This document shows positions 1-64,000 of a stretch of DNA of 64,000 bases, piece after piece. Within the stretch, counting starts at the first letter, position 1; every line of letters begins with the position of its first letter. Made by a program: the position numbers and the translations under genes. The notes under the pieces are model-generated. The model made no database searches. It worked only from the letters and a program-made list of their open reading frames with translations, and was not told the origin of the DNA. Source of the DNA: Candidatus Beckwithbacteria bacterium CG10_big_fil_rev_8_21_14_0_10_34_10 (lineage in GTDB: Bacteria; Patescibacteriota; Microgenomatia; UBA1400); the NCBI GenBank assembly GCA_002773945.1, contig PEZT01000010.1, positions 4,028 to 68,027 on the forward strand, in the 5' to 3' direction.

Positions 1-1
1 A

Positions 2-757
2 GCTAGTAAAAATGATGCTGTTTTTAAAAACTTTAAAAGACATAAAGATTATCAAAGGGTTTTGGAACACGTCACTCAAAAACAAGGTCAGGCTTATTTA
101 AATGTGATTAAATCTGAAAATAAAAACTTATTAAAACATATTTCTAAGTTTCAAGAAAATGATCAATTAGGTAACCCATTAACTTTTTCATACAAAATAA
201 ATAAAAAAAATACTACTCTTTCTCCCACTACTCTAAGATATGTCAAAGTCTTATCGGATTTAAAAAATATTTTCTCTACTTTAAATAATTTTGAAATTAT
301 AGAAATCGGCGGCGGTTATGGCGGTCAAGGTAAAATAATTAGCTCCGTTTTTAAATTCAAATCATATACTATGGTTGATTTAGTTACTGTTCTTCCCTTG
401 GCAAGAAAATATTTAAGAATGTTAAAAGTAAAAAATGTTTTTTTTCTTAAACCAAGCAAAATCCCAGCTAAAAAAATATATGATCTAGTTATTAGTAATT
501 ATGCTTTTTCTGAATGCGGGAAAGAAATTCAAAATGAGTATATAGATAAAGTTTTAAAAACAACTAAAAAAGGCTATATTACTTATAACTATCAGAATGA
601 ATCAAAAAACAAATACCATCCTGTTTCCCCATATTCTAAAAAAGAAATAATAAGAATTTTGTCTAAATACCATCAGCTTAAAATTCTTCCAGAAAGACCT
701 AAAACCGGATCAGCTAACTTTATTATTGTCTGGGATGATATTGGGAAATTAAAATAG
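2..757 (+). CDS. class I SAM-dependent methyltransferase, 5-prime partial. The frame is open to the window edge; the ORF track starts at TTG 62.
   Basis: Glycine-rich SAM motif I IEIGGGYGGQG and a downstream acidic motif DLVISNYAF. There is no in-frame stop between nt 2 and 62 and no ATG, so the gene probably starts upstream of the window. Confidence 0.7.
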   Translation, partial: ASKNDAVFKNFKRHKDYQRVLEHVTQKQGQAYLNVIKSENKNLLKHISKFQENDQLGNPLTFSYKINKKNTTLSPTTLRYVKVLSDLKNIFSTLNNFEIIEIGGGYGGQGKIISSVFKFKSYTMVDLVTVLPLARKYLRMLKVKNVFFLKPSKIPAKKIYDLVISNYAFSECGKEIQNEYIDKVLKTTKKGYITYNYQNESKNKYHPVSPYSKKEIIRILSKYHQLKILPERPKTGSANFIIVWDDIGKLK

Positions 758-760
758 CCG

Positions 761-1537
761 TTATTTTCTTTGGACTTTTATCCTAAAACCAATTGATTCT
801 TTAAAATTGCTTTTTAATTTATCTTGTTTCCATTTTAAAAGTCTTTGATATAAAGGCAAAGAAAAACCACCAATTAAGTCAATAAAACCAGCCCAAGACG
901 TATCATAAACAACCGGCTCAATTTTCAAAATCTTAAAGCCATAATCCTCTAATATTTTTTTTATCCCTTTCTGTGAGTATTCAGTTTTGTGATCAGAATC
1001 AGAGTAAAAGTTTAAGCCAAATCTTTTCTGGATCTTTTTCCAGGAAGTGTTTTTGTTGGGAATTGAAATAAACACTTCTCCTTTTTTTTTCATAACTCTT
1101 TTTATTTCTTTTAAAAGCTGGTTTCTTTTATTTAAATGCTCTAAAACATCCAAACATAAAACCTTATCAAAATAGCTGTTTTTAAAAGGTAGTTTTTTCT
1201 CCAAATTTAAATGTAAAATCTTAGTATTTTTTATTCTTCCATCTAAAATTGTTTTTTTAGCAATTTGAAGTTCATTTTGATCATAGTCCACCCCAATTAC
1301 TTTGAGGCATCTCTTGGCTGTTTTTAAAGTATTTTGACCATTACCGCAACCTATATCTAAAACTAAATCTGTTTTTTTAATATCTTTTAAATACCAGCTT
1401 TGTCTTTTTTTGACTAAATGTTTGGGGTGAATCGGGTATTTGCTTTTTCCAGTTAGCTGGGTTAGGCGACAGGATAAAGCAGACAGATTCTTGCTTTTTT
1501 TTAGAAACCAGACAAAAGGAAATAAAACCTTAAACAT
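761..1537 (-). CDS. class I SAM-dependent methyltransferase
   Basis: Motif I VLDIGCGNGQNT and motif LDVLEHL (Methyltransf_11/23-like). Convergent with the plus-strand methyltransferase across a 3-nt gap. Confidence 0.8.
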   Translation of the reverse strand: MFKVLFPFVWFLKKSKNLSALSCRLTQLTGKSKYPIHPKHLVKKRQSWYLKDIKKTDLVLDIGCGNGQNTLKTAKRCLKVIGVDYDQNELQIAKKTILDGRIKNTKILHLNLEKKLPFKNSYFDKVLCLDVLEHLNKRNQLLKEIKRVMKKKGEVFISIPNKNTSWKKIQKRFGLNFYSDSDHKTEYSQKGIKKILEDYGFKILKIEPVVYDTSWAGFIDLIGGFSLPLYQRLLKWKQDKLKSNFKESIGFRIKVQRK

Positions 1538-2642
1538 TTTTTAAAATCTCTATCTCTTTAGCTAGAAGTTTTTGAATATTAAATTCTTGCTCGGCTTTTT
1601 TCCTAGCCTTTAAACCTAACTTTTTTCTAAGCCGATGGTTTTCAATTAAAGTTAATAAGTTGGCCCTAATTTCTTCAGGATTAAAGCCAGTTTTTAAAAT
1701 CTCTTTTTTATTTTCAAACTCTTCTACCCCACTATAATTCCCGACTAAGCAGGGGAGTCCTAAAGCCATTGCTTCAATTAAGGCTTTTGGCTGTCCCTCT
1801 TTATATGAAGGCAGACAAAAAATATCAGCCCCCTGATAATATCCAGAAAGTTTATTATGAACTACCCTGTCAATAATTTTTAAATTAACTTCTTTCTTCT
1901 TTGCCAATAAAATCAATTGGCTCCTTAGTTTACCTCTCCCTATAAAAAGCAAGTTAATTTTAGCCTTGTCTTTTATTAAAGCGGTTGCTTTTATAAGATT
2001 TTCTAAGTTTTTTTGCTTTTCTAGCCTGGCCACCGTCAAAACATTCACCCCTGAACCTTTAAGTAGTTTTTTTGCCTTTTCTGGTTTAAATTTCTTTGTA
2101 TCAACTCCATTAGGAACATAAAATATTTTAGCCCGAGGGTATTTACTTTGTAAATTCAGCTTGTTTTTTTTGTTCGTGACAATTACTCCAGAAGCAAAAT
2201 AAAAAGCAATTTTTTCTAAACCTTTTAAAAGAATTGGTCTTATTCTTTGGTTTTTAAATTTAGCAAAAGCATAATAATCATAACCATAGGTAAAAATAAA
2301 CGGCTTTTTAAAAAATATTCGACAAATTATAGCGGGTATTACTCCCGTTAACTGCATAACTCGAAAAACATCTATATTTTTAACCCGAGAAAGATGAACA
2401 AAGGGAATTAAAAACTGATAAAAAAACCGATGCCAATTATGCTTATTTTCTAAAACAAAACAGCTTTTAGGCAAACTAAGCTTTAGCTGATCATAGGTAA
2501 AAATGTAAACCTGATCAAACTTTTCTTTGTAATTACTAAGATAATAATTAAAAAAACGGCTGTCTTGTCCAGATTTCTTTAAAGAAGAAAAACTATCTCC
2601 CGGGCTTAAAAAAATTCCAAGGTTAGAATTTACTTTGTTCAT
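1530..2642 (-). CDS. GT4 family glycosyltransferase (retaining, GT-B fold)
   Basis: C-terminal E-X7-E type motif EGQPKALIEAMALGLPCLV. Length 370 aa. Confidence 0.8.
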   Translation of the reverse strand: MNKVNSNLGIFLSPGDSFSSLKKSGQDSRFFNYYLSNYKEKFDQVYIFTYDQLKLSLPKSCFVLENKHNWHRFFYQFLIPFVHLSRVKNIDVFRVMQLTGVIPAIICRIFFKKPFIFTYGYDYYAFAKFKNQRIRPILLKGLEKIAFYFASGVIVTNKKNKLNLQSKYPRAKIFYVPNGVDTKKFKPEKAKKLLKGSGVNVLTVARLEKQKNLENLIKATALIKDKAKINLLFIGRGKLRSQLILLAKKKEVNLKIIDRVVHNKLSGYYQGADIFCLPSYKEGQPKALIEAMALGLPCLVGNYSGVEEFENKKEILKTGFNPEEIRANLLTLIENHRLRKKLGLKARKKAEQEFNIQKLLAKEIEILKNV

Positions 2643-4108
2643 TTATAATTATTACATTTAATATTAGGGAATAACTCGGCTGACTGATGATAGTTTTGCT
2701 TAAAACTCTTCGCAAGAATACTTGTTTTAACACTGGGAACAATTAATTCTTTCTTAGAATAAATATTAAAATAATTATTAAATTCATCTTTAAGTTGATA
2801 AGAATAATTAAATTCTTCTTTGTTTAACTGATCATTAAACAATAAAGCATAATCACTGGTGGCTAAGTTTTTTTTATCTGGTAGGCCAGTATAAAATAGG
2901 GTTACAAAAGAATCGAGGTTGCTGAAAACTTGCTCCCTGCATAAAGCATTTTCTCGAACAATAAAGCCAGCGGCTTTAAATAGTTGAGGATTTTGATAAT
3001 ATCCTTTAATGCTATTGGTAAAATCTATTTTCTCAGGGAAATAAAACTTTTTTATAAAATTCAAGTTAATTAAGACCAAAAATAAGACTAAAAAAAATGA
3101 TCCTAATTTATTAAAGGACGCTAACTTTTTTAACCCAAAGCTTGCTCCAATAATAATTAAAGGGAAAAAATTTAGAAAATGAACTGTCGGTGCTCGATGA
3201 AAAGAAAAATAAAGCAAGGGAAATAAGAATATGAGGTTATATTTTTTCCCCCACTTATCAAAAAAGCTTGTAAAAAATAAAATCAACAAGCTTAAGCTAA
3301 ATAAAAAGTGATTATAAAGATTTAAAACCGTGATTGATTTTAAAACATTAAAGTTAAAACCCTCCCCTCCTCTGGCTAATATTCTAAAAAACCCAAATTC
3401 TTTTAAATCAGCTGGATTAATGTAATTTGTCTTGGCGGCCAAATAAGGAATAAAACTCCACAATCCAATGAACAGTAAAAATAAAACACCAAAAAGAAAA
3501 AAAGGGAGAATTATCTCTTTTTTTAAAACCTTTTTCTTGTATTTTAAAAAAAGGTTTAAACCCATTCCCGGCAAAAGAAAAATGCTGTCAATATAAAAAA
3601 GCAAACTGATAAACAGATAAATAAGACTCTTAGTTAAATCCCTATAATTCTCTTTTTTTAAAAAATTAAGGAAATAAAAAGCCGCTAAGCTGACAAACAA
3701 AAAAAACCCAGATACCCCATTGGTTAAACGAGATAAAATAACCACTCCGCTGGTGGCATAAAAAAGGAGAGTTAGAGTGACAATAAAATGACTATTAGTT
3801 AATAACTTAACCGTCTTTTTAACAACAAAAAAAGTGATTAAAGCCATAATTATACTAGGCAAGCGGAGTAAAAACTCATTTGGCCCTAAGAAAATAAAAG
3901 GAATTTCTATTAATCCCCTGGCCGGTTCATGACCATATAAAAAAATGCTCGGTAAAAACTTAATATTTAACCGGTAAAATAAAGCATAAAAAATTCCCGA
4001 AACTTCATTGCCATGTAAAACTCCATTGGCCTTGAAAAACAAAAAAAAGAAAAAAAGCAAAAAGATAAGATAGTCAAACCAAAACCAAGATAATTTCTTT
4101 TTAATCAT
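2639..4108 (-). CDS. polytopic integral membrane protein, possible GT-C-like glycosyltransferase
   Basis: More than 10 predicted hydrophobic helices. Family not recognised. Confidence 0.55.
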   Translation of the reverse strand: MIKKKLSWFWFDYLIFLLFFFFLFFKANGVLHGNEVSGIFYALFYRLNIKFLPSIFLYGHEPARGLIEIPFIFLGPNEFLLRLPSIIMALITFFVVKKTVKLLTNSHFIVTLTLLFYATSGVVILSRLTNGVSGFFLFVSLAAFYFLNFLKKENYRDLTKSLIYLFISLLFYIDSIFLLPGMGLNLFLKYKKKVLKKEIILPFFLFGVLFLLFIGLWSFIPYLAAKTNYINPADLKEFGFFRILARGGEGFNFNVLKSITVLNLYNHFLFSLSLLILFFTSFFDKWGKKYNLIFLFPLLYFSFHRAPTVHFLNFFPLIIIGASFGLKKLASFNKLGSFFLVLFLVLINLNFIKKFYFPEKIDFTNSIKGYYQNPQLFKAAGFIVRENALCREQVFSNLDSFVTLFYTGLPDKKNLATSDYALLFNDQLNKEEFNYSYQLKDEFNNYFNIYSKKELIVPSVKTSILAKSFKQNYHQSAELFPNIKCNNYK

Positions 4109-5039
4109 CCCTGCCTGATTTTAAATAATACAAAACATCTTCAGAAAGCTGGCGGTGCTTGGCTAAAATTTTACCCACTAAAGCAATCCCAAAAAACTGA
4201 ACGCCAGTTAAACATAAAAGGACGCCCAAAATTAAAGATTGAACATGACCTGAACCATTCCCCTCAAAATAGAAAATTAAAAACCTAATCAAAGGCACTA
4301 AACCAATAATAATAAAAATTGAAGCCAAAATAGAAAAAACTTTTAAAGGCTCATAAAGTAAATAAACCATTAAAATATTAACCACTGACTGCCTTAAATG
4401 AATCAAAGTATTTTTAGCTAACCGAGACCTTCTGGTTGGCCTATTGACCTTTATTTTTATAAAAGAAGCTTTCAGACCCTTTTTCCCCACCTGAATCAGA
4501 GTATCAATCACGTAGGAAAAGTTAGAAGTAGGATTGATTTCTAAAAGAGCCTGTCTTGAATAAGCCCTAAATCCGGAAGTAGCATCAGGTATTTTTATAC
4601 CGGCGGCCCGGGAAACTATTTTACTCCCAATGACTTGTAAAAACTTTTTAATCTGAGAAAAATGGCTGATTTTTTTTACCTGTCTATCGGCAATAACAAC
4701 TTCTGCTTTTCTTTGAACTATTGGTTTAACTAAATCAGGAATGTATTTTCCCGGATATTGATTATCGCCGTCAGTATTAACTAAAATATCATATCTTTTT
4801 TTAAGAGCAAATTTTAAACCTCTTTTAAAGGTATAACCTAATCCCCTATTGGTTTTGTTTCTTATAATATGATTAACTTTAAACTTTTGGGCTGTTTCAA
4901 AAGTTTTATCAGTCGAGCCATCATCAATTATTAAAACATCGATTGTCTGAATTCCTTTAATTTTTTTAGGAATTGCCTTTAAAACCAAAGGCAGGGTCTT
5001 TTCTTCATTAAAACATGGAATTTGAATTAGTAACTTCAT
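4101..5039 (-). CDS. GT2 polyprenyl-phosphate glycosyltransferase (GtrB/ArnC/Dpm1-like) with C-terminal transmembrane helices
   Basis: N-terminal IPCFNEE and IIDDGSTDKT motifs, DXD-like TDGD, and two C-terminal transmembrane segments (ILASIFIIIGLVPLIRF, LILGVLLCLTGVQFFGIAL). Confidence 0.8.
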   Translation of the reverse strand: MKLLIQIPCFNEEKTLPLVLKAIPKKIKGIQTIDVLIIDDGSTDKTFETAQKFKVNHIIRNKTNRGLGYTFKRGLKFALKKRYDILVNTDGDNQYPGKYIPDLVKPIVQRKAEVVIADRQVKKISHFSQIKKFLQVIGSKIVSRAAGIKIPDATSGFRAYSRQALLEINPTSNFSYVIDTLIQVGKKGLKASFIKIKVNRPTRRSRLAKNTLIHLRQSVVNILMVYLLYEPLKVFSILASIFIIIGLVPLIRFLIFYFEGNGSGHVQSLILGVLLCLTGVQFFGIALVGKILAKHRQLSEDVLYYLKSGRDD

Positions 5040-5040
5040 T

Positions 5041-5601
5041 TTACTTTCCTAGAACCATAAAATGGTTTAGGCCAAATTCAAAACTTTGATAATATTTAAC
5101 TTCTAAATCAGCTTCTTTTGCCAATTGGATAAGTTCTTTTTTAGAAAAATAGTGTTTATGATCTTTATTTTGGCGGGAAAATATTCTAATCTTAACCCCT
5201 AACTCTAATATGGTCTTGGCCTTTTTATCTGGAGTAGTAATAATTATTCTGCCCTTTTTATTCAAATGTTTGCTAAGATTTTTTACTATTTTAAAAGGTT
5301 CATCTAAGTGTTCTAAAACAGCCAGCATTAAGACTATATCTTGTTTAAAAAGCTCTAAAGAAGTAAAATTTTCAGTGTTGAAATATGAGTTAATAAACTT
5401 CTCCTCTCCATATTTTTGGCAAGCTTCTTGATAACGCTGTTTATTTCCTTCAATCCCAAAATAATCAGTTTTTTTTGGCAAATAATCAATCATTTCCCCT
5501 GAACCACAACCAATATCTAAAATCTTCTTCCCTTTTGGGATAAAAGAAATAGCTTTTTTAAATCTAAGATATCTTAATAATGGTGATAATAAACCATTCA
5601 T
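5041..5601 (-). CDS. class I SAM-dependent methyltransferase
   Basis: Motif I ILDIGCGSGEM and motif LAVLEHLDEP. Confidence 0.8.
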   Translation of the reverse strand: MNGLLSPLLRYLRFKKAISFIPKGKKILDIGCGSGEMIDYLPKKTDYFGIEGNKQRYQEACQKYGEEKFINSYFNTENFTSLELFKQDIVLMLAVLEHLDEPFKIVKNLSKHLNKKGRIIITTPDKKAKTILELGVKIRIFSRQNKDHKHYFSKKELIQLAKEADLEVKYYQSFEFGLNHFMVLGK

Positions 5602-6884
5602 TTCAAAGATTGATAAATTGATATAATTCTCTCAGTTATTTTCTTTTGATTAAATTTTTGTTTAACAAATTGGTAATGATTCTCTCCTATTTTAAGGCTT
5701 AAGCTTTTATCTCGCAATAGTTTTAAAATTACCTCAGCCAGCTGACTGGGGTTTTTTCTTGAAACAATAAACCCTGTTTTACCAGCTATTATTTGTTCTT
5801 TTAAACCGCCGCTTCTAGTTATTATTACCGCCTTTTTGAAAAGAGCTGCCTCAATTGGAACCCGTCCAAAGGGCTCAATCCCAGCTGTGGGAACAACTAC
5901 AAGATCTGCTAATTGATAGTATTTAAAAAGTTCTTCATGAGAAACTTCGGGAATAATTTTAAAATAAGATTGGGTTTTAACTTTTAGGCTTCCCTTGCCA
6001 ATCAAAAGAAAAACAACATTTTTTTCTCTTTGACAAACAATCTCCCCAGCTTTCAGTAAATCATAAACTCCTTTCCCTAAAGTGAGACGGCCAGCATAAA
6101 GAACTACTTTCTTGTTCCCAAGCTGGTGCTTCTTTCTAAGGCGGATTATTTCTTCATTATTTGTCTTTTTAACTCCCAATGGCGGCAAATTATAAACTAC
6201 CTTAATTTTATCTTTGCAAACCAAGTCTGCTTTTAAATAAATCTCCCTTAAACTATTGCTGATAGCGATTAATTTATCACAATTTTTTAATAACCTTCGC
6301 TTCATTAAGTTATCTATCCAGGAATAGAGTAAAGAGGCACGGGCATAAAGATATTTTATTTTAGATTTTGGTTTTAAATATAAATTAATATATTCAGGCA
6401 CGCATTGGTTCCAGAAATGAGAAAAGCTCGAGGATTCTCTTTTAATAGATTTTTTTTGCAAGCAAGTTCCTACTGGACAAAAAAGAACAAAATTTCTCAA
6501 AGTAAAAACTAATGGCTTTCTTAAAATATATTTTGCCAAGACAGCTGCTGGCAAGGAAAACCTTTCCTGAAGATGCAATAAATCAACTTTTTCTCTAATA
6601 CTGTAATAAACTATCCAAAAACCAAAATATAAATAATACAAAGGCTGGGAATTAAGAAAATAAGGCAGAGTCTGACTTTTATTTTTAAGTTTAAAAGGAA
6701 AAGGAAAACGGATAATTTTAAAACCTTTACTCTCCTCTGTTTTCGGGTTCTTCCCATAATTAGGCGTTAAAACAACCACTTCTTCCCCTTTTTTTGCTAA
6801 TCCTTGGGCTGAGTAATAACTACTCCATTCTGCTCCTCCAGGAGCAAAGGGAGGAAAATAGTCAGAGATAAAAAGAATTCTCAT
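5598..6884 (-). CDS. GT4 family glycosyltransferase
   Basis: Motif EPFGRVPIEAALFKKAVIITRSGG near the C-terminus. N-terminal GGAEWS resembles glycogen-synthase-like GT4 starts. Confidence 0.75.
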   Translation of the reverse strand: MRILFISDYFPPFAPGGAEWSSYYSAQGLAKKGEEVVVLTPNYGKNPKTEESKGFKIIRFPFPFKLKNKSQTLPYFLNSQPLYYLYFGFWIVYYSIREKVDLLHLQERFSLPAAVLAKYILRKPLVFTLRNFVLFCPVGTCLQKKSIKRESSSFSHFWNQCVPEYINLYLKPKSKIKYLYARASLLYSWIDNLMKRRLLKNCDKLIAISNSLREIYLKADLVCKDKIKVVYNLPPLGVKKTNNEEIIRLRKKHQLGNKKVVLYAGRLTLGKGVYDLLKAGEIVCQREKNVVFLLIGKGSLKVKTQSYFKIIPEVSHEELFKYYQLADLVVVPTAGIEPFGRVPIEAALFKKAVIITRSGGLKEQIIAGKTGFIVSRKNPSQLAEVILKLLRDKSLSLKIGENHYQFVKQKFNQKKITERIISIYQSLK

Positions 6885-6922
6885 AATTAAAAAACCTACT
6901 ATTAACTAACAATTAATAATTT

Positions 6923-8056
6923 CTAATTAAAATTAGTTTTAATTTTTTTATAAATCTCTATTTGCTTTCTAGCTGATATAGCCCAAGAAAATTGCTGACT
7001 ATATCCCCTCGCTGATTGCCCCATTTTTGCTCTTAGATTTTTATCTTTTAATAACCTCTTAATTTTTTCTCTCCAGTCACTAATATCATTAAACTTAGCT
7101 AAATAGCCTGTCTTACCATTTATAATGAGTTCTTTTAAAGAGCTCACGTCTGAAGCAATTGCCGGAATACCACAGCTACCGGCTTCAATAATAGGCATCC
7201 CAAAACCTTCTTTTTGTGAGGGAAAAAGAAAAATATCAGCTAGGTTATAATAGTCAATTTTTTCTTCTTCTTTAATAAAACCAGTAAAAATTACTTTATT
7301 TTTTAAACCTAATTTATTTTTTATCTTAATTAGCTTAGATTTTAACCTTCCTTCTCCTACAATCAACAATTTTATATTCTCCTCCTGTATCTTCGTCATA
7401 AGTCTTAAAAGAAAACCAATATTTTTCCTTGGCTTTAACCCTCCTAAAAATAAAAGCACTTTTTTGTTTTTAAGATTATATTTTTTTAATAAAAAGTCTT
7501 TTTTCATTTTAGGCTTGAATTTTTTATCCACTCCGGCATATATAATTTTGATTTTTTCTTTGTTTAGCTCATATTTTTCAACAATTTCATTTTTAGTAAA
7601 TTGGCTGTCAGCGGTAATTACATCCCATTTTTTGATAAACAACTTGTTAATTAAATCAAATAAAAAATTATCTTCAAGATGATGATAATGAACAACAAGA
7701 TTAATTTTGGAAGATAAAAAAAACTTAAAAATTAAAGCTCCTAAACCAACAAAATAAGGAGAGTGAACTCTTAAAATATTAAACTTATGGTTTTTTAAAA
7801 TCCCAAATAAATAAGGAAGAATTAACAAATTAAACAAATAAGGCGGCCACACAAAAGAAATAGGTAAATAGTAAACTATGAGATTCTGGTGTTTAAAGCA
7901 AGGCTTGTTTTTAGGTAGAATAACAATTACTTTAACTCCTAAATCACACAAATATTTTAGAGTTTCACGATCATAAACCTCTCCCCCCGAATTAGATTGA
8001 GAAGAGATACCCAGCTGGGGAGAACAAACAACTAGTTTCTTATTTATTTTTTTCAT
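6923..8056 (-). CDS. GT4 family glycosyltransferase
   Basis: Motif EGFGMPIIEAGSCGIPAIASDVSSLKE. Confidence 0.8.
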   Translation of the reverse strand: MKKINKKLVVCSPQLGISSQSNSGGEVYDRETLKYLCDLGVKVIVILPKNKPCFKHQNLIVYYLPISFVWPPYLFNLLILPYLFGILKNHKFNILRVHSPYFVGLGALIFKFFLSSKINLVVHYHHLEDNFLFDLINKLFIKKWDVITADSQFTKNEIVEKYELNKEKIKIIYAGVDKKFKPKMKKDFLLKKYNLKNKKVLLFLGGLKPRKNIGFLLRLMTKIQEENIKLLIVGEGRLKSKLIKIKNKLGLKNKVIFTGFIKEEEKIDYYNLADIFLFPSQKEGFGMPIIEAGSCGIPAIASDVSSLKELIINGKTGYLAKFNDISDWREKIKRLLKDKNLRAKMGQSARGYSQQFSWAISARKQIEIYKKIKTNFN

Positions 8057-8849
8057 TTAAGCATCTAAACTTACTCTGCCAATAAATTTCTTTTAATTTT
8101 AAGGGAATTAGGTAAAGCAAAAAAGGTTTAATTAACTTTATTATCTCCCCCCACGAATAATCACCATCTTTAATAGCCTTAAATCTAATTTTTAAAGCTA
8201 ATTTATTTTGTTGTTTTTGCTTTTTAAAATTTGGCAGCCAACGGAATTTTAATAAATATTCAGCTAAGTTAGCGCAAGCATATTTGGCAGCGATTCTTAA
8301 AAACAAATCATAATCCTGGCTATAAAATAATCCTTCATTATAACCTCCCCCAATTTTCTTGAATATTTCCTTTCTCATCATAACTGAAGAATGAACAAAA
8401 GGATTATAACTTAAAATATTATTTCTAATCACCTTATCCTCTGTAGGATATTTAAATTGGCCAATATTCCTACCCTGGCTATCAATAATCTTTGCCCAAC
8501 ATCCCAAGATTACTATCAACTTATTTTTATCTAAAAACTCTACCTGCTTTTTTAACCTATCTTTTAAACTAATATCATCTCCATCCATTCGAGCCAAATA
8601 TTCTCCCTTACTTTCCTTAATTAAAATATTAAGAGATTTTGCCAGTCCATTTCTTTTCTTATTCCTAAAAACCTTAATCCTTTTATCTTTAAAACTTTTA
8701 ACTATTTTAAAGCTATTGTCTTTTGAACCATCATCTAAAATAAGAAACTCAAAGTTATTAAAACTTTGTTTTAAAATGCTTTGAATGGCTTCATCTAAAA
8801 ATTCTTCCTGGTTGTAAACCGGCATTAAAACACTAATTTTTCTTTTCAT
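8040..8849 (-). CDS. GT2 family glycosyltransferase (cytoplasmic type)
   Basis: MPVYNQEEFL, LDDGSKDNS and DGDD motifs typical of Glycos_transf_2. Confidence 0.8.
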   Translation of the reverse strand: MKRKISVLMPVYNQEEFLDEAIQSILKQSFNNFEFLILDDGSKDNSFKIVKSFKDKRIKVFRNKKRNGLAKSLNILIKESKGEYLARMDGDDISLKDRLKKQVEFLDKNKLIVILGCWAKIIDSQGRNIGQFKYPTEDKVIRNNILSYNPFVHSSVMMRKEIFKKIGGGYNEGLFYSQDYDLFLRIAAKYACANLAEYLLKFRWLPNFKKQKQQNKLALKIRFKAIKDGDYSWGEIIKLIKPFLLYLIPLKLKEIYWQSKFRCLNEKNK

Positions 8850-10038
8850 AAGATTGAAATACCTCCCTTATAAACCAGAACAAACATAATAGCCAAACAA
8901 TATTGCTTGAAACAAAGTTATATTGTCTTAAAACTAATTGAACCGGGCTTTGAAAAAGATACAAGCTGCCAATTAAAGTATACCCTAAGAAAAACCAAGA
9001 ATAACTCAAAGCACCAATGGCTAGGGGTAAAACCAAATATTGATCAGACATTCCTGAAGTAAAGGTAAGAAAAAAAAGAAAATTAATTAAAACAGCCCGC
9101 ATGAGCTTCTTTGTCTTAAAAATAAAGGCAAAAGAAAAAAATAAAAGAATAAAAATCTTGCTGTAAACTGATACTAAATCCAGATTAATTTTTTCAAGAA
9201 AATAACTAATCCCATAACCTCCGGTCAAACTCTCATACTGGAATACGTTTTTAATAATTCCCCTTCTTCCTAATGACCAATAGGGAATAAAGGTGCCTAG
9301 AAAAATAAGAACTGATAAACCAAAGCTAAAAACAACCTTTTTCTTATCCTTAAAAATATGATTTAAAAAAACCAAAACTTGATTAAAAACAATGTGTTTT
9401 ATTATTCCTCCAAAAAGAAATAAAAGAGCCGGAAGTTTGCTTTTCCTATTTTTAAGATAAAAATATACTCCTAAAAGGATAAATAAAATACTTAAATTTT
9501 CAAACTGGCCATGATGACCAGTAATAATAATACTAATTGGGTTTAGGAAAAATCCAATTGCCACCGGAGGAAAGAAAATCTTTTTTAGTTTTGAGATTTT
9601 ATATAAAACCAGTAAAATCACCAGGTCAACTAAGGTTAAAAAGGCCCTGACAATAAAGAAAAAGGAAATTTTTGGAAATATCAAACTAATTTTGTAAAGA
9701 CTAAATAGGATAGTAAACCAGAAAGGAGAATAATTATATCGATGAGTATATAGATAGACATTTTTCCCCTCAGACAAAATCTTGGCTACAATCTCATAAG
9801 AAAAAAGGTCATAATTTCCTAGGGTGAAGCCTGCCAGACTTAGGCGACAGTAAAGCCCTAAGATAATCACTAATAAAATAGTTATTAAATTTAACCATCT
9901 GATTTTTTTAAGTCTGTCTTTATAAAAAAATACCAGTAAAAAATAGCCAATAAAGAAAACAAGAATTACTAAAAAAGCACCATGAAGGTGATAAATAAAC
10001 GGCTTTGCTAAAAGATAAAATAAACTTTCACTTTTCAT
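8833..10038 (-). CDS. polytopic membrane protein; candidate polymerase, ligase or GT-C enzyme
   Basis: About 12 hydrophobic helices. No recognisable soluble domain. Confidence 0.5.
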   Translation of the reverse strand: MKSESLFYLLAKPFIYHLHGAFLVILVFFIGYFLLVFFYKDRLKKIRWLNLITILLVIILGLYCRLSLAGFTLGNYDLFSYEIVAKILSEGKNVYLYTHRYNYSPFWFTILFSLYKISLIFPKISFFFIVRAFLTLVDLVILLVLYKISKLKKIFFPPVAIGFFLNPISIIITGHHGQFENLSILFILLGVYFYLKNRKSKLPALLFLFGGIIKHIVFNQVLVFLNHIFKDKKKVVFSFGLSVLIFLGTFIPYWSLGRRGIIKNVFQYESLTGGYGISYFLEKINLDLVSVYSKIFILLFFSFAFIFKTKKLMRAVLINFLFFLTFTSGMSDQYLVLPLAIGALSYSWFFLGYTLIGSLYLFQSPVQLVLRQYNFVSSNIVWLLCLFWFIREVFQSYEKKN

Positions 10039-11351
10039 TCTATTAGGCTCTTATTCTCCCCATAAACCTTGTAAATAACCTTTAAATCCTCATTCTGGCA
10101 AAATAGTTGCAGAGCCCTATCTTTTTGCAAAGTTATCATAAGCTCTTCAGCTAACCCTTCTTCCTCCATCAAAATATCTACCTTATTATTGCTATTATAA
10201 TAAGAACAATTTGTTCTGGTTCTGGTAATCCAGTCTTTAGCCAAACTAGCTCTTCTGGCTGTCCAATGAGTATGAGCAAGCAGCCTAACTGAAAAAAAAG
10301 ATATTATTATAGAAATAAATAAATAAAAGTAAAAAAACTTTTTATCAAGTATTTTTTCTAATAGAAACAAAAAGCCAATAAAACTAATAGAAAAATAGAT
10401 TGGATTTAAATGATAAGGCATAAAATAAAAAGGCAAAGCAGAGACAAAAATCCAAAGTAAGTACTTAAGAATTAATTTTAATTCTTTTTTAAATATCTCT
10501 TTTTTAGCTTGATACCATTTGTACAATCCAGCAGTTAATAAAGTTAATAGAATAAAAAATAGGGCATAAATAAGCCTTGTCTCCCATAAATAGCCGTTTT
10601 TAACTCCCTCGGGTAAACCAAATGCTCTTAAAATATACCATCTAAATACAGAAGGAAAAGAACTAAATTTAAAAGAAAAGGCTTGAGTTTCCGGTGCTCC
10701 TGCAAAAAAATAGTTAATCAATAAATTAGAAACAATTATTATTCCATAAGGAGTTATTCTTTTTAATTTGTTCTTATATTTAGAAAATAGAAATATTAAA
10801 ATTGGCAAACTAAAAGCAATTTCTGATGAAAAAATTGCTAAAATGAAAAATAGAAGCGATAAAAAGTAAAGCCAATTTCTCTTTTCATTTTCAAATCTTA
10901 GCCAAAGCCAAAAGGAAAGCAAAAAATATAAAATCCCAAATAAAACATAAGAACCAGTTAAAGAATAAAGACCCATATAAAAAATAGGAGAAATAACATA
11001 CATTAAACTAATTAATTTAGCCTTAATCCTCTCTTTTACAAAACACCTACCAATCTTATAAACCAACCAAGCGCTGAGAATATGAATTAGAAAAGTAAAA
11101 ATAAAGAATGGTAAAACCCTTAACCCAAAAATCCTTTGAAAAGTGAAGAAAAAAATCTGCTGACTTACCGGCCTAAAGGGAATCCCTAAAATAGGCTTAA
11201 AAAAAAGAAAAAATTCACGTAAATTAGCCGCTTTCGAAATTTGAAGAAAATAAAAGTCATCCATAAAAAACCAGCTGGAAAAAATAGGCGCGTAAACTAA
11301 TATAGCTAACAAAATAAGTAAAATTAAATCCAGCTTTAATAATTTCTTCAT
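10035..11351 (-). CDS. polytopic membrane protein
   Basis: Start refined to the internal ATG (MKKLLKLDLILL), which forms an ATGA overlap with the upstream stop at 11348-11350. The track start at 11438 would overlap the upstream gene by 91 nt. Confidence 0.55.
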   Translation of the reverse strand: MKKLLKLDLILLILLAILVYAPIFSSWFFMDDFYFLQISKAANLREFFLFFKPILGIPFRPVSQQIFFFTFQRIFGLRVLPFFIFTFLIHILSAWLVYKIGRCFVKERIKAKLISLMYVISPIFYMGLYSLTGSYVLFGILYFLLSFWLWLRFENEKRNWLYFLSLLFFILAIFSSEIAFSLPILIFLFSKYKNKLKRITPYGIIIVSNLLINYFFAGAPETQAFSFKFSSFPSVFRWYILRAFGLPEGVKNGYLWETRLIYALFFILLTLLTAGLYKWYQAKKEIFKKELKLILKYLLWIFVSALPFYFMPYHLNPIYFSISFIGFLFLLEKILDKKFFYFYLFISIIISFFSVRLLAHTHWTARRASLAKDWITRTRTNCSYYNSNNKVDILMEEEGLAEELMITLQKDRALQLFCQNEDLKVIYKVYGENKSLIE

Positions 11352-12469
11352 TTTTTTCTCTTTCCTAAAACAAACCCAATTAAAAAAACTATACTTGGTA
11401 GGCTGATTAAAGTAAAAGGAACATAATATATTCCCCAATAATCATGGTAAACTGTCATTAGGCCTGGTTTAATTTGAAAAATAAAAAACGGTAAAAAACA
11501 AGCTAAAAACAAAAGATAAGTTATTTTTCTTTTTCTCCAGTATAAATATATAAGCGAAAAAGTAGACCCTAATAAAGAAATTCTAAAAGGAAAAAACCTA
11601 ACTAAATAATAGTAATTAGCTGAATTAAAAGCTAATGTTTTTTGAATTCCTATTAAACTTATCTTTTTTACCTCCGCTCTAGTCCAATTGTTAAAATTAC
11701 TTAAGTTTTCATATCTGCCTACTTGAGGAATATGAACTAAAAGATAAAAACTAACAATTAAAAAAAAAGGAATTAAAATTGAAAAAATGGCTTTTTTGAT
11801 ATTTTTCTTTTCTAATGTTTTTTTTCTAAATAAAAAAACTAGTAAAAAGGAAAAAAGGTGGATACTGAATAATTCTCTAGAAAAAAGGCAAAAAGTAAAA
11901 AAGAGACCCGTCCAAAAAAATTTTTCTTTTAATAAAAAATAAAATCCCCATAAAAAGAAAATTAACCCCCACCATTCTACTTGTATAAACGTAATCTCTT
12001 TTAAGGGTAAAATAAAATAAGGCCACAGAAGAAAAGGAGACAAAAAAGCATATTTCTCTCCCATAAGCTTCTCTCCAATTAAAAAGGCGGCCAACGGTGT
12101 GGTAAAAACCAAGCTTAAAAACAACCAATAAACAGTCCGGCCATCAGTCCCTGGAAAAAGCTTCCAAAGATAAAATAAAAATGGCGTTTTCCAGCCCCAA
12201 ATTTCTCCAGGATAACTATCACTCCCGGAATCCCCTATCTCTCCTAAAGCATAAGCCTGATAAAAAGGAATTCCTTTTTCTATTAAATAATATGTTTTTA
12301 AATAACAATTCATATCAGTATTGTATTTTTCAACCATCGGCTCTTTTTTAACTAACTTAAGCACTGACTGACCCGCCTTAAAAGCAATTAACAAATATCC
12401 CAAAGAACAAATTAGTAAAAAAACTATATTAAGTTTCCTTTTCATTATTGGATTAAAATTTCTCTTCAT
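11348..12469 (-). CDS. polytopic membrane protein
   Basis: Multiple hydrophobic helices. Unknown family. Confidence 0.55.
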   Translation of the reverse strand: MKRNFNPIMKRKLNIVFLLICSLGYLLIAFKAGQSVLKLVKKEPMVEKYNTDMNCYLKTYYLIEKGIPFYQAYALGEIGDSGSDSYPGEIWGWKTPFLFYLWKLFPGTDGRTVYWLFLSLVFTTPLAAFLIGEKLMGEKYAFLSPFLLWPYFILPLKEITFIQVEWWGLIFFLWGFYFLLKEKFFWTGLFFTFCLFSRELFSIHLFSFLLVFLFRKKTLEKKNIKKAIFSILIPFFLIVSFYLLVHIPQVGRYENLSNFNNWTRAEVKKISLIGIQKTLAFNSANYYYLVRFFPFRISLLGSTFSLIYLYWRKRKITYLLFLACFLPFFIFQIKPGLMTVYHDYWGIYYVPFTLISLPSIVFLIGFVLGKRKK

Positions 12470-13821
12470 TTTTCCTTTAACCTAAATTCTACTGGCTGAT
12501 CCGCATAAAACTGAGTAAAAGGAGGACAAATACTAACATCTTCATAGCTCTCCAATTCAATTACTGGTTTTCTCAAACCTTTTTTAATTTCTTGACCCCA
12601 GATAACACATTTAACATGATGGTCCAAATTTCTAAGATCATGAAGAAATTGTTTTTTCTCTCCATAAATTAAAACTAAAATAACAGCTAAAATTAAAGGC
12701 TTGAGTCCGGGAGCATAACTATAAATCTTTTTTAACCCCAAAGAAGCAGTTAATAAAATAGGAGGAAACAAATAGTACAACATATAATCGTGATACCAAG
12801 CAATATTAGGAAATATAACAAGGTGTAAAAGTCCAAATATCAAAAATAAAATAAGAAAATGATCTTTTGAAGAGATTTTTTTTCTTTTTATTAATTCTTT
12901 AAAATAGTTTAATAACCAAAACAGAGATAAAAATAGAACTGTTGAAGTTAGAAATGACCTGGCCCTAGAAAGCTCTAGCCTAAATAACTGAAGCAAAGTA
13001 AATGGCTGGTGTCCACCAAGCCCTTTAACTCTTCGGACAAAAGAACTGGCTAAACCACCATATATTTCTCCGGTTAATAAATATTGATGACCGACAATTA
13101 ACAAAAAACTACCTGCTGAAAGAGCAAAAAGACATATCCCAAAAAAAATTCTTGATTTTTTTAAGGGAAAAATTAAATAATGACCGACTAAAATTAAGCT
13201 TAAGTAAAATCCCGGCCATTCTATCATTTGGCAAACAAAAAGGCTTAATAAAATTAAAACAAAATACTTTTTCTTTTGCTTTTTCCGCCATATAAAATAT
13301 AAATAAACTGTTAAAAGAATAAACGGGGCAATTATAGGTTCAAATACAGGCAAACGAGCATAATACAAAAATAGAGGGGTAAAAATGGCTAATAAAAGAT
13401 ATAAAAAGCCTTGTTTTATTTGATAAATATTTTTAAGGATTAAATTAACAAGAAAAAGAAATAAAAGGCTGAATATTATACTTAAAAGCCGGGCTGACCA
13501 TTCAAAAATTCCAAAAATTTTAAAAAATAATGCTAGTAAAATTGGATAGAGAGAAGGATGGTAAGTATGATAAGTAAAGTCTTTGGCGCTTACCACCCCA
13601 TAGTTGGTAACTTGCCCCAATTTAGTTTCTAAAAATCCATAGCGAAGATAATTTTTGGCAATATTACTATAAAAAACATTATTAAATTCATGCTGTCCCC
13701 AAAACGGCTCATTAATATCTTTTCCCAGTAAAAAAAAGGCTAGGAGCAGAATTAAAAATAGAAAAAAATTGTTTTTAAATTTTGACCAGTTGTTTATAAA
13801 TTTCATGGGTTTTTTGAGCAC
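12466..13821 (-). CDS. polytopic membrane protein, possible GT-C-like
   Basis: N-terminal transmembrane segment followed by the loop EPFWGQHEFNNVFYSNIAKNY, then about 10 further helices. The true start may be Met6 (MKFINN). Confidence 0.5.
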   Translation of the reverse strand: MLKKPMKFINNWSKFKNNFFLFLILLLAFFLLGKDINEPFWGQHEFNNVFYSNIAKNYLRYGFLETKLGQVTNYGVVSAKDFTYHTYHPSLYPILLALFFKIFGIFEWSARLLSIIFSLLFLFLVNLILKNIYQIKQGFLYLLLAIFTPLFLYYARLPVFEPIIAPFILLTVYLYFIWRKKQKKKYFVLILLSLFVCQMIEWPGFYLSLILVGHYLIFPLKKSRIFFGICLFALSAGSFLLIVGHQYLLTGEIYGGLASSFVRRVKGLGGHQPFTLLQLFRLELSRARSFLTSTVLFLSLFWLLNYFKELIKRKKISSKDHFLILFLIFGLLHLVIFPNIAWYHDYMLYYLFPPILLTASLGLKKIYSYAPGLKPLILAVILVLIYGEKKQFLHDLRNLDHHVKCVIWGQEIKKGLRKPVIELESYEDVSICPPFTQFYADQPVEFRLKEK

Positions 13822-14743
13822 ACTTTTGCCAAGAGTATTTTTCTTTAACTAAATTGTATCCTTTTTGCCCCAATATATCTCTATTTTTATCTTTTAAGAC
13901 TCTTAAAATCGCTTTACTTAAGCCACTTGAGTCTTTAGGCTTGACTAAATAACCATTAATTCCATTTTGCACCATTTTTGGATTTTCTCCCACTCGAGTA
14001 ACAATTACCGGCAGCTTAGCCGCCCAAGCCTCAAGCAGAGTTAAAGGCTGGCCTTCAGATAAAGAAGGAAGAACAAAAACATGGCTGGCCTTATACTCCC
14101 TAATTAAATCCTCATGTTTAATCCCACCGGTTATTATTATTAACCTTACATGGGGAAATTCTTTTCTCACTTTTTTCATCGCTTTTCTTAAATAATTTAT
14201 TCCTTTAACAGGATCATTTCTGCCAACAAATAAAATTTTAAAAGGTTTTTCTTTTTTAACCTTTACCTTATCAAAATTCTCTACTTCAACCCCATTGGAA
14301 ATAACAGTTATATTTTTATTAACATTTCTATATTGTAAATAATTAGAGCTAACAGAAATTACCTGATCATATTTAATTCGGGTCAAAACTATATTTTCTA
14401 AAAATGCCCTTAAGGATCGAACTTTTAAATCAAGTAAGTTACTGCCGTGAACCGTAAAAACTATTGGAATCTTTAAAATTAGGCTTAAAATTTTTCCCGG
14501 CACACCCGACCAATAAGCATGAGCATGAATTAAATCAAATTTTTCTTTTCTATTTAACCACCAAGCCTGCGGGATTACCCATAAACTCCACAAAAAACGA
14601 ATTATAATATTAGCCCTTGGACTATGAAGAAGATAATATTTAACTTTGGATTTCTTCTCTAGGATTCTTTCTAAATTTTCAATCTGAATTTGAGCTCCAC
14701 CAATAAAAGGATACCAAGCATCAATTAAAACCAATATTTTCAT
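13775..14743 (-). CDS. GT4 family glycosyltransferase
   Basis: Motif LSEGQPLTLLEAWAAKLPVIVTRVGEN. Confidence 0.8.
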   Translation of the reverse strand: MKILVLIDAWYPFIGGAQIQIENLERILEKKSKVKYYLLHSPRANIIIRFLWSLWVIPQAWWLNRKEKFDLIHAHAYWSGVPGKILSLILKIPIVFTVHGSNLLDLKVRSLRAFLENIVLTRIKYDQVISVSSNYLQYRNVNKNITVISNGVEVENFDKVKVKKEKPFKILFVGRNDPVKGINYLRKAMKKVRKEFPHVRLIIITGGIKHEDLIREYKASHVFVLPSLSEGQPLTLLEAWAAKLPVIVTRVGENPKMVQNGINGYLVKPKDSSGLSKAILRVLKDKNRDILGQKGYNLVKEKYSWQKCAQKTHEIYKQLVKI

Positions 14744-16002
14744 TTTATTAAAACAAATAAATTTTTTAAATAAATTTCCAAGCTTACCTGATCATAAGGC
14801 AAAATTCTCTGCCAATATTTAAACATATTAGTTAAGTTAAGGATAATAAAGAAAGATAAAAAGACCCAGGTTTTTTTATCTCCTATTTTCTCAACAATTC
14901 TTTCCAGTCCACTACCTAAAAAAAGACTTAAAATGGGGTAAATATCAATAAAGGCCCTATTCCCAAAACTAGCTCCAAAAGACCAGTCATACCACGATGA
15001 GATCAAATATATAAACAAAAAAATCACCCCTAAAAAAGGAAAAAACAAAGCTTTGAATTTTTCTTTTAAACCTTTTATTCCAAGTAATCCTAGGAAAAAA
15101 ACAGGCGCCCAGAAAAACAAGCCTTTTCTAACAGAAAACAAAGTTTTAAATATTTTAGGACTTAAAAAATTAAAACCCTCTCCTTTATAAGAAAAAAGAA
15201 AAAAACTACCCGAAACATAATGCCAGTATAAAAACTGGGGCAAACATACAATTAAAAAAGAAAATAAGATAAAAAGTAAAGATTTGAAGTTTTTCTTTTT
15301 AATCAAAGGAAACAAAAGCAAACCAATAATTAGATTACTATTTCTAACAAGAAAAATTAGTCCCAATAGAATTCCTCCAAGAATGGAGTTTTTCAAATTC
15401 AATTCTTTAGGGTTCTTCTTGTTCTTATTATCCAAAAAATATAAAAAGCCGCTTATTAAAGAAAAAGAAAAAACATGACTCATTAAACTATCAAAAGTGG
15501 CATAATGAAATAAATTAGTCGCCAGTAATAAACTAACTAAGGTTAAGACTACAACATTTTTTGAATAATATTTTTGATAAAGTTTTAGTAAAAAAAACAG
15601 TCCTAGAAGTAAATAGAAAATTGCTCCTAAACCAACAAAATGCTGATAAATCATCGTATAGCCGGTTAAGGGCAATGAAAAAGCCAAAGAAACAAGGTGG
15701 CCTAGGAGGAAAAAAGGTGAAATTAACAAAGCTACCCCCAAAGAATATTTATTAATATTTTTTCCGGTTTCATTTAAATAATAAATGGCTGGATATTTTA
15801 AAGATTTAGCATCAGGTAAATATAAATCAGTCTTACTTAAACCAAAGTCCTTATAAATAAAAAAAGCCGGCAGATAACTATAGTAACCGGCGGCATCAGC
15901 CCGAATAGGATTTTTAACAAACTTATTCTTATAAATTATAAAGTAACCAATTAATAAGGTTAAAAAAGCAAAGCTTAAAAAACAAAATACTTTTTTATTC
16001 AT
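14740..16002 (-). CDS. polytopic membrane protein
   Basis: About 12 hydrophobic helices. Unknown family. Confidence 0.5.
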   Translation of the reverse strand: MNKKVFCFLSFAFLTLLIGYFIIYKNKFVKNPIRADAAGYYSYLPAFFIYKDFGLSKTDLYLPDAKSLKYPAIYYLNETGKNINKYSLGVALLISPFFLLGHLVSLAFSLPLTGYTMIYQHFVGLGAIFYLLLGLFFLLKLYQKYYSKNVVVLTLVSLLLATNLFHYATFDSLMSHVFSFSLISGFLYFLDNKNKKNPKELNLKNSILGGILLGLIFLVRNSNLIIGLLLFPLIKKKNFKSLLFILFSFLIVCLPQFLYWHYVSGSFFLFSYKGEGFNFLSPKIFKTLFSVRKGLFFWAPVFFLGLLGIKGLKEKFKALFFPFLGVIFLFIYLISSWYDWSFGASFGNRAFIDIYPILSLFLGSGLERIVEKIGDKKTWVFLSFFIILNLTNMFKYWQRILPYDQVSLEIYLKNLFVLIK

Positions 16003-17116
16003 CTTGCTTAACAGACCTTATGGCTAAATTTAACTTTCTAAAAATATAACTAACATCTTCCCTGCTATAAGAAGCGCTAATTGGTAAATTAATGACTGTT
16101 TTGGATAATAATAGGGCTTTAGGACATTTTTTTAGAAAAGAGCTATATATTTTTTGAGCAATAGGAGCTTTGTACCATAATCTATCAACAATAATGTTTC
16201 CTCTTCTTAAAGAGGCAACTATTTTATCTCTCACTGGAGCAAATTCAGGTTTTAGCCGAATAATAAAATGATAATAAGAAAGACTGCTATTTTCCTCTGG
16301 TTTTTGGGCAATAAATAAGTTGTTTCTCTTTATTTCCTCATAATACCATCGAGCCACTTTTTTTCTCTGGGCTACTTCTTGACCCAACCTATTAAAACCC
16401 TTCTCAAATAGAAAAAGGCTTAACTTACTTGGTCGATAATTATTTAGTTTTTGCGTCTCAATTTTAGGCAGATACTGTCGTCTTTTGATATCCAAAATGT
16501 TTTGATGGAGACCAGCTGTTTTAATTAATAAGCGCTTGGGGTATTTAAGTTCATCCTCCCCACCTTGATTTTCAATAAATTTTTTCTTAGTCAAAAGCAA
16601 ACAACCATTAATATTAGGGATTTGCTTATAAAGACTGAAAAGAATGGCACTCCCCTTATTACCAACAAAGTTTTTTCCAACCTTGCTAAACAAGGCATGG
16701 GCACAATCTTCAATAATAAATACTTTCTTTACTTTTTTTCTAATTTGACTAATATCAACTGGATTACCAAAAGTATGAATCACTACCAAACACTGGGTAT
16801 TTATTGGAATTTTTTCAATATCAAGATTAAAAGTATCTAGATTTACTTCAGTTAAAATTATTTTTTTTCCTGCTTTTTCAGCTGATTTAACTAAAGTCGG
16901 ACAAGTAAAGCCGGGAAAAGTAATGGTTTTATATGGTAAAGACTGAAACAAATAATAAAGAGCATTTCTCCCCCAGTTGAAGTAACTTTCTTTCCAATTT
17001 GTACCCAATTTAAGTCTCTTTTTTAGCAAAAGATAGGGAGAAACGGTTTTTTTATTCAAAACCTCTTCTACTAGACTAGAGGGATGGATTTTAAGATTAA
17101 GATCAAATTTACTCAT
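15995..17116 (-). CDS. DegT/DnrJ/EryC1/StrS-family PLP-dependent sugar aminotransferase (or related dehydratase)
   Basis: Collinear with the family core: THTFGNPVDI corresponds to LYGQPADM, IIEDCAHALF to VIEDAAQAHG, and SAILFSLYKQIP to the PLP-lysine region. Confidence 0.6.
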   Translation of the reverse strand: MSKFDLNLKIHPSSLVEEVLNKKTVSPYLLLKKRLKLGTNWKESYFNWGRNALYYLFQSLPYKTITFPGFTCPTLVKSAEKAGKKIILTEVNLDTFNLDIEKIPINTQCLVVIHTFGNPVDISQIRKKVKKVFIIEDCAHALFSKVGKNFVGNKGSAILFSLYKQIPNINGCLLLTKKKFIENQGGEDELKYPKRLLIKTAGLHQNILDIKRRQYLPKIETQKLNNYRPSKLSLFLFEKGFNRLGQEVAQRKKVARWYYEEIKRNNLFIAQKPEENSSLSYYHFIIRLKPEFAPVRDKIVASLRRGNIIVDRLWYKAPIAQKIYSSFLKKCPKALLLSKTVINLPISASYSREDVSYIFRKLNLAIRSVKQDE

Positions 17117-18257
17117 GAATAACCTTATTATATCCTTTCTTAGTTTGGCCAGCTATTATTTTCCAATCATATTTTTGAGCCAGTTTAATTCCTTCTTTTT
17201 GTTTTATTCTGTAAGTTTTTTCATTTTTTAAAAGGATATCAATTTTTCTTTCTAGATCTACAGCATCTTTTTTCTTAAATAAAAACCCGCCTTCCCCATT
17301 ATTGGTTATCTCTTTATTAACTTCAATATCGGCAATAACATAAGGCACCCCGCAACTTAAAGCCTCAATCGTTACCAATCCAAAACCCTCAATTACTGAA
17401 GGCAAACAAAACACGTAGCTTTCAGCTAGCAACCTCAGTAATTTATCTCTGTCCAAATCTTTAAAAAACTTAACTTTTTTAAAAAGATTCTTTTTGTTAA
17501 CTAAATCTTTTAGTTTTTCTTCTTCTGGCCCTTGGCCAACGATAAATAGTTGAAACTGGGGATATTTTTTTAAAAGTTTTTCAAAAGCTAAAATTAAATC
17601 ACTCACTCGCTTGTATTTTACTAACCGGCTAATACAAATAATTCTTTTTTTCTTTTTTTCTATTCTTAGACTCATTTCTTTAAGCTTTTTAGACTCCACC
17701 CCGCCGTAAACAATTCTAATTTTACTTTTTAAAATTCCTTCTTTTAAAAGCTTATTTTGGGTAGATTTGCTTAAAGAAATTATTCCAGTCCAAGGAAGTT
17801 TTAAGCTAATTCTTTCAATAATCTCCCCAAATATGCCACTTAAACCAAAGTTTTGGAGCCATTTTCCTTTTAAAACATCAGGCCACCAGGAAATTTTAGG
17901 TTTGTTTTTAAAAACACCAAGAAAAAAAGCTGGTAAAAAACTAACCACATTAGAACCTTCAATTAAATCAAAATCTATTTTTAAACCTTTTGAAAAGGCA
18001 GTCAAAATAAACCCAATTCTCCCAAAGATTGAAAAAAAGCTGGCTTCTACCCTTGATGTTTTTGGACCACAAGGATAAACAACAATCTTATTAATCCTGG
18101 TTTTTTCTCTTAAGCTTTGGGTTTTCCGGCAAAGCACAATTACCTTGTTTTCTTTAGCCAGATTTTTAGCCATAAAATATGTTCTTGCTTCTACACCACC
18201 GGTAAATTTAAGCTGAGAAGAATCTGGAAAAAACTCAGTTAAAAGAAGAATTTTCAT
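17109..18257 (-). CDS. GT4 family glycosyltransferase
   Basis: Motif EGFGLVTIEALSCGVPYVIADIEVNKE. Confidence 0.8.
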   Translation of the reverse strand: MKILLLTEFFPDSSQLKFTGGVEARTYFMAKNLAKENKVIVLCRKTQSLREKTRINKIVVYPCGPKTSRVEASFFSIFGRIGFILTAFSKGLKIDFDLIEGSNVVSFLPAFFLGVFKNKPKISWWPDVLKGKWLQNFGLSGIFGEIIERISLKLPWTGIISLSKSTQNKLLKEGILKSKIRIVYGGVESKKLKEMSLRIEKKKKRIICISRLVKYKRVSDLILAFEKLLKKYPQFQLFIVGQGPEEEKLKDLVNKKNLFKKVKFFKDLDRDKLLRLLAESYVFCLPSVIEGFGLVTIEALSCGVPYVIADIEVNKEITNNGEGGFLFKKKDAVDLERKIDILLKNEKTYRIKQKEGIKLAQKYDWKIIAGQTKKGYNKVIHE

Positions 18258-18607
18258 TCCTTTTTCTTTTTTGGTTTATCTTTTAAGGCTATCTCTCTTA
18301 CCAATTGACTAATTTCTTCCCGAAGATTCTCTATTATTACATTAGTCCTAAAAACTAAATAAAACAAAAGAGCAATGGAAATATATATTATGGCGTCTAC
18401 TCCCCGACCAATCCCTAAAAGACTAGCCCAATAATTGCTAAAACCGGGATAAAAAATAGTAAACAAAGCGGCTAACCACAAAGCCAGCCAAAAAAGAAAA
18501 GACCCAAAATTAATTGTTCCCTCTTTAAAACGAAAGTAAACTCGGGAAACAGCAAAAAGCAAAAATAAACTTAATAGTATTTGAACTGGTAAAAAAATTA
18601 TATTCAT
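18254..18607 (-). CDS. DUF2304-family small membrane protein
   Basis: 117 aa with 3-4 transmembrane helices. Signature LGIGRGVDAIIYISIALLFYLVFRTNV followed by a C-terminal charged coiled-coil tail. This family characteristically accompanies Dpm1-like GT2 genes. Confidence 0.65.
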   Translation of the reverse strand: MNIIFLPVQILLSLFLLFAVSRVYFRFKEGTINFGSFLFWLALWLAALFTIFYPGFSNYWASLLGIGRGVDAIIYISIALLFYLVFRTNVIIENLREEISQLVREIALKDKPKKKKE

Positions 18608-19305
18608 CTTCCCAACCTTAAGACCAATTTTACCAAAACTTTTATCCCATTTAAATTAGATTGGCCTTTGGCTAGAGAATAAGGGGTGTAAATTACCCTT
18701 ATAGGAACTTCACAAAACTTCAGTTTATTTTTCCTAATCTGATCAAAAAATTCTGAAGAAACCTCCATTTGCTGAGTTCTTAACTTAATTTTATTAATTG
18801 CTTTCCTGGAAAAAGCCCGAAATCCAGACTGAGAATCAGTCGGATAAATCCCAAAGAATAAAAAAGTAACCAAATCACTTAACTTTAAAATAATTCTTCT
18901 TAATACGGGAATTTTATTTTTAACCTCTAAAAATCTACTTCCTATGACAACATCAGCTTTCTTTTTCATAATTGGCCCAATTATCTTTTCTATATCTTTA
19001 GAATCATGCTGACCATCGCTGTCCATTGTTACTACCACATCTACTTTTTTCTTTCTTCCATACTCCAATCCTGTCTGAAGAGCGCCACCCAAACCCCGAT
19101 TAATTACATGTTTTAAAACCGCTACTCCTTCTTTTTGAGCCTTCTTAGCAGTTTTATCAACGGATGCATCATCAATAACTACAATTTCTGAAGTTAATTT
19201 AAGGTTTTTTAATTCTTTTTTTAAACTTTTTAAAACTCCCTCAATTACTTTTTCTTCATTAAAGGCAGGCAAGACTACTAAAAGTTTTGTTTTTTTACTT
19301 TTCAT
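18604..19305 (-). CDS. GT2 polyprenyl-phosphate sugar synthase (Dpm1-like, soluble type without C-terminal transmembrane segments)
   Basis: LPAFNEE, VIDDASVDKT, DSDGQHD and SGFRAFS motifs. Confidence 0.75.
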   Translation of the reverse strand: MKSKKTKLLVVLPAFNEEKVIEGVLKSLKKELKNLKLTSEIVVIDDASVDKTAKKAQKEGVAVLKHVINRGLGGALQTGLEYGRKKKVDVVVTMDSDGQHDSKDIEKIIGPIMKKKADVVIGSRFLEVKNKIPVLRRIILKLSDLVTFLFFGIYPTDSQSGFRAFSRKAINKIKLRTQQMEVSSEFFDQIRKNKLKFCEVPIRVIYTPYSLAKGQSNLNGIKVLVKLVLRLGR

Positions 19306-19320
19306 TTATTTTCTAAACAC

Positions 19321-20487
19321 CTAAGCAATCCAAAACCCCCGAACAAAAAGAGCCGTATTAATAACCAGCAAAGTCCCGGAGACAACAAGAATAACTAATT
19401 TTAACCACTTGTTTTTAATCCCGTCTAAAATAAAATAAAGAGGAAAAATTAAACTTATGTATCTTGGCATAGACGATAAGTTACCTGTTAAAGTCGGTAG
19501 AAGGAAAGAACCAAAACTGTAAATTAAATATGGTTTTTTAATCTTTTTAATTACTCCCCAAATAAGCAGACCTAAAACTAACAAGGAAATAAAGAATTCT
19601 TGAGTAATAGTAAAAAACAAAGCCCCATTGCCCTTAATAGTAAACATCATTTTCAAGTACCGCCAAACAACTTGGTGAAAAAGAATTAATTTATCAGTCT
19701 GGCGGGAGGCGCCAAAGCCGCTTTGAACTTGAGCAAAAAAGAAAGGATCACTAAAGTGCTTGTTTAAATAAAAACAAAAAAGCATAAACCCGCTTATACT
19801 TAATAAGGTTAAAAATATAGACTTTAAGTATAAAATAATTTTACTTTTCTCCTTTTTTTCTCTTGATTGATAATATTCATATAAAATGGCTGGAGCGAGA
19901 AAAATTCCCACTAGCCTGGTAGCTGAGGCTAAAGAAGCGAATAAAACCGCCTTAAACCACTGCTTTTTATACAAACCCAAAAAACATAGAATTACAAAAA
20001 GAAAAAATAGTGATTCTGAATAAAGAGCCCCAAAATAAAAACTGGTTGGAAAAAGAAGTAAGGATAACAAAGTAAATTTACTCTCTTTTATCTTTTCTAA
20101 CTTAATTAACTGACGAAAATAATATAAAGCAAAAACAAAAACTAGGTTGCTAATAATTAAACCAGAATAAAGATAATTATCGAAAATTTTAGAAAACCAT
20201 CTTATTGTTAAAGGATATAAAGGGAAAAAAGCCTGAATTAAACCGGTTCCTACATAACCTTTTTCCGCAATAGTAATATAGTGAGGACCGTCAAAATTTG
20301 CCCACTGCCAAATAAACTGACTAGAAGAAAGATTTGATAGAATTGAATCCCAATAGGGAAAACTAGGCCTGAATGGCAGCCATCTTCCCGCTAAAAAGGC
20401 AACTACTAAAAGACCTATCCGCCAAACCAAAAACAACTTAACTGAAGGTAAAATATCTTTAACTAATTTTTTTACATCTTTCATCAA
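19321..20487 (-). CDS. PIG-V/GPI18-like mannosyltransferase family (GT76-like) membrane protein
   Basis: Loop motif NFDGPHYITIAEKGYVGTGLIQAFFPLYPL matches the conserved FDxxHYxxIAexGY...AFFP signature of the Mannosyl_trans2 family. About 9 helices. Confidence 0.6.
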   Translation of the reverse strand: MMKDVKKLVKDILPSVKLFLVWRIGLLVVAFLAGRWLPFRPSFPYWDSILSNLSSSQFIWQWANFDGPHYITIAEKGYVGTGLIQAFFPLYPLTIRWFSKIFDNYLYSGLIISNLVFVFALYYFRQLIKLEKIKESKFTLLSLLLFPTSFYFGALYSESLFFLFVILCFLGLYKKQWFKAVLFASLASATRLVGIFLAPAILYEYYQSREKKEKSKIILYLKSIFLTLLSISGFMLFCFYLNKHFSDPFFFAQVQSGFGASRQTDKLILFHQVVWRYLKMMFTIKGNGALFFTITQEFFISLLVLGLLIWGVIKKIKKPYLIYSFGSFLLPTLTGNLSSMPRYISLIFPLYFILDGIKNKWLKLVILVVSGTLLVINTALFVRGFWIA

Positions 20488-20495
20488 TTTTTTAA

Positions 20496-22244
20496 TTACT
20501 TTTTCTTTCTAGAAATTGACCAGCCCTTAACTGGTATTTTAGAAAACAATTTTATTATCCCTAAAACTAAAACTAGACTCATAACAGTTATTAAGTTTCC
20601 TATTATTCTCGCTGGAGTTCTCTCGGTAAACTTAACTACTATTTTATGTTTACCGGCTGGCACTCTTACACCTATTAAGCCCTGATTATCTGGCCTATCA
20701 TATTTTATTTCTGCTCTTTTCCCATCAATAAATACTTGCCAACCAGGAAAATAGGCAGTATGTTCCCAAATATTAGTTGCTTTGGGAACATCAACTTCAT
20801 AAATATGGCTATTAGTTTTCCAAAGCAACTCTTTAAAAACAACCAGGCCAGAATCACTGGTTAATCTTGATTTAAACTCAGAGATATTGTGTTCTGAAAA
20901 CCAACGAGGCGTATGCTCATGTTGAGTTGAAGTAGTAAAAAGAAAATCATAATAATACATATCTTGTTTTTTCTCCCATAAAAATGGTTTAGTAAACGGC
21001 TGGCAATAAACAAGAGAAACAAAAGCTAAAATAATTCCTATCCCTTTATACTTCTCGCTGACCACTACCGCTAAAACAGCCACTCCCAACATTACTACCC
21101 CTAAAAACCGCCAAGGAAACTGCAAATAGCCCAAAAGGGGGATTAACCTCCAAATAAATAAAGAAAAAGGAAGCATTAAGAAAACTCCACTTAAAAAAAC
21201 AGCTAAACCTCCTAATAAAAAAGCCAGATTTAATTTCTTGTCTTTCTTTTTTTTACCAAAAAAACGACTTAATCCCCATTTAATTAAAATCAATAACGCT
21301 AATAAAAATATTACTAAGTGAACCGGTCCTATTTGAAAAGACATTGTATCCCCATCTCCAAGAACAGAAAAACCATACTGCCATTTAGAATAAATTAATT
21401 GCTTTAAATAAACAAAGTGGTCAGGGAAAAAACTTTGCTGGTCAAAAGCCTCCAGCTTGATTGAATTTTGTTCAAAATAAGCTGGAATCCAAAAAAAGGA
21501 AGTTAATAAAAATCCCAATATTAAACCAATCAAACCTAAGTTTACAAATTTTAATTTTTCCTTCTGACCCTCCTTTTTATAAACATAAAAATAATAAAGA
21601 AAAATTAAAGGAGTAAAAAGCATTACCATAATATTGTGCGACAAAGAAAAAAGGGCAGTCACTACAACTAATCCTAAAAACCTTAACCTGGATTTTTTCT
21701 CAAATAAAAGATCAAGAAAATATAAAACCCCTGGAAACAAAGCAAAGGTTAAATTTTCCCCCACTATTCCCCTCACATAAATATCTAAAAACTGATAAGG
21801 AGCACTAAGATAGAAAATAGACCCCAGAAAGGCAGCTAAAGAAGAAAAATGCCTTTTTAACCAAAGATAGAAAAACAGACCAGAAAAAAGATAACTGGAA
21901 AAAATTATAATTTTTAGACTGTTCTCTACTCCGAATCCAACCACAATCAGAGGATAAGCTAATATGTTTGGCAGGGGATAAAGATAATTAAAAACCGGGT
22001 AGCCAAATTTGTGATTAAGATTTTTGGCCCATCGAGGCGGAATATGACTATCTTTAATAGATAAATAATAATTAGCAATCCTGGCTAAATGGTTTTCCAA
22101 ATCATGCCCCCTAAATATTCCCGGTTTAAAAAAAGCTCTAAGATTAAAAAAACAAATAACTAAAATTAGAACAATAAATAAATGCTTGATTTTAAATTTA
22201 AAGTTAATTTTAGATAAATTTAAATTAGTTAATAATTTTTTCAT
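20496..22244 (-). CDS. YfhO/PTPS-related-like GT-C-type membrane protein, paralog A
   Basis: N-terminal FRGHDLENHLARI...PPRWAKNLNHKFGYP motif and a C-terminal soluble domain with YFPGWQVFIDGKRAEIKY...VPAGKHKIVVKF, resembling the YfhO C-terminus. Confidence 0.55.
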   Translation of the reverse strand: MKKLLTNLNLSKINFKFKIKHLFIVLILVICFFNLRAFFKPGIFRGHDLENHLARIANYYLSIKDSHIPPRWAKNLNHKFGYPVFNYLYPLPNILAYPLIVVGFGVENSLKIIIFSSYLFSGLFFYLWLKRHFSSLAAFLGSIFYLSAPYQFLDIYVRGIVGENLTFALFPGVLYFLDLLFEKKSRLRFLGLVVVTALFSLSHNIMVMLFTPLIFLYYFYVYKKEGQKEKLKFVNLGLIGLILGFLLTSFFWIPAYFEQNSIKLEAFDQQSFFPDHFVYLKQLIYSKWQYGFSVLGDGDTMSFQIGPVHLVIFLLALLILIKWGLSRFFGKKKKDKKLNLAFLLGGLAVFLSGVFLMLPFSLFIWRLIPLLGYLQFPWRFLGVVMLGVAVLAVVVSEKYKGIGIILAFVSLVYCQPFTKPFLWEKKQDMYYYDFLFTTSTQHEHTPRWFSEHNISEFKSRLTSDSGLVVFKELLWKTNSHIYEVDVPKATNIWEHTAYFPGWQVFIDGKRAEIKYDRPDNQGLIGVRVPAGKHKIVVKFTERTPARIIGNLITVMSLVLVLGIIKLFSKIPVKGWSISRKKK

Positions 22245-23271
22245 AAATTCTCCTCGTTTCTTGGGCAGTTTTCTGCCAGGAAAATTGCTTGGACTGTTTT
22301 AAGCCTTTTTTGCTTAAACCTATTAATTTACTTTTATTATTCCATAAATCAATAATTTTTTTCTCCAATTCTCCTTTATTTTGAGGATTAAAATACTCAA
22401 CCGCTTGACCACCCACTTCAGGCAAACTGGCTTTATTAGAAGATAAAACCGGACAACCGGATTGCATTGCTTCTAAAACCGGCAAACCAAAACCTTCATA
22501 AAAAGAGGGCTGAATATACAATCTTGCCAGATTATATATTTTTACCAAATCATCTATGACTACAAATCCTAAAAGCTTAACTCTCTCTTTTAATTTAAGG
22601 TCTTTTATTAATCTTTTTATTTCTTTTAGCTCTGCTAAACTCTCATTCTCAAAAGCGCTGCCTGCTAAAACTAAATTAATATCATTAAACCTATTTTTAA
22701 CTTCTCCTAAAGCTCTAACTAATAAGCTGACATTTTTATTCCAATTCAAATCACCCACATAAAAAATAAAATTATCAGGCAGGCTATATTTCTTCCTTAT
22801 TTTTTCAAGTTTCTCCTTCTCCTTAAGTTGCCTGAATTCCTCTGAAGCAGCCAAATAAATAGAAAAAATTTTGTCCTTGGGAAAACCAATAATGTCTTCA
22901 ATATCTTTTTTTGAGTTTTCAGAGTCAGTCATGATTGCTGAAACTGATTTAACAATCCTTTTTTGGATTAACCATTTTAATTTTCCTCTTAATCCTGAAG
23001 GATAATTTTTAGAAAATTTTAAAGGAATAAGGTCGTGAATTGTCACCACTACTGGTTTCTTCCTAGGCCATGGCAAAGTGAAGAAAAAAGGGTCAAAATA
23101 TGGAAGATGAATTAAGTCAAAAGAAAATTCATCATTTTTATCTTTTTTTAAAAAATATTGATTATTTCCCTTTAATTCTTTTAAGGCTTTAAAAAGGTTT
23201 AAAGCATAAAACCCCACTCCTCTTTTTAGAGCCCCTGGATGAAGTCTTGAAATATCAAGTAGAACATTCAT
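22225..23271 (-). CDS. GT4 family glycosyltransferase
   Basis: Motif EGFGLPVLEAMQSGCPVLSSNKASLPEVGG. Confidence 0.8.
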   Translation of the reverse strand: MNVLLDISRLHPGALKRGVGFYALNLFKALKELKGNNQYFLKKDKNDEFSFDLIHLPYFDPFFFTLPWPRKKPVVVTIHDLIPLKFSKNYPSGLRGKLKWLIQKRIVKSVSAIMTDSENSKKDIEDIIGFPKDKIFSIYLAASEEFRQLKEKEKLEKIRKKYSLPDNFIFYVGDLNWNKNVSLLVRALGEVKNRFNDINLVLAGSAFENESLAELKEIKRLIKDLKLKERVKLLGFVVIDDLVKIYNLARLYIQPSFYEGFGLPVLEAMQSGCPVLSSNKASLPEVGGQAVEYFNPQNKGELEKKIIDLWNNKSKLIGLSKKGLKQSKQFSWQKTAQETRRIYEKIIN

Positions 23272-24824
23272 TATTTTGAACTATACCTCTCCGTAATTAT
23301 AATTCCAAACTCCCTTTGTTCCAAAAGCAGTTTATCCTTAACTAAAGACAAATACCACCCTTCAAATCTTTCTTTAAAACTGTCTGGCTCGTAAATTACA
23401 AAAAATTCATCAGAATTTTGGTTAAATTTCACTTCAGGTAAACCTAATTTCTTAGTTTTTAGATTAAAAAGGTATTCATAGGCTGTTGGTTGATTATTCG
23501 GCGGTCTAACCCAAATCTCCTCGCCGGGATTTAAGGCACCTAAAACATAATCCACTGTCTGATTTAATTGAAAAAGAGAATAGCCCCATTCCGAAGGCTT
23601 CAGAAAAACTATTTGCCTCCCTAAATTGGCCGAGAAAAATATTCCTAAAAAAAAGGCAGCAAATATCTGGCTGTTTTTACTGCCTTGAAAAAACTTTGCC
23701 AATAAATAACTAATCATTAAGAAAAATGGCAAAAACAAAGAAACTAAGTAGTAGTCAAAAAACAAACCATAGTTCCCTTTATAAAAAAGGTAAGAAATAC
23801 CTGGTATAAAAAGCCAAAGAAATACAAGCAACAATCCCTTTTTCTCTTCTTTCCTTTTTTGCATCATAAAGATTGATCCCAACACAACAATAACCAAAAA
23901 AACCAAATCAAAAAATAAAATAGTTTGAGACTTGGCAAATCTAAGCTTAACTCCCAAACTGTCAACCAACCATCGAAAGATAAAGGCCGGTCTTGTTTTC
24001 CAAACCGCTTCTAGACTAGTTTTGTTAGCATCATTGACAAAATTATTTATAACTGCCCTAGAGATTAAATGCTCATGACGAAAGTCAAATACTATTTGAG
24101 GAAAAAAGGTAATTAAAAATAAAACCGCTGTTAGAATTATTTGTTTAATGGTTATCTTTTTAAAAACAAAAATAAAACTGTAAATCGCCACCACTAAGGC
24201 AATAAAAAAAGCATTAGCTAATTCCGTTTGCAAACTTAAACCTACCAACAGACCCACCAAAGGAAAGTATTTAGTTTCACCTTTAAAACTTTTAAATAAA
24301 AATAAAAATATAAGCAAACTCATTGGGATTAAAGGCGTAATGTTAGAAAGCTGACGAGAAAAATTAATGGCATAACTTGAAAAACAAAGTAAAAAAGCGG
24401 CTATTTTCCCTGCTTTTTCGTTAAAAAGCTCTTTTCCTAAAAGATAAATAAACCAAATGCTTAAACTGGAAAAAAAAGCCAGAAATAAAGCGGGAATAGC
24501 TGGATTCCCTCTCCCTAAAAAATAAAAAGGTAAAATTAAGTAATAAAAAAATGGGCCTAGAAAAACCCCTTGAATACCGGTAGTTGGTCCAATTAAAAAG
24601 GGCTTACCATATTCGATTAATCCTTGAATAACTAAAGCATCTCTTCCTTGATCGTAAGCAAAATGTAAATTATTACCCAAATTCCAGCCTCTTAGAAAAA
24701 ATCCTACAAACACTAAGACAAAAATATAAAGAGGTGTTTTAAACCACGACTGGTTAATCTTTTTTAAGCAGAAAAAAAACTTTTGGCTTATTTTCTCAAA
24801 TATATTTTTGTCCATTTTATCCAT
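23271..24824 (-). CDS. polytopic membrane protein with C-terminal extracytoplasmic domain; paralog of 48394-50013
   Basis: Shared loop motif FAYDQGRDALVIQGLIEYGKPFLIGPTTG, compared with WFDQARDAVIVQELLHGDLKLQGPSASG in 48394-50013. About 12 helices. Confidence 0.55.
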   Translation of the reverse strand: MDKMDKNIFEKISQKFFFCLKKINQSWFKTPLYIFVLVFVGFFLRGWNLGNNLHFAYDQGRDALVIQGLIEYGKPFLIGPTTGIQGVFLGPFFYYLILPFYFLGRGNPAIPALFLAFFSSLSIWFIYLLGKELFNEKAGKIAAFLLCFSSYAINFSRQLSNITPLIPMSLLIFLFLFKSFKGETKYFPLVGLLVGLSLQTELANAFFIALVVAIYSFIFVFKKITIKQIILTAVLFLITFFPQIVFDFRHEHLISRAVINNFVNDANKTSLEAVWKTRPAFIFRWLVDSLGVKLRFAKSQTILFFDLVFLVIVVLGSIFMMQKRKEEKKGLLLVFLWLFIPGISYLFYKGNYGLFFDYYLVSLFLPFFLMISYLLAKFFQGSKNSQIFAAFFLGIFFSANLGRQIVFLKPSEWGYSLFQLNQTVDYVLGALNPGEEIWVRPPNNQPTAYEYLFNLKTKKLGLPEVKFNQNSDEFFVIYEPDSFKERFEGWYLSLVKDKLLLEQREFGIIITERYSSK

Positions 24825-24833
24825 CCTGATAAA

Positions 24834-26060
24834 TTATAAACTAAAAGCGATTCTTTTTCCCAGCCCAACCGCATAATTAACTGCTCTGTCCCAGGGATAA
24901 ATTTGGCTAGTATTGGCTAAATAAAAGTTTTTTATTGGTGTTTTAAAACTGGGAATATCCTTATAGCTGTCAACTTTAAATATTGGCTGAGTAAAAGGCT
25001 CTTTAATAATCTGATAATTTTTAATCCATGAAGAATTAAAATCCTTATTAATCCTTTTTAAATAAGACACCCACTTTTTGAATATTTCCTCATCTTTTTG
25101 TTTAAATAGTTTTGACTTTCTTGAAGTATAACTGACTAAATAAAGAGGATGAAGATTTTTATAATACTTTTTACTAACTAAATTAGTATGCTGAACACAC
25201 CCCACAAAAGGAATATTATTGTCATTAATATTCATCCAATAAGCCCAATTGCTTAAGGGTTTTTTTAGGGTCAACAAAACCAAAACCGTCCCAAAATATT
25301 CAATTTTTTCTAATTTATTTTTGTACTTTTCTGGTAAATCAGAAGCCAATTTAAGAAAAGCTGGATTAGCACCAGTAAAAATAGTTTTATCAAAAGACCC
25401 TAGTTCTTTCAGGGTCTTTACCTCTTCATTTAGAATAATCTTCCCTTTATTCCTTTTTATTTCTGAAACTAGCTTATTAATAATTATTTGGAAGCCTCCT
25501 TTTGGGTAGCCTAAAAATCTGGAACGGCGGTTAACTCTGGCCCACATCCAAGTCATGGAAATAAAAGAATAAAAATTTCCAAATTTTTTAATCATCAAGG
25601 GGCGCCAAATAACTTTCCAGCTTTCTTGACCCATATATTTTTTCAGCCAGAAAGCAGCTTTTTTACCTTCGAAAAAACGGTAATCTTTATTTAGCAAAAG
25701 ATACAAAGAAGTTAAACCCGTCCTTATTCGGTTTATAAAAGAAAGGGGAGAAAATTTAAGCAAATCTACTGGAGAAGAAAAAGGATGCATTTTTCCTTGA
25801 TAGAAAATAGGGGCCCCACAATCCTTCCATAACCAAATATTATTTAACCCTAAATCATCAGTTAACTGCTGGATATGTTTATCGTCTTTAAAAATATGAT
25901 GATAAAACCTTTCTAAATACCAATCACCAGCCCTAAATCCTGAAGCCAAACCACCAGCAAATTTATCTTTTTCAAAAATGTAAACCTTATGGCCCTTTTT
26001 ACTTAGATAATAAGCGGCTGTTAAACCAGTAATACCAGCTCCAACAATGGCTATTTTCAT
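24834..26060 (-). CDS. FAD/NAD(P)-binding oxidoreductase (amine-oxidase/phytoene-desaturase-like Rossmann fold)
   Basis: N-terminal dinucleotide-binding motif KIAIVGAGITGLTAAYYL...IFEKDKFAGGLASGF. Confidence 0.65.
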   Translation of the reverse strand: MKIAIVGAGITGLTAAYYLSKKGHKVYIFEKDKFAGGLASGFRAGDWYLERFYHHIFKDDKHIQQLTDDLGLNNIWLWKDCGAPIFYQGKMHPFSSPVDLLKFSPLSFINRIRTGLTSLYLLLNKDYRFFEGKKAAFWLKKYMGQESWKVIWRPLMIKKFGNFYSFISMTWMWARVNRRSRFLGYPKGGFQIIINKLVSEIKRNKGKIILNEEVKTLKELGSFDKTIFTGANPAFLKLASDLPEKYKNKLEKIEYFGTVLVLLTLKKPLSNWAYWMNINDNNIPFVGCVQHTNLVSKKYYKNLHPLYLVSYTSRKSKLFKQKDEEIFKKWVSYLKRINKDFNSSWIKNYQIIKEPFTQPIFKVDSYKDIPSFKTPIKNFYLANTSQIYPWDRAVNYAVGLGKRIAFSL

Positions 26061-26065
26061 TTTGA

Positions 26066-26845
26066 TTATTTAGTTTTCTTTCTGTCTAAATTCAAGTATT
26101 TAAAAAAAGCGAGGGGAAAGTGTAAGCTAGAAAAAAGGGCAAATAGAAAACCATAAATTCCATCAACAAAACCCTTGTGTCTAATAAAAAGAGAAAAAAA
26201 TGTAAAAATTGGTTTTACCAATAAATAGTCTCCGGCTTTAAGTAATTTATTGTCCCTCTTTTCAAGTAATTTTAAAGCAGTTTCCAAAGTGTAAATATTA
26301 GCTTTTTTTAAGTAAGAAGCTAGGTTTGGAGAAGCTAAATGAATTAAGGGATTTTTTAAATAATCTACTTCTCCTTCAACTCTAATCTGTTCATGAACCG
26401 TTTTACAGGGAAAGCTGGCTTTTCCTTTTTTAACCAAGCGAATAACATAATCAGGATATTGACCTCCCTTTTTCAACCACCTTCCAAAAAAATAGTTTTT
26501 TCTAGGAATATAATAGCCGTTAATATTCTCAATTCCCCCACTAATCTTTGTTTTTATTTCTTTTCCTAGTTCCTGACTCACTCTTTCATCAGCATCCAAC
26601 TGTAATATCCAAGAACCTGAAGCTTTTTCTAAAGCCATTTGTTTATTTTTATGAAACATTAACTTGTTAGAAGTTTTTATTATTCTCGCTCCTAGGTTCC
26701 TGGCAATTTCCCTGGTTTTGTCAGTTGAAGAACCATCAATAATTACTATTTCATTGGCCAGATCTTCAATTGAACTAAGACAATCCTTAATATTTTTTTC
26801 TTCATTGTGGGTAGCTAAAACAACTGAAAGTTTATTTTTTCTCAT
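26066..26845 (-). CDS. GT2 family glycosyltransferase (DADE-type)
   Basis: LSVVLATHNEEKNI, IIDGSSTDKT and QLDADERVS motifs. Paralog of 28387-29193. Confidence 0.75.
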   Translation of the reverse strand: MRKNKLSVVLATHNEEKNIKDCLSSIEDLANEIVIIDGSSTDKTREIARNLGARIIKTSNKLMFHKNKQMALEKASGSWILQLDADERVSQELGKEIKTKISGGIENINGYYIPRKNYFFGRWLKKGGQYPDYVIRLVKKGKASFPCKTVHEQIRVEGEVDYLKNPLIHLASPNLASYLKKANIYTLETALKLLEKRDNKLLKAGDYLLVKPIFTFFSLFIRHKGFVDGIYGFLFALFSSLHFPLAFFKYLNLDRKKTK

Positions 26846-26855
26846 CTTTTATTAA

Positions 26856-27539
26856 TCACCAATTAAAAAACCTATATTTTAGCAAGAAAAAAATGGCTTT
26901 AATTCCATCCAGCCAGGTTATTTTTTTTCCTTCATCATATTCTCTCCCAGAGTAAGAAATGGGAACTTCATAAATTCGCTTCTTTTTTCTAAGTATTTTA
27001 GCCGTTACCTCTGGTTCAAAACCAAAACAATTTTCTTTTAAATCTAGGGACAATAATAGTTTTCTAGGGATTACTTTATAGCCTACTTCCATATCAGAAA
27101 GCGTGGTGTTAAAAAGAACATTAGTACTAAAAGAAAGGAATTTATTTCCCAACATGTGCCAAAAAAACATATTTCTTCTTTCCCCCAAAAAACGAGAACC
27201 ATAAACCACCTCAGTTTTTTCTTCTAAAATCGGCTTTAAAAGCTTTTTATAATCTCTAGGATCATATTCTAAATCTGCATCCTGAATTAAGATATAATCA
27301 CCGGTAGCCGTTTTTATTCCCTGACGAATAGCATAACCTTTGCCTTGATTTTTCTCATAATCAACCAGTTTTATGCCTGGCATTTTCTTTAAAATATTTT
27401 TAGTTTTATCAGTTGATCCATCATTAACTATAATAATCTCTTTTTCTACTTCATTAATTTTTTCTTTTTTAACTCGCTTAATAATTTCTTCAATAGTATT
27501 TTCCTCATTAAAACTAGGAATAATAATGGAAAGCTTCAT
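26856..27539 (-). CDS. GT2 polyprenyl-phosphate sugar synthase (Dpm1-like)
   Basis: Start refined to [13 protein letters not shown], giving an ATGA overlap with the upstream stop. Motifs [10 protein letters not shown] and QDADLEYDP. Confidence 0.7.
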
Positions 27540-28387
27540 TTTAAATAATCTCCTTTTATTTCTGGCTTTTCCGCTACACAACAAATACAAGCAGAGTAAA
27601 ACCACCTCATCTTAAAAACATTATACAATAATTTTAGTCTTTGTCCTGGTCTGGTTAAAACAAAGTCTGCCTGGGAGTTTTTTCTAAATTGAGGAAAGTC
27701 TAACCATAAACCAATACTTTTTTGGGGATGTGAATCATCTTTATAAAAACATTCCCTGATATCAAAACCAGCCCTTCTAATAAAACCAATCAATTCTCTT
27801 CTGGAATAATGATGTTCATAAAAATTCATCTTTGTCATTTTCCTTTTTTCCTTTAATCCCAAGCCCTCAAATAATATTCTTAAGGGAGTTTTTAAAACAA
27901 CCTTCAGCTGATAAAGTGTTTGCAAAATAATTCTCTGCCAATTATTATAGGGAACTTCAATAATTGCTGTTCCTCTATCCTTTAACACCCTATATGCTTC
28001 CTTTAATACTGTTTCTGGCCCTTTTTCAAAATGCTCAATCACCCCCAAGGAAATGTAAGCATCAAAGCTATTATTTTTAAAAGGTAGTTTTTTAACATCA
28101 GCTAAATTAATCTTTATTAATGGAAAAAGCTTTTTCAACTTTAGGATTGCATATTTATTATTATCAACCCCAGTTATATTAAACCCTTTTTTGGTGAAAT
28201 AAATTACCCATTTACCTAAACCACAGCCGGCCTCTACTATTCGCTGTTTTTTTTGAAGATATTTTTCAAAGATGGGCAGCAAACCATCACTCTTACATAA
28301 TTCCAACTCCTTCTTATAGTTAGATTTCTGCCAATAACTTTTCCAGAGATTATTCTTAGAAACTGGAACAAAAACCTTGTAAGCCAT
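27536..28387 (-). CDS. class I SAM-dependent methyltransferase
   Basis: Motif [12 protein letters not shown] and motif [13 protein letters not shown]. Confidence 0.8.
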
Positions 28388-29193
28388 TAATATTCTTCTT
28401 TTTCTAATAACTGGCTATCAAGTTTTTTATATATCTTTTCCATTGACTCTTTCTTCTGCAACTGCCAAAGCTTGACGTAAATAATAAAAGCGTTAAAAAC
28501 TTGATAAACCACAGCAATAAAACCTTCCATCCCTTCCGTCAACCCCTGTTTAATTATTCCCCGCTGCCAAAATTCTCGGAAACCAGCAGTTATAAAATTC
28601 CACCATTTGACTTTTGAATGATTGGCTTGAAAAAGCAAAGCAGCTTCAAGATCAGTATAATTAATTGTTTTCCTAAGACACCAATTAATTCCCCTGTGAG
28701 TTAAATGAATTATGGATCCTTTAAGTTTACCCATTTTACCTTTTATTTTAGGATACTCATGGAGTTTTCCCTGCCATTTGATTAACTCATTTTTATTAAT
28801 TAATCTTGTTTGTAAATCTGGATACCAACCACCCTTTCTTAAGAATTTTCCCAAAATATAATTCTGGCGCTTAACTTGAAAAGCAAAAATATTTTTAGAC
28901 GGCCTTAAGTTATCGATTTCTTTTTTTAAAGACCTTGTCATCCTTTCATCAGCATCAAGATAAAAAATCCAATCAGAAGTAGCTTTTTTAGCGGCAAAGT
29001 TTCTTTGGGAAGAAAAACCTTGCCATTTGTTATGAAAAACCTTGCTCTTATAAAGTCGACAGATTTCCAGGGTTTTATCAATACTGCCACCATCAATAAT
29101 AACAATTTCACCAGCCCAACCACTAACTGACTTTAAACAATTAGTAATAAAGTTTTCATTATTTTGAGTTAAAATTAAAACGCTAACTTTCAT
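28387..29193 (-). CDS. GT2 family glycosyltransferase (DADE-type), paralog of 26066-26845
   Basis: VSVLILTQNNENFI, IIDGGSIDKT and YLDADERMT motifs. Confidence 0.75.
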   Translation of the reverse strand: MKVSVLILTQNNENFITNCLKSVSGWAGEIVIIDGGSIDKTLEICRLYKSKVFHNKWQGFSSQRNFAAKKATSDWIFYLDADERMTRSLKKEIDNLRPSKNIFAFQVKRQNYILGKFLRKGGWYPDLQTRLINKNELIKWQGKLHEYPKIKGKMGKLKGSIIHLTHRGINWCLRKTINYTDLEAALLFQANHSKVKWWNFITAGFREFWQRGIIKQGLTEGMEGFIAVVYQVFNAFIIYVKLWQLQKKESMEKIYKKLDSQLLEKEEY

Positions 29194-29936
29194 TTTTTAA
29201 ACAATCTCCCCTCTTTATTAAAAACATATAGAAATAAAGTCCATATAATTCCTAAGCCGTATTTAACTGAATTCCAAAAACTGGCTGAAGAAGCTTCGGG
29301 AAAATAGCGGACTGGAACGGGAATTTCACCTACTTTAAAATTATTAGCCACGGCTGAAATTAAAATCTCCTGATCAAAAACAAAACTATTAGACATTCTC
29401 ATAAAAGGAATTTTTTCTAAAGCTTTAGCTGAGTAAGCCCTAAATCCGGTATGATATTCAGATAAAGTCAAACCTAAAACCACATTCTCTAAAATTGTTA
29501 AAAAACGATTAGGAAAATATTTCCAACTAGGCATGCCTCCGTCAAAAGCTTCTTGCCGAGAACGAATCCTTGAACCCAGCATAATGTCAGCCCTGCCTTT
29601 AGTAATCGGATAAATTAACTCCCTGGTTAAAGTGGCATCATACTGATAATCAGGATGAATCATAACCACAATGTCTGGCTTTCTTTTTAAAGCCTCCCAA
29701 TAGCAAGTTTTTTGATTTCCCCCGTAACCTAAATTAGAAGAATGAAGAAAAACTTTTAACTTAAGCTTCTTAGCTATTCTAACCGTTTTGTCAGAAGAAC
29801 CATCATCAACTAAAATAACCTCATTAACCAAATCTTTTGGGATATCATTATATGTTTTTTCTAAGGTTTTAGCCGCGTTATAAGCCGGCATAATAACAAC
29901 TACTTTTGGTTTTTTTTTACCTTTTAATTCTGGCAT
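29190..29936 (-). CDS. GT2 polyprenyl-phosphate sugar synthase (Dpm1-like)
   Basis: IMPAYNAAKT, LVDDGSSDKT, HPDYQYD and HTGFRAYS motifs. Confidence 0.7.
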   Translation of the reverse strand: MPELKGKKKPKVVVIMPAYNAAKTLEKTYNDIPKDLVNEVILVDDGSSDKTVRIAKKLKLKVFLHSSNLGYGGNQKTCYWEALKRKPDIVVMIHPDYQYDATLTRELIYPITKGRADIMLGSRIRSRQEAFDGGMPSWKYFPNRFLTILENVVLGLTLSEYHTGFRAYSAKALEKIPFMRMSNSFVFDQEILISAVANNFKVGEIPVPVRYFPEASSASFWNSVKYGLGIIWTLFLYVFNKEGRLFKK

Positions 29937-31647
29937 ATTTTTTTATTCCCAAGCTAATAAAAACTATTAAAGTCAGGAATGATACTAAGTTGCTAACTAA
30001 TCTTAACTTTGTCTCTTTAAAAATTAACTCGACTAAATGATCTCCTTGGGTTAATTTTATCTTTATTCTACCATCATCTTGATAAGAAATCTCAGTTTTT
30101 TTACCATCAATAAACAATTGCCAACCCGGATAATATGCCAGCTTAGTGATAATCTCCGCCTTTTCAGACTCAACCTGACTCTTAAATTTAAAAAAATTAG
30201 ATTTTCTTTCTAAAAGATTATTGTGACTTTCCCCGCTTTCAGGATTAAGCTGGTCTTTCATTTTTTCATTGTTAGTATAGTTAAACCCCCTGGGAGCATA
30301 ATCATTATGTTCACTACTTGTTTCTTCACTCTGCCAATACTCAGAATCAGGAAAATAAGTATACTGATTCACTTTTAAGTGATTCCTGTTCCCATAAAAA
30401 GCTAAAACAAAAATAAAACCAATCAGTCCCCACTTAAAAAAATTATTTTTTAACCCAACCGCCAGGCTGCCAAACAAAATACTGGCGCAAAAAACCGCTA
30501 CCCCTAAAAACCGCCAAGGTATATCGACCATTAAAAACCTATTAATATAAACATAAAGCCAATTGGAATTAGCCAGCATTAAATAAATAGAAAAAAAGAA
30601 AGTTAAAAGAAAAAAAATTATTTTTGAATAAACTACTTTAATAATTTTTTTATTAAATTTAGTAAAAGTAAAAAATAACAAAAGCAAGCTTGTTAAAACA
30701 ACCAGCCACTGGGCAATTCCTACTTGAAAAGACATCATGTCATCTTTCACTCCAGGCATAGAAAAACCATAGCCCCATTTAGAATAAAGCAGTTGTTTTA
30801 AAGTCACAAAATGGGCTTGATAATAACCACCCAGGCCGCCAAAAACATCAGCCACAATCGTATTCTTTCTTTCTAAAGCGGCAGGAAGCCAATAATAAGT
30901 AGTTAAAAGGAGACTTATTAAGCCTGATAAAAAACTAGAAATAAGGTATTTTATCCGCTCTTTGGTTTTAACTAAGTTAAAACCAAACCAGCTAATTAAA
31001 GGAATTAACCATAAAAACAAAGTAATCGCATGAGAAAGAATTACTCCCGCTAAAGAAAAGGCAGTTAAGTTTAACCAAAAGAATTTCTTTTTTGAATTTT
31101 TTCTTAAATTTAATAAACCTAAAAAAACTAAAGGGATAAAGACAAAAGTAACTGCTTCTCCTAAAGCCGCCCTAACAAAAATATTAAGAAATCTGTATGG
31201 CGCCCAAAGATATAAAAATCCACTTAAGAACCCAGCTAACTTTGATGACCAAAGCTTTTTACTAAACCAATACATACTTAAACCAGAGGCAAGATAAGTA
31301 ATAATAAAAACAAACTTTATTGCCCCTCCAAGATTTCCACTAACAAGATACCAACCCTCAGCCAGCCAAAAGGGCAATCTATAGGTAAAAACAAAAAGGG
31401 GATAACCAAATCCAGCCAACGCATTTCCAGCCCATCTTACTGGTAACTGGCCATCAAGTAAACCTTGATGGAAATGTTTTAACCTAATTATTTGATGCCG
31501 ACCGTCATGGCTGGTATAAAAACCCGAATGAAATAAGGATTTTATTCCTAGTAATCCCAAGAGCAACAAAATAACAATATAAATTTTACCTTTCATAAAA
31601 ACCAATTTGTTTAAAAGTTTAAAAATATTTTTATTAGAAATTAGCAC
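29917..31647 (-). CDS. YfhO/PTPS-related-like GT-C-type membrane protein, paralog B
   Basis: FYTSHDGRHQIIRLKHF...PVRWAGNALAGFGYP N-terminal motif and C-terminal YYPGWQLFIDGKKTEISY...GDHLVELIF. Confidence 0.55.
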   Translation of the reverse strand: MLISNKNIFKLLNKLVFMKGKIYIVILLLLGLLGIKSLFHSGFYTSHDGRHQIIRLKHFHQGLLDGQLPVRWAGNALAGFGYPLFVFTYRLPFWLAEGWYLVSGNLGGAIKFVFIITYLASGLSMYWFSKKLWSSKLAGFLSGFLYLWAPYRFLNIFVRAALGEAVTFVFIPLVFLGLLNLRKNSKKKFFWLNLTAFSLAGVILSHAITLFLWLIPLISWFGFNLVKTKERIKYLISSFLSGLISLLLTTYYWLPAALERKNTIVADVFGGLGGYYQAHFVTLKQLLYSKWGYGFSMPGVKDDMMSFQVGIAQWLVVLTSLLLLFFTFTKFNKKIIKVVYSKIIFFLLTFFFSIYLMLANSNWLYVYINRFLMVDIPWRFLGVAVFCASILFGSLAVGLKNNFFKWGLIGFIFVLAFYGNRNHLKVNQYTYFPDSEYWQSEETSSEHNDYAPRGFNYTNNEKMKDQLNPESGESHNNLLERKSNFFKFKSQVESEKAEIITKLAYYPGWQLFIDGKKTEISYQDDGRIKIKLTQGDHLVELIFKETKLRLVSNLVSFLTLIVFISLGIKKYARIKR

Positions 31648-33331
31648 TCAAGGTATAATAAACTTCATTATTAAACTTACTCTTTATTTTAGTAATGACT
31701 CTCTTGTCTAAGGTTTTATCTCCTTTTAAAACATATATCTGCTTTAATTTATCGTTTGGCAGGGGATTATCAACAAAAATATATTTATCAAACTTCTCTA
31801 CCCATTCTAATCCAACCGGATAGCCTGAATATCTTTTTACTTCTTGACTGAATTCTAACGGTGGATATGCCCGGTAAAAAAGCAAATAAGCATAAGCCCC
31901 ATCAGAAGAGATATTAAAAACAATCTCTTCTGCCTCGGTTTCATATCCCTTAAGATAAACCAAAGCTTCTTTTAATCCCGGCTGAAGCTCCGATGGTGGG
32001 TTTTTCCGGTAGTCAATAAAATAGGATTTAGTGAACTGAAAAAAGTTTACCAATAAAACAAACAGCGCTATATAGCCTAAAAATTTAACTTTTCTAAGCA
32101 AAAAGGTTAAGCCTAGGGCAGACAAAAAAATCAAAATTAAAAACATATTTAAAAGTCTAGTGGCATGGGGAGCATCAACAGTCAAAGCTGAAGCTATGGG
32201 AGTCAGAATAAAAAACACCGTCAGAAAAAATTTATTTTCTTTTTTAATCTCCTTGCTTTTTATAAATAACATTAATCCAACCAAGGATAGAAAACCAAGA
32301 ATGAGATAAAAATGAGGCGTTTGGGGAATTTTATGCCAGGGGTGAGTCCCTCCCCCACCAAAAAGAAAATTAGGTGAAAAAGATTTCAAATAATTTTGTA
32401 AAAATATTTTTCCGTAAGCAAGATATTGGTTATAAAAAAGCTTTGCTTTTAAAGAACTTTCAGCCGCCATTTTTAATTGCTTATCATATATATTTAAAGC
32501 AATCTGGGGGTCTCCAAAAATAGTGACTCTCTTTTTCTGCTTGCTAACAGCACTTTGACTTAAAAGAACTAACCCGAAAACAATAAGAATAACTATTAAA
32601 CCAATAATTTGTTTACCAAAGAATCCTTTTTTCTTTTGAAAAAAGTTTATTAAAATAAAAAATCCCCAGGCAATAACAAAGATAGGCCAGATAACTAAAG
32701 AACTTGAATAGGTAAAAAAAGTTAATAAGAAAAAAAGAATAATTAATAAATTTATTTTTCTAAAGCGGTTCTTTACCAGTAAAAAAAGAATTAGAACATT
32801 AAAAAACAAGGCTAAAATGGCTTCAAATGAAAAGCGGGAAAAGAAAATATGCCAAGGAGAAATAGCCAGAAGAAAACTAGCCATTAAGCCGGTTAGTTTC
32901 CCCAACCTAAAACTTTTTTCTGATGACTTAAATAATTCTTTTGTCAGAAAATAAACCATCAAGACCGTTAATCCACCAGTAAAAGCAGCCCAGAAACGAA
33001 CACTAAATTCATTAAGGCCGAAAACAGCAATCGCCATACTGGTAAAATAAATATAAAGAGGTGACTTGTAATCCCCAAATGATTTAAAGCTTAAAGGAAA
33101 CCTTTTCCCCCACTCATCTCTCCCCGTCTTTAAAATACTGTAAGCATTATAGCCGATGGCTGGCTCATCTCTATTAAAAGAAGCTGGAACACTACCTAGG
33201 TTGTAAAAACGAACTATAAATCCTAAAGTAAAAATAAACAATAAAATAAGATCAGTTTTTTTAAACCTTTTTAAAATGAATCCTCTTAAAGCGGTTCCAA
33301 AAGCTTTTAATTTAATTAGTAATTTTTCCAT
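31634..33331 (-). CDS. PMT_2/GT39-GT83-like GT-C glycosyltransferase, tandem paralog 1
   Basis: Loop-1 motif FNRDEPAIGYNAYSILKTGRDEWGKRFPL after TM1, and a PWHIFFSRFSFE motif. Confidence 0.65.
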   Translation of the reverse strand: MEKLLIKLKAFGTALRGFILKRFKKTDLILLFIFTLGFIVRFYNLGSVPASFNRDEPAIGYNAYSILKTGRDEWGKRFPLSFKSFGDYKSPLYIYFTSMAIAVFGLNEFSVRFWAAFTGGLTVLMVYFLTKELFKSSEKSFRLGKLTGLMASFLLAISPWHIFFSRFSFEAILALFFNVLILFLLVKNRFRKINLLIILFFLLTFFTYSSSLVIWPIFVIAWGFFILINFFQKKKGFFGKQIIGLIVILIVFGLVLLSQSAVSKQKKRVTIFGDPQIALNIYDKQLKMAAESSLKAKLFYNQYLAYGKIFLQNYLKSFSPNFLFGGGGTHPWHKIPQTPHFYLILGFLSLVGLMLFIKSKEIKKENKFFLTVFFILTPIASALTVDAPHATRLLNMFLILIFLSALGLTFLLRKVKFLGYIALFVLLVNFFQFTKSYFIDYRKNPPSELQPGLKEALVYLKGYETEAEEIVFNISSDGAYAYLLFYRAYPPLEFSQEVKRYSGYPVGLEWVEKFDKYIFVDNPLPNDKLKQIYVLKGDKTLDKRVITKIKSKFNNEVYYTLSANF

Positions 33332-34992
33332 GAGACAAATGTTTCCATATTTTTTATTTGGCTCCCTTTATAAATTTCTTTTCTGGTACCAATCAATAAA
33401 ACATTCTCAATCTCTTTATCTTTTTCAAAATTTATTGGCCTAAATTCTATTTTACCAACTTCTTTAGTTTCTGAGTAATTCAAAGGCTGATTAGCTAAAA
33501 TCTCTTGCCTTTGATTCTGAAATTCCTCTAGAGAATAATTAGAGTATAAAAGGTAATATAAATAGGGCCGGGCATAAAAATCAGTAAAAACCACTTTCTC
33601 TGCCCTTTTATAATTTTGATTAAGAAAATCAATTGCTTCTCTATAGCCTCCCTGCCAAGCAATAAATGAACGGCTAGAATAATGAACATAGTAATCGTGA
33701 AGATAAAAGAAAAACTGGAAAAATAATAAACAGGAGCCAGCTATTAGAAATATTTTTCTATTTTTAACCACTTTAATTAATTGAAATAATCCAAAACCAC
33801 TAATTATATTTATAAATAAAACTCCATTTAAAGACCTCAAGGCATGAGGAATTTCATAAGGAACACAAGCTGGCAAAAAAGAAACTAATAAAGCTAAGTT
33901 TAAATAAATAAAAAGCTTTTTACTTTTTAAAAACAAATAATATTCTCCATAAATAAAACCTAAAAATGCAATTAGAAACAAAACTCCTACCCTGCCAGAA
34001 GAATGGCGGAGATTAGAATCGCCGGAAAGCAATAGAAACTGTCCAGAAAAATGATCAAAAAAGTGAATTCCTAATTGCTTTCCCTGATACAAAAAACGAT
34101 GATGAATTTTTTTGGCTAAAAAAGAACTACCGTCTTCCTGAATTAATCTATTAGAATATTGAATTAAAAGAATATCTGAAAGAATATTTTTAGTACTTAA
34201 TCTGAATTGGTCTGCTTTAGCGGCCAAAGAAGTATTTTTTAAAGACAGAAAAGACAAATATACTACCATTAAGATAAAAAGAAAAATAGCAATATTTTTA
34301 AAAGATTTTTTCCAAAAGACAAAAAAAGTTAAAACCAGTAGAATTGGTAAAACAATTCTGGCTGAGTAATAAGTATAAATTCCAAAAATAGCAAAAATGG
34401 CTGTTAATCCCAGTAAACCCTTTTTATTTCTCGCTTTTAGAAAAAACAGTAAAGCCAAACTATTAAAAAGCAAGGCTAAATTTCCTTCAAAAGCAGCTCT
34501 GGAAAACTGTAAATGCCAAGGACTAATGGCAAGTAGTAATGAAGCTATTAATGATAAGTATTTAGAATTTAGGCTTGAATATTTAATTTTATCTTTATTA
34601 ATATTTTTATTCTTAAATAGTTCTTGGGTAAGAAAGTAAACTACTAAAACTGTTAAAGTTCCGGCTAAAACTGAAGGAAGACGAATAGCTATCTCCGGAC
34701 TAGTCTTAATCAGTTTAAAAAATGGGACGGCCATTAAAATATAACCAGGCAGTTTATAATCACCCCAAGAAGGATAAATTGGCTGCCACCATGAATTTCC
34801 ATGATGATCTTTACCCGTTAAACTAATTGATTTAGCGTCTAAAGCCATGGCCGCTTCATCCCAATATAATCCAGGAGGTATTTGATTAACTTTATAAACC
34901 CTTAAAATAAAGGCTAATAAAATTACTAGGAATAATAATATTTTATTATTTACTCTTAATTTTAAGTATTTATTTTTAAATTTAAATTTCAT
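33316..34992 (-). CDS. PMT_2/GT39-GT83-like GT-C glycosyltransferase, tandem paralog 2
   Basis: LYWDEAAMALDAKSISLTGKDHHGNSW and PWHLQFSRAAFE motifs. Confidence 0.65.
   Translation of the reverse strand: MKFKFKNKYLKLRVNNKILLFLVILLAFILRVYKVNQIPPGLYWDEAAMALDAKSISLTGKDHHGNSWWQPIYPSWGDYKLPGYILMAVPFFKLIKTSPEIAIRLPSVLAGTLTVLVVYFLTQELFKNKNINKDKIKYSSLNSKYLSLIASLLLAISPWHLQFSRAAFEGNLALLFNSLALLFFLKARNKKGLLGLTAIFAIFGIYTYYSARIVLPILLVLTFFVFWKKSFKNIAIFLFILMVVYLSFLSLKNTSLAAKADQFRLSTKNILSDILLIQYSNRLIQEDGSSFLAKKIHHRFLYQGKQLGIHFFDHFSGQFLLLSGDSNLRHSSGRVGVLFLIAFLGFIYGEYYLFLKSKKLFIYLNLALLVSFLPACVPYEIPHALRSLNGVLFINIISGFGLFQLIKVVKNRKIFLIAGSCLLFFQFFFYLHDYYVHYSSRSFIAWQGGYREAIDFLNQNYKRAEKVVFTDFYARPYLYYLLYSNYSLEEFQNQRQEILANQPLNYSETKEVGKIEFRPINFEKDKEIENVLLIGTRKEIYKGSQIKNMETFVSWKNY
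34486..34524. repeat. 39-nt segment nearly identical (1 mismatch) to 36196-36234 in the neighbouring PMT_2 paralog
   Basis: ttcaaaagcAgctctggaaaactgtaaatgccaaggact compared with ttcaaaagcCgctctggaaaactgtaaatgccaaggact. A second similar block is at 34628-34659 versus 36351-36383. Confidence 0.7.
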
Positions 34993-36695
34993 TGTTCTCT
35001 TATTTCAAAAGCAACATTTTCATCTAAAAAATTAATTGTTTTCAAAAGTCTTCCGGCTGGTATTTCTCCAGCTGATCCCACCATTAGATTCTTTGACCCT
35101 TCTTTTTTTAGACTATCTTCTTCTAAATTAAAAAATACTTTACCTAATCTTGGAATATCAGGTGTTGACTTATATGGTTCAACCAAATCTTGAGCTTTTA
35201 ATGGATCCATTTGAGTGTAAAAAAGATAGTACATATAAGCCCTGCCATAAGCATTAGTTAAATAAATGCTTTCATATTTATTCTCATTTTCCTTAATAAA
35301 GCCGACCGCCTCTTTTAAACCGTATTGCCAATAAGCTGAATAAAGCTTGGGATAATGATGGTAATAAAAATGAAGGTAAAATATAAATTCTATTAAAATT
35401 ATAAAACCAACGGTTAAAAACAATGGTTTTTTATTTATTAACCGTTTTCTTATATAAATAGGAGACTTACTTATAGCAGTAAATAACCCAACTAAGCCCA
35501 AGCTGGAAATAATCATAAAAATTGGAAGGGAAAAAATTGTTCTTAAACTATGAGGGGCGGCTTTAGTAATCGCTCCCGGAACTGGCCCAATTAATAACCA
35601 AGCTAAGATAAGCTGAGCTTGTTTTCTCTTGAAATTCTTTAAAAGAAAAACTACCCCTAAAATTAAAGTAACTATTTCCCAATGATAAAGCTGGCCAAAT
35701 TCTTGGATAGAATGACGAGGGTTTATATCTCCAGACAAAAATAGAAAAGAACCGGAAAAATGGGTAAAGTATTGGTTTAAAAACAAACGGCTATATTCCC
35801 AAAAACGATGATGGATGACTTTTGCCATTACTCCACTCCTATCTTTCTCTATTTTTTTATTTGATTCTAAAACTGGATCTAGGGTAGCAAAAACACTCGT
35901 CTCTTGAAAACGCTGCTGAACCTGGCCGCTTTTTAATGAACTTATTAAAGGAAAAGATAAAACCAAACCTAAAGCTAAAGCCATAATTAAAATTATTTTT
36001 TTTATCTTTAAAGTTCTTTTAAGAAAAACAAAAGTTAAAATCAGAACCAATAAAAAGCTAAAAACCCTCGCTCCGTGATAAGCATATAAAGAAAGACCAA
36101 AACAACCAGCTGAAAATATTAATAAATAGTTCTTTTTAAATGACTTTAGAAAAAGAAAGGCTCCAGTAGAGGTTAAAAACAAGGCTAGATTAGCTTCAAA
36201 AGCCGCTCTGGAAAACTGTAAATGCCAAGGACTTATCGCCAATAATAAGACAGCTATTAGAGGTAAATATTTAAAATTTAAAATTGAATATTTTGAATAT
36301 CTATTTTTATCTTTATAAATATCTATATTTTTACTTTTAAATAGCTCTTTTGTAAGAAAGTAAACCACTAGAACTGTTAGAGTACCAAAGAGGGCTGAGG
36401 GAAAGCGAACGCTAAATTCATTTAAACCAAAGACCGCGATTGAAGGAATTAAAGTATAAACATATAAAGGCGGTTTAAAATCCATAAAAGACTCCAAATA
36501 AACAATTGGCCAGGAGTTTCCCCGATGATCTCTACCTGTTTTTAAAAGTGAATAAGCATCATAACCTAAAGCGGCTTCTTCCCAATATAAAGAAGATGGG
36601 AACTGACTGAGTTTATAAAAACGCAAGAAAACAGCCAATAAAAGCACTAATCCTAAAACCAACCAAACCAAACGACTGTTTTTAATCTTTTTCAT
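34989..36695 (-). CDS. PMT_2/GT39-GT83-like GT-C glycosyltransferase, tandem paralog 3
   Basis: LYWEEAALGYDAYSLLKTGRDHRGNSW and PWHLQFSRAAFE motifs. Closest relative of paralog 2, with shared DNA segments. Confidence 0.65.
   Translation of the reverse strand: MKKIKNSRLVWLVLGLVLLLAVFLRFYKLSQFPSSLYWEEAALGYDAYSLLKTGRDHRGNSWPIVYLESFMDFKPPLYVYTLIPSIAVFGLNEFSVRFPSALFGTLTVLVVYFLTKELFKSKNIDIYKDKNRYSKYSILNFKYLPLIAVLLLAISPWHLQFSRAAFEANLALFLTSTGAFLFLKSFKKNYLLIFSAGCFGLSLYAYHGARVFSFLLVLILTFVFLKRTLKIKKIILIMALALGLVLSFPLISSLKSGQVQQRFQETSVFATLDPVLESNKKIEKDRSGVMAKVIHHRFWEYSRLFLNQYFTHFSGSFLFLSGDINPRHSIQEFGQLYHWEIVTLILGVVFLLKNFKRKQAQLILAWLLIGPVPGAITKAAPHSLRTIFSLPIFMIISSLGLVGLFTAISKSPIYIRKRLINKKPLFLTVGFIILIEFIFYLHFYYHHYPKLYSAYWQYGLKEAVGFIKENENKYESIYLTNAYGRAYMYYLFYTQMDPLKAQDLVEPYKSTPDIPRLGKVFFNLEEDSLKKEGSKNLMVGSAGEIPAGRLLKTINFLDENVAFEIREQ
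36196..36234. repeat. partner copy of the 34486-34524 inter-paralog repeat
   Basis: Direct comparison of the two stretches in the sequence. Confidence 0.7.
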
Positions 36696-38358
36696 TTTCT
36701 GGCTTTAACATTAATCTAACCTGATCAATATCATAAATATTAAAAGCTCCTTCATTATTAGGATATGTTATTTTATCCATTGGCTTAGGAAACCCTTTTA
36801 CTGTTTGAGGATCAACCACTAGAAGAGACTTTTCTGGATAGTTTTTTAAACTCTCCACATTATCAATAAACTCAAACTTACCTAACTTTCTCACCCAAGC
36901 CCAGCCTCCATCTTCAACCTCAACATCTTTTTCTAAGGCAAAATATTCTGCCGGCTTAATCTTAAAGTAAAAAAGGTAGAAAATGTACTGCCGGGCGTCA
37001 TGATTAGCCCTGGAAATATAAATATGATTATAATTAGACTCAACTTCTTTTAAATATTGAAACAGGGGCTTATATTCATAATGACTATACCTTGCTTGCC
37101 TTAAAGGAAAGTAAGTAAAATAGCTAATCAAAAATTCAAATCCAAAAAAGCAGTAAACTAAAATTGGTAGAAGAATAAGAAAAGATAATTTAATTTTCTT
37201 AAGAAAATTAAAAAAATAGACCATTCCCAAGGCGATAAAAATTACTATTGGTAAGACTAAGGGAAAAGCTCTGGTAAAATTTCCCCTGCCCGTTAAAGCA
37301 CTCCCAAATGGGGAAATTAATAGTAAAAAATATAGTATTCTTTTTTTCTCGTTCCTGGCAGAAGCGATTATTCCAATAATAAAAAATAAAATACTAAAGG
37401 AATAGAAATAGGGATAATGGGGTAAAATTGAATAAGCTTTTTCAAAAGCGGGGAAAAATAAAAACTGCGGGCTTAAATGACTAGTGTAGTTAAACAATAA
37501 ATGTTTGGTCCAAAAAACAGGCTTATTAAAAAATAATCGGCAAAATGAAAAAGGGAACTTGGTTAAACAGGCTCCTCTAAATTCATTTAGCTCATCAACA
37601 ATTCCTGTATTTGAAAAAAGACTTAATTGGTAAAACCTTACCAAAAACTTTCCCTGAGTAAAAATAAAGAGAAAAATAGCCGAAATAATTGAAGCTAAAA
37701 ATATCTTAACCGCTAATTTCTTTCTCTGTTTTCTTTCCCTATTAATAAAATAAAGATAAATAAAGGTTAAAGGAAGTAAAATTCTGTAACTATGATATGA
37801 AAAAAAACAAATAAGAGCAATAATTAAACCAAAAAAAAGATAAGCCTTTTTTAACTTGTTCTCTAAAAATAATTTAAAAAAATATAAAGCACCGATAAAG
37901 AAAAATAAACCAATATTAACTTCAGAGGCAGTCCGACTTAAACCAATATGCCAGGGATTAAAGACCAATATAAGTGAAGACAATAAAGCAACTGAATGCT
38001 TTTGCTTCTCCTTATCCAAAAAAAGCAAAACAAAATAGTAAAGTAAAACAACAGTTAAACTCCCTAATAAAACAGAAATTATTTTAGTCCAAAATATTGA
38101 TAAAGGAAAAAACTTAAAAACAATACTTAAAAGATAAATATACACTGGCAACTTCCAATCTCCAAAAGACCTAAACTGAATTGGTAAAAAACTCCCCCAC
38201 TCATCTTTGCCAGTCTGAGAAATTAAATAAGCATTATAGCTTATCGCCGCTTCATCATCAGTTAAGCCAACTGGAACACTCTCCAAAAATAGAACTCTTA
38301 AGAAAAAAGCCACTATAAAAACTAGAAAAAGGATTAGTTTTTGTTTCTTATTAGTCAT
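36682..38358 (-). CDS. PMT_2/GT39-GT83-like GT-C glycosyltransferase, tandem paralog 4
   Basis: GLTDDEAAISYNAYLISQTGKDEWGSFLP and PWHIGLSRTASE motifs. Confidence 0.65.
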   Translation of the reverse strand: MTNKKQKLILFLVFIVAFFLRVLFLESVPVGLTDDEAAISYNAYLISQTGKDEWGSFLPIQFRSFGDWKLPVYIYLLSIVFKFFPLSIFWTKIISVLLGSLTVVLLYYFVLLFLDKEKQKHSVALLSSLILVFNPWHIGLSRTASEVNIGLFFFIGALYFFKLFLENKLKKAYLFFGLIIALICFFSYHSYRILLPLTFIYLYFINRERKQRKKLAVKIFLASIISAIFLFIFTQGKFLVRFYQLSLFSNTGIVDELNEFRGACLTKFPFSFCRLFFNKPVFWTKHLLFNYTSHLSPQFLFFPAFEKAYSILPHYPYFYSFSILFFIIGIIASARNEKKRILYFLLLISPFGSALTGRGNFTRAFPLVLPIVIFIALGMVYFFNFLKKIKLSFLILLPILVYCFFGFEFLISYFTYFPLRQARYSHYEYKPLFQYLKEVESNYNHIYISRANHDARQYIFYLFYFKIKPAEYFALEKDVEVEDGGWAWVRKLGKFEFIDNVESLKNYPEKSLLVVDPQTVKGFPKPMDKITYPNNEGAFNIYDIDQVRLMLKPENEKD

Positions 38359-38409
38359 TTTAAACTTTTTAATTTACATTTTATTAATATTTGTCTTTAT
38401 TTAAAATTA

Positions 38410-39945
38410 TTAGAGTTTAATAATCCTAAAAGATACTGAACCATCTGGAAAATATATCTCCTTCTCTATTTTAGCCCGTGGGGGAATAGATTCCAATGGA
38501 ACTTCTTTAGGAGTGGCAACCAGCAGGACTTTACTAAGGTTTTTATCTTTTTGCCAATTAATCTCTCTAAACTGATACTTGCCTAATTTCTCCTGCCAAA
38601 TCTCTAAAGGTTTTAACTTTTGATAAAACTGAATAAAAATATGAGGCTGACCATACTCTAAAGTAATAATAATCTTTTCCACTTCATTTTCTTTAGTTTC
38701 TACATATTGAACCATTTCTTTATAGCCATATTGCCAATCAGGGGCGGCATAAACCGGCAAACGAACATAATAGGAATATAAATAGTAGCCGATGTTTGTA
38801 ATATAAAAAAGAAAAAATAAAACATAAAAAACCTTCTTATATCTTTTACTTTCAAAAAAATTAAATAGCCTTTTTATTCCTAAACTAATAACAATCATTA
38901 AGGGGATTAATAAATTAGAAGCTCTCAAGCTATGAGGAGCCTCAATAGTAATTATGGCTGGTATTGGCGCTAGAAAAATCCAAGTTAATAATAATTTGGC
39001 CCACTTTTCTTTCTTTTGTTTAAGTAAAAACCAAAATCCAATTAATAAAAACGGGGCTTCAATAAAATAAAATAAGCCATTGCTTTTCATTTTATTGCGA
39101 AAATTGTCATTATTCCCAAAAAATAAAAATTGGGGGGAAAAGTGAACCAAATAACTTTTTCCAATTTCGCCTATTAACTTAAAATCAAATGGTTTTTTCC
39201 CACCTTCCTTAGTGTAAAAAATACCTGTGCTGGTAAATCTGGCCCCTGCTTCTCCGCCTAAATGGATTTTTAATAAAGGCAGGCTCAATAACAAGGCTAA
39301 AAAAAAGCTTAAGCTTAAATATCTTATATTCTCTTTTTTAAATATTTTATGCCAATAAATAATTCCTAAACCAACTAAAAAGAAAGGCAGAAAAAGTTTA
39401 GGGCTATGATAAGAATACATTGCCAGCATAAAACTTAAACTAGACAGAATAAAAAACATGGGTTTTTTTAAACCTTTTAAAAACATTAAAACCCCCGTTG
39501 TTACCCAGAAAAAAGCTAGATTTGGTTCAAAAGCAGGCCTGGAAAACTGAAGATGCCAGGGACTTATAGCCATTAAAAAACCAGTAATTAGGGAAATTTT
39601 ATTATTTTTAAATAACTCTTTTACTAATAAATAAACCACGATAGCTGTAAAAAAACTAATTAGAGCCGAAGGAAAACGAACCGCCCATTCATTTAAACCA
39701 AAAATGCCGACAAAAGGAACGGTCAAATAAACTAAAAGAGGCGATTTATAATCACCAAAAGACTTAAAAGCAAAGGGAAGCCTAAAACCAAACTCATCTT
39801 TTCCGGTTTTCCAAATGGAATAAGCATTGTAACCAATAGCAGTTTCATCCCAACTTAAGCTAGGAGGAACTTTATTTAAACGATAAAAGCGGAGAAAAAA
39901 AGCCAAAATTAAAATAACTAATAGAAAAATCTTTTCCTTTTTCAT
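38410..39945 (-). CDS. PMT_2/GT39-GT83-like GT-C glycosyltransferase, tandem paralog 5
   Basis: LSWDETAIGYNAYSIWKTGKDEFGFRLP and PWHLQFSRPAFE motifs. Confidence 0.65.
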   Translation of the reverse strand: MKKEKIFLLVILILAFFLRFYRLNKVPPSLSWDETAIGYNAYSIWKTGKDEFGFRLPFAFKSFGDYKSPLLVYLTVPFVGIFGLNEWAVRFPSALISFFTAIVVYLLVKELFKNNKISLITGFLMAISPWHLQFSRPAFEPNLAFFWVTTGVLMFLKGLKKPMFFILSSLSFMLAMYSYHSPKLFLPFFLVGLGIIYWHKIFKKENIRYLSLSFFLALLLSLPLLKIHLGGEAGARFTSTGIFYTKEGGKKPFDFKLIGEIGKSYLVHFSPQFLFFGNNDNFRNKMKSNGLFYFIEAPFLLIGFWFLLKQKKEKWAKLLLTWIFLAPIPAIITIEAPHSLRASNLLIPLMIVISLGIKRLFNFFESKRYKKVFYVLFFLFYITNIGYYLYSYYVRLPVYAAPDWQYGYKEMVQYVETKENEVEKIIITLEYGQPHIFIQFYQKLKPLEIWQEKLGKYQFREINWQKDKNLSKVLLVATPKEVPLESIPPRAKIEKEIYFPDGSVSFRIIKL

Positions 39946-40715
39946 GACGAGAATCTACCTAATCTTATTACTAATTTAAAAGCAATTAAAATAGGCTCAA
40001 AAAAATCTTTCCAGGATAGCTTAGATTTACCGGCTCTCCGATCAACAAACACAATCGGCATTTCCTTAACTTTAAACCCGGCTTTAAGAACTCTAAAAAT
40101 TGACTCCATGGAAATGGCCAAACCTTTTTTGGAAAAAAACTGATTAACTTTAATCTTTTCTAAAACATTGCCTTTATAAACTTTATATCCTGAACCCATA
40201 TCTTTAAGCTTAATTCCTAAAACTAACCTTAAAAAAACTCCAGAAAGCTTGGAAACAAAGGTCCTAAAAGGATCTCGGTTCGCATCAGACCCCCCCTTAA
40301 TAAAACGGGAGCCTAAAATTACATCACTCTCCCCTTTTTCTAATTCCCGTAAAAATTGAGGAATATATTTAGGTTGATGAGAAAAATCAGCATCCATTTC
40401 AATAATAACATCAGCTTTTTTATTTAAACAAAATCTAAAACCATCTTTTCCCGCTAAAGCCCTTCCCCTGGGCGGCTGACGGTGAACCACCTTAACATTT
40501 TTATATTTTCCAGCCAAAGCATCAGCTATTTTGCTCGTTTTATCTAAAGAAGCATCATTAATAATAACAATATGAAGATGAGAAACCTTTAATCCTAAAA
40601 TCTTCCTAACTAAAGGCTCTAAATTCTCCTCTTCATTATGACATGGTAAAAACAACCAGATATTTTTAAAAATATACTTTTTTGTTAAACCCTGACTATA
40701 TTTTCCTTTTTTCAT
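39942..40715 (-). CDS. GT2 polyprenyl-phosphate sugar synthase (Dpm1-like), translationally coupled to the heptose pathway
   Basis: LPCHNEEENL, IINDASLDKT, EMDADFSHQP and SGYKVY motifs. Overlaps the upstream nucleotidyltransferase by 20 nt. Confidence 0.7.
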   Translation of the reverse strand: MKKGKYSQGLTKKYIFKNIWLFLPCHNEEENLEPLVRKILGLKVSHLHIVIINDASLDKTSKIADALAGKYKNVKVVHRQPPRGRALAGKDGFRFCLNKKADVIIEMDADFSHQPKYIPQFLRELEKGESDVILGSRFIKGGSDANRDPFRTFVSKLSGVFLRLVLGIKLKDMGSGYKVYKGNVLEKIKVNQFFSKKGLAISMESIFRVLKAGFKVKEMPIVFVDRRAGKSKLSWKDFFEPILIAFKLVIRLGRFSS

Positions 40716-41403
40716 AATCCTCTCTTACCTTTTTTAATCTTTCCGGTGTCCCCATATCCTTAGAATACTCATTGGAATAATAAACATAAAGTTTTTTGTT
40801 TTTTTTTAAAAGATCAGGAATTAATTCTTTTTCTAATGAATATTTAATATTCTGAGGAATATATTTTAAAACTTTAGGTTCAAATATATGGGTTCCACTT
40901 TTAGAAACTGGTTTAAACTTATCTCCCATTTTAGGCCTAAAGAACTTTAAAACTTTAAAGTTCTTATCATATGAAACTAAATCAGAATCATAAGGATGAT
41001 CAGTCTGGTGAACAATAAAAGTTCCGAGACCTCCATTTTTTTTATGAAACTTAGCCATTTTTCTTAAGTTTAAACTAGTCATGACATCTCCGTTTAAAAC
41101 AAAAAAAGTTTCATTTAAATATTTTTCCGCTACTTTTAAAGCTCCTGCTCCACCCATAATGGTCTTTTCATAAGAATAAACAATCTTTACTCCCCACTTT
41201 TTTCCATCCCCAAAGTATTCTCTGACTTTGTTCGGAAAATGGTGAAGATTAATAATAATATCCTTAAAGCCATACTGAGAACATAAAATCACTAAATGTT
41301 CTAAAACAGGCTTATCACCAATTTTAACTAAAACTTTAGGAATTTTATTAGTTAATGGCCTTAATCTCGTTCCTAGGCCAGCCGAAAGGATAAAGACTTT
41401 CAT
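40696..41403 (-). CDS. hddC: sugar-1-phosphate nucleotidyltransferase, HddC-like (D-glycero-alpha-D-manno-heptose-1-phosphate guanylyltransferase candidate)
   Basis: N-terminal MKVFILSAGLGTRLRPLTNKIPKVLVKIGDKPVLEHL. Short (235 aa) NTP_transferase without a beta-helix tail. Sits in an operon with gmhA, hddA and gmhB. Confidence 0.6.
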   Translation of the reverse strand: MKVFILSAGLGTRLRPLTNKIPKVLVKIGDKPVLEHLVILCSQYGFKDIIINLHHFPNKVREYFGDGKKWGVKIVYSYEKTIMGGAGALKVAEKYLNETFFVLNGDVMTSLNLRKMAKFHKKNGGLGTFIVHQTDHPYDSDLVSYDKNFKVLKFFRPKMGDKFKPVSKSGTHIFEPKVLKYIPQNIKYSLEKELIPDLLKKNKKLYVYYSNEYSKDMGTPERLKKVREDYEKRKI

Positions 41404-42011
41404 AACTTCTCCTTTTTAATAATAAAATCAACGGCTTTTTTTAAATCTTTTAAAACAAAGTCTGGCTTAGCCTGATAAACTTCATCTTTGCCCGCATGGC
41501 CAGTTTTAACCAAAATTGTCTTGGCTCCAACTGCTTGACCCATTAATATATCTCTGGCCGCATCCCCAACTACATAAGACTTTTTTAAGTTTAACCCAAA
41601 CAGCTTTTTAACATAATTAAGCATCCCCGCTTTAGGCTTTCTCCAAGAACAATTAAGAATCATTTTTTTATCATAAGCTGTTGGATGATGAGGGCAAAAT
41701 AAAATAACATCTAAAAAGGCCCCTTTTTTATCTAACTGACTCTTTAAATATTCATTTATCTTTATGACTTTTTTAACTGAACAAATCCCTCGGGCAATTA
41801 CTGAAGCATTGTGATGAATAATGATTGGAATATTATACTGATTTAATATTTTAATGGCTTTAAAAACAAAAGGATAAATTTTAAAATCTTTGATTTTATA
41901 AACTAAATGTCTTTCCTCATTAATAACTCCATCTCTATCAATAAAAACACCCCAGTCTCGTTGAGGTTTAAAACCTTTTCTTATATCAACCGGGTGAGAA
42001 GAATTTTTCAT
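41400..42011 (-). CDS. gmhB: D-glycero-D-manno-heptose-1,7-bisphosphate phosphatase (HAD IIIA, GmhB-like)
   Basis: HAD motif I FIDRDGVIN and the GmhB zinc-site signature CPHHP...C.WRKPKAGM. Confidence 0.7.
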   Translation of the reverse strand: MKNSSHPVDIRKGFKPQRDWGVFIDRDGVINEERHLVYKIKDFKIYPFVFKAIKILNQYNIPIIIHHNASVIARGICSVKKVIKINEYLKSQLDKKGAFLDVILFCPHHPTAYDKKMILNCSWRKPKAGMLNYVKKLFGLNLKKSYVVGDAARDILMGQAVGAKTILVKTGHAGKDEVYQAKPDFVLKDLKKAVDFIIKKEKL

Positions 42012-42015
42012 ACTT

Positions 42016-43023
42016 TTATTTTTCCCAAACTTTTAAACCATTAAAATCAAACTCAAAGTCTATCTTTTTAACATCCTCTTTTCTTAAAACTTTTTCTAAT
42101 TTATCTTGTTTTTCCGGTGGGCAGAAAAAAAACATATGGCCACCTTCACCAGCCCCCATTATTTTCCCCCCTCGAGACCCGTTTTTCTTAGCTAATTCAT
42201 AAAGGTCATTGACCCTTGAGTTGGCAATCTTAGGATTACTTCTTTTCTTAAAATCCCAGGCTTCATCTAATATTTCCCCAATTAAATTAAAATCCTCCTT
42301 CTTCCAGGCTTTAATCATTTTATTAACTCCTCTTTTTAAACCTTTTAAAGCCTCAATTTTTTCCTCCTCTTTCATTCCCGCGCTTAGATTTTTTTGCAGC
42401 TTACCAGAATGACGCTTGCCACCAATATAGAAAAGAATCATCCATTTTCTAATCCGTTTAATTAAATCTTTGGGGAAAAACAGGGGAATAACCCCAATCG
42501 ATTCTTTAGCCCCAAAAGTTAAAAGATTAATTCCTCCAAAAGCAGCGGCTAGTTGATCTTGCTTTCCGCCTGACCATTTAAGCTCCTGGGTCTCCATTCT
42601 CCAGGCTAGATAAGCCATTTCCATCCGGCTTAAACCCCGCTTTAACCAATGACTAAAGACAGCAATCATGGCTACTCCGGCACTGCCAGAACTACCCAAT
42701 CCTCCCAAACTTTCTCCTTGAAACTCTACTTTTAATTTAAAGCCTGATTTTATTAAAGGTTTAAAATAATTAATAATGGCATAAACCAAATCAAAATCTT
42801 TTTCTTTACCATAAATTAAATCTTTTTTTAAATCTTTTTCTATAGTTTTCCCTAAAGCTTCAATATATATCTTTTCTTCCTTTATGGGTTTTAAACTAAC
42901 CTGATGATATAAATTTATCGCCAGAGAAAAAACCTTACCACCAAAGTCAGCCGCAAAAGGATTAACATCAGTTCCTCCGCCAATCAATCCAATTCTAACG
43001 GGCGTTTGAGAAAATATTTTCAT
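42016..43023 (-). CDS. hddA: GHMP-family sugar kinase, HddA-like D-glycero-alpha-D-manno-heptose-7-phosphate kinase
   Basis: N-terminal PVRIGLIGGGTDVNPFAADFGG and GHMP ATP-binding motif GLGSSGSAGVAMIA. Confidence 0.65.
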   Translation of the reverse strand: MKIFSQTPVRIGLIGGGTDVNPFAADFGGKVFSLAINLYHQVSLKPIKEEKIYIEALGKTIEKDLKKDLIYGKEKDFDLVYAIINYFKPLIKSGFKLKVEFQGESLGGLGSSGSAGVAMIAVFSHWLKRGLSRMEMAYLAWRMETQELKWSGGKQDQLAAAFGGINLLTFGAKESIGVIPLFFPKDLIKRIRKWMILFYIGGKRHSGKLQKNLSAGMKEEEKIEALKGLKRGVNKMIKAWKKEDFNLIGEILDEAWDFKKRSNPKIANSRVNDLYELAKKNGSRGGKIMGAGEGGHMFFFCPPEKQDKLEKVLRKEDVKKIDFEFDFNGLKVWEK

Positions 43024-43640
43024 TTAATCTCCAATCCTTTATCAGAAAAAAGGAGCTGTTCCATGACATCACAAATGGCATGAAAAGCAGCTACATGCCC
43101 TTCTTGAATGTGAGTAACATCTTGGGCTGGGATATTAACAATAATATCAGCTAATTTTTGTTTAATAATCACTCCTCCGCTACCTCCTAAAAAAGCAATT
43201 GACTTAACCCCTCTTTTTTTAGCTAACTTAAATCCATTAACAATATCTGGTGAATTACCACTGGTAGTAATGCCAATGACTAAATCCTCTGGCTTAGCTA
43301 AAGCTTCCAGTTGACGGGAAAAAATATGCTCAAAACCCAGATCATTAGAAACAGCGGTTAAAACAGAACTATCAGTTGTTAAAGCATGAGCTGGTAGCGG
43401 GAAACGGTATTCAAACCTATGATTAGTTCGAAGCATACATAAAAGCTCTCCTGCTATATGCTGAGCATCAGCCGCACTCCCGCCATTCCCAAAGGTGTAA
43501 ACCACTCCACCTTTTTTATAATAGGTTTCCACAATTGCCAAAGCGGCTTGTTTTATTACTTCTACATTTTTCTTAACCATTTCTTCTTTAGTTTTAATAC
43601 TCATTCTTAAATGATTTTTTATTCTGTCGTTAATATTCAT
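43020..43640 (-). CDS. gmhA: phosphoheptose isomerase (SIS domain, GmhA-like)
   Basis: Motif TFGNGGSAADAQHIAGEL and SIS-domain architecture (206 aa). Confidence 0.75.
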   Translation of the reverse strand: MNINDRIKNHLRMSIKTKEEMVKKNVEVIKQAALAIVETYYKKGGVVYTFGNGGSAADAQHIAGELLCMLRTNHRFEYRFPLPAHALTTDSSVLTAVSNDLGFEHIFSRQLEALAKPEDLVIGITTSGNSPDIVNGFKLAKKRGVKSIAFLGGSGGVIIKQKLADIIVNIPAQDVTHIQEGHVAAFHAICDVMEQLLFSDKGLEIK

Positions 43641-44341
43641 TTTCCCTCCATTCTCTTTAAAACTTGAATCGCCTTTTTATATGATTCAGGTGAACCAATA
43701 TCCAAATAGTCCTTAATTGGGTAACCTACTAACTTGTATTTCTTCTCAATTAAAAGGGGAAATAAATCTTTTTCCAAAGAGGCTCGCTCCCCTTTTTTTA
43801 AAAACTTTAAAACAGAAGGCTTGAAAATATAAGCGCCGGCATTATTATAACCCTTTCCTTTTTGATGACCAATAATTTCCTTAAATTCTTTAACTGTTTT
43901 GTCTTTATTCAAAACAATCAGGCCACCCCTACCTTGAAACTTTTTAGCAACCGCAATAGTCACATCCGCCTTTTTTTCCTGATGATATTTTAAAAAATCA
44001 AAAAAGTCTAAATCAATAAAAGTATCCCCATTTAAGACCAAAAAATCCTCATTAAAAAAGCTCTGGGCATACTTAATTGTCCCGGCTGTTCCTAAAGGTC
44101 GGTTATCAATTGAATAAGCAATATTAACTCTCAAGTTTTTCCCATCACCAAAATAATCAACAATATAATCTGATAAATAACCAACAGCCAAAACAATATC
44201 TTTAACTCCTTTTTTCTTAAGATTATTAATTAAGTGTTCTAAAAAGGGTTTACCGGCAATTGGCGCCATTGGTTTTGGTCGACCATGAATCATCTCCCGA
44301 AGTCTAACTCCAAAACCAGCGGCTAAAATTAATGCTTTCAT
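43637..44341 (-). CDS. second sugar-1-phosphate nucleotidyltransferase (HddC/ManC-like), first gene of the heptose operon
   Basis: MKALILAAGFGVRLREMIHGRPKPMAPIAGKPFLEHL. Paralogous to 40696-41403. Confidence 0.6.
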   Translation of the reverse strand: MKALILAAGFGVRLREMIHGRPKPMAPIAGKPFLEHLINNLKKKGVKDIVLAVGYLSDYIVDYFGDGKNLRVNIAYSIDNRPLGTAGTIKYAQSFFNEDFLVLNGDTFIDLDFFDFLKYHQEKKADVTIAVAKKFQGRGGLIVLNKDKTVKEFKEIIGHQKGKGYNNAGAYIFKPSVLKFLKKGERASLEKDLFPLLIEKKYKLVGYPIKDYLDIGSPESYKKAIQVLKRMEGK

Positions 44342-44374
44342 ATATTCCTCCTTTATATTTTTAAAAAAATAGGT

Positions 44375-45238
44375 CTAAATTCTTCTTTTCCTAAAAAATA
44401 ATTTAGGCAAAGAAGACAAAGCCCATAAAAATCCTATAAAAAACATTCCTTTTGATCTTATAGTAGTAAAAATTAAATGATATGGCAGCCACATAAAATG
44501 CTCTAAAAGTTTAACTCCTCTAATATTTTTCCAAACAAAAAGAATCTGATTTTTATAAGCGGCTATCTCCATTCGTATTTTCCCCAACTCTTTAAGATTA
44601 GTGGTTTCATGATTGTGATAAACTACTGATTTTGGTTCAAACAAAATCTTAAAGCCCTTTTTCCTGGCTCTAAAGCAAAGGTCAATATCCTCCCAATAAG
44701 CTGGTTTAAATATAGAGTCCATTCCTCCTAGCTTAAAATACTTCTCTCTGTCAACCGCCATACTGCCTCCAAAAGTCCAATAAGTGTCCTTTTTAGTTTG
44801 GTCTTTGGATCTTTTGTGAACCAAAAAGCCTCTTTTAAACTCCGCCTCATTTCTCCCGGAAATTACTTTTTTCCCTTCCTTTTCTTCTATTTCCTGACAA
44901 CCAACTGAAAAAACAATTTTATCTTTAAAATTCTCAATTAAGGGTTTTAAAAAGTCCTTTTCTGGAGAAACATCATTATTTAAAAGAATAACAATCTTCC
45001 CCTCGGCTTTTTTAAACCCAGAATTACAAACTCTGGCAAAACGAAGATTTTTTTTGTGTTCAACTAATTTAATCTGGGGAAATTTTGCTTTTAAGAAATT
45101 TACGCTCTCATCAGTCGAGCCATCATCAACCACAATAATCTCACAACCTGGACAAGCTAAAATAACCTGAGGCAGGTTTTTTTCTAAAAGATCTTTACCA
45201 TTAAAGCTAGGAATAACAACTGATATTTCTTTCATCAT
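44375..45238 (-). CDS. GT2 family glycosyltransferase
   Basis: ISVVIPSFNGKDLL, VVDDGSTDES and LLNNDV motifs. Confidence 0.75.
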   Translation of the reverse strand: MMKEISVVIPSFNGKDLLEKNLPQVILACPGCEIIVVDDGSTDESVNFLKAKFPQIKLVEHKKNLRFARVCNSGFKKAEGKIVILLNNDVSPEKDFLKPLIENFKDKIVFSVGCQEIEEKEGKKVISGRNEAEFKRGFLVHKRSKDQTKKDTYWTFGGSMAVDREKYFKLGGMDSIFKPAYWEDIDLCFRARKKGFKILFEPKSVVYHNHETTNLKELGKIRMEIAAYKNQILFVWKNIRGVKLLEHFMWLPYHLIFTTIRSKGMFFIGFLWALSSLPKLFFRKRRI

Positions 45239-46902
45239 TTAATTCTAAAAAATCCCAATTTCTCCCATTCTAACCACTGATTTTGGGAAATCTCCTTTAC
45301 TTTTTCTTTCTTTATATAAAGATTTTGTTCCACCTTAATCATTTTACCCTCTTCTTCTTGAAATCTCATTACCTGAGAGTAATTTTCTGCCATAGCTTTC
45401 TCCATTAAAGGTGAATAACGAGACGGCCCTACCTGGGGAAAATTATAATACAAAAACTCAGGCGGATCTTTTATAAAAACTTGATCCATTTCTTTTTTAA
45501 TGACTGGCACACCATAGCTCCAATCATAATAAACAATCTGCCTGCTAGCTGGCTTAAGACCTGATTGCCAATAGATTAAAGATTCATGAGGAAAAACAGC
45601 CAATCTATCACCCGGTGAAGCTATTGCCTTAGAAGCTATTCCCATTAAATAATAGGGATAATAGTTAATATTATGTTCTCTATTCTTATCTATTTTTTGT
45701 CTATAAGGCATATTAGAATTCAGTAAAAGACAAATTCCGGAAACTCCTAAAATTAAAACCGATAAAAATTTTCCAATACCTTTAATCTTTTTAAAAATTA
45801 ATTCAACCATTAACAAATCAAAAAATATTAAGGCTCCATACCAAGGTAAAAGATGAAAACCTTCATAATACATTTTACCAACTGTTAAAACCCGATTATT
45901 TAAAAGCAAAACTGAAACTAAAATTAAAAAATAAAAGAGGTAATTTTTTTTCTGACTAATTTTTTTTCCTTTATTATTAAAAAAATAGATAATAAAACAT
46001 CCAATTAGTAGAATTGAGAAAAACTTAATAAATGAACTTAAAACTGAAACTTCAGATTTAAAAAAAGATATTATTGGAAAAAGAAAAAGAATAAAATAGT
46101 CAGTTTTATTCTTTATAGAACTTAAAACCGGAACAACATACTTAAAATTGTAAAAAACTGTTTCTCTAAACCAATCTAAAGGAGAAATAAAAAGAAACAA
46201 AACAAAAGTTGGAACAATAAAACCAACTAAAGCCCTTTTTAATTCCTTGGTTTTAATAAAATATATAAGATTTAAAATAATTAAACTGGGAATTAAGGGC
46301 AAAAGATTAAAAACTACTAAAAAATTAGCCAAACCAAAAATTAAACTCTGCCATTTTTTCGGCTTAAAAGCATAAAAAACAACTCTAAAAGTTTGACCTA
46401 ATATAAAAAGCAAGGGATAAACTGCTAAAGACTCCATTAAAAGCAAATTGCCAAAAAGAAAAAACTTAGTTAATTCAAAAAACAAAGAAAACAATAAGAA
46501 AACCGGTCCAAAAACAAAAAATAAAACCAAGCTCCATGAAAAAGAATAAAGGAAGACCGCTTCTCTAGTCCTTTTAATTAAAAGAAATAAATTATCAGGT
46601 TTAAAGAATTTCTGGGTAAAACTACTGAAAAAATAAACTAAAGGCTGGTGATTAGAAGAAAGATCATCATAAAGTTTATAGCCTTTATTCATAAAATGAG
46701 CCAAAACTATGTGATCTTCTTCATCAACAAAATGAAAAGACTGACTAAATTTTTCAGTTAAAAAAAAGCTAAATAAAAATAATCCAATAAAAAGGATAAA
46801 ACTAAAAAGTTTTACTTTTCCAACTTTAATTTCTTTAATTCTATTTATAATTGTTATCATTAAAAACTTGGCTATTAGTGACCAAAATAATAGCTTTCCC
46901 AT
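45235..46902 (-). CDS. polytopic membrane protein with C-terminal soluble domain
   Basis: About 12 helices followed by a roughly 170-aa hydrophilic tail (YWQSGLKPASRQIVYYDWSYG...). Confidence 0.5.
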   Translation of the reverse strand: MGKLLFWSLIAKFLMITIINRIKEIKVGKVKLFSFILFIGLFLFSFFLTEKFSQSFHFVDEEDHIVLAHFMNKGYKLYDDLSSNHQPLVYFFSSFTQKFFKPDNLFLLIKRTREAVFLYSFSWSLVLFFVFGPVFLLFSLFFELTKFFLFGNLLLMESLAVYPLLFILGQTFRVVFYAFKPKKWQSLIFGLANFLVVFNLLPLIPSLIILNLIYFIKTKELKRALVGFIVPTFVLFLFISPLDWFRETVFYNFKYVVPVLSSIKNKTDYFILFLFPIISFFKSEVSVLSSFIKFFSILLIGCFIIYFFNNKGKKISQKKNYLFYFLILVSVLLLNNRVLTVGKMYYEGFHLLPWYGALIFFDLLMVELIFKKIKGIGKFLSVLILGVSGICLLLNSNMPYRQKIDKNREHNINYYPYYLMGIASKAIASPGDRLAVFPHESLIYWQSGLKPASRQIVYYDWSYGVPVIKKEMDQVFIKDPPEFLYYNFPQVGPSRYSPLMEKAMAENYSQVMRFQEEEGKMIKVEQNLYIKKEKVKEISQNQWLEWEKLGFFRIK

Positions 46903-48404
46903 AAACCAGTTGATAAAAGAATATTATTTCCTGTGTTTTCGTCATAGCCATAAATAGGAGGACAGTTAAGGTGATTCCACTTGCAAGAACCGGCAGAGGC
47001 CGCATAAATAGCGTGAAGACGGCAAACAAAACCACCTTCATCTTCTCCGGTATTATAAAGAACTTCACCATTTTGAGCCCAACTTACATACTTTTCTAAC
47101 GATTTAGCTGGCTGACCTGGTATTTTATTAAAACAAGCGTCGGCCGCATGATTACTTGGAAGATATAAAGCCGCTAGATTATATCGATAAACTTTAAAAT
47201 GATGAAAAACAACTAATAGCAAGGCAAACATAATCAAAATTCTGAGGAAAAAAAAGCTTAAAAGACTTTTTTTTCTTATCTTAGAAAAAGAGGGAATAAC
47301 ATAATTCCAAGCTAAAATATAAAGAGTGTAAAATGAAGCTAGAACCCCGGCAGAGCGCCTGATTCCCGGTAAATCACCAGAAAAATTTCCCACCAGTAAA
47401 CTAGTTAAACCTAGAAGCAAACTTAATAAAATAGGTAGCCTTGTTTTCTTAATCTTAATAAACATCCAAACGCTTAAAAATAAAACTAATAAAACTGTTA
47501 ATAACAATATTTTGTGGGAAAACTCTACCCGGGAAATATCAGATTCAAAATAAAAACTACCAGGATAAAGAAATAAATCTTTGCCTACCTGCTTGGTTCC
47601 GGAAATAATATTATTTAGTAAATCAGATATATTTTTTGGCATCTGCCCACCCCCACCACCTCTAAAAATACCCGACCTAGCTTGATGATCATAAATAAGT
47701 TTCTGGGGATTCTTAAGATAATTTAAAACAATCAACATCGGTAAAACAAAGCTAAACAAAAGAATAATTCCATTTCTTAAAATTATTTTAAAATTAAGAT
47801 CCTTTATATTTTTCCATAAAAGAAAAATATAAATAATGAGTAAAATAGGAATGTACGCTAAAAAAGTTGGGTAAGACATAGCCGCCAACATAATTAAAAA
47901 ACCAAGGCTAAATTGCTTTATCCCCGCCATTAATGGCCGGGAAAAATCTAAACTTAACAATAAATAAAGACAAATTGGAAAATATTGCAAATCAATCCCA
48001 AAGCTTGTCTGGAGGGTGTTGAAATACAAAAGAGTCGGCGATAAACCAATCGCCAGTAAAGGCAACCAGCTTATTCTTCTTTTAAAATACTTATTAAAAA
48101 TAGCCCCGAGACTTAAAAGAGAAAAAAAATGAACTGCCAGGCGAAAATACTTGGCTGTAAATAAAGTAAATCCAAATAAATTGTAAACCACTAAAAGAGT
48201 TCCATACCAACCAACATTGCTGGAAATACCATCATAGATAGTTCTATTCTGAAGCCAGAAGACATTCCGAACAGATTCAGCTAATTCTTCTAAGCGGATT
48301 TTATTAGTAGAATTAAGGGTATAAACAAGCTGAAATAACCAAATAAAAACTACTAACAATAAATCCCAAAGTCTAGATAATTTATTTAATTTTTTAATTT
48401 TCAT
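46875..48404 (-). CDS. polytopic membrane protein with cysteine-rich C-terminal extracytoplasmic tail
   Basis: The C-terminus ADACFNKIPG...GFVCRLHAIYAASAGSCKWNHLNCPPIYGYDE has 5 Cys in about 60 aa. Confidence 0.5.
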   Translation of the reverse strand: MKIKKLNKLSRLWDLLLVVFIWLFQLVYTLNSTNKIRLEELAESVRNVFWLQNRTIYDGISSNVGWYGTLLVVYNLFGFTLFTAKYFRLAVHFFSLLSLGAIFNKYFKRRISWLPLLAIGLSPTLLYFNTLQTSFGIDLQYFPICLYLLLSLDFSRPLMAGIKQFSLGFLIMLAAMSYPTFLAYIPILLIIYIFLLWKNIKDLNFKIILRNGIILLFSFVLPMLIVLNYLKNPQKLIYDHQARSGIFRGGGGGQMPKNISDLLNNIISGTKQVGKDLFLYPGSFYFESDISRVEFSHKILLLTVLLVLFLSVWMFIKIKKTRLPILLSLLLGLTSLLVGNFSGDLPGIRRSAGVLASFYTLYILAWNYVIPSFSKIRKKSLLSFFFLRILIMFALLLVVFHHFKVYRYNLAALYLPSNHAADACFNKIPGQPAKSLEKYVSWAQNGEVLYNTGEDEGGFVCRLHAIYAASAGSCKWNHLNCPPIYGYDENTGNNILLSTGLWESYYFGH

Positions 48405-50013
48405 AAAGATAGTTATCTTTATAGGAATTAGGCCGACGTTCTTCTAAAACTATTCCCCCAAATTGGTACTGTTCTTTTACAAAACTAAATTCATTTTGCC
48501 TATTAACAAAGTCTGTATAAACAATATTTTTTAATAAATCTGGCTCATAAATTGTAAAATGATTTGGGGTTATTTGAGCAGCCATTTTCAAAAGTTTGCC
48601 TCCAAAAAATCCCTCTTGCTCGGGCCCAAAAAACTGAGGAACATATCCATGTCTACTTTCTCCATACCACTTAAAAAGATAAGCCCAGGTAGTATTATAA
48701 CTATATGGATTGGTAAAACTAGAAAAAGTAAAAGGCCCATAATCAGCCAACTCATACATTTTATCAATTACAGCTAACTCATCACTAAAAGTCGCTCCCT
48801 GTTGGACACCATATAAATAGTAATTATCTTTTTTGTAGATCTGCATTTGTCTAAAATGTAATAATACAAATAAAACTGCTAAAAAGATTCCTAATATTCT
48901 CCATCTTTTTTGTTTTATAAGCTTGCCAATTATGTAAGAAAAAGGTAATAAAATCACTATTTCCATTCCAATTAGTAAATGAACAGAACCATGAGGTTTA
49001 ATAAGTAAAAACATCCCGATAGCACTAAACCAAATCAATAAAAAATACTTTAGTTTTTGGTTTAATTGGCGCCAAAAATATACCAAAGATGTAATAAAAA
49101 TTAATAAGGAAATTGTTGTTTGTTTTTTCCAAAAAAGACGAGTGACTTTCTCAATGTACAAATTAATTACTTGTTTAAATAAATGGAAATTGTTCTGACT
49201 ATGTTCCATCAATAATTTACTGTCTTTGAAATTAAAAATTCCCAAACGCCACAATTTCCATTGGGTTAAAATCATCGAAAAAACTAAAATTAAATATAAA
49301 ACTCCTGCCATAAAAAATTGATTGGCAGAAAATAGAAATAATTTTTTTTTCTTCAAGGCCAGATAAAAATAAGATAAGCCCAAAGGAATAAACAAGTACA
49401 ATGTCCAAACCGCCGCTTGGTTAGATAAAGCAAGACTTACAATTAAAAAAAATAAGTACTGTTTTTTCTCTTGAAAAAACACATACCATAAAAATAAGTA
49501 AAAACAGGGAATTGTAATAAGGGTAATAATTGGGTTTGACAACCATACCCCCAAAGAAAGATTTTCAATGTTAAAACTAATAAAAATTGTGCTTAATAAG
49601 GCTATTCTTTTATCTTTCATCAAAGACTTAACCAGAAAATAAATGGGAAAAACAAATGCAAAAGAAACAATACTGCTCAAAACCAAAGTCACCAAAAAAG
49701 GATTACCTTGTAATAACCAATAAAAAGACGCTAATAAATAATAGTACATCACTCCATGATAAATTTGGTCGTTCGTACCGCTTGCCGATGGCCCCTGTAG
49801 TTTAAGATCACCATGTAATAACTCTTGAACAATAACTGCATCACGAGCCTGATCAAACCAAAAATAATTTTTATTAGGGATAAGAAAGCAGGCTTTAATC
49901 AAAGCTGAAATCAAAGCAATTAGAAACAAAAATTTAATTTCCTTGAATGGGGGTAACATTTTCTTTACTTTATAAATCATCTTAAAAATAGGAAAACCCT
50001 TATTCATCTTCAA
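48394..50013 (-). CDS. polytopic membrane protein, paralog of 23271-24824
   Basis: Shared FDQARDAVIVQELLHG loop motif and similar C-terminal domain (TIYEPDLLKN, compared with VIYEPDSFKE). Confidence 0.55.
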   Translation of the reverse strand: MKMNKGFPIFKMIYKVKKMLPPFKEIKFLFLIALISALIKACFLIPNKNYFWFDQARDAVIVQELLHGDLKLQGPSASGTNDQIYHGVMYYYLLASFYWLLQGNPFLVTLVLSSIVSFAFVFPIYFLVKSLMKDKRIALLSTIFISFNIENLSLGVWLSNPIITLITIPCFYLFLWYVFFQEKKQYLFFLIVSLALSNQAAVWTLYLFIPLGLSYFYLALKKKKLFLFSANQFFMAGVLYLILVFSMILTQWKLWRLGIFNFKDSKLLMEHSQNNFHLFKQVINLYIEKVTRLFWKKQTTISLLIFITSLVYFWRQLNQKLKYFLLIWFSAIGMFLLIKPHGSVHLLIGMEIVILLPFSYIIGKLIKQKRWRILGIFLAVLFVLLHFRQMQIYKKDNYYLYGVQQGATFSDELAVIDKMYELADYGPFTFSSFTNPYSYNTTWAYLFKWYGESRHGYVPQFFGPEQEGFFGGKLLKMAAQITPNHFTIYEPDLLKNIVYTDFVNRQNEFSFVKEQYQFGGIVLEERRPNSYKDNYLYEN

Positions 50014-50956
50014 TCACTTTCAACCCAATATCATTAATGTCATAAAGGTAGGTTTGCCTTTTTAACTTAGAATAAGCAACTAATTTTTTATTTCCCAGGG
50101 AATCAACAAATATACCCTTAATCTCAATTAAATTATCTGGTGTTGGTTTTAAATAAATGTAGTGCCAAAGATAAGAAGAAAAATCAATAATGTAAGCCAT
50201 ATCTTTTGTTTTAATTTCGTAGATTATTTTCTCTGTTTTTTCATCAAAAAAATTTAAACTGACAACCATAATATTTTTCTCATTAGTTTCATCAACTATA
50301 GAGATACTATTTTTTGTTCCCTTAGCTAAATCAAAAACCACAAAATGACAATTAGGATCACATTCCGGATAAACAATTTTCTCACTGATTGGTTCTATTG
50401 ATGTAGTTAATTTATCTCCTTTAAAGTTAATCTTTTCTACTAAGGGCTTAATTTTTTCACTTAAATCGTTTTCTTCAATCATAATAAGGTTAAATATACC
50501 AATATTCCAAAAATCCTCTTCGTCCAGGTAAGCTAAATAAAGCCTATTATTATCTTTGTCCCACTGAATAATATTTAATTTCTTTAAAGAGTTAAAAACT
50601 ATCTCCTTAGTCTTATTTTCTCCGCCCTGGGAAATACTTAAAATAAAGTCATTATTATCTTCTCTTATTAAAGCTGCCTTGTCTTTATTGGGAGAAAGAA
50701 AAACAAGAGAAGTAAAAATGTTTTTGTTTTTTAGTTCTTCCCAGGAATTAACCTCCAACTCCCGGTTACCCTTTAATAATCCTTTTAAAAATTGAGGCTG
50801 AAGAAATTTTTTTGGGTTTAAAAAGCGATAATTTTTATCGACAAAAAGTTGGTAAAAGACTATAATTAAAACAGCTAAGGTAGTCAAAAAAAACAAAATG
50901 AGATTAAGTAAACTAGGTGAAATTTTTTTAATTTGGTTAATTATCTTCTTTGGCAT
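50000..50956 (-). CDS. membrane-anchored protein with extracytoplasmic soluble domain (function unknown)
   Basis: A single N-terminal transmembrane helix (LLNLILFFLTTLAVLIIVFYQLF) followed by about 280 hydrophilic residues. Confidence 0.5.
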   Translation of the reverse strand: MPKKIINQIKKISPSLLNLILFFLTTLAVLIIVFYQLFVDKNYRFLNPKKFLQPQFLKGLLKGNRELEVNSWEELKNKNIFTSLVFLSPNKDKAALIREDNNDFILSISQGGENKTKEIVFNSLKKLNIIQWDKDNNRLYLAYLDEEDFWNIGIFNLIMIEENDLSEKIKPLVEKINFKGDKLTTSIEPISEKIVYPECDPNCHFVVFDLAKGTKNSISIVDETNEKNIMVVSLNFFDEKTEKIIYEIKTKDMAYIIDFSSYLWHYIYLKPTPDNLIEIKGIFVDSLGNKKLVAYSKLKRQTYLYDINDIGLKVIEDE

Positions 50957-52292
50957 GATCCTCCGAACTTATAAGGCTGACTTTTATCCAATTCATAATA
51001 ATGACGATAGTTTATTTCATGTCTGGGCTGGTACCAGTTCTTTTAAAAATATTATAAAACCCGCTAGTCTTTCTATTTTTACTCAAAATAATAAGTCTCT
51101 TTTCTGGTACTCTCAATATAATCATTTTGACACTATCAGACGTTTTAGTTTCCGTCTAACTCAGCCCTATTTTGACCAGCCGCCATTAGCAATGTTCTTT
51201 ATAGCTCTCCCTGCCAAAATTTTAGGATTCAATGACTTTGTCCAGGTTCCTCATCTTCTAGTCCGCCTCCCTGCTCTTTTAATGTCTATTTTTAGTCTTT
51301 ATCTTACCTATATTTTAGCAAAAAAAACCTTCAATCAGAAGACTGCCTTTTTTTCCCTCTTGGTTTATACCTTAACACCCATCTTTGTTTTTAGTCATAG
51401 ACTAGCTTACCTAGAAAACTTCTTAACCCCAATATTTTTATTTAGCTTAATTAAGCTAAAAGATTATCTTAAAAAGCCTTCAAAATTTAATTTATCAGTA
51501 TTGATTTTTTTGGGGTTTATAAGCGGCTTTGTAAAAATTATTGGTTTTGGTTTACCCTTTATCCTCGCTTTTTGGCTTTTTAAAAACAAAAAAACAAAAC
51601 AAACTTTTTATCTTGTCTTAACCGGCTTTCTTTCTTTTTTAAGCTATCTTTTATATGGATTTTTAGTAAACTGGCAGCAATTTAAATTTACTCTCCAAGC
51701 TCAATCTGGCCGAGGGATGTATCTAACTTCATTTTTTCACATCTTAAACCGAGTTGAATTTTATGAGCCTTTTAACGATGGCATTTATATTCTAGGTTTT
51801 ATTATGGCTTTATTCCTTTTAATTAAAAGTTTAAAAAATAAAAAACTGGAGTTTTTTTCTCTTAATTTTCTTTTCTGGTTAGTTTTAATTATTATTACTT
51901 CAGGAGTTAATAATAATTCATACTGGTACCGCTACCCTCTTTTCCCCTTCTTAAGCATGGCTTTAGGTTATTATCTTAATCTTATCTTAAAAAAGCCGAC
52001 TATTATTTCTGTTTTTCCCCTTCTCCTTCTTGGTTTTACCAGCCCTGATCTTTTAGAACTCAATCCCAATACTTTATTTTTAAGAATAAGCTATTTGCTT
52101 TTTTTAAGCCCGTTTTTAGTCAAATATCTTTTTCCTCATTCTAAAAAAATAAAATGGCTCTGCCATAGACTAACCATCGCTTTGATAATTCTGATGTTTT
52201 TAATCAATGCCCTTGTTCCCCTAAAATATCTTTCTAAAAAATGCCAGAAAGATGACTGTTTAATTCCGACAAAAATTATTGTCTCTCCTTAA
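50898..52292 (+). CDS. polytopic membrane protein, GT-C-like candidate
   Basis: TM1 then the loop YPIHNNDDSLFHVWAGTSS, then about 11 helices. Its start region overlaps the divergent gene 50000-50956 by up to 59 nt. Confidence 0.55.
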   Translation: MRLSKLGEIFLIWLIIFFGMILRTYKADFYPIHNNDDSLFHVWAGTSSFKNIIKPASLSIFTQNNKSLFWYSQYNHFDTIRRFSFRLTQPYFDQPPLAMFFIALPAKILGFNDFVQVPHLLVRLPALLMSIFSLYLTYILAKKTFNQKTAFFSLLVYTLTPIFVFSHRLAYLENFLTPIFLFSLIKLKDYLKKPSKFNLSVLIFLGFISGFVKIIGFGLPFILAFWLFKNKKTKQTFYLVLTGFLSFLSYLLYGFLVNWQQFKFTLQAQSGRGMYLTSFFHILNRVEFYEPFNDGIYILGFIMALFLLIKSLKNKKLEFFSLNFLFWLVLIIITSGVNNNSYWYRYPLFPFLSMALGYYLNLILKKPTIISVFPLLLLGFTSPDLLELNPNTLFLRISYLLFLSPFLVKYLFPHSKKIKWLCHRLTIALIILMFLINALVPLKYLSKKCQKDDCLIPTKIIVSP

Positions 52293-53365
52293 AGAAGTTT
52301 ATTTAAAGCAGAAAACATCCTTTGTTTGGTAAAAAATCTTCCTCTTTTAATTGAGTCTTTCCTTAAATCAGCCATTAATGAATCATTTTTAATTACTTTA
52401 TTTGTTTTTTTATTAAGTTCTTCTAAAGACTCCCAAAGAAATTGCTCTTTTCTAACAATTTCTGAAACTCCCCCGCCTTTGAAAACTAAAGGAACTGCTC
52501 CGCTAACCATTGCTTCAACAACACTAATCCCAAAATGTTCGGCTCTTTCCGGATGAACCTCAAGGTTATTACTAAAGCCAGCTGCATGCCAGTATATTTT
52601 CGCTTTTTTATAATAATCAAAAAGAGTCTTAAAACTTACATTTGGAACAATCTTAACTGGATAACCTTTAGTTAACTGCTTTAACTTCTTAAAATATTGA
52701 TTCTCTTCCATTAAGCCGCCCAGTAAAACTAAAGACCAATCTTTTAAACCATCATCAACCAGTTTTTTGAATGCTTTAACTAAAACATCTTGTTTTTTGG
52801 CATTTAAAATCTGGTCAAAGCGGCCGACAGATAAAATAATATTTTCTTTATCCTTTATTTTATTTAACTCAAAAAAATTGCTAGAAACAGTTGGATAAAT
52901 CACTTGACTGCAAACCTTAAATTCTTCATCTATAAATTTTTTGACAAAATTAGAATAACTAATAACCTGATTTATTTTCTTTAACTTTCCTTGATTAAAA
53001 ATTGATCGGCCCTGAATATTAATAAAAGGAGATTGAAAAAGAAGCCAATTATTTTTAGCAAACAAAAGGGGAATGCTCCCATCAGATACAAAAAAAATTA
53101 ACTGATAATCTTTAGTTAATAAATATTTTTGCACTAAATTGCCTTTTTTCTTTAAAACAGAAAAGGCTTTTTTATTAACTTTTATTCTATCTTCAAAATC
53201 TAAACTAAATCTTAAATAAATCTTTTCTAAAATTGATTTTTCCGGCCAGGCAATCTCAACTGAAAATTTTTGCTGGAAAAGAAATTCTCCTACCAGTAAA
53301 CTATAGAATTCCCCTCCTCCTAGGGTATCTAAATAGGGATTAAAAATCAGGGCTTTTTTTATCAT
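52289..53365 (-). CDS. GT4-like glycosyltransferase
   Basis: C-terminal motif EHFGISVVEAMVSGAVPLVFKGGGVSEIV. Confidence 0.65.
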   Translation of the reverse strand: MIKKALIFNPYLDTLGGGEFYSLLVGEFLFQQKFSVEIAWPEKSILEKIYLRFSLDFEDRIKVNKKAFSVLKKKGNLVQKYLLTKDYQLIFFVSDGSIPLLFAKNNWLLFQSPFINIQGRSIFNQGKLKKINQVISYSNFVKKFIDEEFKVCSQVIYPTVSSNFFELNKIKDKENIILSVGRFDQILNAKKQDVLVKAFKKLVDDGLKDWSLVLLGGLMEENQYFKKLKQLTKGYPVKIVPNVSFKTLFDYYKKAKIYWHAAGFSNNLEVHPERAEHFGISVVEAMVSGAVPLVFKGGGVSEIVRKEQFLWESLEELNKKTNKVIKNDSLMADLRKDSIKRGRFFTKQRMFSALNKLL

Positions 53366-53423
53366 TGTTTTCCTTCTTTTTACTATTATATAATAAATTC
53401 ATTGTAAATAATCTAATCTTTTT
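53366..53423. promoter_or_regulatory. divergent intergenic region between the minus-strand GT4 gene and the plus-strand membrane-protein pair; candidate bidirectional promoter
   Basis: 58-nt AT-rich spacer containing TATAAT at 53389-53394 and a second TAAATA-like element at 53405-53410 upstream of ATG 53424. Such hexamers are common by chance in this AT-rich DNA. Confidence 0.25.
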
Positions 53424-54617
53424 ATGATTGCTTTAATAATCCTAGTTTCGCTTTTTATTGCCAGCCGGGTCATTATTTTTGTTTTTCCCCCTCATTTTTC
53501 TGATGTCATGTATAGTTATTATCATTATGCTAGGATCTGGACTGAAGGCTATCCTGCTTATTTAGTCCATTTGTTTGAATACCCACCGGCCAATATAATT
53601 TTGTTTTATCTTCCTTGGATATTGGATCGGGCTTCTATCCTCGGTTACCCTGATTTTTACCGTTTTTTTGTCTTTTTAGCTGATGTAATTATCTTTATTG
53701 TCTCTTTTAAAGTCTTAAAAAAACTAAAACTTAAAAAGGGGATTATTTTTATTGCTCTTCTCTACTACATTTTAGCTTTAACCAAAGCCAAAGATTTTGT
53801 TTATGACAGCATGGACCTTGTTTTTATCAGCGGTTTTTTCTTATCCCTGGCTTTATTAAAATTAAAAAAACAAACTCCTAAAATCCGCTTTTTTTCCTGG
53901 TTTTTTTTCTGGCTTTCAACTGCTTTTAAATATATTACGGCGCCTTTATTTATCCCTTATCTTTTATTAATGAGAAAGGGCAGAGATCTTAAAAAAGAAA
54001 TCCTTATAAGTTTTATGGCCTTTGTGGCTGTTTGGGGTCTGCCTTTAATTATTTTCCGCTCCTCTTTATCAGTTACCTTTGTTTACCATCTTAAAAGAGG
54101 TTTTCAAGTAGAATCAATGCCCGCTAATGTTATCCGGCTGGTTAACCGCTGGACTCAATCAGACAGTTTTGTTGAAGTATATAAAAACTACGATATTATA
54201 GGTCCTGTAACCGCTAAACTTCAACCTTACTTATCTATTATATTCCCTTTAACTATGCTCGCCTTCTTTATTTATAGTTTAAAAAAATCCCTTGATTTAT
54301 CAAAGCCAACAGGAAAAAGCTTTGACGAGTATAAAGAAAAGTTAAAATTAGGCTTAATCTATCTTTTCCTTTTTATGGCCACTGGTAAAGTTTTTTCTAC
54401 TCCTTTCCATCTCTGGCTACCACCACTATTAACCATTTATCCTTTTAAATCAGTTAAACAACAGTTAAAAGTCCTTTTTGTCTCCTTTTTTATGATTGCC
54501 ATTTCTATGACCCCTATTCCTAACCTGACTTATCAGGGTTTTGAACTTCACAATGCCATTGGTCTTATGCGGCCTATTTGTCTTTTATATATGCTTATTA
54601 AGATAAAAAAAACTTGA
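53424..54617 (+). CDS. polytopic membrane protein, tandem paralog a
   Basis: Shares LFEYPPANI and FRSSLSVTFVYHLKRG motifs with the following gene. Confidence 0.55.
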   Translation: MIALIILVSLFIASRVIIFVFPPHFSDVMYSYYHYARIWTEGYPAYLVHLFEYPPANIILFYLPWILDRASILGYPDFYRFFVFLADVIIFIVSFKVLKKLKLKKGIIFIALLYYILALTKAKDFVYDSMDLVFISGFFLSLALLKLKKQTPKIRFFSWFFFWLSTAFKYITAPLFIPYLLLMRKGRDLKKEILISFMAFVAVWGLPLIIFRSSLSVTFVYHLKRGFQVESMPANVIRLVNRWTQSDSFVEVYKNYDIIGPVTAKLQPYLSIIFPLTMLAFFIYSLKKSLDLSKPTGKSFDEYKEKLKLGLIYLFLFMATGKVFSTPFHLWLPPLLTIYPFKSVKQQLKVLFVSFFMIAISMTPIPNLTYQGFELHNAIGLMRPICLLYMLIKIKKT

Positions 54618-54624
54618 TGAAAAG

Positions 54625-55908
54625 ATGAAAAAAATTATTAACTGGAAATCAATCATTATCTGGGTAAAGAAAAACAAGTTTATTCTTCTAAGTTTGATAT
54701 TATTCCTTTTAGTAAGAACTTTTATTCTTTTAAATCCTCCAGCTGATTATCTTGGAGTTCCCCGGGAAGGTTATTCTGATGTCACTCATTTTTATGAAGG
54801 CTACGCTAATATGTGGTGGTATGGCCTGACACCTTATTTAGAACATCTTTTTGAATATCCCCCGGCGGCCATTCCTTTAATTGCTCTTCCTTTAGCGGTT
54901 GATCTAGCTGGAGTAGGTTTTTATTATCTTAATTATAGAGTCCAAATTTTCTTAATAGAACTAGTCATCTATTTTTTTATCTTAAAGACTCTTAAAAAGA
55001 CTTTTTCCAACCCGTTTCAAAGATATGCTTCAATCATTTTCTATAACCTGGCCCCCATTATTGCCAATGGCTTCTGGTATGACGGCATAGATCTTGCTTT
55101 TAGCGGCAGTCTAATTCTGGCTTTAATCTCTTATCTCTTCTTAAACAAACAAAAATTTATTCACAAAGTTGTCTTTTGGTCTTTATTCTGGCTTTCAGTA
55201 GCCATAAAGTTTGTTACTTTTCCCCTTTTCTTCCTTTTTTTTATCATTAAGAATAAAAACTTTAAAAAATCATTTAAAGAAGAATTTATTGCCTTAGTGA
55301 CTGGCTTTTTAATTATCTGGGCTGTGCCTTTAGCTGTTTTCCGCTCCTCTTTATCAGTGGCTCTGTTTTTCCATGCTAAAAGACCGCTACATGCTTCTTC
55401 CTTTCCTGCTTTTATTATTTATACTATTAATCACTTTACTAATAGTGAAGTTTTTAGAAACTTAGAATGGTTTGGCCCTTTAACCCAAAAAGCTCTTTTT
55501 TTATCATTTATTTTCTTAGGAGTAACTACTGTTCTAGTTTCTTTTTGGGCCATAATGAAAAAAATAAAAGACAAACAGATTAACCCCTACACTCTTATGT
55601 TAAAAACCAGCCTTATCTACCTTTTGGCTTTTATGATGACGAGTAAGATTATTTCTCCCCCTTTTCATATTTGGACTACTCTTCTTTTAACAGTTTTTCC
55701 TTATAAAAATAGAAAAACCCAGTTCGCTTTTTTATTACTGGGTCTCTGGACCTTAATCCTTAATACAACTAATATTGTCAAACTGCCGGAAACAATAATG
55801 ATCTACCCTTTTACCTGGCAATATTTAAGACACATCCTCCGCTTCCCACCCCTTATCCTAATCGCCTTTTTAATGATGAAAAAACAAGAGAAGTTTATTA
55901 AGTCGTAA
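54625..55908 (+). CDS. polytopic membrane protein, tandem paralog b
   Basis: LFEYPPAAI and FRSSLSVALFFHAKRP motifs. Its 3-prime end overlaps the convergent minus-strand gene by 11 nt. Confidence 0.55.
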   Translation: MKKIINWKSIIIWVKKNKFILLSLILFLLVRTFILLNPPADYLGVPREGYSDVTHFYEGYANMWWYGLTPYLEHLFEYPPAAIPLIALPLAVDLAGVGFYYLNYRVQIFLIELVIYFFILKTLKKTFSNPFQRYASIIFYNLAPIIANGFWYDGIDLAFSGSLILALISYLFLNKQKFIHKVVFWSLFWLSVAIKFVTFPLFFLFFIIKNKNFKKSFKEEFIALVTGFLIIWAVPLAVFRSSLSVALFFHAKRPLHASSFPAFIIYTINHFTNSEVFRNLEWFGPLTQKALFLSFIFLGVTTVLVSFWAIMKKIKDKQINPYTLMLKTSLIYLLAFMMTSKIISPPFHIWTTLLLTVFPYKNRKTQFAFLLLGLWTLILNTTNIVKLPETIMIYPFTWQYLRHILRFPPLILIAFLMMKKQEKFIKS

Positions 55909-57583
55909 TCTTTGTCAGTTGCCAGATTGGTTCACCTAAAAAATTATAGATTAAAAAATTATTTCCCTCTTTTGTTGGTCTAGATCCGGGAACAACTTTT
56001 TCCACTAATAAAATTGATTTTCCCCTTTCAATTTTCTGTTTTAAACTATCTGGATGTTTCCATTCAGCTAAATTTTCATTAAAGCGGTATTTGTCATAAA
56101 TGACTACCCTATCCATTCCCACAAGTTCTCTTTCTGCTTTTAACTGAAAATCAGCTGGTTCAAAAGGTAAATAAAAAGCCAAAAAAATATAACTGACTTC
56201 AACATTAGGATCAAAAAGAATTAAGTCATATTTTTCCTCATCGGTCTTTATCTTTTGACAAACTTCCTTTATCCCCGGCAGCCAAAATTTATCCTGAATC
56301 TGGGGAAAAATAATAAAATAGGCCAGCAAATAATCGACAATGGAAAAAAGAAGAACAGCGCTAACAACAATATTTTTATATTTCCCCTTTTTTACCTGCC
56401 AAGCCCAAAATTCTTCTAAACCTAAAGCGGCAAATAGAACCAAAATTAAGTGAAAAAACAATAATCTAGTTAGAATAGGTGAATCAATAGTAAAACCATT
56501 GGCTAAAGGAGAAATAAAAAAACATCCTAAAAGAAACAGGTTTTCTTTTTTCTCTAGGTTTTTAACTACCTTTAAAAAACCAATCAGAATAAAAGGAAAA
56601 AACACCACTAAAATATTGCCAAAATTTAAGCTCCCTAAACTGTGCCAGGAATTATTATCACTTTCAAAAAATATAAATTTGGGATTAAAAGCCGCTAAAT
56701 AGTTTTTTGAAAAATCCTTGAATAATAAAACCGGTTGATTATAAAAAACTCTGGCTAAAAATATTGGTATTTCTTTCTTATCCATTAAAAACGTATTCTT
56801 GCTTATTCTCTCTTTTAATTCTTCTTGGTTAAAAATAGTCGTATTAGCCCGACCCTGATTTCCTTCTTTAGCTAAATGCCAATAACTAAACCAGCCTAAA
56901 CTTAATAAAACAACAAATAAAAAAACAAGCAGGTTCTTTTTTGGTTTTGATTTTTTTTCTACAGTTTTAAAATAGTCCTTTCTAAAAAACAAAAAACATA
57001 AAATTATTAATGGGGGAGTAATAAACAAGGGGGTATTGTAAATAAAAAAAGAAACAATAAATAAGGGTAAAGCGACAAAAAGTAATCCTAATTTTTTTCT
57101 GGCTTTTAAAACATAAGTTAAGCCAGTTAAAGTAAAAAATAGAGCCATCGTGGCTTCAAACTGCTGACGGCTATAATGTAAGTGAAAAGGAGAAACACTC
57201 AAAAGAAAAATAAAAAGCAGGGCTAAATTTTTCCTCTTGGGAAAAATCTCTTTAACAAAAAAATAGCCGCTAATTACGGTCAACCAGCCAAATAAAGCCG
57301 CCGGCAACCTCACAGCAAAAGCATTTAAACCAAAGATCTTTATTAAAGGAGCCGTTAAATAAATATATCCAGGGATTTTATTATCTCCAAAAGCTCGAAA
57401 AACTAACGGCCATAATCTACCATGTTCATCTTTTTGAGTCTTTAAAATTGAATAAGCATTAAAACCAACTGAAACTTCATCTCGGTTTAACTCTGAAGGA
57501 ATTTTGCTTAAAAAAACAAAACGAAGAATAAAGGCTAAAACAATTATTATTAAAAAGATAAAATTCCGTCTGTATTTTTTCAT
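55898..57583 (-). CDS. PMT_2/GT39-GT83-like GT-C glycosyltransferase, paralog 6
   Basis: LNRDEVSVGFNAYSILKTQKDEHGRLWPL and PFHLHYSRQQFE motifs. Confidence 0.65.
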   Translation of the reverse strand: MKKYRRNFIFLIIIVLAFILRFVFLSKIPSELNRDEVSVGFNAYSILKTQKDEHGRLWPLVFRAFGDNKIPGYIYLTAPLIKIFGLNAFAVRLPAALFGWLTVISGYFFVKEIFPKRKNLALLFIFLLSVSPFHLHYSRQQFEATMALFFTLTGLTYVLKARKKLGLLFVALPLFIVSFFIYNTPLFITPPLIILCFLFFRKDYFKTVEKKSKPKKNLLVFLFVVLLSLGWFSYWHLAKEGNQGRANTTIFNQEELKERISKNTFLMDKKEIPIFLARVFYNQPVLLFKDFSKNYLAAFNPKFIFFESDNNSWHSLGSLNFGNILVVFFPFILIGFLKVVKNLEKKENLFLLGCFFISPLANGFTIDSPILTRLLFFHLILVLFAALGLEEFWAWQVKKGKYKNIVVSAVLLFSIVDYLLAYFIIFPQIQDKFWLPGIKEVCQKIKTDEEKYDLILFDPNVEVSYIFLAFYLPFEPADFQLKAERELVGMDRVVIYDKYRFNENLAEWKHPDSLKQKIERGKSILLVEKVVPGSRPTKEGNNFLIYNFLGEPIWQLTKITT

Positions 57584-58491
57584 AAGTTAGCTTTAGAAAA
57601 CTTCAATGCCAAAAAATCTTTAACTGCTTTTTGCTGGTATTTATTTCCTTTTACTTTAAATAAATATTTTAAACCTTCTTTTAAAACTGACAGTTTAGCT
57701 TTTAAAGAAGCATATTTAAAAGCAAAAAACAATCTATTTCTTGTTTGGTAATAGACTGAAGTTTTATTTCCAGCTCCACCGCTAGCAGAAGCATTTTTAT
57801 GCCAAAGAAAAGGATTAGGATCATAAAAAACTTCAAAACCTGCTTTTTTGGCTCTTAAAGAAAAATCAATATCCTCCCAATACATAAAGTACTTTTCATT
57901 TAAAAGCCCAATTTTTTCTAAACAGCTGGCTCTAATTAACATACAACAGCCGGTCGAAAAATCAGTTTTAGAAAAACTGTTATACCGGCCAATATCAACC
58001 TCATCTATTCCTCTATGGGAAGCTAGAATATTTTTCCAGTCAATTCTACCGCCAGCATACCAAATAACTTTTCCCCTCTCTTTTTCTTTGTATCTTTCTT
58101 TATGAAACTCAAAACCTTTGGCAAAATATATTTTAGGAGAAACTAAGGCAATCTTATCCCTTTCCTTAACTCCTTTAATTAAATCTACTAGTAAATTCTT
58201 ATCCACTAAAGTATCGTTGTTTAAAAGGAGTAAAAAATCCGGTTTAAATTTCAAAGCATAACGAATACCCGCATTATTCCCTGCCCCAAAACCTAAGTTT
58301 TCTTTACTCTCAATCACCTTAATTTGAAAAAACTTCTTTTTTATTGCTTTGATACTGCCGTCATTAGAAGCATTATCAACCACTATAGTTTTTAGATCTA
58401 TTTTTCCTACTTCCAATTTTTCCAAACTCCCAAGGCATTCAAGGGTGTTCTTTTTACCATTGTAGTTTAGAATAATAATAAAGATTTTCAT
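57580..58491 (-). CDS. GT2 family glycosyltransferase (WbbL/rhamnosyltransferase-like)
   Basis: IIILNYNGKKNTLECL and VVDNASNDGS motifs. Confidence 0.75.
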   Translation of the reverse strand: MKIFIIILNYNGKKNTLECLGSLEKLEVGKIDLKTIVVDNASNDGSIKAIKKKFFQIKVIESKENLGFGAGNNAGIRYALKFKPDFLLLLNNDTLVDKNLLVDLIKGVKERDKIALVSPKIYFAKGFEFHKERYKEKERGKVIWYAGGRIDWKNILASHRGIDEVDIGRYNSFSKTDFSTGCCMLIRASCLEKIGLLNEKYFMYWEDIDFSLRAKKAGFEVFYDPNPFLWHKNASASGGAGNKTSVYYQTRNRLFFAFKYASLKAKLSVLKEGLKYLFKVKGNKYQQKAVKDFLALKFSKANL

Positions 58492-58498
58492 TTTTCCT

Positions 58499-59956
58499 TT
58501 AAGACTTAAGCTCTTTATATAAAAAACCCGCTTCTTCTTTTAGTTTTCTTTTATTGACTAAAATAATTATTCCCATATATATAAAAATACTTAAAATAAT
58601 AATAATAATAATAGTAGTAGCCAAGTTTAAAATTAAATATTTTTTAAGCCAGCTTATTAAAACAAACATCACTAGAGAAGCGCTTAAGGGTCCCAAAACT
58701 TGAGAAGAAAAATTAAATTTAACATACTTTTTAACAATAAAGATGGCTATAAATGAGCTTAAATTAACTAGGACTGTCCCTACAGCCACTCCCAAAAAAC
58801 CAAATTTAACCGCTAAATATGGAGTAAACAGCCAGGTTAGAACTGTCCAGAGAACCATTAGTTTAAAAGTGGTTTTTATTCTTCCAATAGCATTAAAAAT
58901 TGTTGTTAAAAAGACTGCTAATGCTCCCCAGGCTGAGGCAAAACAATAAAGAAAAAGAGGAATTAAAGCTGGCTGCCATTTAAGATAACGAGGAATAATT
59001 TCTATTAAAGGCTTGGCGATAATCACTATCCCCGTTAAACTTGGAATAATAAGAAAACTTAAGAAGTAAAGAACTTTTTCAATGGCTATTTTTAATTTTT
59101 CCTTATCATGCTGAAGTCTGGCAAAAGAGGGAAAAGCAACCTTAATCGTGTTGTCAAGAAAATATCGTAAAGGCATTGTCGCCCATTTCTCTGCCCAACC
59201 AACCAACGCTACCCCTTCACTACCAATAATTCTGGCTAAAAGTAGAATCATAAACTTATCTTTAACAACCGCTAAAAAAGTGTTCATTTGGTAAGGCACA
59301 CCAAACTTTAGTAATCTTTTTAAAACCTTAAAAGAAAAGTTTAAACCAATCTTCCAAGGAGCAATAAAATAAAGAACAGCCGTTCCCAAAAAACTTCTTG
59401 CTAAAACTGCTAAGGTATAACTCTTTATCCCCCAGCCTTTCCATGCCAGAATAATAATAATTAAATTAAAACTAATAGTTTCGACAAATTGAGGAATAAT
59501 AATTTTATTAAATTGCAATTTTCTTTCCAATAAAACACTAGGAATTGTTTTTAAAGAAGACAAAAAGAAAGCTAAACTAAAGCTATAAACCAGCATCATT
59601 CCTGCTTTATCCAAATTGTAAAACTGTTTAATAAGAGGAGATAGAATAAATATGAGAACTAGTAATAACAAAACTAATATTTGCTGGATGGTAAAAGTCG
59701 AACGGATTTCTTTTGTGGTTGGCTCTTCTTTTTTTTGAACTAGAGCAGCCGCTAAACCCACATCAGAAAAGTAGGCTAAAATGTCAATCATGGCAGAAAC
59801 TAAAATGAAAAGGCCAAACTCTTTTTTTCCTAAAAAAACAGTAATAAAGAAATAGCCAATAAAGTTAATTAACTGTAAAAAAACAGTCCTGGTGCTTAAG
59901 GCTAAAACGCTTTTAATAGAACGCTTTTTTATAGATTTTAAATCAAAATTATCCAT
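58499..59956 (-). CDS. wzx: Wzx-type oligosaccharide flippase (MOP superfamily, polysaccharide biosynthesis protein)
   Basis: 485 aa, about 12-14 helices. N-terminal SIKSVLALSTRTVFLQLINFIGYFFITVFLGKKEFGLF is typical of Polysacc_synt. Confidence 0.65.
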   Translation of the reverse strand: MDNFDLKSIKKRSIKSVLALSTRTVFLQLINFIGYFFITVFLGKKEFGLFILVSAMIDILAYFSDVGLAAALVQKKEEPTTKEIRSTFTIQQILVLLLLVLIFILSPLIKQFYNLDKAGMMLVYSFSLAFFLSSLKTIPSVLLERKLQFNKIIIPQFVETISFNLIIIILAWKGWGIKSYTLAVLARSFLGTAVLYFIAPWKIGLNFSFKVLKRLLKFGVPYQMNTFLAVVKDKFMILLLARIIGSEGVALVGWAEKWATMPLRYFLDNTIKVAFPSFARLQHDKEKLKIAIEKVLYFLSFLIIPSLTGIVIIAKPLIEIIPRYLKWQPALIPLFLYCFASAWGALAVFLTTIFNAIGRIKTTFKLMVLWTVLTWLFTPYLAVKFGFLGVAVGTVLVNLSSFIAIFIVKKYVKFNFSSQVLGPLSASLVMFVLISWLKKYLILNLATTIIIIIILSIFIYMGIIILVNKRKLKEEAGFLYKELKS

Positions 59957-61653
59957 AGAATCGCTATTCCACTTATAACAGAAATTAATTCTGCCATTTT
60001 TCTTATTAAAGTGGCTTTAAAAACCAGCATCACTTCATGTTCTCCAGGTGGAATAATTGTTTTAATTATCCCATTATTATCCTGATATTCAAAATCCCAT
60101 TTTTTCCCATCAAGATAAAGAGTCCAACCGGGAAAATAAAAGCGGTTTAACTGCAACTGACTCTCCTCATCTGAATCAACCATTAATCCTAGTTTCTGGG
60201 TTTTAGATTCTAAAACTTTAACTTTAGGATGACCATTAATAACTTTAAAATCTTCTAAGGCTACTTCCGGCTCTTCTCTGACCCAGGTCGGAATATAGTC
60301 AGGAATAACTCCACTCATAGACATCCTGATCATTTTCTCATCCGAATAATATAAATCCTTAGGGTCAATATATTCTTGGGGTTTAAAATATTGAAGATTA
60401 ACTTTTAAAATTAAAGCGCTAACTAAAAATAAAAGAGCTCCAGGCAAAACTGACTTGTTTAAAAACTTAGTTTTAAGTTTTAAATCCTTTAAATAAGATA
60501 ACCAACCACCAGCTAAAAAAGCTACTAAAACAATAATAATCGAATTAAAACGCCAGGGAAATTGAATATAGGAGAAAATAGGAATCGCATCCCAGATTGA
60601 CTTCGCTTTATAAGTGGCTAAAAAAGCTAAACCCAAACCTGAAATGATAAAAAAGAAAATTAACTTTAATCTCAAACTTAATTTTCTTTTCCAACCCATC
60701 TCCACTAAACCTAAAAGCAAAGTTATTAACCCTAATCCCAAATGGACTCTCCCTAAGTGAAATGACATCCCGTCATTAGGACCATCAACTGAACCGGCAA
60801 ATCCCCATCGACCCCAGTAATATTGTCGAAAATATAAAAAATGATGAGCATAATGACTATACCCGCCGGTTAATTCTGCCACCCGAGTAAAACCCTTTTC
60901 AAAAAAAGCCGGTATTAAAAAGAAACTACTTAAACCAATCCCCAAAAGAAAACTTACAAAAACTCTTTTAAGCTTTTTTTTATCAATCTTTTTTATCAAT
61001 AAATAGAAAATGGCGAATATAATAAAAAAGGGGAGAATGATTAAGTCTAGAATTGTATGGGATAAAAGAAAAAAAGCCAATAATAAAGAATTTAACCCGA
61101 TTATTTTCTTATTCTTTTTATCAATTACTTCACTAATTCCCCACATAACCCAGGGAATTAAACTAATAGCAAACAACTCACTTAAAGCCCCTCTAACATA
61201 AAAATCAACTGCCCTATAAGGAGAATAAACAAAAGCTAAAGCCGCTAAAAACCCAGCCATTTTCCCCCAAAACTTACGAGCTAAAAAAAACATCCCAGAA
61301 AACCCTATAAAAAAAGTCAGCATAAAAACAAGTTTAATAGAATTAATAAAACTAAAAAATAAACTAAATAATACTCCAACAAAATATGGTAAAGAGCCAT
61401 AGAAACTAAATAAAGGCATCCCATAGCCCCAACCCAAATTCCTCGACCAATATGGCGGAAAATGACCATCCTTTAAAGCCCGACTCAACTCAACTAACCT
61501 AGCAACATGGGTATAATCATGCATCCTAAAAAATTTAGGATTAAAAAGAGGCCAACATGAAGGTAAAATAATCAAAATAATTAAAGCTATGAAAAGCAAT
61601 CTTTTTTTTTCAAGCTTTATTCTGGGTTTAATTTTTGTAAAATATTTTTTCAT
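59938..61653 (-). CDS. YfhO/PTPS-related-like GT-C-type membrane protein, paralog C
   Basis: FRMHDYTHVARLVELS...PPYWSRNLGWGYGMP N-terminal motif and C-terminal YFPGWTLYLDGKKWDFEY...PPGEHEVMLVFK. Confidence 0.55.
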   Translation of the reverse strand: MKKYFTKIKPRIKLEKKRLLFIALIILIILPSCWPLFNPKFFRMHDYTHVARLVELSRALKDGHFPPYWSRNLGWGYGMPLFSFYGSLPYFVGVLFSLFFSFINSIKLVFMLTFFIGFSGMFFLARKFWGKMAGFLAALAFVYSPYRAVDFYVRGALSELFAISLIPWVMWGISEVIDKKNKKIIGLNSLLLAFFLLSHTILDLIILPFFIIFAIFYLLIKKIDKKKLKRVFVSFLLGIGLSSFFLIPAFFEKGFTRVAELTGGYSHYAHHFLYFRQYYWGRWGFAGSVDGPNDGMSFHLGRVHLGLGLITLLLGLVEMGWKRKLSLRLKLIFFFIISGLGLAFLATYKAKSIWDAIPIFSYIQFPWRFNSIIIVLVAFLAGGWLSYLKDLKLKTKFLNKSVLPGALLFLVSALILKVNLQYFKPQEYIDPKDLYYSDEKMIRMSMSGVIPDYIPTWVREEPEVALEDFKVINGHPKVKVLESKTQKLGLMVDSDEESQLQLNRFYFPGWTLYLDGKKWDFEYQDNNGIIKTIIPPGEHEVMLVFKATLIRKMAELISVISGIAILWIILI

Positions 61654-62867
61654 TTTTTAATCTTTAATAACTTAAACCCTTTATAAAAAAAATAACAAAT
61701 AACAGTTAATAAAGGAATAATAAAATAAATATATTGTCTAAAAATGGGAACCGGCGGGTTCCAATTACCATACCATATATAGGGTAAATACCTTAATAAG
61801 GCCATAAAAGAGATTAAAACAAAAAACTTGACCGCCTTAATATTTTTGGCAAGGATTGCCCAAGTTAAAGGCCAAATAAAATACCAAGAGTGCATTAGGC
61901 CAAACCGACTAAACTGAATTCCAAATAAGATTACTGCTCCCCAAAAACCCAGATCAAACTTTGGTTTAAAATACCAAAGAAGAAAAAGAGGTAGTAAAAC
62001 TACCGTTGCGTACTTAATCGAAACAGAAAAAAGAAAGAAAAAGACAAAAAACAAAAACAATTTCAACTTCTCTTTGGTTATCCTTTCCTTTTTAATTTTA
62101 TTTAAAAAATAAAAGCTTAGTAAAGCCGGAGCCATCATTGAAAAATCATTATGCCCCACACCAATGGCTTCAATTAAAATCAACGGGTTTAATAAAAACA
62201 AAACTAATCTTAACTTCCTATCTTTAAGTTTTAGGTCTTTAAATAGTTTTCTCAATATTAAAAAAGTAAACCAATAAAACAAAAAAGAAAAAGCTTTAAA
62301 ACTTAAAATCTCAGTAAAAATTCTATTTAATCCCAAGATAAAAGGAATTAAAGAAATAACAGTCCAACCATAAAAATAAGGGGCGGCCGTATGAATATTT
62401 CTCATAAAACCCAACATTGGGTCTGGAAACTCCATTGCTACATGCTTATGGGGATCAGCTCCATAAACGACTATCATCTTGGCATTAAAAATATAGTTAA
62501 AAATATCATGGGAAAAAGCTGGATAAGCAAAAACAAAAATTCCTCCCACTCCTAAAGATAAAATAATTACTTCCTTTAATAAAATCTTTTTACTCTTAAC
62601 AGCTTTAGAAACTAAAAAATAAAACAAATAAGTCAGCAAGCTAATTAAAACAAAATATAGGGTTGATCGGGGACGGTTAAAATATCCAAACCAACGCATT
62701 TTCCGTTGAAACTCTAAAAAAGGCTGAAATGAAGTCAGAGTTAAACCAATGTCTAAAAAAGAATAACTATAAACAGCAAAAAGTAATGAAAATAGAGCAA
62801 AACAAAATAGCCATATTTTAGGTGAAAATGATTTAAACTTTACTTCCATATTTACCCAATAAGTCAT
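61650..62867 (-). CDS. polytopic membrane protein
   Basis: About 11 helices. Unknown family. Confidence 0.5.
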   Translation of the reverse strand: MTYWVNMEVKFKSFSPKIWLFCFALFSLLFAVYSYSFLDIGLTLTSFQPFLEFQRKMRWFGYFNRPRSTLYFVLISLLTYLFYFLVSKAVKSKKILLKEVIILSLGVGGIFVFAYPAFSHDIFNYIFNAKMIVVYGADPHKHVAMEFPDPMLGFMRNIHTAAPYFYGWTVISLIPFILGLNRIFTEILSFKAFSFLFYWFTFLILRKLFKDLKLKDRKLRLVLFLLNPLILIEAIGVGHNDFSMMAPALLSFYFLNKIKKERITKEKLKLFLFFVFFFLFSVSIKYATVVLLPLFLLWYFKPKFDLGFWGAVILFGIQFSRFGLMHSWYFIWPLTWAILAKNIKAVKFFVLISFMALLRYLPYIWYGNWNPPVPIFRQYIYFIIPLLTVICYFFYKGFKLLKIKK

Positions 62868-63594
62868 TCAATTTAATTCTTAAAACATCCAAAAACATTC
62901 TTATTGAATCTTTTATAAAACTAACCCTCTTAGTTTTATAATGCTGCCAAAAGACTGGCACTTCAGCAATTTTATAACCCATTTTCTGGCCTAAAAACAG
63001 AAGCTCAACGTCAAAAGCACCAGTATAAGCTCTTTTTGTTTCTAAATGCTTTACTTTTAGTTTTGAAAAAATATCTTTAGCGGCTTTGGTTTTTAAAAGC
63101 TTAAAACCACACTGAGTATCGTGAATTCCCGGTAAAGCAATCAGCTGAACAACTAAATTAAAAACTTTTCCCATCAAATGACGGTAAAAAGGTTCTTTTT
63201 CTCTTCTAGCTCCTTTTATTTCCCGAGAACCAATAATAATATCATAGCCTTTTTTTAAAAAAGGAAATAACTTCTCTACTTCTGAAAGGGGAGTCGCCTG
63301 ATCAAAATCAGTAAACAAAATATTTTCTCCTAAAGCTTCTACCACTCCCATAGAGACTGCCGCCGCTTTTCCCTGATGAGAATTTTTAATTAAACGCCAA
63401 TTACTCCTGCTTCTAATAAATTCCTCTATTAATTTCCTGCTTTTATCCAAAGATCCATCATCAACAATTATTACCTCATAAGAATAGGGAAATTTTTTAA
63501 GATAATCCGTCACTTTATCTAGGGCCCCTTTTTTATAGTTATCCTCTTCATTAAAACTGGGAACAATTATGGAAAGAAATATTCTATTTTTCAT
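62833..63594 (-). CDS. GT2 polyprenyl-phosphate sugar synthase (Dpm1/Alg5-like)
   Basis: IVPSFNEED, IIVDDGSLDKS, TDFDQATP and QCGFKLL motifs. Confidence 0.7.
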   Translation of the reverse strand: MKNRIFLSIIVPSFNEEDNYKKGALDKVTDYLKKFPYSYEVIIVDDGSLDKSRKLIEEFIRSRSNWRLIKNSHQGKAAAVSMGVVEALGENILFTDFDQATPLSEVEKLFPFLKKGYDIIIGSREIKGARREKEPFYRHLMGKVFNLVVQLIALPGIHDTQCGFKLLKTKAAKDIFSKLKVKHLETKRAYTGAFDVELLFLGQKMGYKIAEVPVFWQHYKTKRVSFIKDSIRMFLDVLRIKLNDLLGKYGSKV

Positions 63595-63660
63595 CTATAT
63601 AATCTATTTTACAATTTTGCTCTCTTTAATGAAATCTTAAAAAACTTCCTTATTCTTTAT

Positions 63661-63972
63661 TTAAATACTCTTCTTAAAAATGTAAATATAAAAATCTTTA
63701 TATCTTATCTCTTCTTTTTTATTTTCAGAAAAATAACTATAATCTATTTTCTGCCTTACCTGTTCAGGCATCCCCTTTTTTTCATCTTCAAGATAACTAG
63801 TTAAACAATCTTTTTCCTGATAGCAAACTTTAATGGCTAATTCTGCCTTACTAGAACCTACTGATTCCAAATTATTATAAGCCAATAAATATCTAACAGG
63901 AGCGTTGTAAAGTCTGGATGGAATCTCTAAAACATAAGGTTTATTTTCCGTTAAACTAACTATTTTATCCAT
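63661..63972 (-). CDS. small hypothetical protein (103 aa, acidic, no transmembrane segment)
   Basis: ORF only. No recognisable motif. Confidence 0.35.
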   Translation of the reverse strand: MDKIVSLTENKPYVLEIPSRLYNAPVRYLLAYNNLESVGSSKAELAIKVCYQEKDCLTSYLEDEKKGMPEQVRQKIDYSYFSENKKEEIRYKDFYIYIFKKSI

Positions 63973-64000
63973 TAATTCTTCTTTCTCCTGTAAACTCCGA

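Follow-up and report, generated by a model that had tools for sequence, protein, structure and literature searches.

A lineage-conserved array of GT-C-fold glycosyltransferase paralogs in Candidatus Beckwithbacteria

Results

A 64-kb stretch of DNA (the window) from Candidatus Beckwithbacteria, an uncultured groundwater bacterium with a small genome, carries six paralogous genes, five of them in a tandem array, whose products are probably non-redundant GT-C glycosyltransferases of the ArnT/PMT_2 clan, building a conserved surface glycan from polyprenyl-phosphate-sugar donors. These enzymes most likely take sugars from lipid-linked donors and attach them to the cell surface. The array is real, ancient and lineage-conserved, and it adds a fresh example to an already known class of enzymes rather than a new type of system.

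All six genes are located on the minus strand. Beginning with A5 (38410..39945, 511 aa, PIS09388.1), the array continues with A4 (36682..38358, 558 aa), the fastest-evolving copy, A3 (34989..36695, 568 aa) and A2 (33316..34992, 558 aa), and ends with A1 (31634..33331, 565 aa); the sixth paralog, S6 (55898..57583, 561 aa), has A1 as its nearest kin. Coordinates and lengths match exactly those of the initial annotation, as do the junctions, namely overlaps of 14, 4, and 16 nt and, between A5 and A4, the sole intergenic gap within the array, 51 nt of AT-rich sequence (38359..38409, minus strand). A5 and the GT2 gene upstream of it also overlap, by 4 nt. Overlaps of 4–16 nt suggest a co-translation of neighbouring array genes; one promoter-like match lies inside the gap, but a promoter/terminator scan of 28–46 kb revealed sites no more frequently than in shuffled sequence. 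The same gene order was found in two independent assemblies (ENA, JGI), which rules out an assembly artefact.

The six proteins are homologous almost from end to end (BLASTP E 1e-27 to 1e-99, 27–38% identity), excluding a chance resemblance. All of them match PMT_2 (PF13231; RgtA/B/C/D-like), with A5 (43.2 bits), S6 (40.8 bits), A3 (30.5 bits), and A4 (28.6 bits) passing the gathering threshold of 26.1 bits and A2 (25.4 bits) and A1 (25.2 bits) lying marginally under it; the homology of A1 and A2 to other copies is unambiguous (E 1e-37 to 1e-99), A2 matching A3 at 1e-99 and A1 matching S6 at 7e-75. PF02366 (PMT) is passed by A3 (31.8 bits) and A5 (29.4 bits) only, and the PMT_4TMC C-terminal domain gave no Pfam match in any of the six at E<=0.01, so that the two domains which together mark GT39 were not found combined in any copy. 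Against the GT83 ArnT equivalog NF009784 (cut-off 567 bits), A1 reached 17.2 and A3 21.2 bits, the others showing no match; the best score for Agl23 (TIGR03663, cut-off 126 bits) was 42.1 bits and covered the N-terminal part only, and NCBIfam returned solely sub-threshold matches, to Agl23, ArnT, and LA_3751. Given these cut-offs and domains, strict membership in GT39 (PMT) or GT83 (ArnT), the families to which the proteins had been likened, could not be upheld; they form a separate subfamily in the PMT_2 clan.

Since a profile of the six paralogs found nothing among PDB sequences at E<=1, a structure comparison was needed. The AF2 model (pLDDT 92.8) is matched better by ArnT, ALG12, and STT3 than by PMTs; PIG-U and GAB1, which are GT-C-fold non-enzymes, are also among the structural matches. 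As in the GT-C_A class, the N-terminal module is polytopic and has its helices in the conserved GT-C arrangement, and conserved acidic residues are found in the first extracytoplasmic loop, with D/E-E directly after TM1. The topology is based on predicted secondary structure and charge bias, helix boundaries being taken from the AF2 model and projected through the alignment. The positive-inside rule predicts an extracytoplasmic position of the acidic loop in every one of the six, in line with the earlier proposal, the K+R density being 0.29–0.40 in predicted cytoplasmic loops and 0.07–0.11 in short external loops of each copy. These boundaries supersede a naive Kyte-Doolittle scan, which gave an inconsistent 6–10 helices and contradictory charge counts.

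The two motifs reported in the initial annotation are present as consensus patterns only, and each had been written one wildcard short (correct: S...TG and PWH...SR). In its corrected strict form, the loop-1 motif fits A1 and A5 only, and PWH...SR fits A1, A2, A3, and A5. The first acid of the loop-1 pair is E in A3 (EE rather than DE), and the second “DE” of the motif reads “DH” in A2 and A3. Invariant in all six proteins (A1 numbering) are E56, the second acid of the pair, D72, D87, K89, P91, P159, H161, S165, R166, E170, and R392, and the equivalents of E56, D72, D87, K89, R166, E170, and R392 are also invariant in a 45-sequence alignment. The first periplasmic loop of ArnT carries the motifs RYA and YFEKP, whose Tyr and Lys are essential (PMC5377068). 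The layout of loop 1 in the array proteins parallels this, an aromatic-A motif being followed about 25 residues on by F-G-D-x-K-x-P; these motifs are analogous to RYA and YFEKP but differ from them in sequence, with the equivalence judged by position. At the RYA position, the motif is G-Y-N-A, with Y-D-A in A3 and the Tyr replaced in A2 (L-D-A) and S6 (F-N-A); at the YFEKP position, it is [FW][GM]D[YWFN]K.P, revealing an invariant Lys and a spacing similar to ArnT.

With the single protein A5 as query, almost all of the related Microgenomates/Patescibacteria loci retrieved proved to carry arrays of 4–7 copies. The array had been called unusual, which is true compared with bacteria in general, but within this lineage it is typical; the six-member family exceeds 6,600 sequence clusters at E<=1e-30. 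For every paralog, an ortholog (40–71% identity) is closer than any paralog in the window (<=38%), for example P0146 for A1 (50%), P0122 for A2 (71%), L001_13293 for A3 (66%), and L001_2232 for S6 (66%), the last with the same flippase and GT2 neighbours, while A4 orthologs reach about 40% only. A3, A4, A5, and S6 each pair with their own ortholog from the relative L001 at 100% bootstrap (L001_11720 in the case of A4); the L001 locus stops short of any A1 or A2 ortholog. With 94% bootstrap for the A2 orthogroup and 84% for the A1+S6 clade, several anciently diverged paralogs are retained as distinct orthogroups (84–100%), and the order A5-type, A3-type, A2-type, A1-type is collinear in the loci L014, L015, and L018. 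A recent tandem duplication is ruled out by the orthologs being closer than the paralogs and by the orthogroup tree. A2 and A3, previously taken for the most recent duplicates, are indeed the closest pair (38% identity overall, 44% in the core), but their split is old rather than recent, both types being present in five other genomes and their orthogroups being sisters (70% bootstrap). Within the library searched, no relevant work turned up on GT-C, GT39, or ArnT in CPR, Patescibacteria, or Beckwithbacteria, nor did any paper found there discuss such arrays.

The C-terminal domains, described before as divergent, show a mean identity of 25% versus 33% for the membrane core, but they are still alignable and homologous. 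Together with EL4 (24%), the C-domain (25%) is the least conserved region between paralogs. Between orthologs, EL4 is conserved equally to or more highly than the remaining core (41–83% versus 38–65%), and the C-domain, with 43–71%, roughly equals the core in conservation. This region-wise comparison was used in place of dN/dS because synonymous sites are saturated, the closest orthologs being at most 71% identical in protein. Being divergent between paralogs yet conserved between orthologs, both regions support distinct acceptor specificities; judged from these sequences, the paralogs may thus differ in acceptor or linkage specificity.

In total, the window encodes at least 14 GT-C-fold proteins, a copy count understated by the initial annotation, as well as 11 GT2 and 7 GT4 enzymes, three methyltransferases, one aminotransferase, and one Wzx-type flippase; nearly every window gene of recognisable family is concerned with glycan synthesis. 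Besides the six paralogs, there are four further PMT_2 ORFs (2639, 12466, 23271, and 50898), three YfhO/PTPS_related GT-C ORFs (20496, 29917, and 59938), and a 555-aa GT-C-fold protein (45235..46902, minus strand) with no Pfam match in our scans. ORF 29917 (29917..31647, minus strand), directly downstream of A1, scored 26.8 bits for YfhO, marginally under the gathering score, and is 29–33% identical to ORFs 20496 and 59938, both of which match PTPS_related above cut-off. A GT2 next to it (29190..29936, minus strand) is a candidate polyprenyl-P-sugar synthase, with NCBIfam matches to AglJ (79.5 bits) and PpgS (64.1 bits) that are both below cut-offs; the pairing of this GT2 with a YfhO-like gene is conserved beside arrays in Gottesman- and Chisholmbacteria loci.

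The GT2 overlapping A5 (39942..40715, minus strand) is DPMS/GtrB/ArnC-like. Among PDB entries, it is matched best by 5MLZ, the Dol-P-Man synthase of P. furiosus, which aligns over the whole catalytic domain (E 1.4e-26); GtrB and ArnC come next (best NCBIfam matches: AglJ, Dol-P-hexose transferase). Adjoining it, Pfam and NCBIfam revealed a GDP-heptose-like sugar-nucleotide cassette of five genes (40696..44341, minus strand), encoding an NTP-transferase, a GmhB-like HAD protein, an HddA-like GHMP kinase, a GmhA-like SIS isomerase, and an HddC-like NTP-transferase; their best NCBIfam matches, GmhA, HddA, GmhB, and HddC, are all below the curated equivalog cut-offs. In L001, the cassette and this GT2 are absent between the A5 ortholog and that of the GT2 at 44375, and no homologs of the cassette were found in any of 21 related loci, which identifies it as a lineage-specific insertion. 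As the closest relative does not have the cassette to which the DPMS-like GT2 belongs, this GT2 is not an ancestral array partner. The GT2 that does show an evolutionary link to the array is the 287-aa one at 44375..45238 (minus strand). Its homologs are located immediately upstream of family members in L001, L014, L015, and L020 and at a distance of two genes upstream in L017, and in L018 (829 aa) and L019 (842 aa) homolog and family member form a single fused protein. With its N-terminal half alone matching DPMS, this 287-aa GT2 is of a generic kind, and its assignment as a polyprenyl-P-sugar synthase is not clear.

Upstream of S6 are a GT2 (57580..58491, minus strand) and a MOP/Wzx-type flippase (58499..59956, minus strand). 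This order of flippase, GT2, and family member recurs in L001, and in L014, L015, L018, L019, and L020 the flippase and this GT2 are part of one cluster with the array and are placed upstream of it. A GtrA-like flippase was not identified adjoining the array. A second DPMS-like GT2 (18604), followed by a DUF2304 gene for a small membrane protein, is located at 18254–19305.

Discussion

In the reading that we favour, each enzyme would have about 11 membrane helices and a cytoplasmic N-terminus, with catalytic loop 1 (D/E-E ... D ... D-x-K-x-P), EL2, EL4, and EL5 predicted to lie outside the cytoplasmic membrane, as is an alpha/beta domain of about 110–145 residues at the C-terminus. A DPMS/GtrB-like GT2 would synthesise the donor at the inner face, from where it would be flipped across the membrane, and each enzyme would move the sugar from polyprenyl-phosphate-sugar to a position or linkage of its own on a glycoconjugate of the cell envelope. 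Acting with the GT2/GT4 enzymes of the island and the Wzx-type flippase, the set may elaborate a surface glycan conserved across Microgenomates. CPR bacteria have tiny genomes and a minimal metabolism, and their envelope building and cell attachment are largely obscure; the sustained GT-C investment of a reduced genome points to a centrally important surface glycoconjugate. Heterologous expression, structural studies, and glycan analysis can now be aimed at concrete targets, namely the orthogroups, the invariant residues, and the two paralog-specific regions, EL4 and the C-domain.

Compared with ArnT (GT83, undecaprenyl-P-L-Ara4N:lipid A transferase), the array proteins show only 13% identity and about 11 predicted helices instead of 13, and they occur in multiple copies, ArnT in a single one. 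As CPR bacteria are thought to be without a Gram-negative envelope (PMC6744442), a lipid A acceptor cannot be assumed. The UniRef name “RgtA/B/C/D-like domain-containing” is attached to four of the six proteins, and RgtA/RgtB/RgtC/RgtD of Rhizobium leguminosarum are likewise several ArnT-like PMT_2 paralogs in one genome. Encoded by clustered genes and using polyprenyl-P-GalA as donor, these galacturonosyltransferases add the same kind of sugar at different positions of one glycoconjugate. RgtA and RgtB, for example, attach GalA to the outer Kdo (PMC4402001). The Rgt acceptor, however, is the LPS core or lipid A of a diderm, and the array is larger and conserved across a candidate superphylum. 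Multiple GT-C paralogs, some in tandem (embCAB), are also found in the mycobacterial EmbA/B/C and AftA-D. These act sequentially outside the membrane on a lineage-defining wall polysaccharide, use polyprenyl-P-sugar donors, and have C-terminal extracytoplasmic domains.

The ALG3/9/12 mannosyltransferases and the ALG6 glucosyltransferase differ from the array in being eukaryotic and ER-lumenal, with dispersed genes and a Dol-PP-oligosaccharide acceptor. It is conceivable, if rather improbable, that the collinear A5-, A3-, A2-, and A1-type enzymes, together with the GT2 that is linked or fused to them, correspond in bacteria to the ALG series, as an obligate ordered extracytoplasmic line making one conserved surface glycan typical of Microgenomates, which in the Beckwithbacterium would additionally be fed by polyprenyl-phospho-heptose, supplied by the inserted GDP-heptose-like cassette and the Dol-P-Man-synthase-like GT2. 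To our knowledge, no polyprenyl-phospho-heptose donor has been described so far. Were this true, the glycan might be the structure that ultra-small bacteria use for contacting other cells.

Conserved orthogroups would also fit protein-specific O-glycosylation or heteromeric complexes instead of one assembly line. As protein O-glycosyltransferases like actinobacterial Pmt (GT39), the paralogs would each modify different secreted or surface proteins (pilins, S-layer, sortase substrates); the PMT_2/PMT Pfam matches, the loop-1 D-E motif, and the Dol-P-Man-synthase-like enzyme adjoining the array recall PMT/Pmt, and eukaryotes keep several PMT paralogs with different substrates. We consider this unlikely, as the structural matches are better for ArnT, ALG12, and STT3 than for PMTs, no copy gave a PMT_4TMC match at E<=0.01 and four of six fail PF02366, the layout of the loop-1 motif is ArnT-like by position, and the context, with a Wzx flippase, many GT2/GT4 enzymes, and methyltransferases, is mostly of the polysaccharide type. 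Moreover, bacterial Pmt is normally single-copy.

That some copies are obligate heteromeric partners or non-catalytic subunits of one or two complexes, comparable to Pmt1-Pmt2, EmbA-EmbB, or PIG-U of the GPI transamidase, is somewhat less likely still. Though overlapping start and stop codons suggest a coupled, stoichiometric expression, neighbouring orthogroups are kept together and collinear, and PIG-U and GAB1 appear among the structural matches, every invariant acidic or basic residue of the putative active site is kept in all six copies, so that none looks like a pseudoenzyme; the formation of heteromers would also be compatible with catalytic activity of each subunit.

Widespread among bacteria are three-component systems for extracytoplasmic glycosylation (Gtr; GT136 pentofuranosyl), in which a polyprenyl-P-sugar synthase and a flippase are combined with a GT-C that has a C-terminal domain for substrate binding (PMC11127046). 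The DPMS-like GT2 genes, the DUF2304 small membrane protein, and the MOP flippase of the window resemble their parts, but Gtr/GT136 systems have one GT-C per module and decorate side chains. It seems very unlikely that the array is a fast-turnover set of interchangeable decorators for surface variation, giving antigenic or phage-receptor diversity as phage-borne Gtr modules for O-antigen glucosylation do. Copy numbers do vary from 4 to 7 per array among genomes, and the heptose cassette is a recent insertion; the duplications, however, are ancient, with orthogroups at 40–71% identity that are collinear across distant genomes, the G+C is uniform (~0.30), and no integrase or transposase domains were found among the Pfam-scanned ORFs.

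Finally, transporters or other polytopic proteins, a reading to which the low Pfam scores (25–43 bits) as weak sequence evidence and a six-protein profile without PDB sequence match might point, are rejected as essentially excluded, both the family placement and the side of the acidic loop agreeing with the glycosyltransferase assignment of the initial annotation.

Composition and Family Assignment of the Array

The array consists of five intact ORFs on the minus strand (31634-39945), namely A1 (31634-33331, 565 aa), A2 (33316-34992, 558 aa), A3 (34989-36695, 568 aa), A4 (36682-38358, 558 aa), and A5 (38410-39945, 511 aa), the last being the first transcribed; a sixth paralog, S6, is an ORF of 561 aa (55898-57583). 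The junctions reported in the initial annotation were confirmed, with overlaps of 14, 4, and 16 nt and a single gap of 51 nt at 38359-38409, and A5 also overlaps the upstream GT2 gene by 4 nt. In each of the 15 pairwise BLASTP comparisons, the match was significant and spanned almost the entire protein, at 27-38% identity and E-values from 1e-27 to 1e-99. The six proteins are identical to PIS09384.1-PIS09388.1 and PIS09404.1 from a 169-kb contig of Candidatus Beckwithbacteria bacterium CG10_big_fil_rev_8_21_14_0_10, and the same genes were found in the same order in two further assemblies (ENA, JGI). NCBI names all six "hypothetical protein", and UniRef lists four as "RgtA/B/C/D-like domain-containing", one as "ArnT-like N-terminal domain-containing", and one as "Uncharacterized".

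The Pfam family PMT_2 (PF13231) matches all six, with A1 (25.2 bits) and A2 (25.4 bits) just below the gathering score of 26.1, and A3 and A5 pass PF02366 as well. The curated NCBIfam cut-offs for ArnT and Agl23 were missed by a wide margin, and a profile of the six revealed no match among PDB sequences. The proteins belong to the GT-C fold class and the PMT_2 clan, and not to GT39 proper, ArnT proper, or Agl23, with ArnT as the closest structure. Based on the Pfam, NCBIfam, and PDB searches, the array family therefore forms a separate GT-C subfamily of the ArnT/PMT_2 clan and is no strict member of GT39 or GT83. A reading of the six as transporters was excluded.

Helix boundaries were taken from an AF2 structure model and projected onto the six proteins through the alignment. 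In every paralog, the six predicted cytoplasmic segments displayed a K+R density of 0.29-0.40, compared with 0.07-0.11 in the short external loops. The predicted topology has a cytoplasmic N-terminus and about 11 membrane helices, and would place on the outer face the D/E-E loop, the PWH...SR...E loop, the P-H..R loop, the long extracytoplasmic loop 4 (EL4), and a C-terminal alpha/beta domain, which in A5 spans about residues 400-511. Since the charge densities of the loops point to such an orientation, the DE loop is predicted to be extracytoplasmic, as initially proposed, rather than cytoplasmic.

Conserved Motifs

Both motifs of the initial annotation had been written one wildcard short. 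With the wildcard restored, the loop-1 motif fits strictly only A1 and A5, and PWH...SR..FE fits A1, A2, A3, and A5; the looser patterns P[WF]H...SR...E and [FW][GM]D[YWFN]K.P fit all six paralogs. Invariant positions include E56, D72, D87, K89, P91, P159, H161, S165, R166, E170, and R392 (A1 numbering), the equivalents of which are also unchanged throughout a 45-sequence alignment that includes distant homologs. A3 carries E-E in place of D-E, and the second acidic pair reads D-H in both A2 and A3. As the putative catalytic residues are kept in all six copies, none looks like a pseudoenzyme. Loop 1, with an aromatic-A motif followed about 25 residues on by D-x-K-x-P, resembles the layout of the RYA and YFEKP motifs of ArnT, a correspondence judged by position only; the Tyr and Lys of these ArnT motifs are needed for activity (PMC5377068).

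Distribution and Age of the Paralogs

Searching with a profile of the six yielded 6,633 cluster representatives at E<=1e-30; with the limit relaxed to E<=1e-10, the number rose to 15,905. All named close homologs were assigned to Beckwithbacteria, Microgenomates, or the "Patescibacteria group". The array, initially described as unusual, is in fact typical of the lineage, as the family almost always occurs in tandem arrays of 4-7 copies in the 21 related loci, which cover Beckwith-, Chisholm-, Gottesman-, and Woesebacteria and other Patescibacteria. It represents a well-defined, lineage-wide array and subfamily of a familiar enzyme class. Several MAG records among L002, L004, L007, L010, L012-L016, and L020 are titled "uncultured Gammaproteobacteria", "Pseudomonadales", or "Methylococcaceae"; their gene order is that of Gottesmanbacteria/Patescibacteria loci and their G+C content is low (0.32-0.47), and these taxonomic labels are probably wrong.

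Each paralog of the window is closer to an ortholog elsewhere (identity of 50% for A1, 71% for A2, 66% for A3, 40% for A4, 65% for A5, and 66% for S6) than to any paralog beside it, the best in-window pair being no more than 38% identical. Among the 83 members placed in a neighbour-joining tree with bootstrapping, A3, A4, A5, and S6 each pair with their own ortholog in L001, the closest relative, with 100% support; L001 stops short of any A1 or A2 ortholog. Bootstrap support is 94% for the A2 orthogroup, 70% for its sister relation to the A3 orthogroup, and 84% for a clade of A1 and S6. The order of A5-, A3-, A2-, and A1-type members is the same in the window, L014, L015, and L018, with A4 as an extra member of the Beckwith lineage. 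A2 and A3 are hence the closest pair, as had been noted from the sequence alone, but, as the ortholog identities, the tree, and the collinear order show, the recent duplication proposed at the same time is incorrect.

Mean identity between paralogs was 47% in extracytoplasmic loop 1 and 33% over the membrane core, falling to 24% in EL4 and to 25% in the C-terminal domain; between orthologs it was 41-83% in EL4, 43-71% in the C-terminal domain, and 38-65% in the remaining core. Most divergent across paralogs, and conserved between orthologs about as well as the membrane helices (EL4 even better), EL4 and the C-terminal domain show the pattern expected for acceptor-recognition elements. Where GT-C structures have been solved, the counterparts of this long loop and of the C-terminal domain touch substrates. 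A C-terminal carbohydrate-binding module has been documented for a GT136 enzyme (PMC11127046).

Genomic Context

Judged by summed ORF lengths, in which overlaps count twice, coding sequence makes up about 99.9% of the window; 52 of the 56 ORFs lie on the minus strand, 25 are polytopic, and the GC skew stays negative along the whole stretch. Almost all genes that can be assigned to a family have a role in glycan synthesis: the inventory comprises 10 PMT_2, 3 YfhO/PTPS_related, 11 GT2, and 7 GT4 proteins, 3 methyltransferases, a DegT aminotransferase, a flavin amine-oxidase-like protein, and a Wzx flippase, and no priming phosphoglycosyl transferase was recognised in the window.

The GT2 gene upstream of A5 (39942-40715, minus strand) matches best the Pyrococcus Dol-P-Man synthase (E 1.4e-26, whole catalytic domain), followed by GtrB and ArnC, and is a candidate polyprenyl-P-sugar synthase. 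Upstream of it, GmhB-, HddA-, GmhA-, and HddC-like genes and a second nucleotidyltransferase make up a putative GDP-heptose-like pathway, with all scores below the curated equivalog cut-offs. This six-gene cassette (39942-44341, minus strand) separates the array from a further GT2 gene (44375-45238), the ortholog of which directly abuts the A5 ortholog in L001. Missing from this position in L001 and from all 21 related loci, the cassette is thus a lineage-specific insertion; its G+C content is slightly raised (0.35 in 42-44 kb versus about 0.30). Its gene content raises the idea of a putative polyprenyl-P-heptose donor.

Homologs of GT2 44375 directly precede family members in L001, L014, L015, and L020, and one lies two genes upstream of a family member in L017. 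In L018 (7479-9968, plus strand, 829 aa) and L019 (7474-10002, plus strand, 842 aa), a homologous N-terminal GT2 is fused to an array-family protein in a single ORF, a fusion that ties the two together functionally. GT2 44375 is a generic GT2 and the evolutionarily linked partner of the array. S6 is preceded by the Wzx-type flippase and another GT2, an arrangement recurring in L001; in L014, L015, L018, L019, and L020, both lie in the same cluster upstream of the array. A1 is followed by a YfhO-like GT-C gene (29917-31647) and an AglJ/PpgS-like GT2 gene (29190-29936), a pair reminiscent of the CsbB/YfhO pair of teichoic-acid glycosylation and also found beside arrays in Gottesman- and Chisholmbacteria.

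Proposed Function

We propose that each paralog would act as a polyprenyl-phosphate-sugar-dependent glycosyltransferase on the outer face of the membrane, with its own acceptor position or linkage, and that, together with the cytoplasmic GT2/GT4 enzymes of the island and the flippase, the paralogs would elaborate a conserved glycoconjugate of the envelope. There is good support for the enzyme class and the orientation, the evolutionary pattern supports non-redundancy of the paralogs, and the type of donor is inferred from what is known of the family and from the context. Rival explanations are variable Gtr-like decoration, heteromeric complexes of the paralogs, and Pmt-type protein O-glycosylation. 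The closest functional analogy is RgtA-D of Rhizobium, ArnT-like paralogs each placing GalA at a different LPS site; for RgtA and RgtB, this is the outer Kdo (PMC4402001). The Emb/Aft and ALG series offer broader analogies. Our literature search found no paper discussing GT-C arrays in CPR bacteria. A survey of CPR protein families says no more than that, among the families enriched in Microgenomates, many are membrane proteins whose function is unknown (PMC6744442). The interest of the array lies mainly in providing an entry point to CPR envelope biology.

Further Genes of the Window

Four further PMT_2 proteins (2639-4108, 12466-13821, and 23271-24824 on the minus strand; 50898-52292 on the plus strand) exceed the Pfam cut-off without exception, with scores of 30.6-42.9 bits. 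In loop 1, they carry motifs unlike those of the six-member family, to which they are at most marginally related (best BLASTP E 1e-6), 2639 and 50898 having no match to it below 1e-3. ORF 29917 and two other PTPS_related/YfhO-type GT-C proteins (20496-22244 and 59938-61653; all minus strand) are mutually homologous with 29-33% identity.

Two tandem polytopic paralogs of about 400 aa (53424-54617 and 54625-55908, plus strand) are 38% identical and share an invariant E-Y-P-P and other motifs. They revealed no Pfam match even at E<=1, no PDB match, and no hhalign relation to the array family, and may represent another GT-C-like family; homologs lie on the opposite strand beside or inside the arrays of L001, L014, L015, L016, and L018. 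Between 45235 and the PMT_2 gene 50898, two large polytopic proteins without Pfam matches are encoded on the minus strand (46875-48404 and 48394-50013). The former has an E-E pair after TM1, the latter an F-D-Q-A-R-D motif there and a BLASTP match to the PMT_2 ORF 23271 (E 1e-11); both are probably further GT-C proteins.

The minus-strand region 18254-19305 may be a further donor-synthase module: a Dol-P-Man-synthase-like GT2 (18604-19305; 5MLZ, E 1.2e-14) overlaps by 4 nt the gene downstream of it, which encodes a DUF2304 membrane protein of 117 aa as a possible small partner. Directly upstream lies a polytopic ORF of 388 aa without Pfam matches (19321-20487). Amid the GT-C genes, a protein of 318 aa without a Pfam match (50000-50956, minus strand) is encoded that consists of a single N-terminal membrane helix and a soluble domain.

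Follow-up and report, generated by a model that had tools for sequence, protein, structure and literature searches.

Gene organisation of the locus

The window, as we call the whole 64-kb stretch of DNA that was analysed, belongs to a Candidatus Beckwithbacteria MAG from an uncultured organism. On its minus strand, a gene for a Wzx-type flippase (58499-59956) lies between those for a membrane GT-C glycosyltransferase (59938-61653) and a cytoplasmic GT2 (57580-58491). The coordinates of all three ORFs match exactly those of the initial annotation, and their lengths (571 aa for the GT-C, 485 aa for Wzx and 303 aa for the GT2) are the same in public gene calls on identical contigs. The genes considered here are:

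62833..63594, minus strand: short soluble GT2, 253 aa, polyprenyl-phosphate-sugar synthase type (Glycos_transf_2, E 3e-23)
61650..62867, minus strand: polytopic membrane protein, 405 aa, ~9 predicted TM segments
59938..61653, minus strand: GT-C-fold glycosyltransferase, 571 aa (PF10131 PTPS_related, E 6.7e-14)
58499..59956, minus strand: PST/Wzx-type MOP flippase, 485 aa, ~14 TM helices (PF13440, 171.9 bits)
57580..58491, minus strand: soluble cytoplasmic GT2, 303 aa, rhamnosyltransferase/GlfT-like group (PF00535, PF13641, PF13632)
55898..57583, minus strand: PMT_2-type GT-C glycosyltransferase, 561 aa, closing the operon (PMT_2, E 3.3e-10)
52289..53365, minus strand: GT4, 358 aa, cytoplasmic enzyme conserved alongside the Wzx block (Glycos_transf_1, E 2.5e-23)
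18254..19305, minus strand: PpgS/GacI-like GT2, 233 aa, and a 117-aa GacJ-type DUF2304 membrane protein whose gene overlaps it

The gene for the 253-aa GT2 opens the local operon. The junctions measure -19 nt between GT-C and Wzx, +7 nt between Wzx and GT2, and -4 nt between GT2 and the PMT_2 enzyme; these four minus-strand genes are therefore read as a single operon. Transcription proceeds from the GT-C through Wzx to the GT2, and the terms upstream and downstream in the title of the initial annotation refer to plus-strand coordinates.

Besides the flippase, the window encodes 7 GT4, 11 GT2 and 24 further polytopic membrane proteins. At least 13 of these 24 have direct GT-C Pfam matches and about 16 can be assigned to GT-C families, while 8 polytopic proteins in the window match no family; a Wzy-like polymerase or a second flippase could be among the latter. 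At least six of the GT2s are of the polyprenyl-P-sugar synthase type. Domains of Wzy, ligases or chain-length regulators were not detected in the window.

Glycosyltransferases around the flippase

The PF10131 enzyme (59938-61653) was modelled by AF2 with a pLDDT of 94.1, and its PDB matches at E<1e-3 are exclusively GT-C enzymes, with STT3, AftD, EmbA/B, AftA, AglB and ArnT among the Foldseek matches. H45-D46 in the first extracytoplasmic loop is invariant. Two paralogs in the window (20496-22244 and 29917-31647) show 30-31% identity. The gene preceding Wzx had been described as YfhO-like; the GT-C assignment stands, but the resemblance to YfhO is approximate and at family level, short of the specific threshold, and YfhO proper was rejected, the Pfam family being PF10131. 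The PMT_2 enzyme shares 30-34% identity with five tandem paralogs at 31634-39945. For the 405-aa protein (61650..62867) no Pfam match was found; alignment with the L003 protein, for which a precomputed PF26314 MptA_B_family match exists, gives 53% identity (E 4e-113), and the 405-aa protein probably is an MptA/MptB-like GT-C of the mannosyltransferase type.

No TM segments are predicted in the GT2s at 57580-58491 and 62833..63594. The top NCBIfam match of the former is the rhamnosyltransferase subfamily TIGR01556 (75.7 bits, cut-off 200.55), and in the PDB it comes closest to 9dtp, a galactofuranosyltransferase of the GlfT2 type (E 6.5e-8). The gene following Wzx thus encodes a cytoplasmic GT2 as proposed, while its description as WbbL-like holds at the family level, the specific thresholds having failed. 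The 253-aa GT2 has PgfS, ArnC, dolichyl-P-hexose transferase, AglJ and PpgS as top NCBIfam matches, every one under its cut-off. At 18254..19305, the 233-aa GT2 matches NF058614 PpgS over the full model length (174 bits, under cut-off) and the 117-aa membrane protein matches DUF2304 (PF10066, E 2.2e-22). GacI and PpgS are activated by the DUF2304 proteins GacJ and Rv3632, and the pair is predicted to be of the polyprenyl-P-HexNAc synthase type.

Family and fold of the flippase

The Wzx/MOP hallmarks noted in the initial annotation were confirmed by matches to Polysacc_synt_3 (PF13440, E 2.4e-50, 171.9 bits) and Polysacc_synt (1e-24), whereas the Pfam MurJ model reached 23.1 bits at a cut-off of 27.4. 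The NCBIfam scores, all under the equivalog cut-offs, were 134.8 bits for WzxC-type PRK10459, 129 for Oglyco_Wzx, 74.9 for TuaB and 25.7 for MurJ. No MatE Pfam match was found. Grouping with MurJ or an unrelated MATE exporter, combined with the lack of a priming transferase in the genome, had been named as the outcome that would refute the proposed hybrid route; the HMM scores place the protein in neither, and PST-family HMMs are strongly favoured in 52/52 members of the flippase family. The AF2 model (pLDDT 90.7) displays the two-lobed helical MOP fold, and the top structural matches are MurJ (TM 0.76-0.79, about 0.77) and WzxE (TMt 0.71), with MATE transporters at TM 0.5-0.6. On these profile scores, 58499-59956 is classified as a Wzx/PST-type MOP flippase outside the MurJ family and MATE.

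Conservation across Microgenomates

The flippase is present in at least 573 species genomes with 43-69% identity. Synteny was analysed in the best 80 of these loci, which come from several Microgenomates lineages and all have Microgenomates-type synteny. Their kept order is GT-C(s), Wzx, GT2 (~300 aa), GT2 (~303 aa), GT2 (~260 aa) and GT4 (~355 aa), and the flippase is single copy in 79/80. Its median identity is 47.5%, compared with 31.7% for the adjoining GT-C. Of the 67 loci with enough upstream sequence, 58 encode a PF10131-like GT-C no more than 6 kb upstream of Wzx. Among the 62 loci with enough downstream sequence, 52 have an ortholog of the 303-aa GT2 downstream of Wzx (same strand, at most 8 kb away), and 52 one of the 358-aa GT4 (at most 10 kb downstream). 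The 253-aa GT2 has orthologs in 59 related loci (median identity 44%), and in 7 loci the gene of a short, ~240-aa GT2 runs into the start of Wzx. A DUF2304 gene near the flippase was found in none of the other genomes. The GT-C/Wzx/GT2 block is conserved across Microgenomates (CPR).

Priming and export routes

The initial annotation assumed an Und-PP primer, for which no backing was found: PF00953, PF02397 and the PGT motif of priming phosphoglycosyltransferases are absent from the window with its 20 kb of flanks (~84 kb) and, in the 80 related loci (~21 kb each), from the 10 kb on either side of the flippase. A WecA/TagO-type primer may be encoded elsewhere in the genome, beyond these ~84 kb. 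Glycan clusters often have their PGT gene at a separate site, as in E. coli, whose O-antigen clusters lack wecA. No GtrA-domain protein is encoded in the window, the sole one found being a GT2 fusion ~6 kb past its end. A Wzm/Wzt ABC transporter just past the window represents a second export route, which the cytoplasmic glycosyltransferases could feed instead of Wzx.

Und-P-linked glycans primed by a GT2 are flipped by Wzx-type proteins such as WpsG and, as proposed, GacK, and need no phosphoglycosyltransferase; such flippases, acting with GT2 primers and GT-C transferases, are published precedents. As no phosphoglycosyltransferase was found in the ~84 kb or the related loci, we lean slightly towards a GT2-primed monophosphate (Und-P) over Und-PP as the flipped lipid.

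A model for inside-then-outside assembly

With 7 GT4 and several longer GT2, the island has glycosyltransferases able to build a lipid-linked oligosaccharide, as had been suggested. Together with Wzx and the GT-C battery, this set therefore makes cytoplasmic assembly, flipping and extracytoplasmic GT-C action a reasonable scheme, and that part of the earlier interpretation is retained. We consider it moderately probable that 58499-59956 is the single PST/Wzx flippase of a very large Microgenomates cell-envelope glycan locus that operates in this way. The analysis establishes gene identity, fold, operon structure and conserved gene order; as to substrate, direction of flow and lipid head group, we infer that a polyprenyl-phosphate-linked saccharide would be built on the cytoplasmic face by the 303-aa GT2, the 52289-53365 GT4 and further GT2/GT4 enzymes of the island, and that the flippase would carry it across the single membrane to its outer face. 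GT-C-fold enzymes, the translationally coupled PF10131 enzyme first, would then transfer or extend it outside, using polyprenyl-monophosphate sugars supplied by the many short GT2 synthases. Counting against this mechanism are the 40 kb between the GacI/GacJ-like pair and the flippase, the lack of a DUF2304 gene near the flippase in other genomes, the eight polytopic proteins that match no family and the second export route through Wzm/Wzt. Gram-positive bacteria and mycobacteria are known to assemble sugars first inside and then outside in this manner, and the 'hybrid' logic is not new, having been described for B. anthracis SCWP, S. pyogenes GAC and lactococcal PSP.

Alternative explanations

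A classical Wzx pathway, the version of the initial annotation, is a possible but less probable reading. Here an unlinked PGT primes an Und-PP-sugar, the WbbL-like GT2 and the GT4 extend it by a few sugars, Wzx flips the Und-PP-oligosaccharide and the GT-C enzymes decorate it from Und-P-monosaccharide donors; it is a sub-case of the inside-then-outside model in which the head group is taken to be pyrophosphate. The flippases of the best-scoring models (PRK10459 WzxC type, O-glycosylation Wzx and TuaB) presumably all handle Und-PP-linked units, and GT2s of the WbbL/GlfT group typically use GlcNAc-PP-polyprenol acceptors. That no PGT domain was found in the window, its flanks and the related loci, and no Wzy, ligase or chain-length regulator domain in the window, argues against it. 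We regard it as rather unlikely that the flippase, like GacK, moves polyprenyl-monophosphate monosaccharides, supplying the whole GT-C battery and not exporting an oligosaccharide. GacK is a proposed precedent, and the many synthase-type GT2s and 24 polytopic proteins in a window lacking a GtrA-domain protein, as well as the GT2 overlapping the Wzx start in 7 loci, are consistent with this role; the better conservation of the flippase relative to the adjoining GT-C fits a shared, generic substrate class. However, the most conserved neighbours are soluble cytoplasmic GT2/GT4, implying that a lipid-linked oligosaccharide has to be exported as well, the activity of GacK is itself a hypothesis from a mutant phenotype, and a MOP transporter with its large central cavity exceeds the needs of a monosaccharide lipid.

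That a PST-family protein serves Microgenomates as functional MurJ analogue, flipping lipid II, appears very unlikely, despite the top structural matches to MurJ with a shared ~14-helix layout, the unusually well conserved single copy across the class and weak MurJ-model matches in 11/52 family members; the Firmicute lipid II flippases YtgP and SpoVB also belong to the Pfam Polysacc_synt families and not to MurJ. The fold match is expected from the helix count: of the MOP lipid flippases matched in the PDB, MurJ alone exceeds 12 helices (WzxE has 12). At the sequence level, PDB MurJ chains remained unmatched even with the family profile, MurJ HMMs stay at 23-26 bits against 172 for PF13440, and the gene always lies amid GT-C, GT2 and GT4 genes, never cell-wall or division genes. 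Least probable of all is that the gene encodes a small-molecule exporter of an unrelated MATE type or has decayed and lost its function: MATE transporters occur among the fold matches, but the profiles favour PST, and the ORF is intact with 70 invariant positions over 52 homologs.

Comparison with known systems

MurJ is the best structural match and has the same helix count, but differs in sequence, and the context here is glycan decoration, not peptidoglycan synthesis. With WzxC and WzxE of E. coli and TuaB of B. subtilis, the flippase shares the MOP superfamily, the PST Pfam families and the two-lobed fold. It differs from them in falling under every equivalog cut-off, in its ~14 helices, in the lack of detected PGT, Wzy and chain-length regulator domains in the locus and in its identity of 43-69% over the 80 loci; O-antigen Wzx proteins are strongly divergent.

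In mycobacterial arabinogalactan/LAM synthesis (WbbL, GlfT1/2, Ppm1/PpgS-Rv3632), cytoplasmic WbbL/GlfT-type GT2s likewise act first, followed by a GT-C battery (AftA-D/Emb/MptA-B) that uses polyprenyl-P-sugars. The window shares PpgS/DUF2304-like and MptA/B-like genes, and AftD, Emb and AftA as fold matches, but its proteins fail sequence-level membership in the WbbL, GlfT and Aft families. Mycobacterial galactan is exported by an ABC transporter, not by Wzx, and the analogy drawn in the initial annotation was overstated.

The GacI/GacJ/GacK/GacL branch of S. pyogenes GAC works without a phosphoglycosyltransferase, through a GT2 polyprenyl-P-sugar synthase and its DUF2304 activator, together with a flippase of the Wzx type and a transferase of the GT-C type; all four component types are found in the window. 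In contrast to GacI-L, the DUF2304/GT2 pair is distant from the flippase, the flanking soluble GT2/GT4 suggest an oligosaccharide over a single GlcNAc, and the GT-C is of PF10131, with dozens of GT-C genes here versus one. In the lactococcal pellicle pathway, a GT2-primed Und-P oligosaccharide (WpsA/WpsB) is elongated in the cytoplasm (WpsC-F) and flipped by the Wzx-like WpsG, and the GT-C enzymes WpsH/WpsJ act outside. The lactococcal acceptor is a TagO-primed, ABC-exported rhamnan; here, a Wzm/Wzt pair is encoded a little beyond the window. By gene content, the Wps pathway is the closest match to the genes around Wzx.

Gene organisation of the flippase locus

The window has a G+C content of about 30% and is nearly all coding, on the minus strand. 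The gene positions of the initial annotation correspond exactly to ORFs, and matching gene calls exist on public contigs of identical sequence. In transcription order, the locus is centred on three genes:

59938-61653, minus strand, GT-C enzyme, 571 aa
58499-59956, minus strand, Wzx/PST-type flippase, 485 aa
57580-58491, minus strand, GT2 glycosyltransferase, 303 aa

Along transcription, the GT-C and flippase genes overlap by 19 nt and the flippase and GT2 genes are separated by 7 nt, followed by a 4-nt overlap. Equally tight packing reaches 63594 upstream and 55898 downstream, and by this criterion the transcription unit comprises six genes. A consensus promoter and terminator scan of 55000-64000 gave 34 and 8 matches versus 33.2 and 6.6 in shuffled controls; as this shows no difference and is silent on operon limits, the operon structure rests on the overlapping junctions. 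On the opposite strand, 53424-55908 (plus) codes for two adjoining polytopic membrane proteins of 397 and 427 aa, paralogs with 36-38% identity, which match no Pfam or NCBIfam model. The pair keeps its position in two compared loci (L013 and L014), and a further homolog occurs in L089.

Family and fold of the flippase

The 485-aa protein is a PST/Wzx-type member of the MOP superfamily, as the initial annotation had proposed. It matched the Pfam models PF13440 (Polysacc_synt_3; E 2.4e-50, 171.9 bits, cut-off 23) and PF01943 (Polysacc_synt; 1e-24, 87.8 bits, cut-off 28.2) well above threshold. The highest-scoring NCBIfam models were WzxC-type PRK10459 (134.8 bits, cut-off 273), O-glycosylation Wzx (129, cut-off 720) and TuaB (74.9, cut-off 580); all three match each of the 52 homologs tested, and every score of the flippase stays below the cut-off for equivalog-level identity. 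The identical protein in a Candidatus Beckwithbacteria MAG is publicly annotated as a hypothetical protein. An AlphaFold2 model built with the 52 homologs (pLDDT 90.7, pTM 0.88) is all-helical with about 14 membrane helices, in line with the ~14 hydrophobic segments predicted from the sequence and with the 12-14 TM helices of the MOP fold.

Foldseek comparison of this model retrieved MurJ, MATE and WzxE structures with a probability of 1.00. MurJ ranked highest (TM 0.76-0.79, 17-18% identity; T. africanus 6nc8/6nc6), followed by MATE transporters and then WzxE at TMt 0.71. Searches of PDB chain sequences with the single sequence and with the 52-sequence profile yielded no match at E<=1 to 10, so the comparison with MurJ and WzxE rests on folds and HMM scores. 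With more helices than the 12 reported in the WzxE structure paper, the flippase is MurJ-like in overall architecture alone; we read the fold match as shared architecture because no MOP lipid flippase among the PDB hits other than MurJ exceeds 12 helices. Despite this resemblance, a lipid II flippase is very improbable: the MurJ models PF03023 (23.1 bits, cut-off 27.4) and TIGR01695 (25.7 bits, cut-off 235.55) both scored below threshold, and weak MurJ matches occur in just 11 of the 52 homologs. A MATE-like exporter, which the second-ranked folds would allow, is hardly credible and was rejected on the HMM evidence. Grouping with either family had been named as the outcome that would speak against a Wzx assignment; instead, the PST models are preferred.

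Glycosyltransferases flanking the flippase

The 571-aa protein upstream is a GT-C enzyme, as indicated by its match to PF10131 ('PTPS_related'; E 6.7e-14), by its fold and by an invariant motif. A weak match to the AftD GT-C model was found besides. Its structural model (pLDDT 94.1) combines a polytopic helical core with a C-terminal beta-sandwich and a last TM helix, and all 12 PDB fold matches below E 1e-3 are GT-C enzymes (STT3, AftD, EmbA/B, AftA, AglB, ArnT). Across 62 homologs, the H45-D46 pair of the first outside loop never varies. A PDB sequence search with the GT-C profile gave nothing at E<=1 to 10. The protein had been described as a YfhO-like GT-C, of which the GT-C part holds and the YfhO part is loose: the 571-aa protein does not match the YfhO family PF09586 in Pfam, and its window paralogs 20496-22244 and 29917-31647 (30-31% identity) reach it only C-terminally, at 25.5 and 26.8 bits, under the cut-off of 28.5. 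Genuine YfhO proteins of about 780 aa are present in related loci.

No membrane segment is predicted in the 303-aa GT2 downstream. The earlier label 'WbbL-like' is fair at family level, since its top NCBIfam match is the rhamnosyltransferase subfamily TIGR01556; a rhamnosyltransferase assignment goes too far, as the score of 75.7 bits is below the cut-off of 200.55. The nearest solved structures are GlfT2-type galactofuranosyltransferases and the glycosyl transferase 5tze. No clear RmlA-D set for dTDP-rhamnose was found within the window; two nucleotidyltransferases there resemble HddC or mannose-1-P guanylyltransferase, and SDR epimerases with weak RmlD_sub_bind matches sit past the window end.

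Gene content of the island

Of GT4 and GT2 genes, several of which were noted initially, the window has 7 and 11. By Pfam, the window also holds 10 PMT_2-type and 3 PF10131-type GT-C genes, together with one MptA/B-like membrane protein recognised through a 53%-identical ortholog carrying PF26314. Ten more polytopic membrane proteins have no direct Pfam match; 19321-20487 and 48394-50013 were tied to PMT_2 by an ortholog or paralog, and the other eight are without a family. Relaxing the Pfam thresholds for nine membrane proteins of the window that lacked an assignment brought no usable match. Five tandem PMT_2-type paralogs at 31634-39945 (minus; ~510-570 aa), each 30-34% identical to 55898-57583, look like a local expansion by duplication. 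Methyltransferases, one aminotransferase and a four-enzyme GDP-heptose-type set are also present, and an FAD amine-oxidase-like protein lies amid the glycosyltransferases at 24834-26060 (minus; PRK07233, 428 bits, cut-off 252, a model named just 'hypothetical protein'). Two gene groups are:

40696-44341, minus strand, GDP-heptose-type set: two HddC/mannose-1-P guanylyltransferase-like nucleotidyltransferases, GmhB-like HAD phosphatase, HddA-like GHMP kinase, GmhA SIS isomerase
18254-19305, minus strand, PpgS/GacI-like GT2 (233 aa) overlapping a 117-aa three-helix DUF2304 protein

The five consecutive genes of the first group resemble the GDP-D-glycero-manno-heptose pathway, and all score under the NCBIfam equivalog cut-offs.

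Several short GT2s of the window are of the polyprenyl-phosphate-sugar synthase type according to NCBIfam, each below equivalog cut-offs: 62833-63594 matches PgfS, ArnC, DPhHxTase and PpgS, 18604-19305 resembles PpgS from end to end (174 bits), and 4101-5039 is GtrB/ArnC/AglJ-like with 2 TM segments. The DUF2304 gene is the sole small gene of the otherwise gapless window. GacJ and Rv3632 are DUF2304-family activators of GacI and PpgS, and from its sequence the 18254-19305 pair reads as a putative polyprenyl-P-HexNAc synthase with its activator. We dropped the idea of a GacI ortholog adjoining the flippase, since 80 related loci have no DUF2304 (GacJ-like) gene close to the flippase and the short GT2s adjoining it in Levybacteria-type loci are just ~30% identical to the PpgS-like gene.

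The island runs past both window ends. Past the window start (L008, 10781-20777) lie a Wzm/Wzt-type ABC transporter pair (ABC2_membrane and ABC_tran), so that a second, ABC-dependent export route adjoins the Wzx route, and pseudaminic/legionaminic-acid-like genes (Polysacc_synt_2 dehydratase, DegT aminotransferase, Glyco_tran_28_C, ATP-grasp, NeuB). Past the window end (L007, 1-10000) are trmD, UDP-glucose dehydrogenase, two SDR epimerases, two further PMT genes and two fusions, GT2-GtrA_DPMS_TM (374 aa) and GT2-PMT_2 GT-C (717 aa). The boundary of trmD and GT2-GtrA is also present in another public locus (L011).

Conservation across Microgenomates

A search covering one genome per species found relatives of the flippase in at least 573 genomes. 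Synteny of the Microgenomates type is seen in the best 80 of these, among which are Collier-, Woese-, Davies-, Levy-, Ames- and Blackburnbacteria.

Conservation of the flippase neighbourhood in related loci
Single flippase copy in the locus: 79/80 loci
Ortholog of the 303-aa GT2, same strand, <=8 kb downstream: 52/62 loci
Ortholog of the GT4 52289-53365, <=10 kb downstream: 52/62 loci
PF10131-type GT-C <=6 kb upstream: 58/67 loci
PF10131-type GT-C directly upstream: 35/67 loci

In the related loci, the flippase has a median identity of 47.5% to its window counterpart; the corresponding values are 44% (GT2), 40% (GT4) and 32% (GT-C). Wzx proteins usually diverge strongly, whereas this flippase is well conserved; such class-wide conservation is unusual and suggests that its substrate may be common to the class.

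In 49 related loci the gene directly after the flippase codes for a large protein of >450 up to ~1190 aa (e.g. L043, 11433-14630); four of these (575-1065 aa) had no match in a Pfam scan. The window lacks such a protein and has the GT2 at this place. Flippase and GT-C proteins 45-78% identical to those of Beckwithbacteria were also detected on contigs titled uncultured Gammaproteobacteria/Pseudomonadales, Clostridia, Spirochaetia, Bathyarchaeia or Hermodarchaeota (L014, L016-L018, L029, L053, L088, P0003/P0125). Given this identity and the same synteny, they are probably mislabelled or misbinned Microgenomates. Nothing bearing on the locus came up in literature searches that paired Microgenomates or Patescibacteria with flippase, GT-C, MurJ or Wzx.

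Search for a priming transferase

Neither class of phosphoglycosyltransferase (PGT), PF00953 (MraY/WecA) or PF02397 (WbaP/PglC), was found in the 56 window ORFs scanned or among the genes called in the two 10-kb flanks. Motif searches for both classes, covering 2254 ORFs of the window and of 93 loci, were likewise negative. Among the loci searched, a PGT is never part of the conserved Wzx locus. Wzy_C, EpsG and Wzz had no Pfam match in the window ORFs, eight polytopic membrane proteins without a family being among them.

A possible assembly route

The soluble GT2 and GT4 beside the flippase, the coupled GT-C gene and the synthase-type GT2s led us to a scheme of three steps. Neighbouring cytoplasmic glycosyltransferases would build a lipid-linked saccharide, the PST protein would flip it, and GT-C enzymes would then transfer or extend it outside. 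We hold this scheme as a whole to be somewhat better than an even bet. The conserved soluble GT2 and GT4 suggest that an oligosaccharide, and not a mere monosaccharide, is made inside and exported, while the GT-C gene coupled to the flippase and the abundance of synthase-type GT2s point to further steps outside.

For the lipid carrier, the negative PGT searches and published precedents incline us slightly towards a polyprenyl-monophosphate (Und-P) head group. GacK is a Wzx-type example of a PGT-free scheme, and in lactococci GT2 priming (WpsA/WpsB) is followed by assembly of the whole oligosaccharide on Und-P, flipping by the Wzx-like WpsG and the action of GT-C enzymes; a PGT-free scheme of this kind fits the locus. 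The initial proposal of an Und-PP-linked oligosaccharide is a sub-case of the three-step scheme and shares its cytoplasmic GT2 and GT4 and outer GT-C steps; with the PGT searches negative, we regard it as rather unlikely. Still less probable is a GacK-like donor flippase for Und-P-monosaccharides, as the soluble GT2 and GT4 speak for a longer cargo. Synthase-type GT2s in the island and the GT-C beside the flippase do provide the combination of GT-A synthase, flippase and GT-C. It is also a long shot that the one flippase, lacking any PGT, serves as common flippase for polyprenyl-monophosphate sugars (or oligosaccharides) feeding the island's two dozen GT-C enzymes. If this were true, the MOP family would include an identifiable flippase dedicated to Und-P glycans, in a lineage of very small genomes, and the lipid-monophosphate-sugar flippase class would gain a candidate that lends itself to study. 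To our knowledge, the flippase of this class has yet to be identified for mycobacterial PPM/DPA and for eukaryotic Dol-P-Man.

The scale of the island is unusual, with >84 kb and about two dozen polytopic membrane enzymes. Judging from chromosomes and contigs of 0.6-1.1 Mb among related records, the host genome is probably <1 Mb, and the richness in GT-C enzymes and polyprenyl-P-sugar synthases implies that a large part of a very small genome is spent on extracellular glycan building. Essentially nothing is known of the surface chemistry of CPR/Patescibacteria, though contact with other cells is thought to be necessary for them. Microgenomates share a flippase-centred core (GT-C, Wzx, GT2s, GT4) within a large, variable island, in which the flippase is a handy single-copy marker and an entry point to a conserved glycan. 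The missing priming transferase poses a checkable question, namely whether Und-P or Und-PP is the starting lipid of the pathway.

Comparison with known systems

The initial observation stands, and its interpretation does so in part, as GT2/GT4 action inside and GT-C action outside fit the locus. The 'hybrid en-bloc plus stepwise' logic has been described before for Gram-positive wall polymers; B. anthracis joins a Wzx/Wzy route with extracellular GT-C decoration. The component types of the known systems match those of the island, each below the equivalog threshold of the characterised protein. The assembly logic is one documented before in Gram-positive bacteria and mycobacteria. The mycobacterial counterpart exports its product by an ABC exporter, whereas a Wzx-type flippase would take this place in the Beckwithbacteria island.
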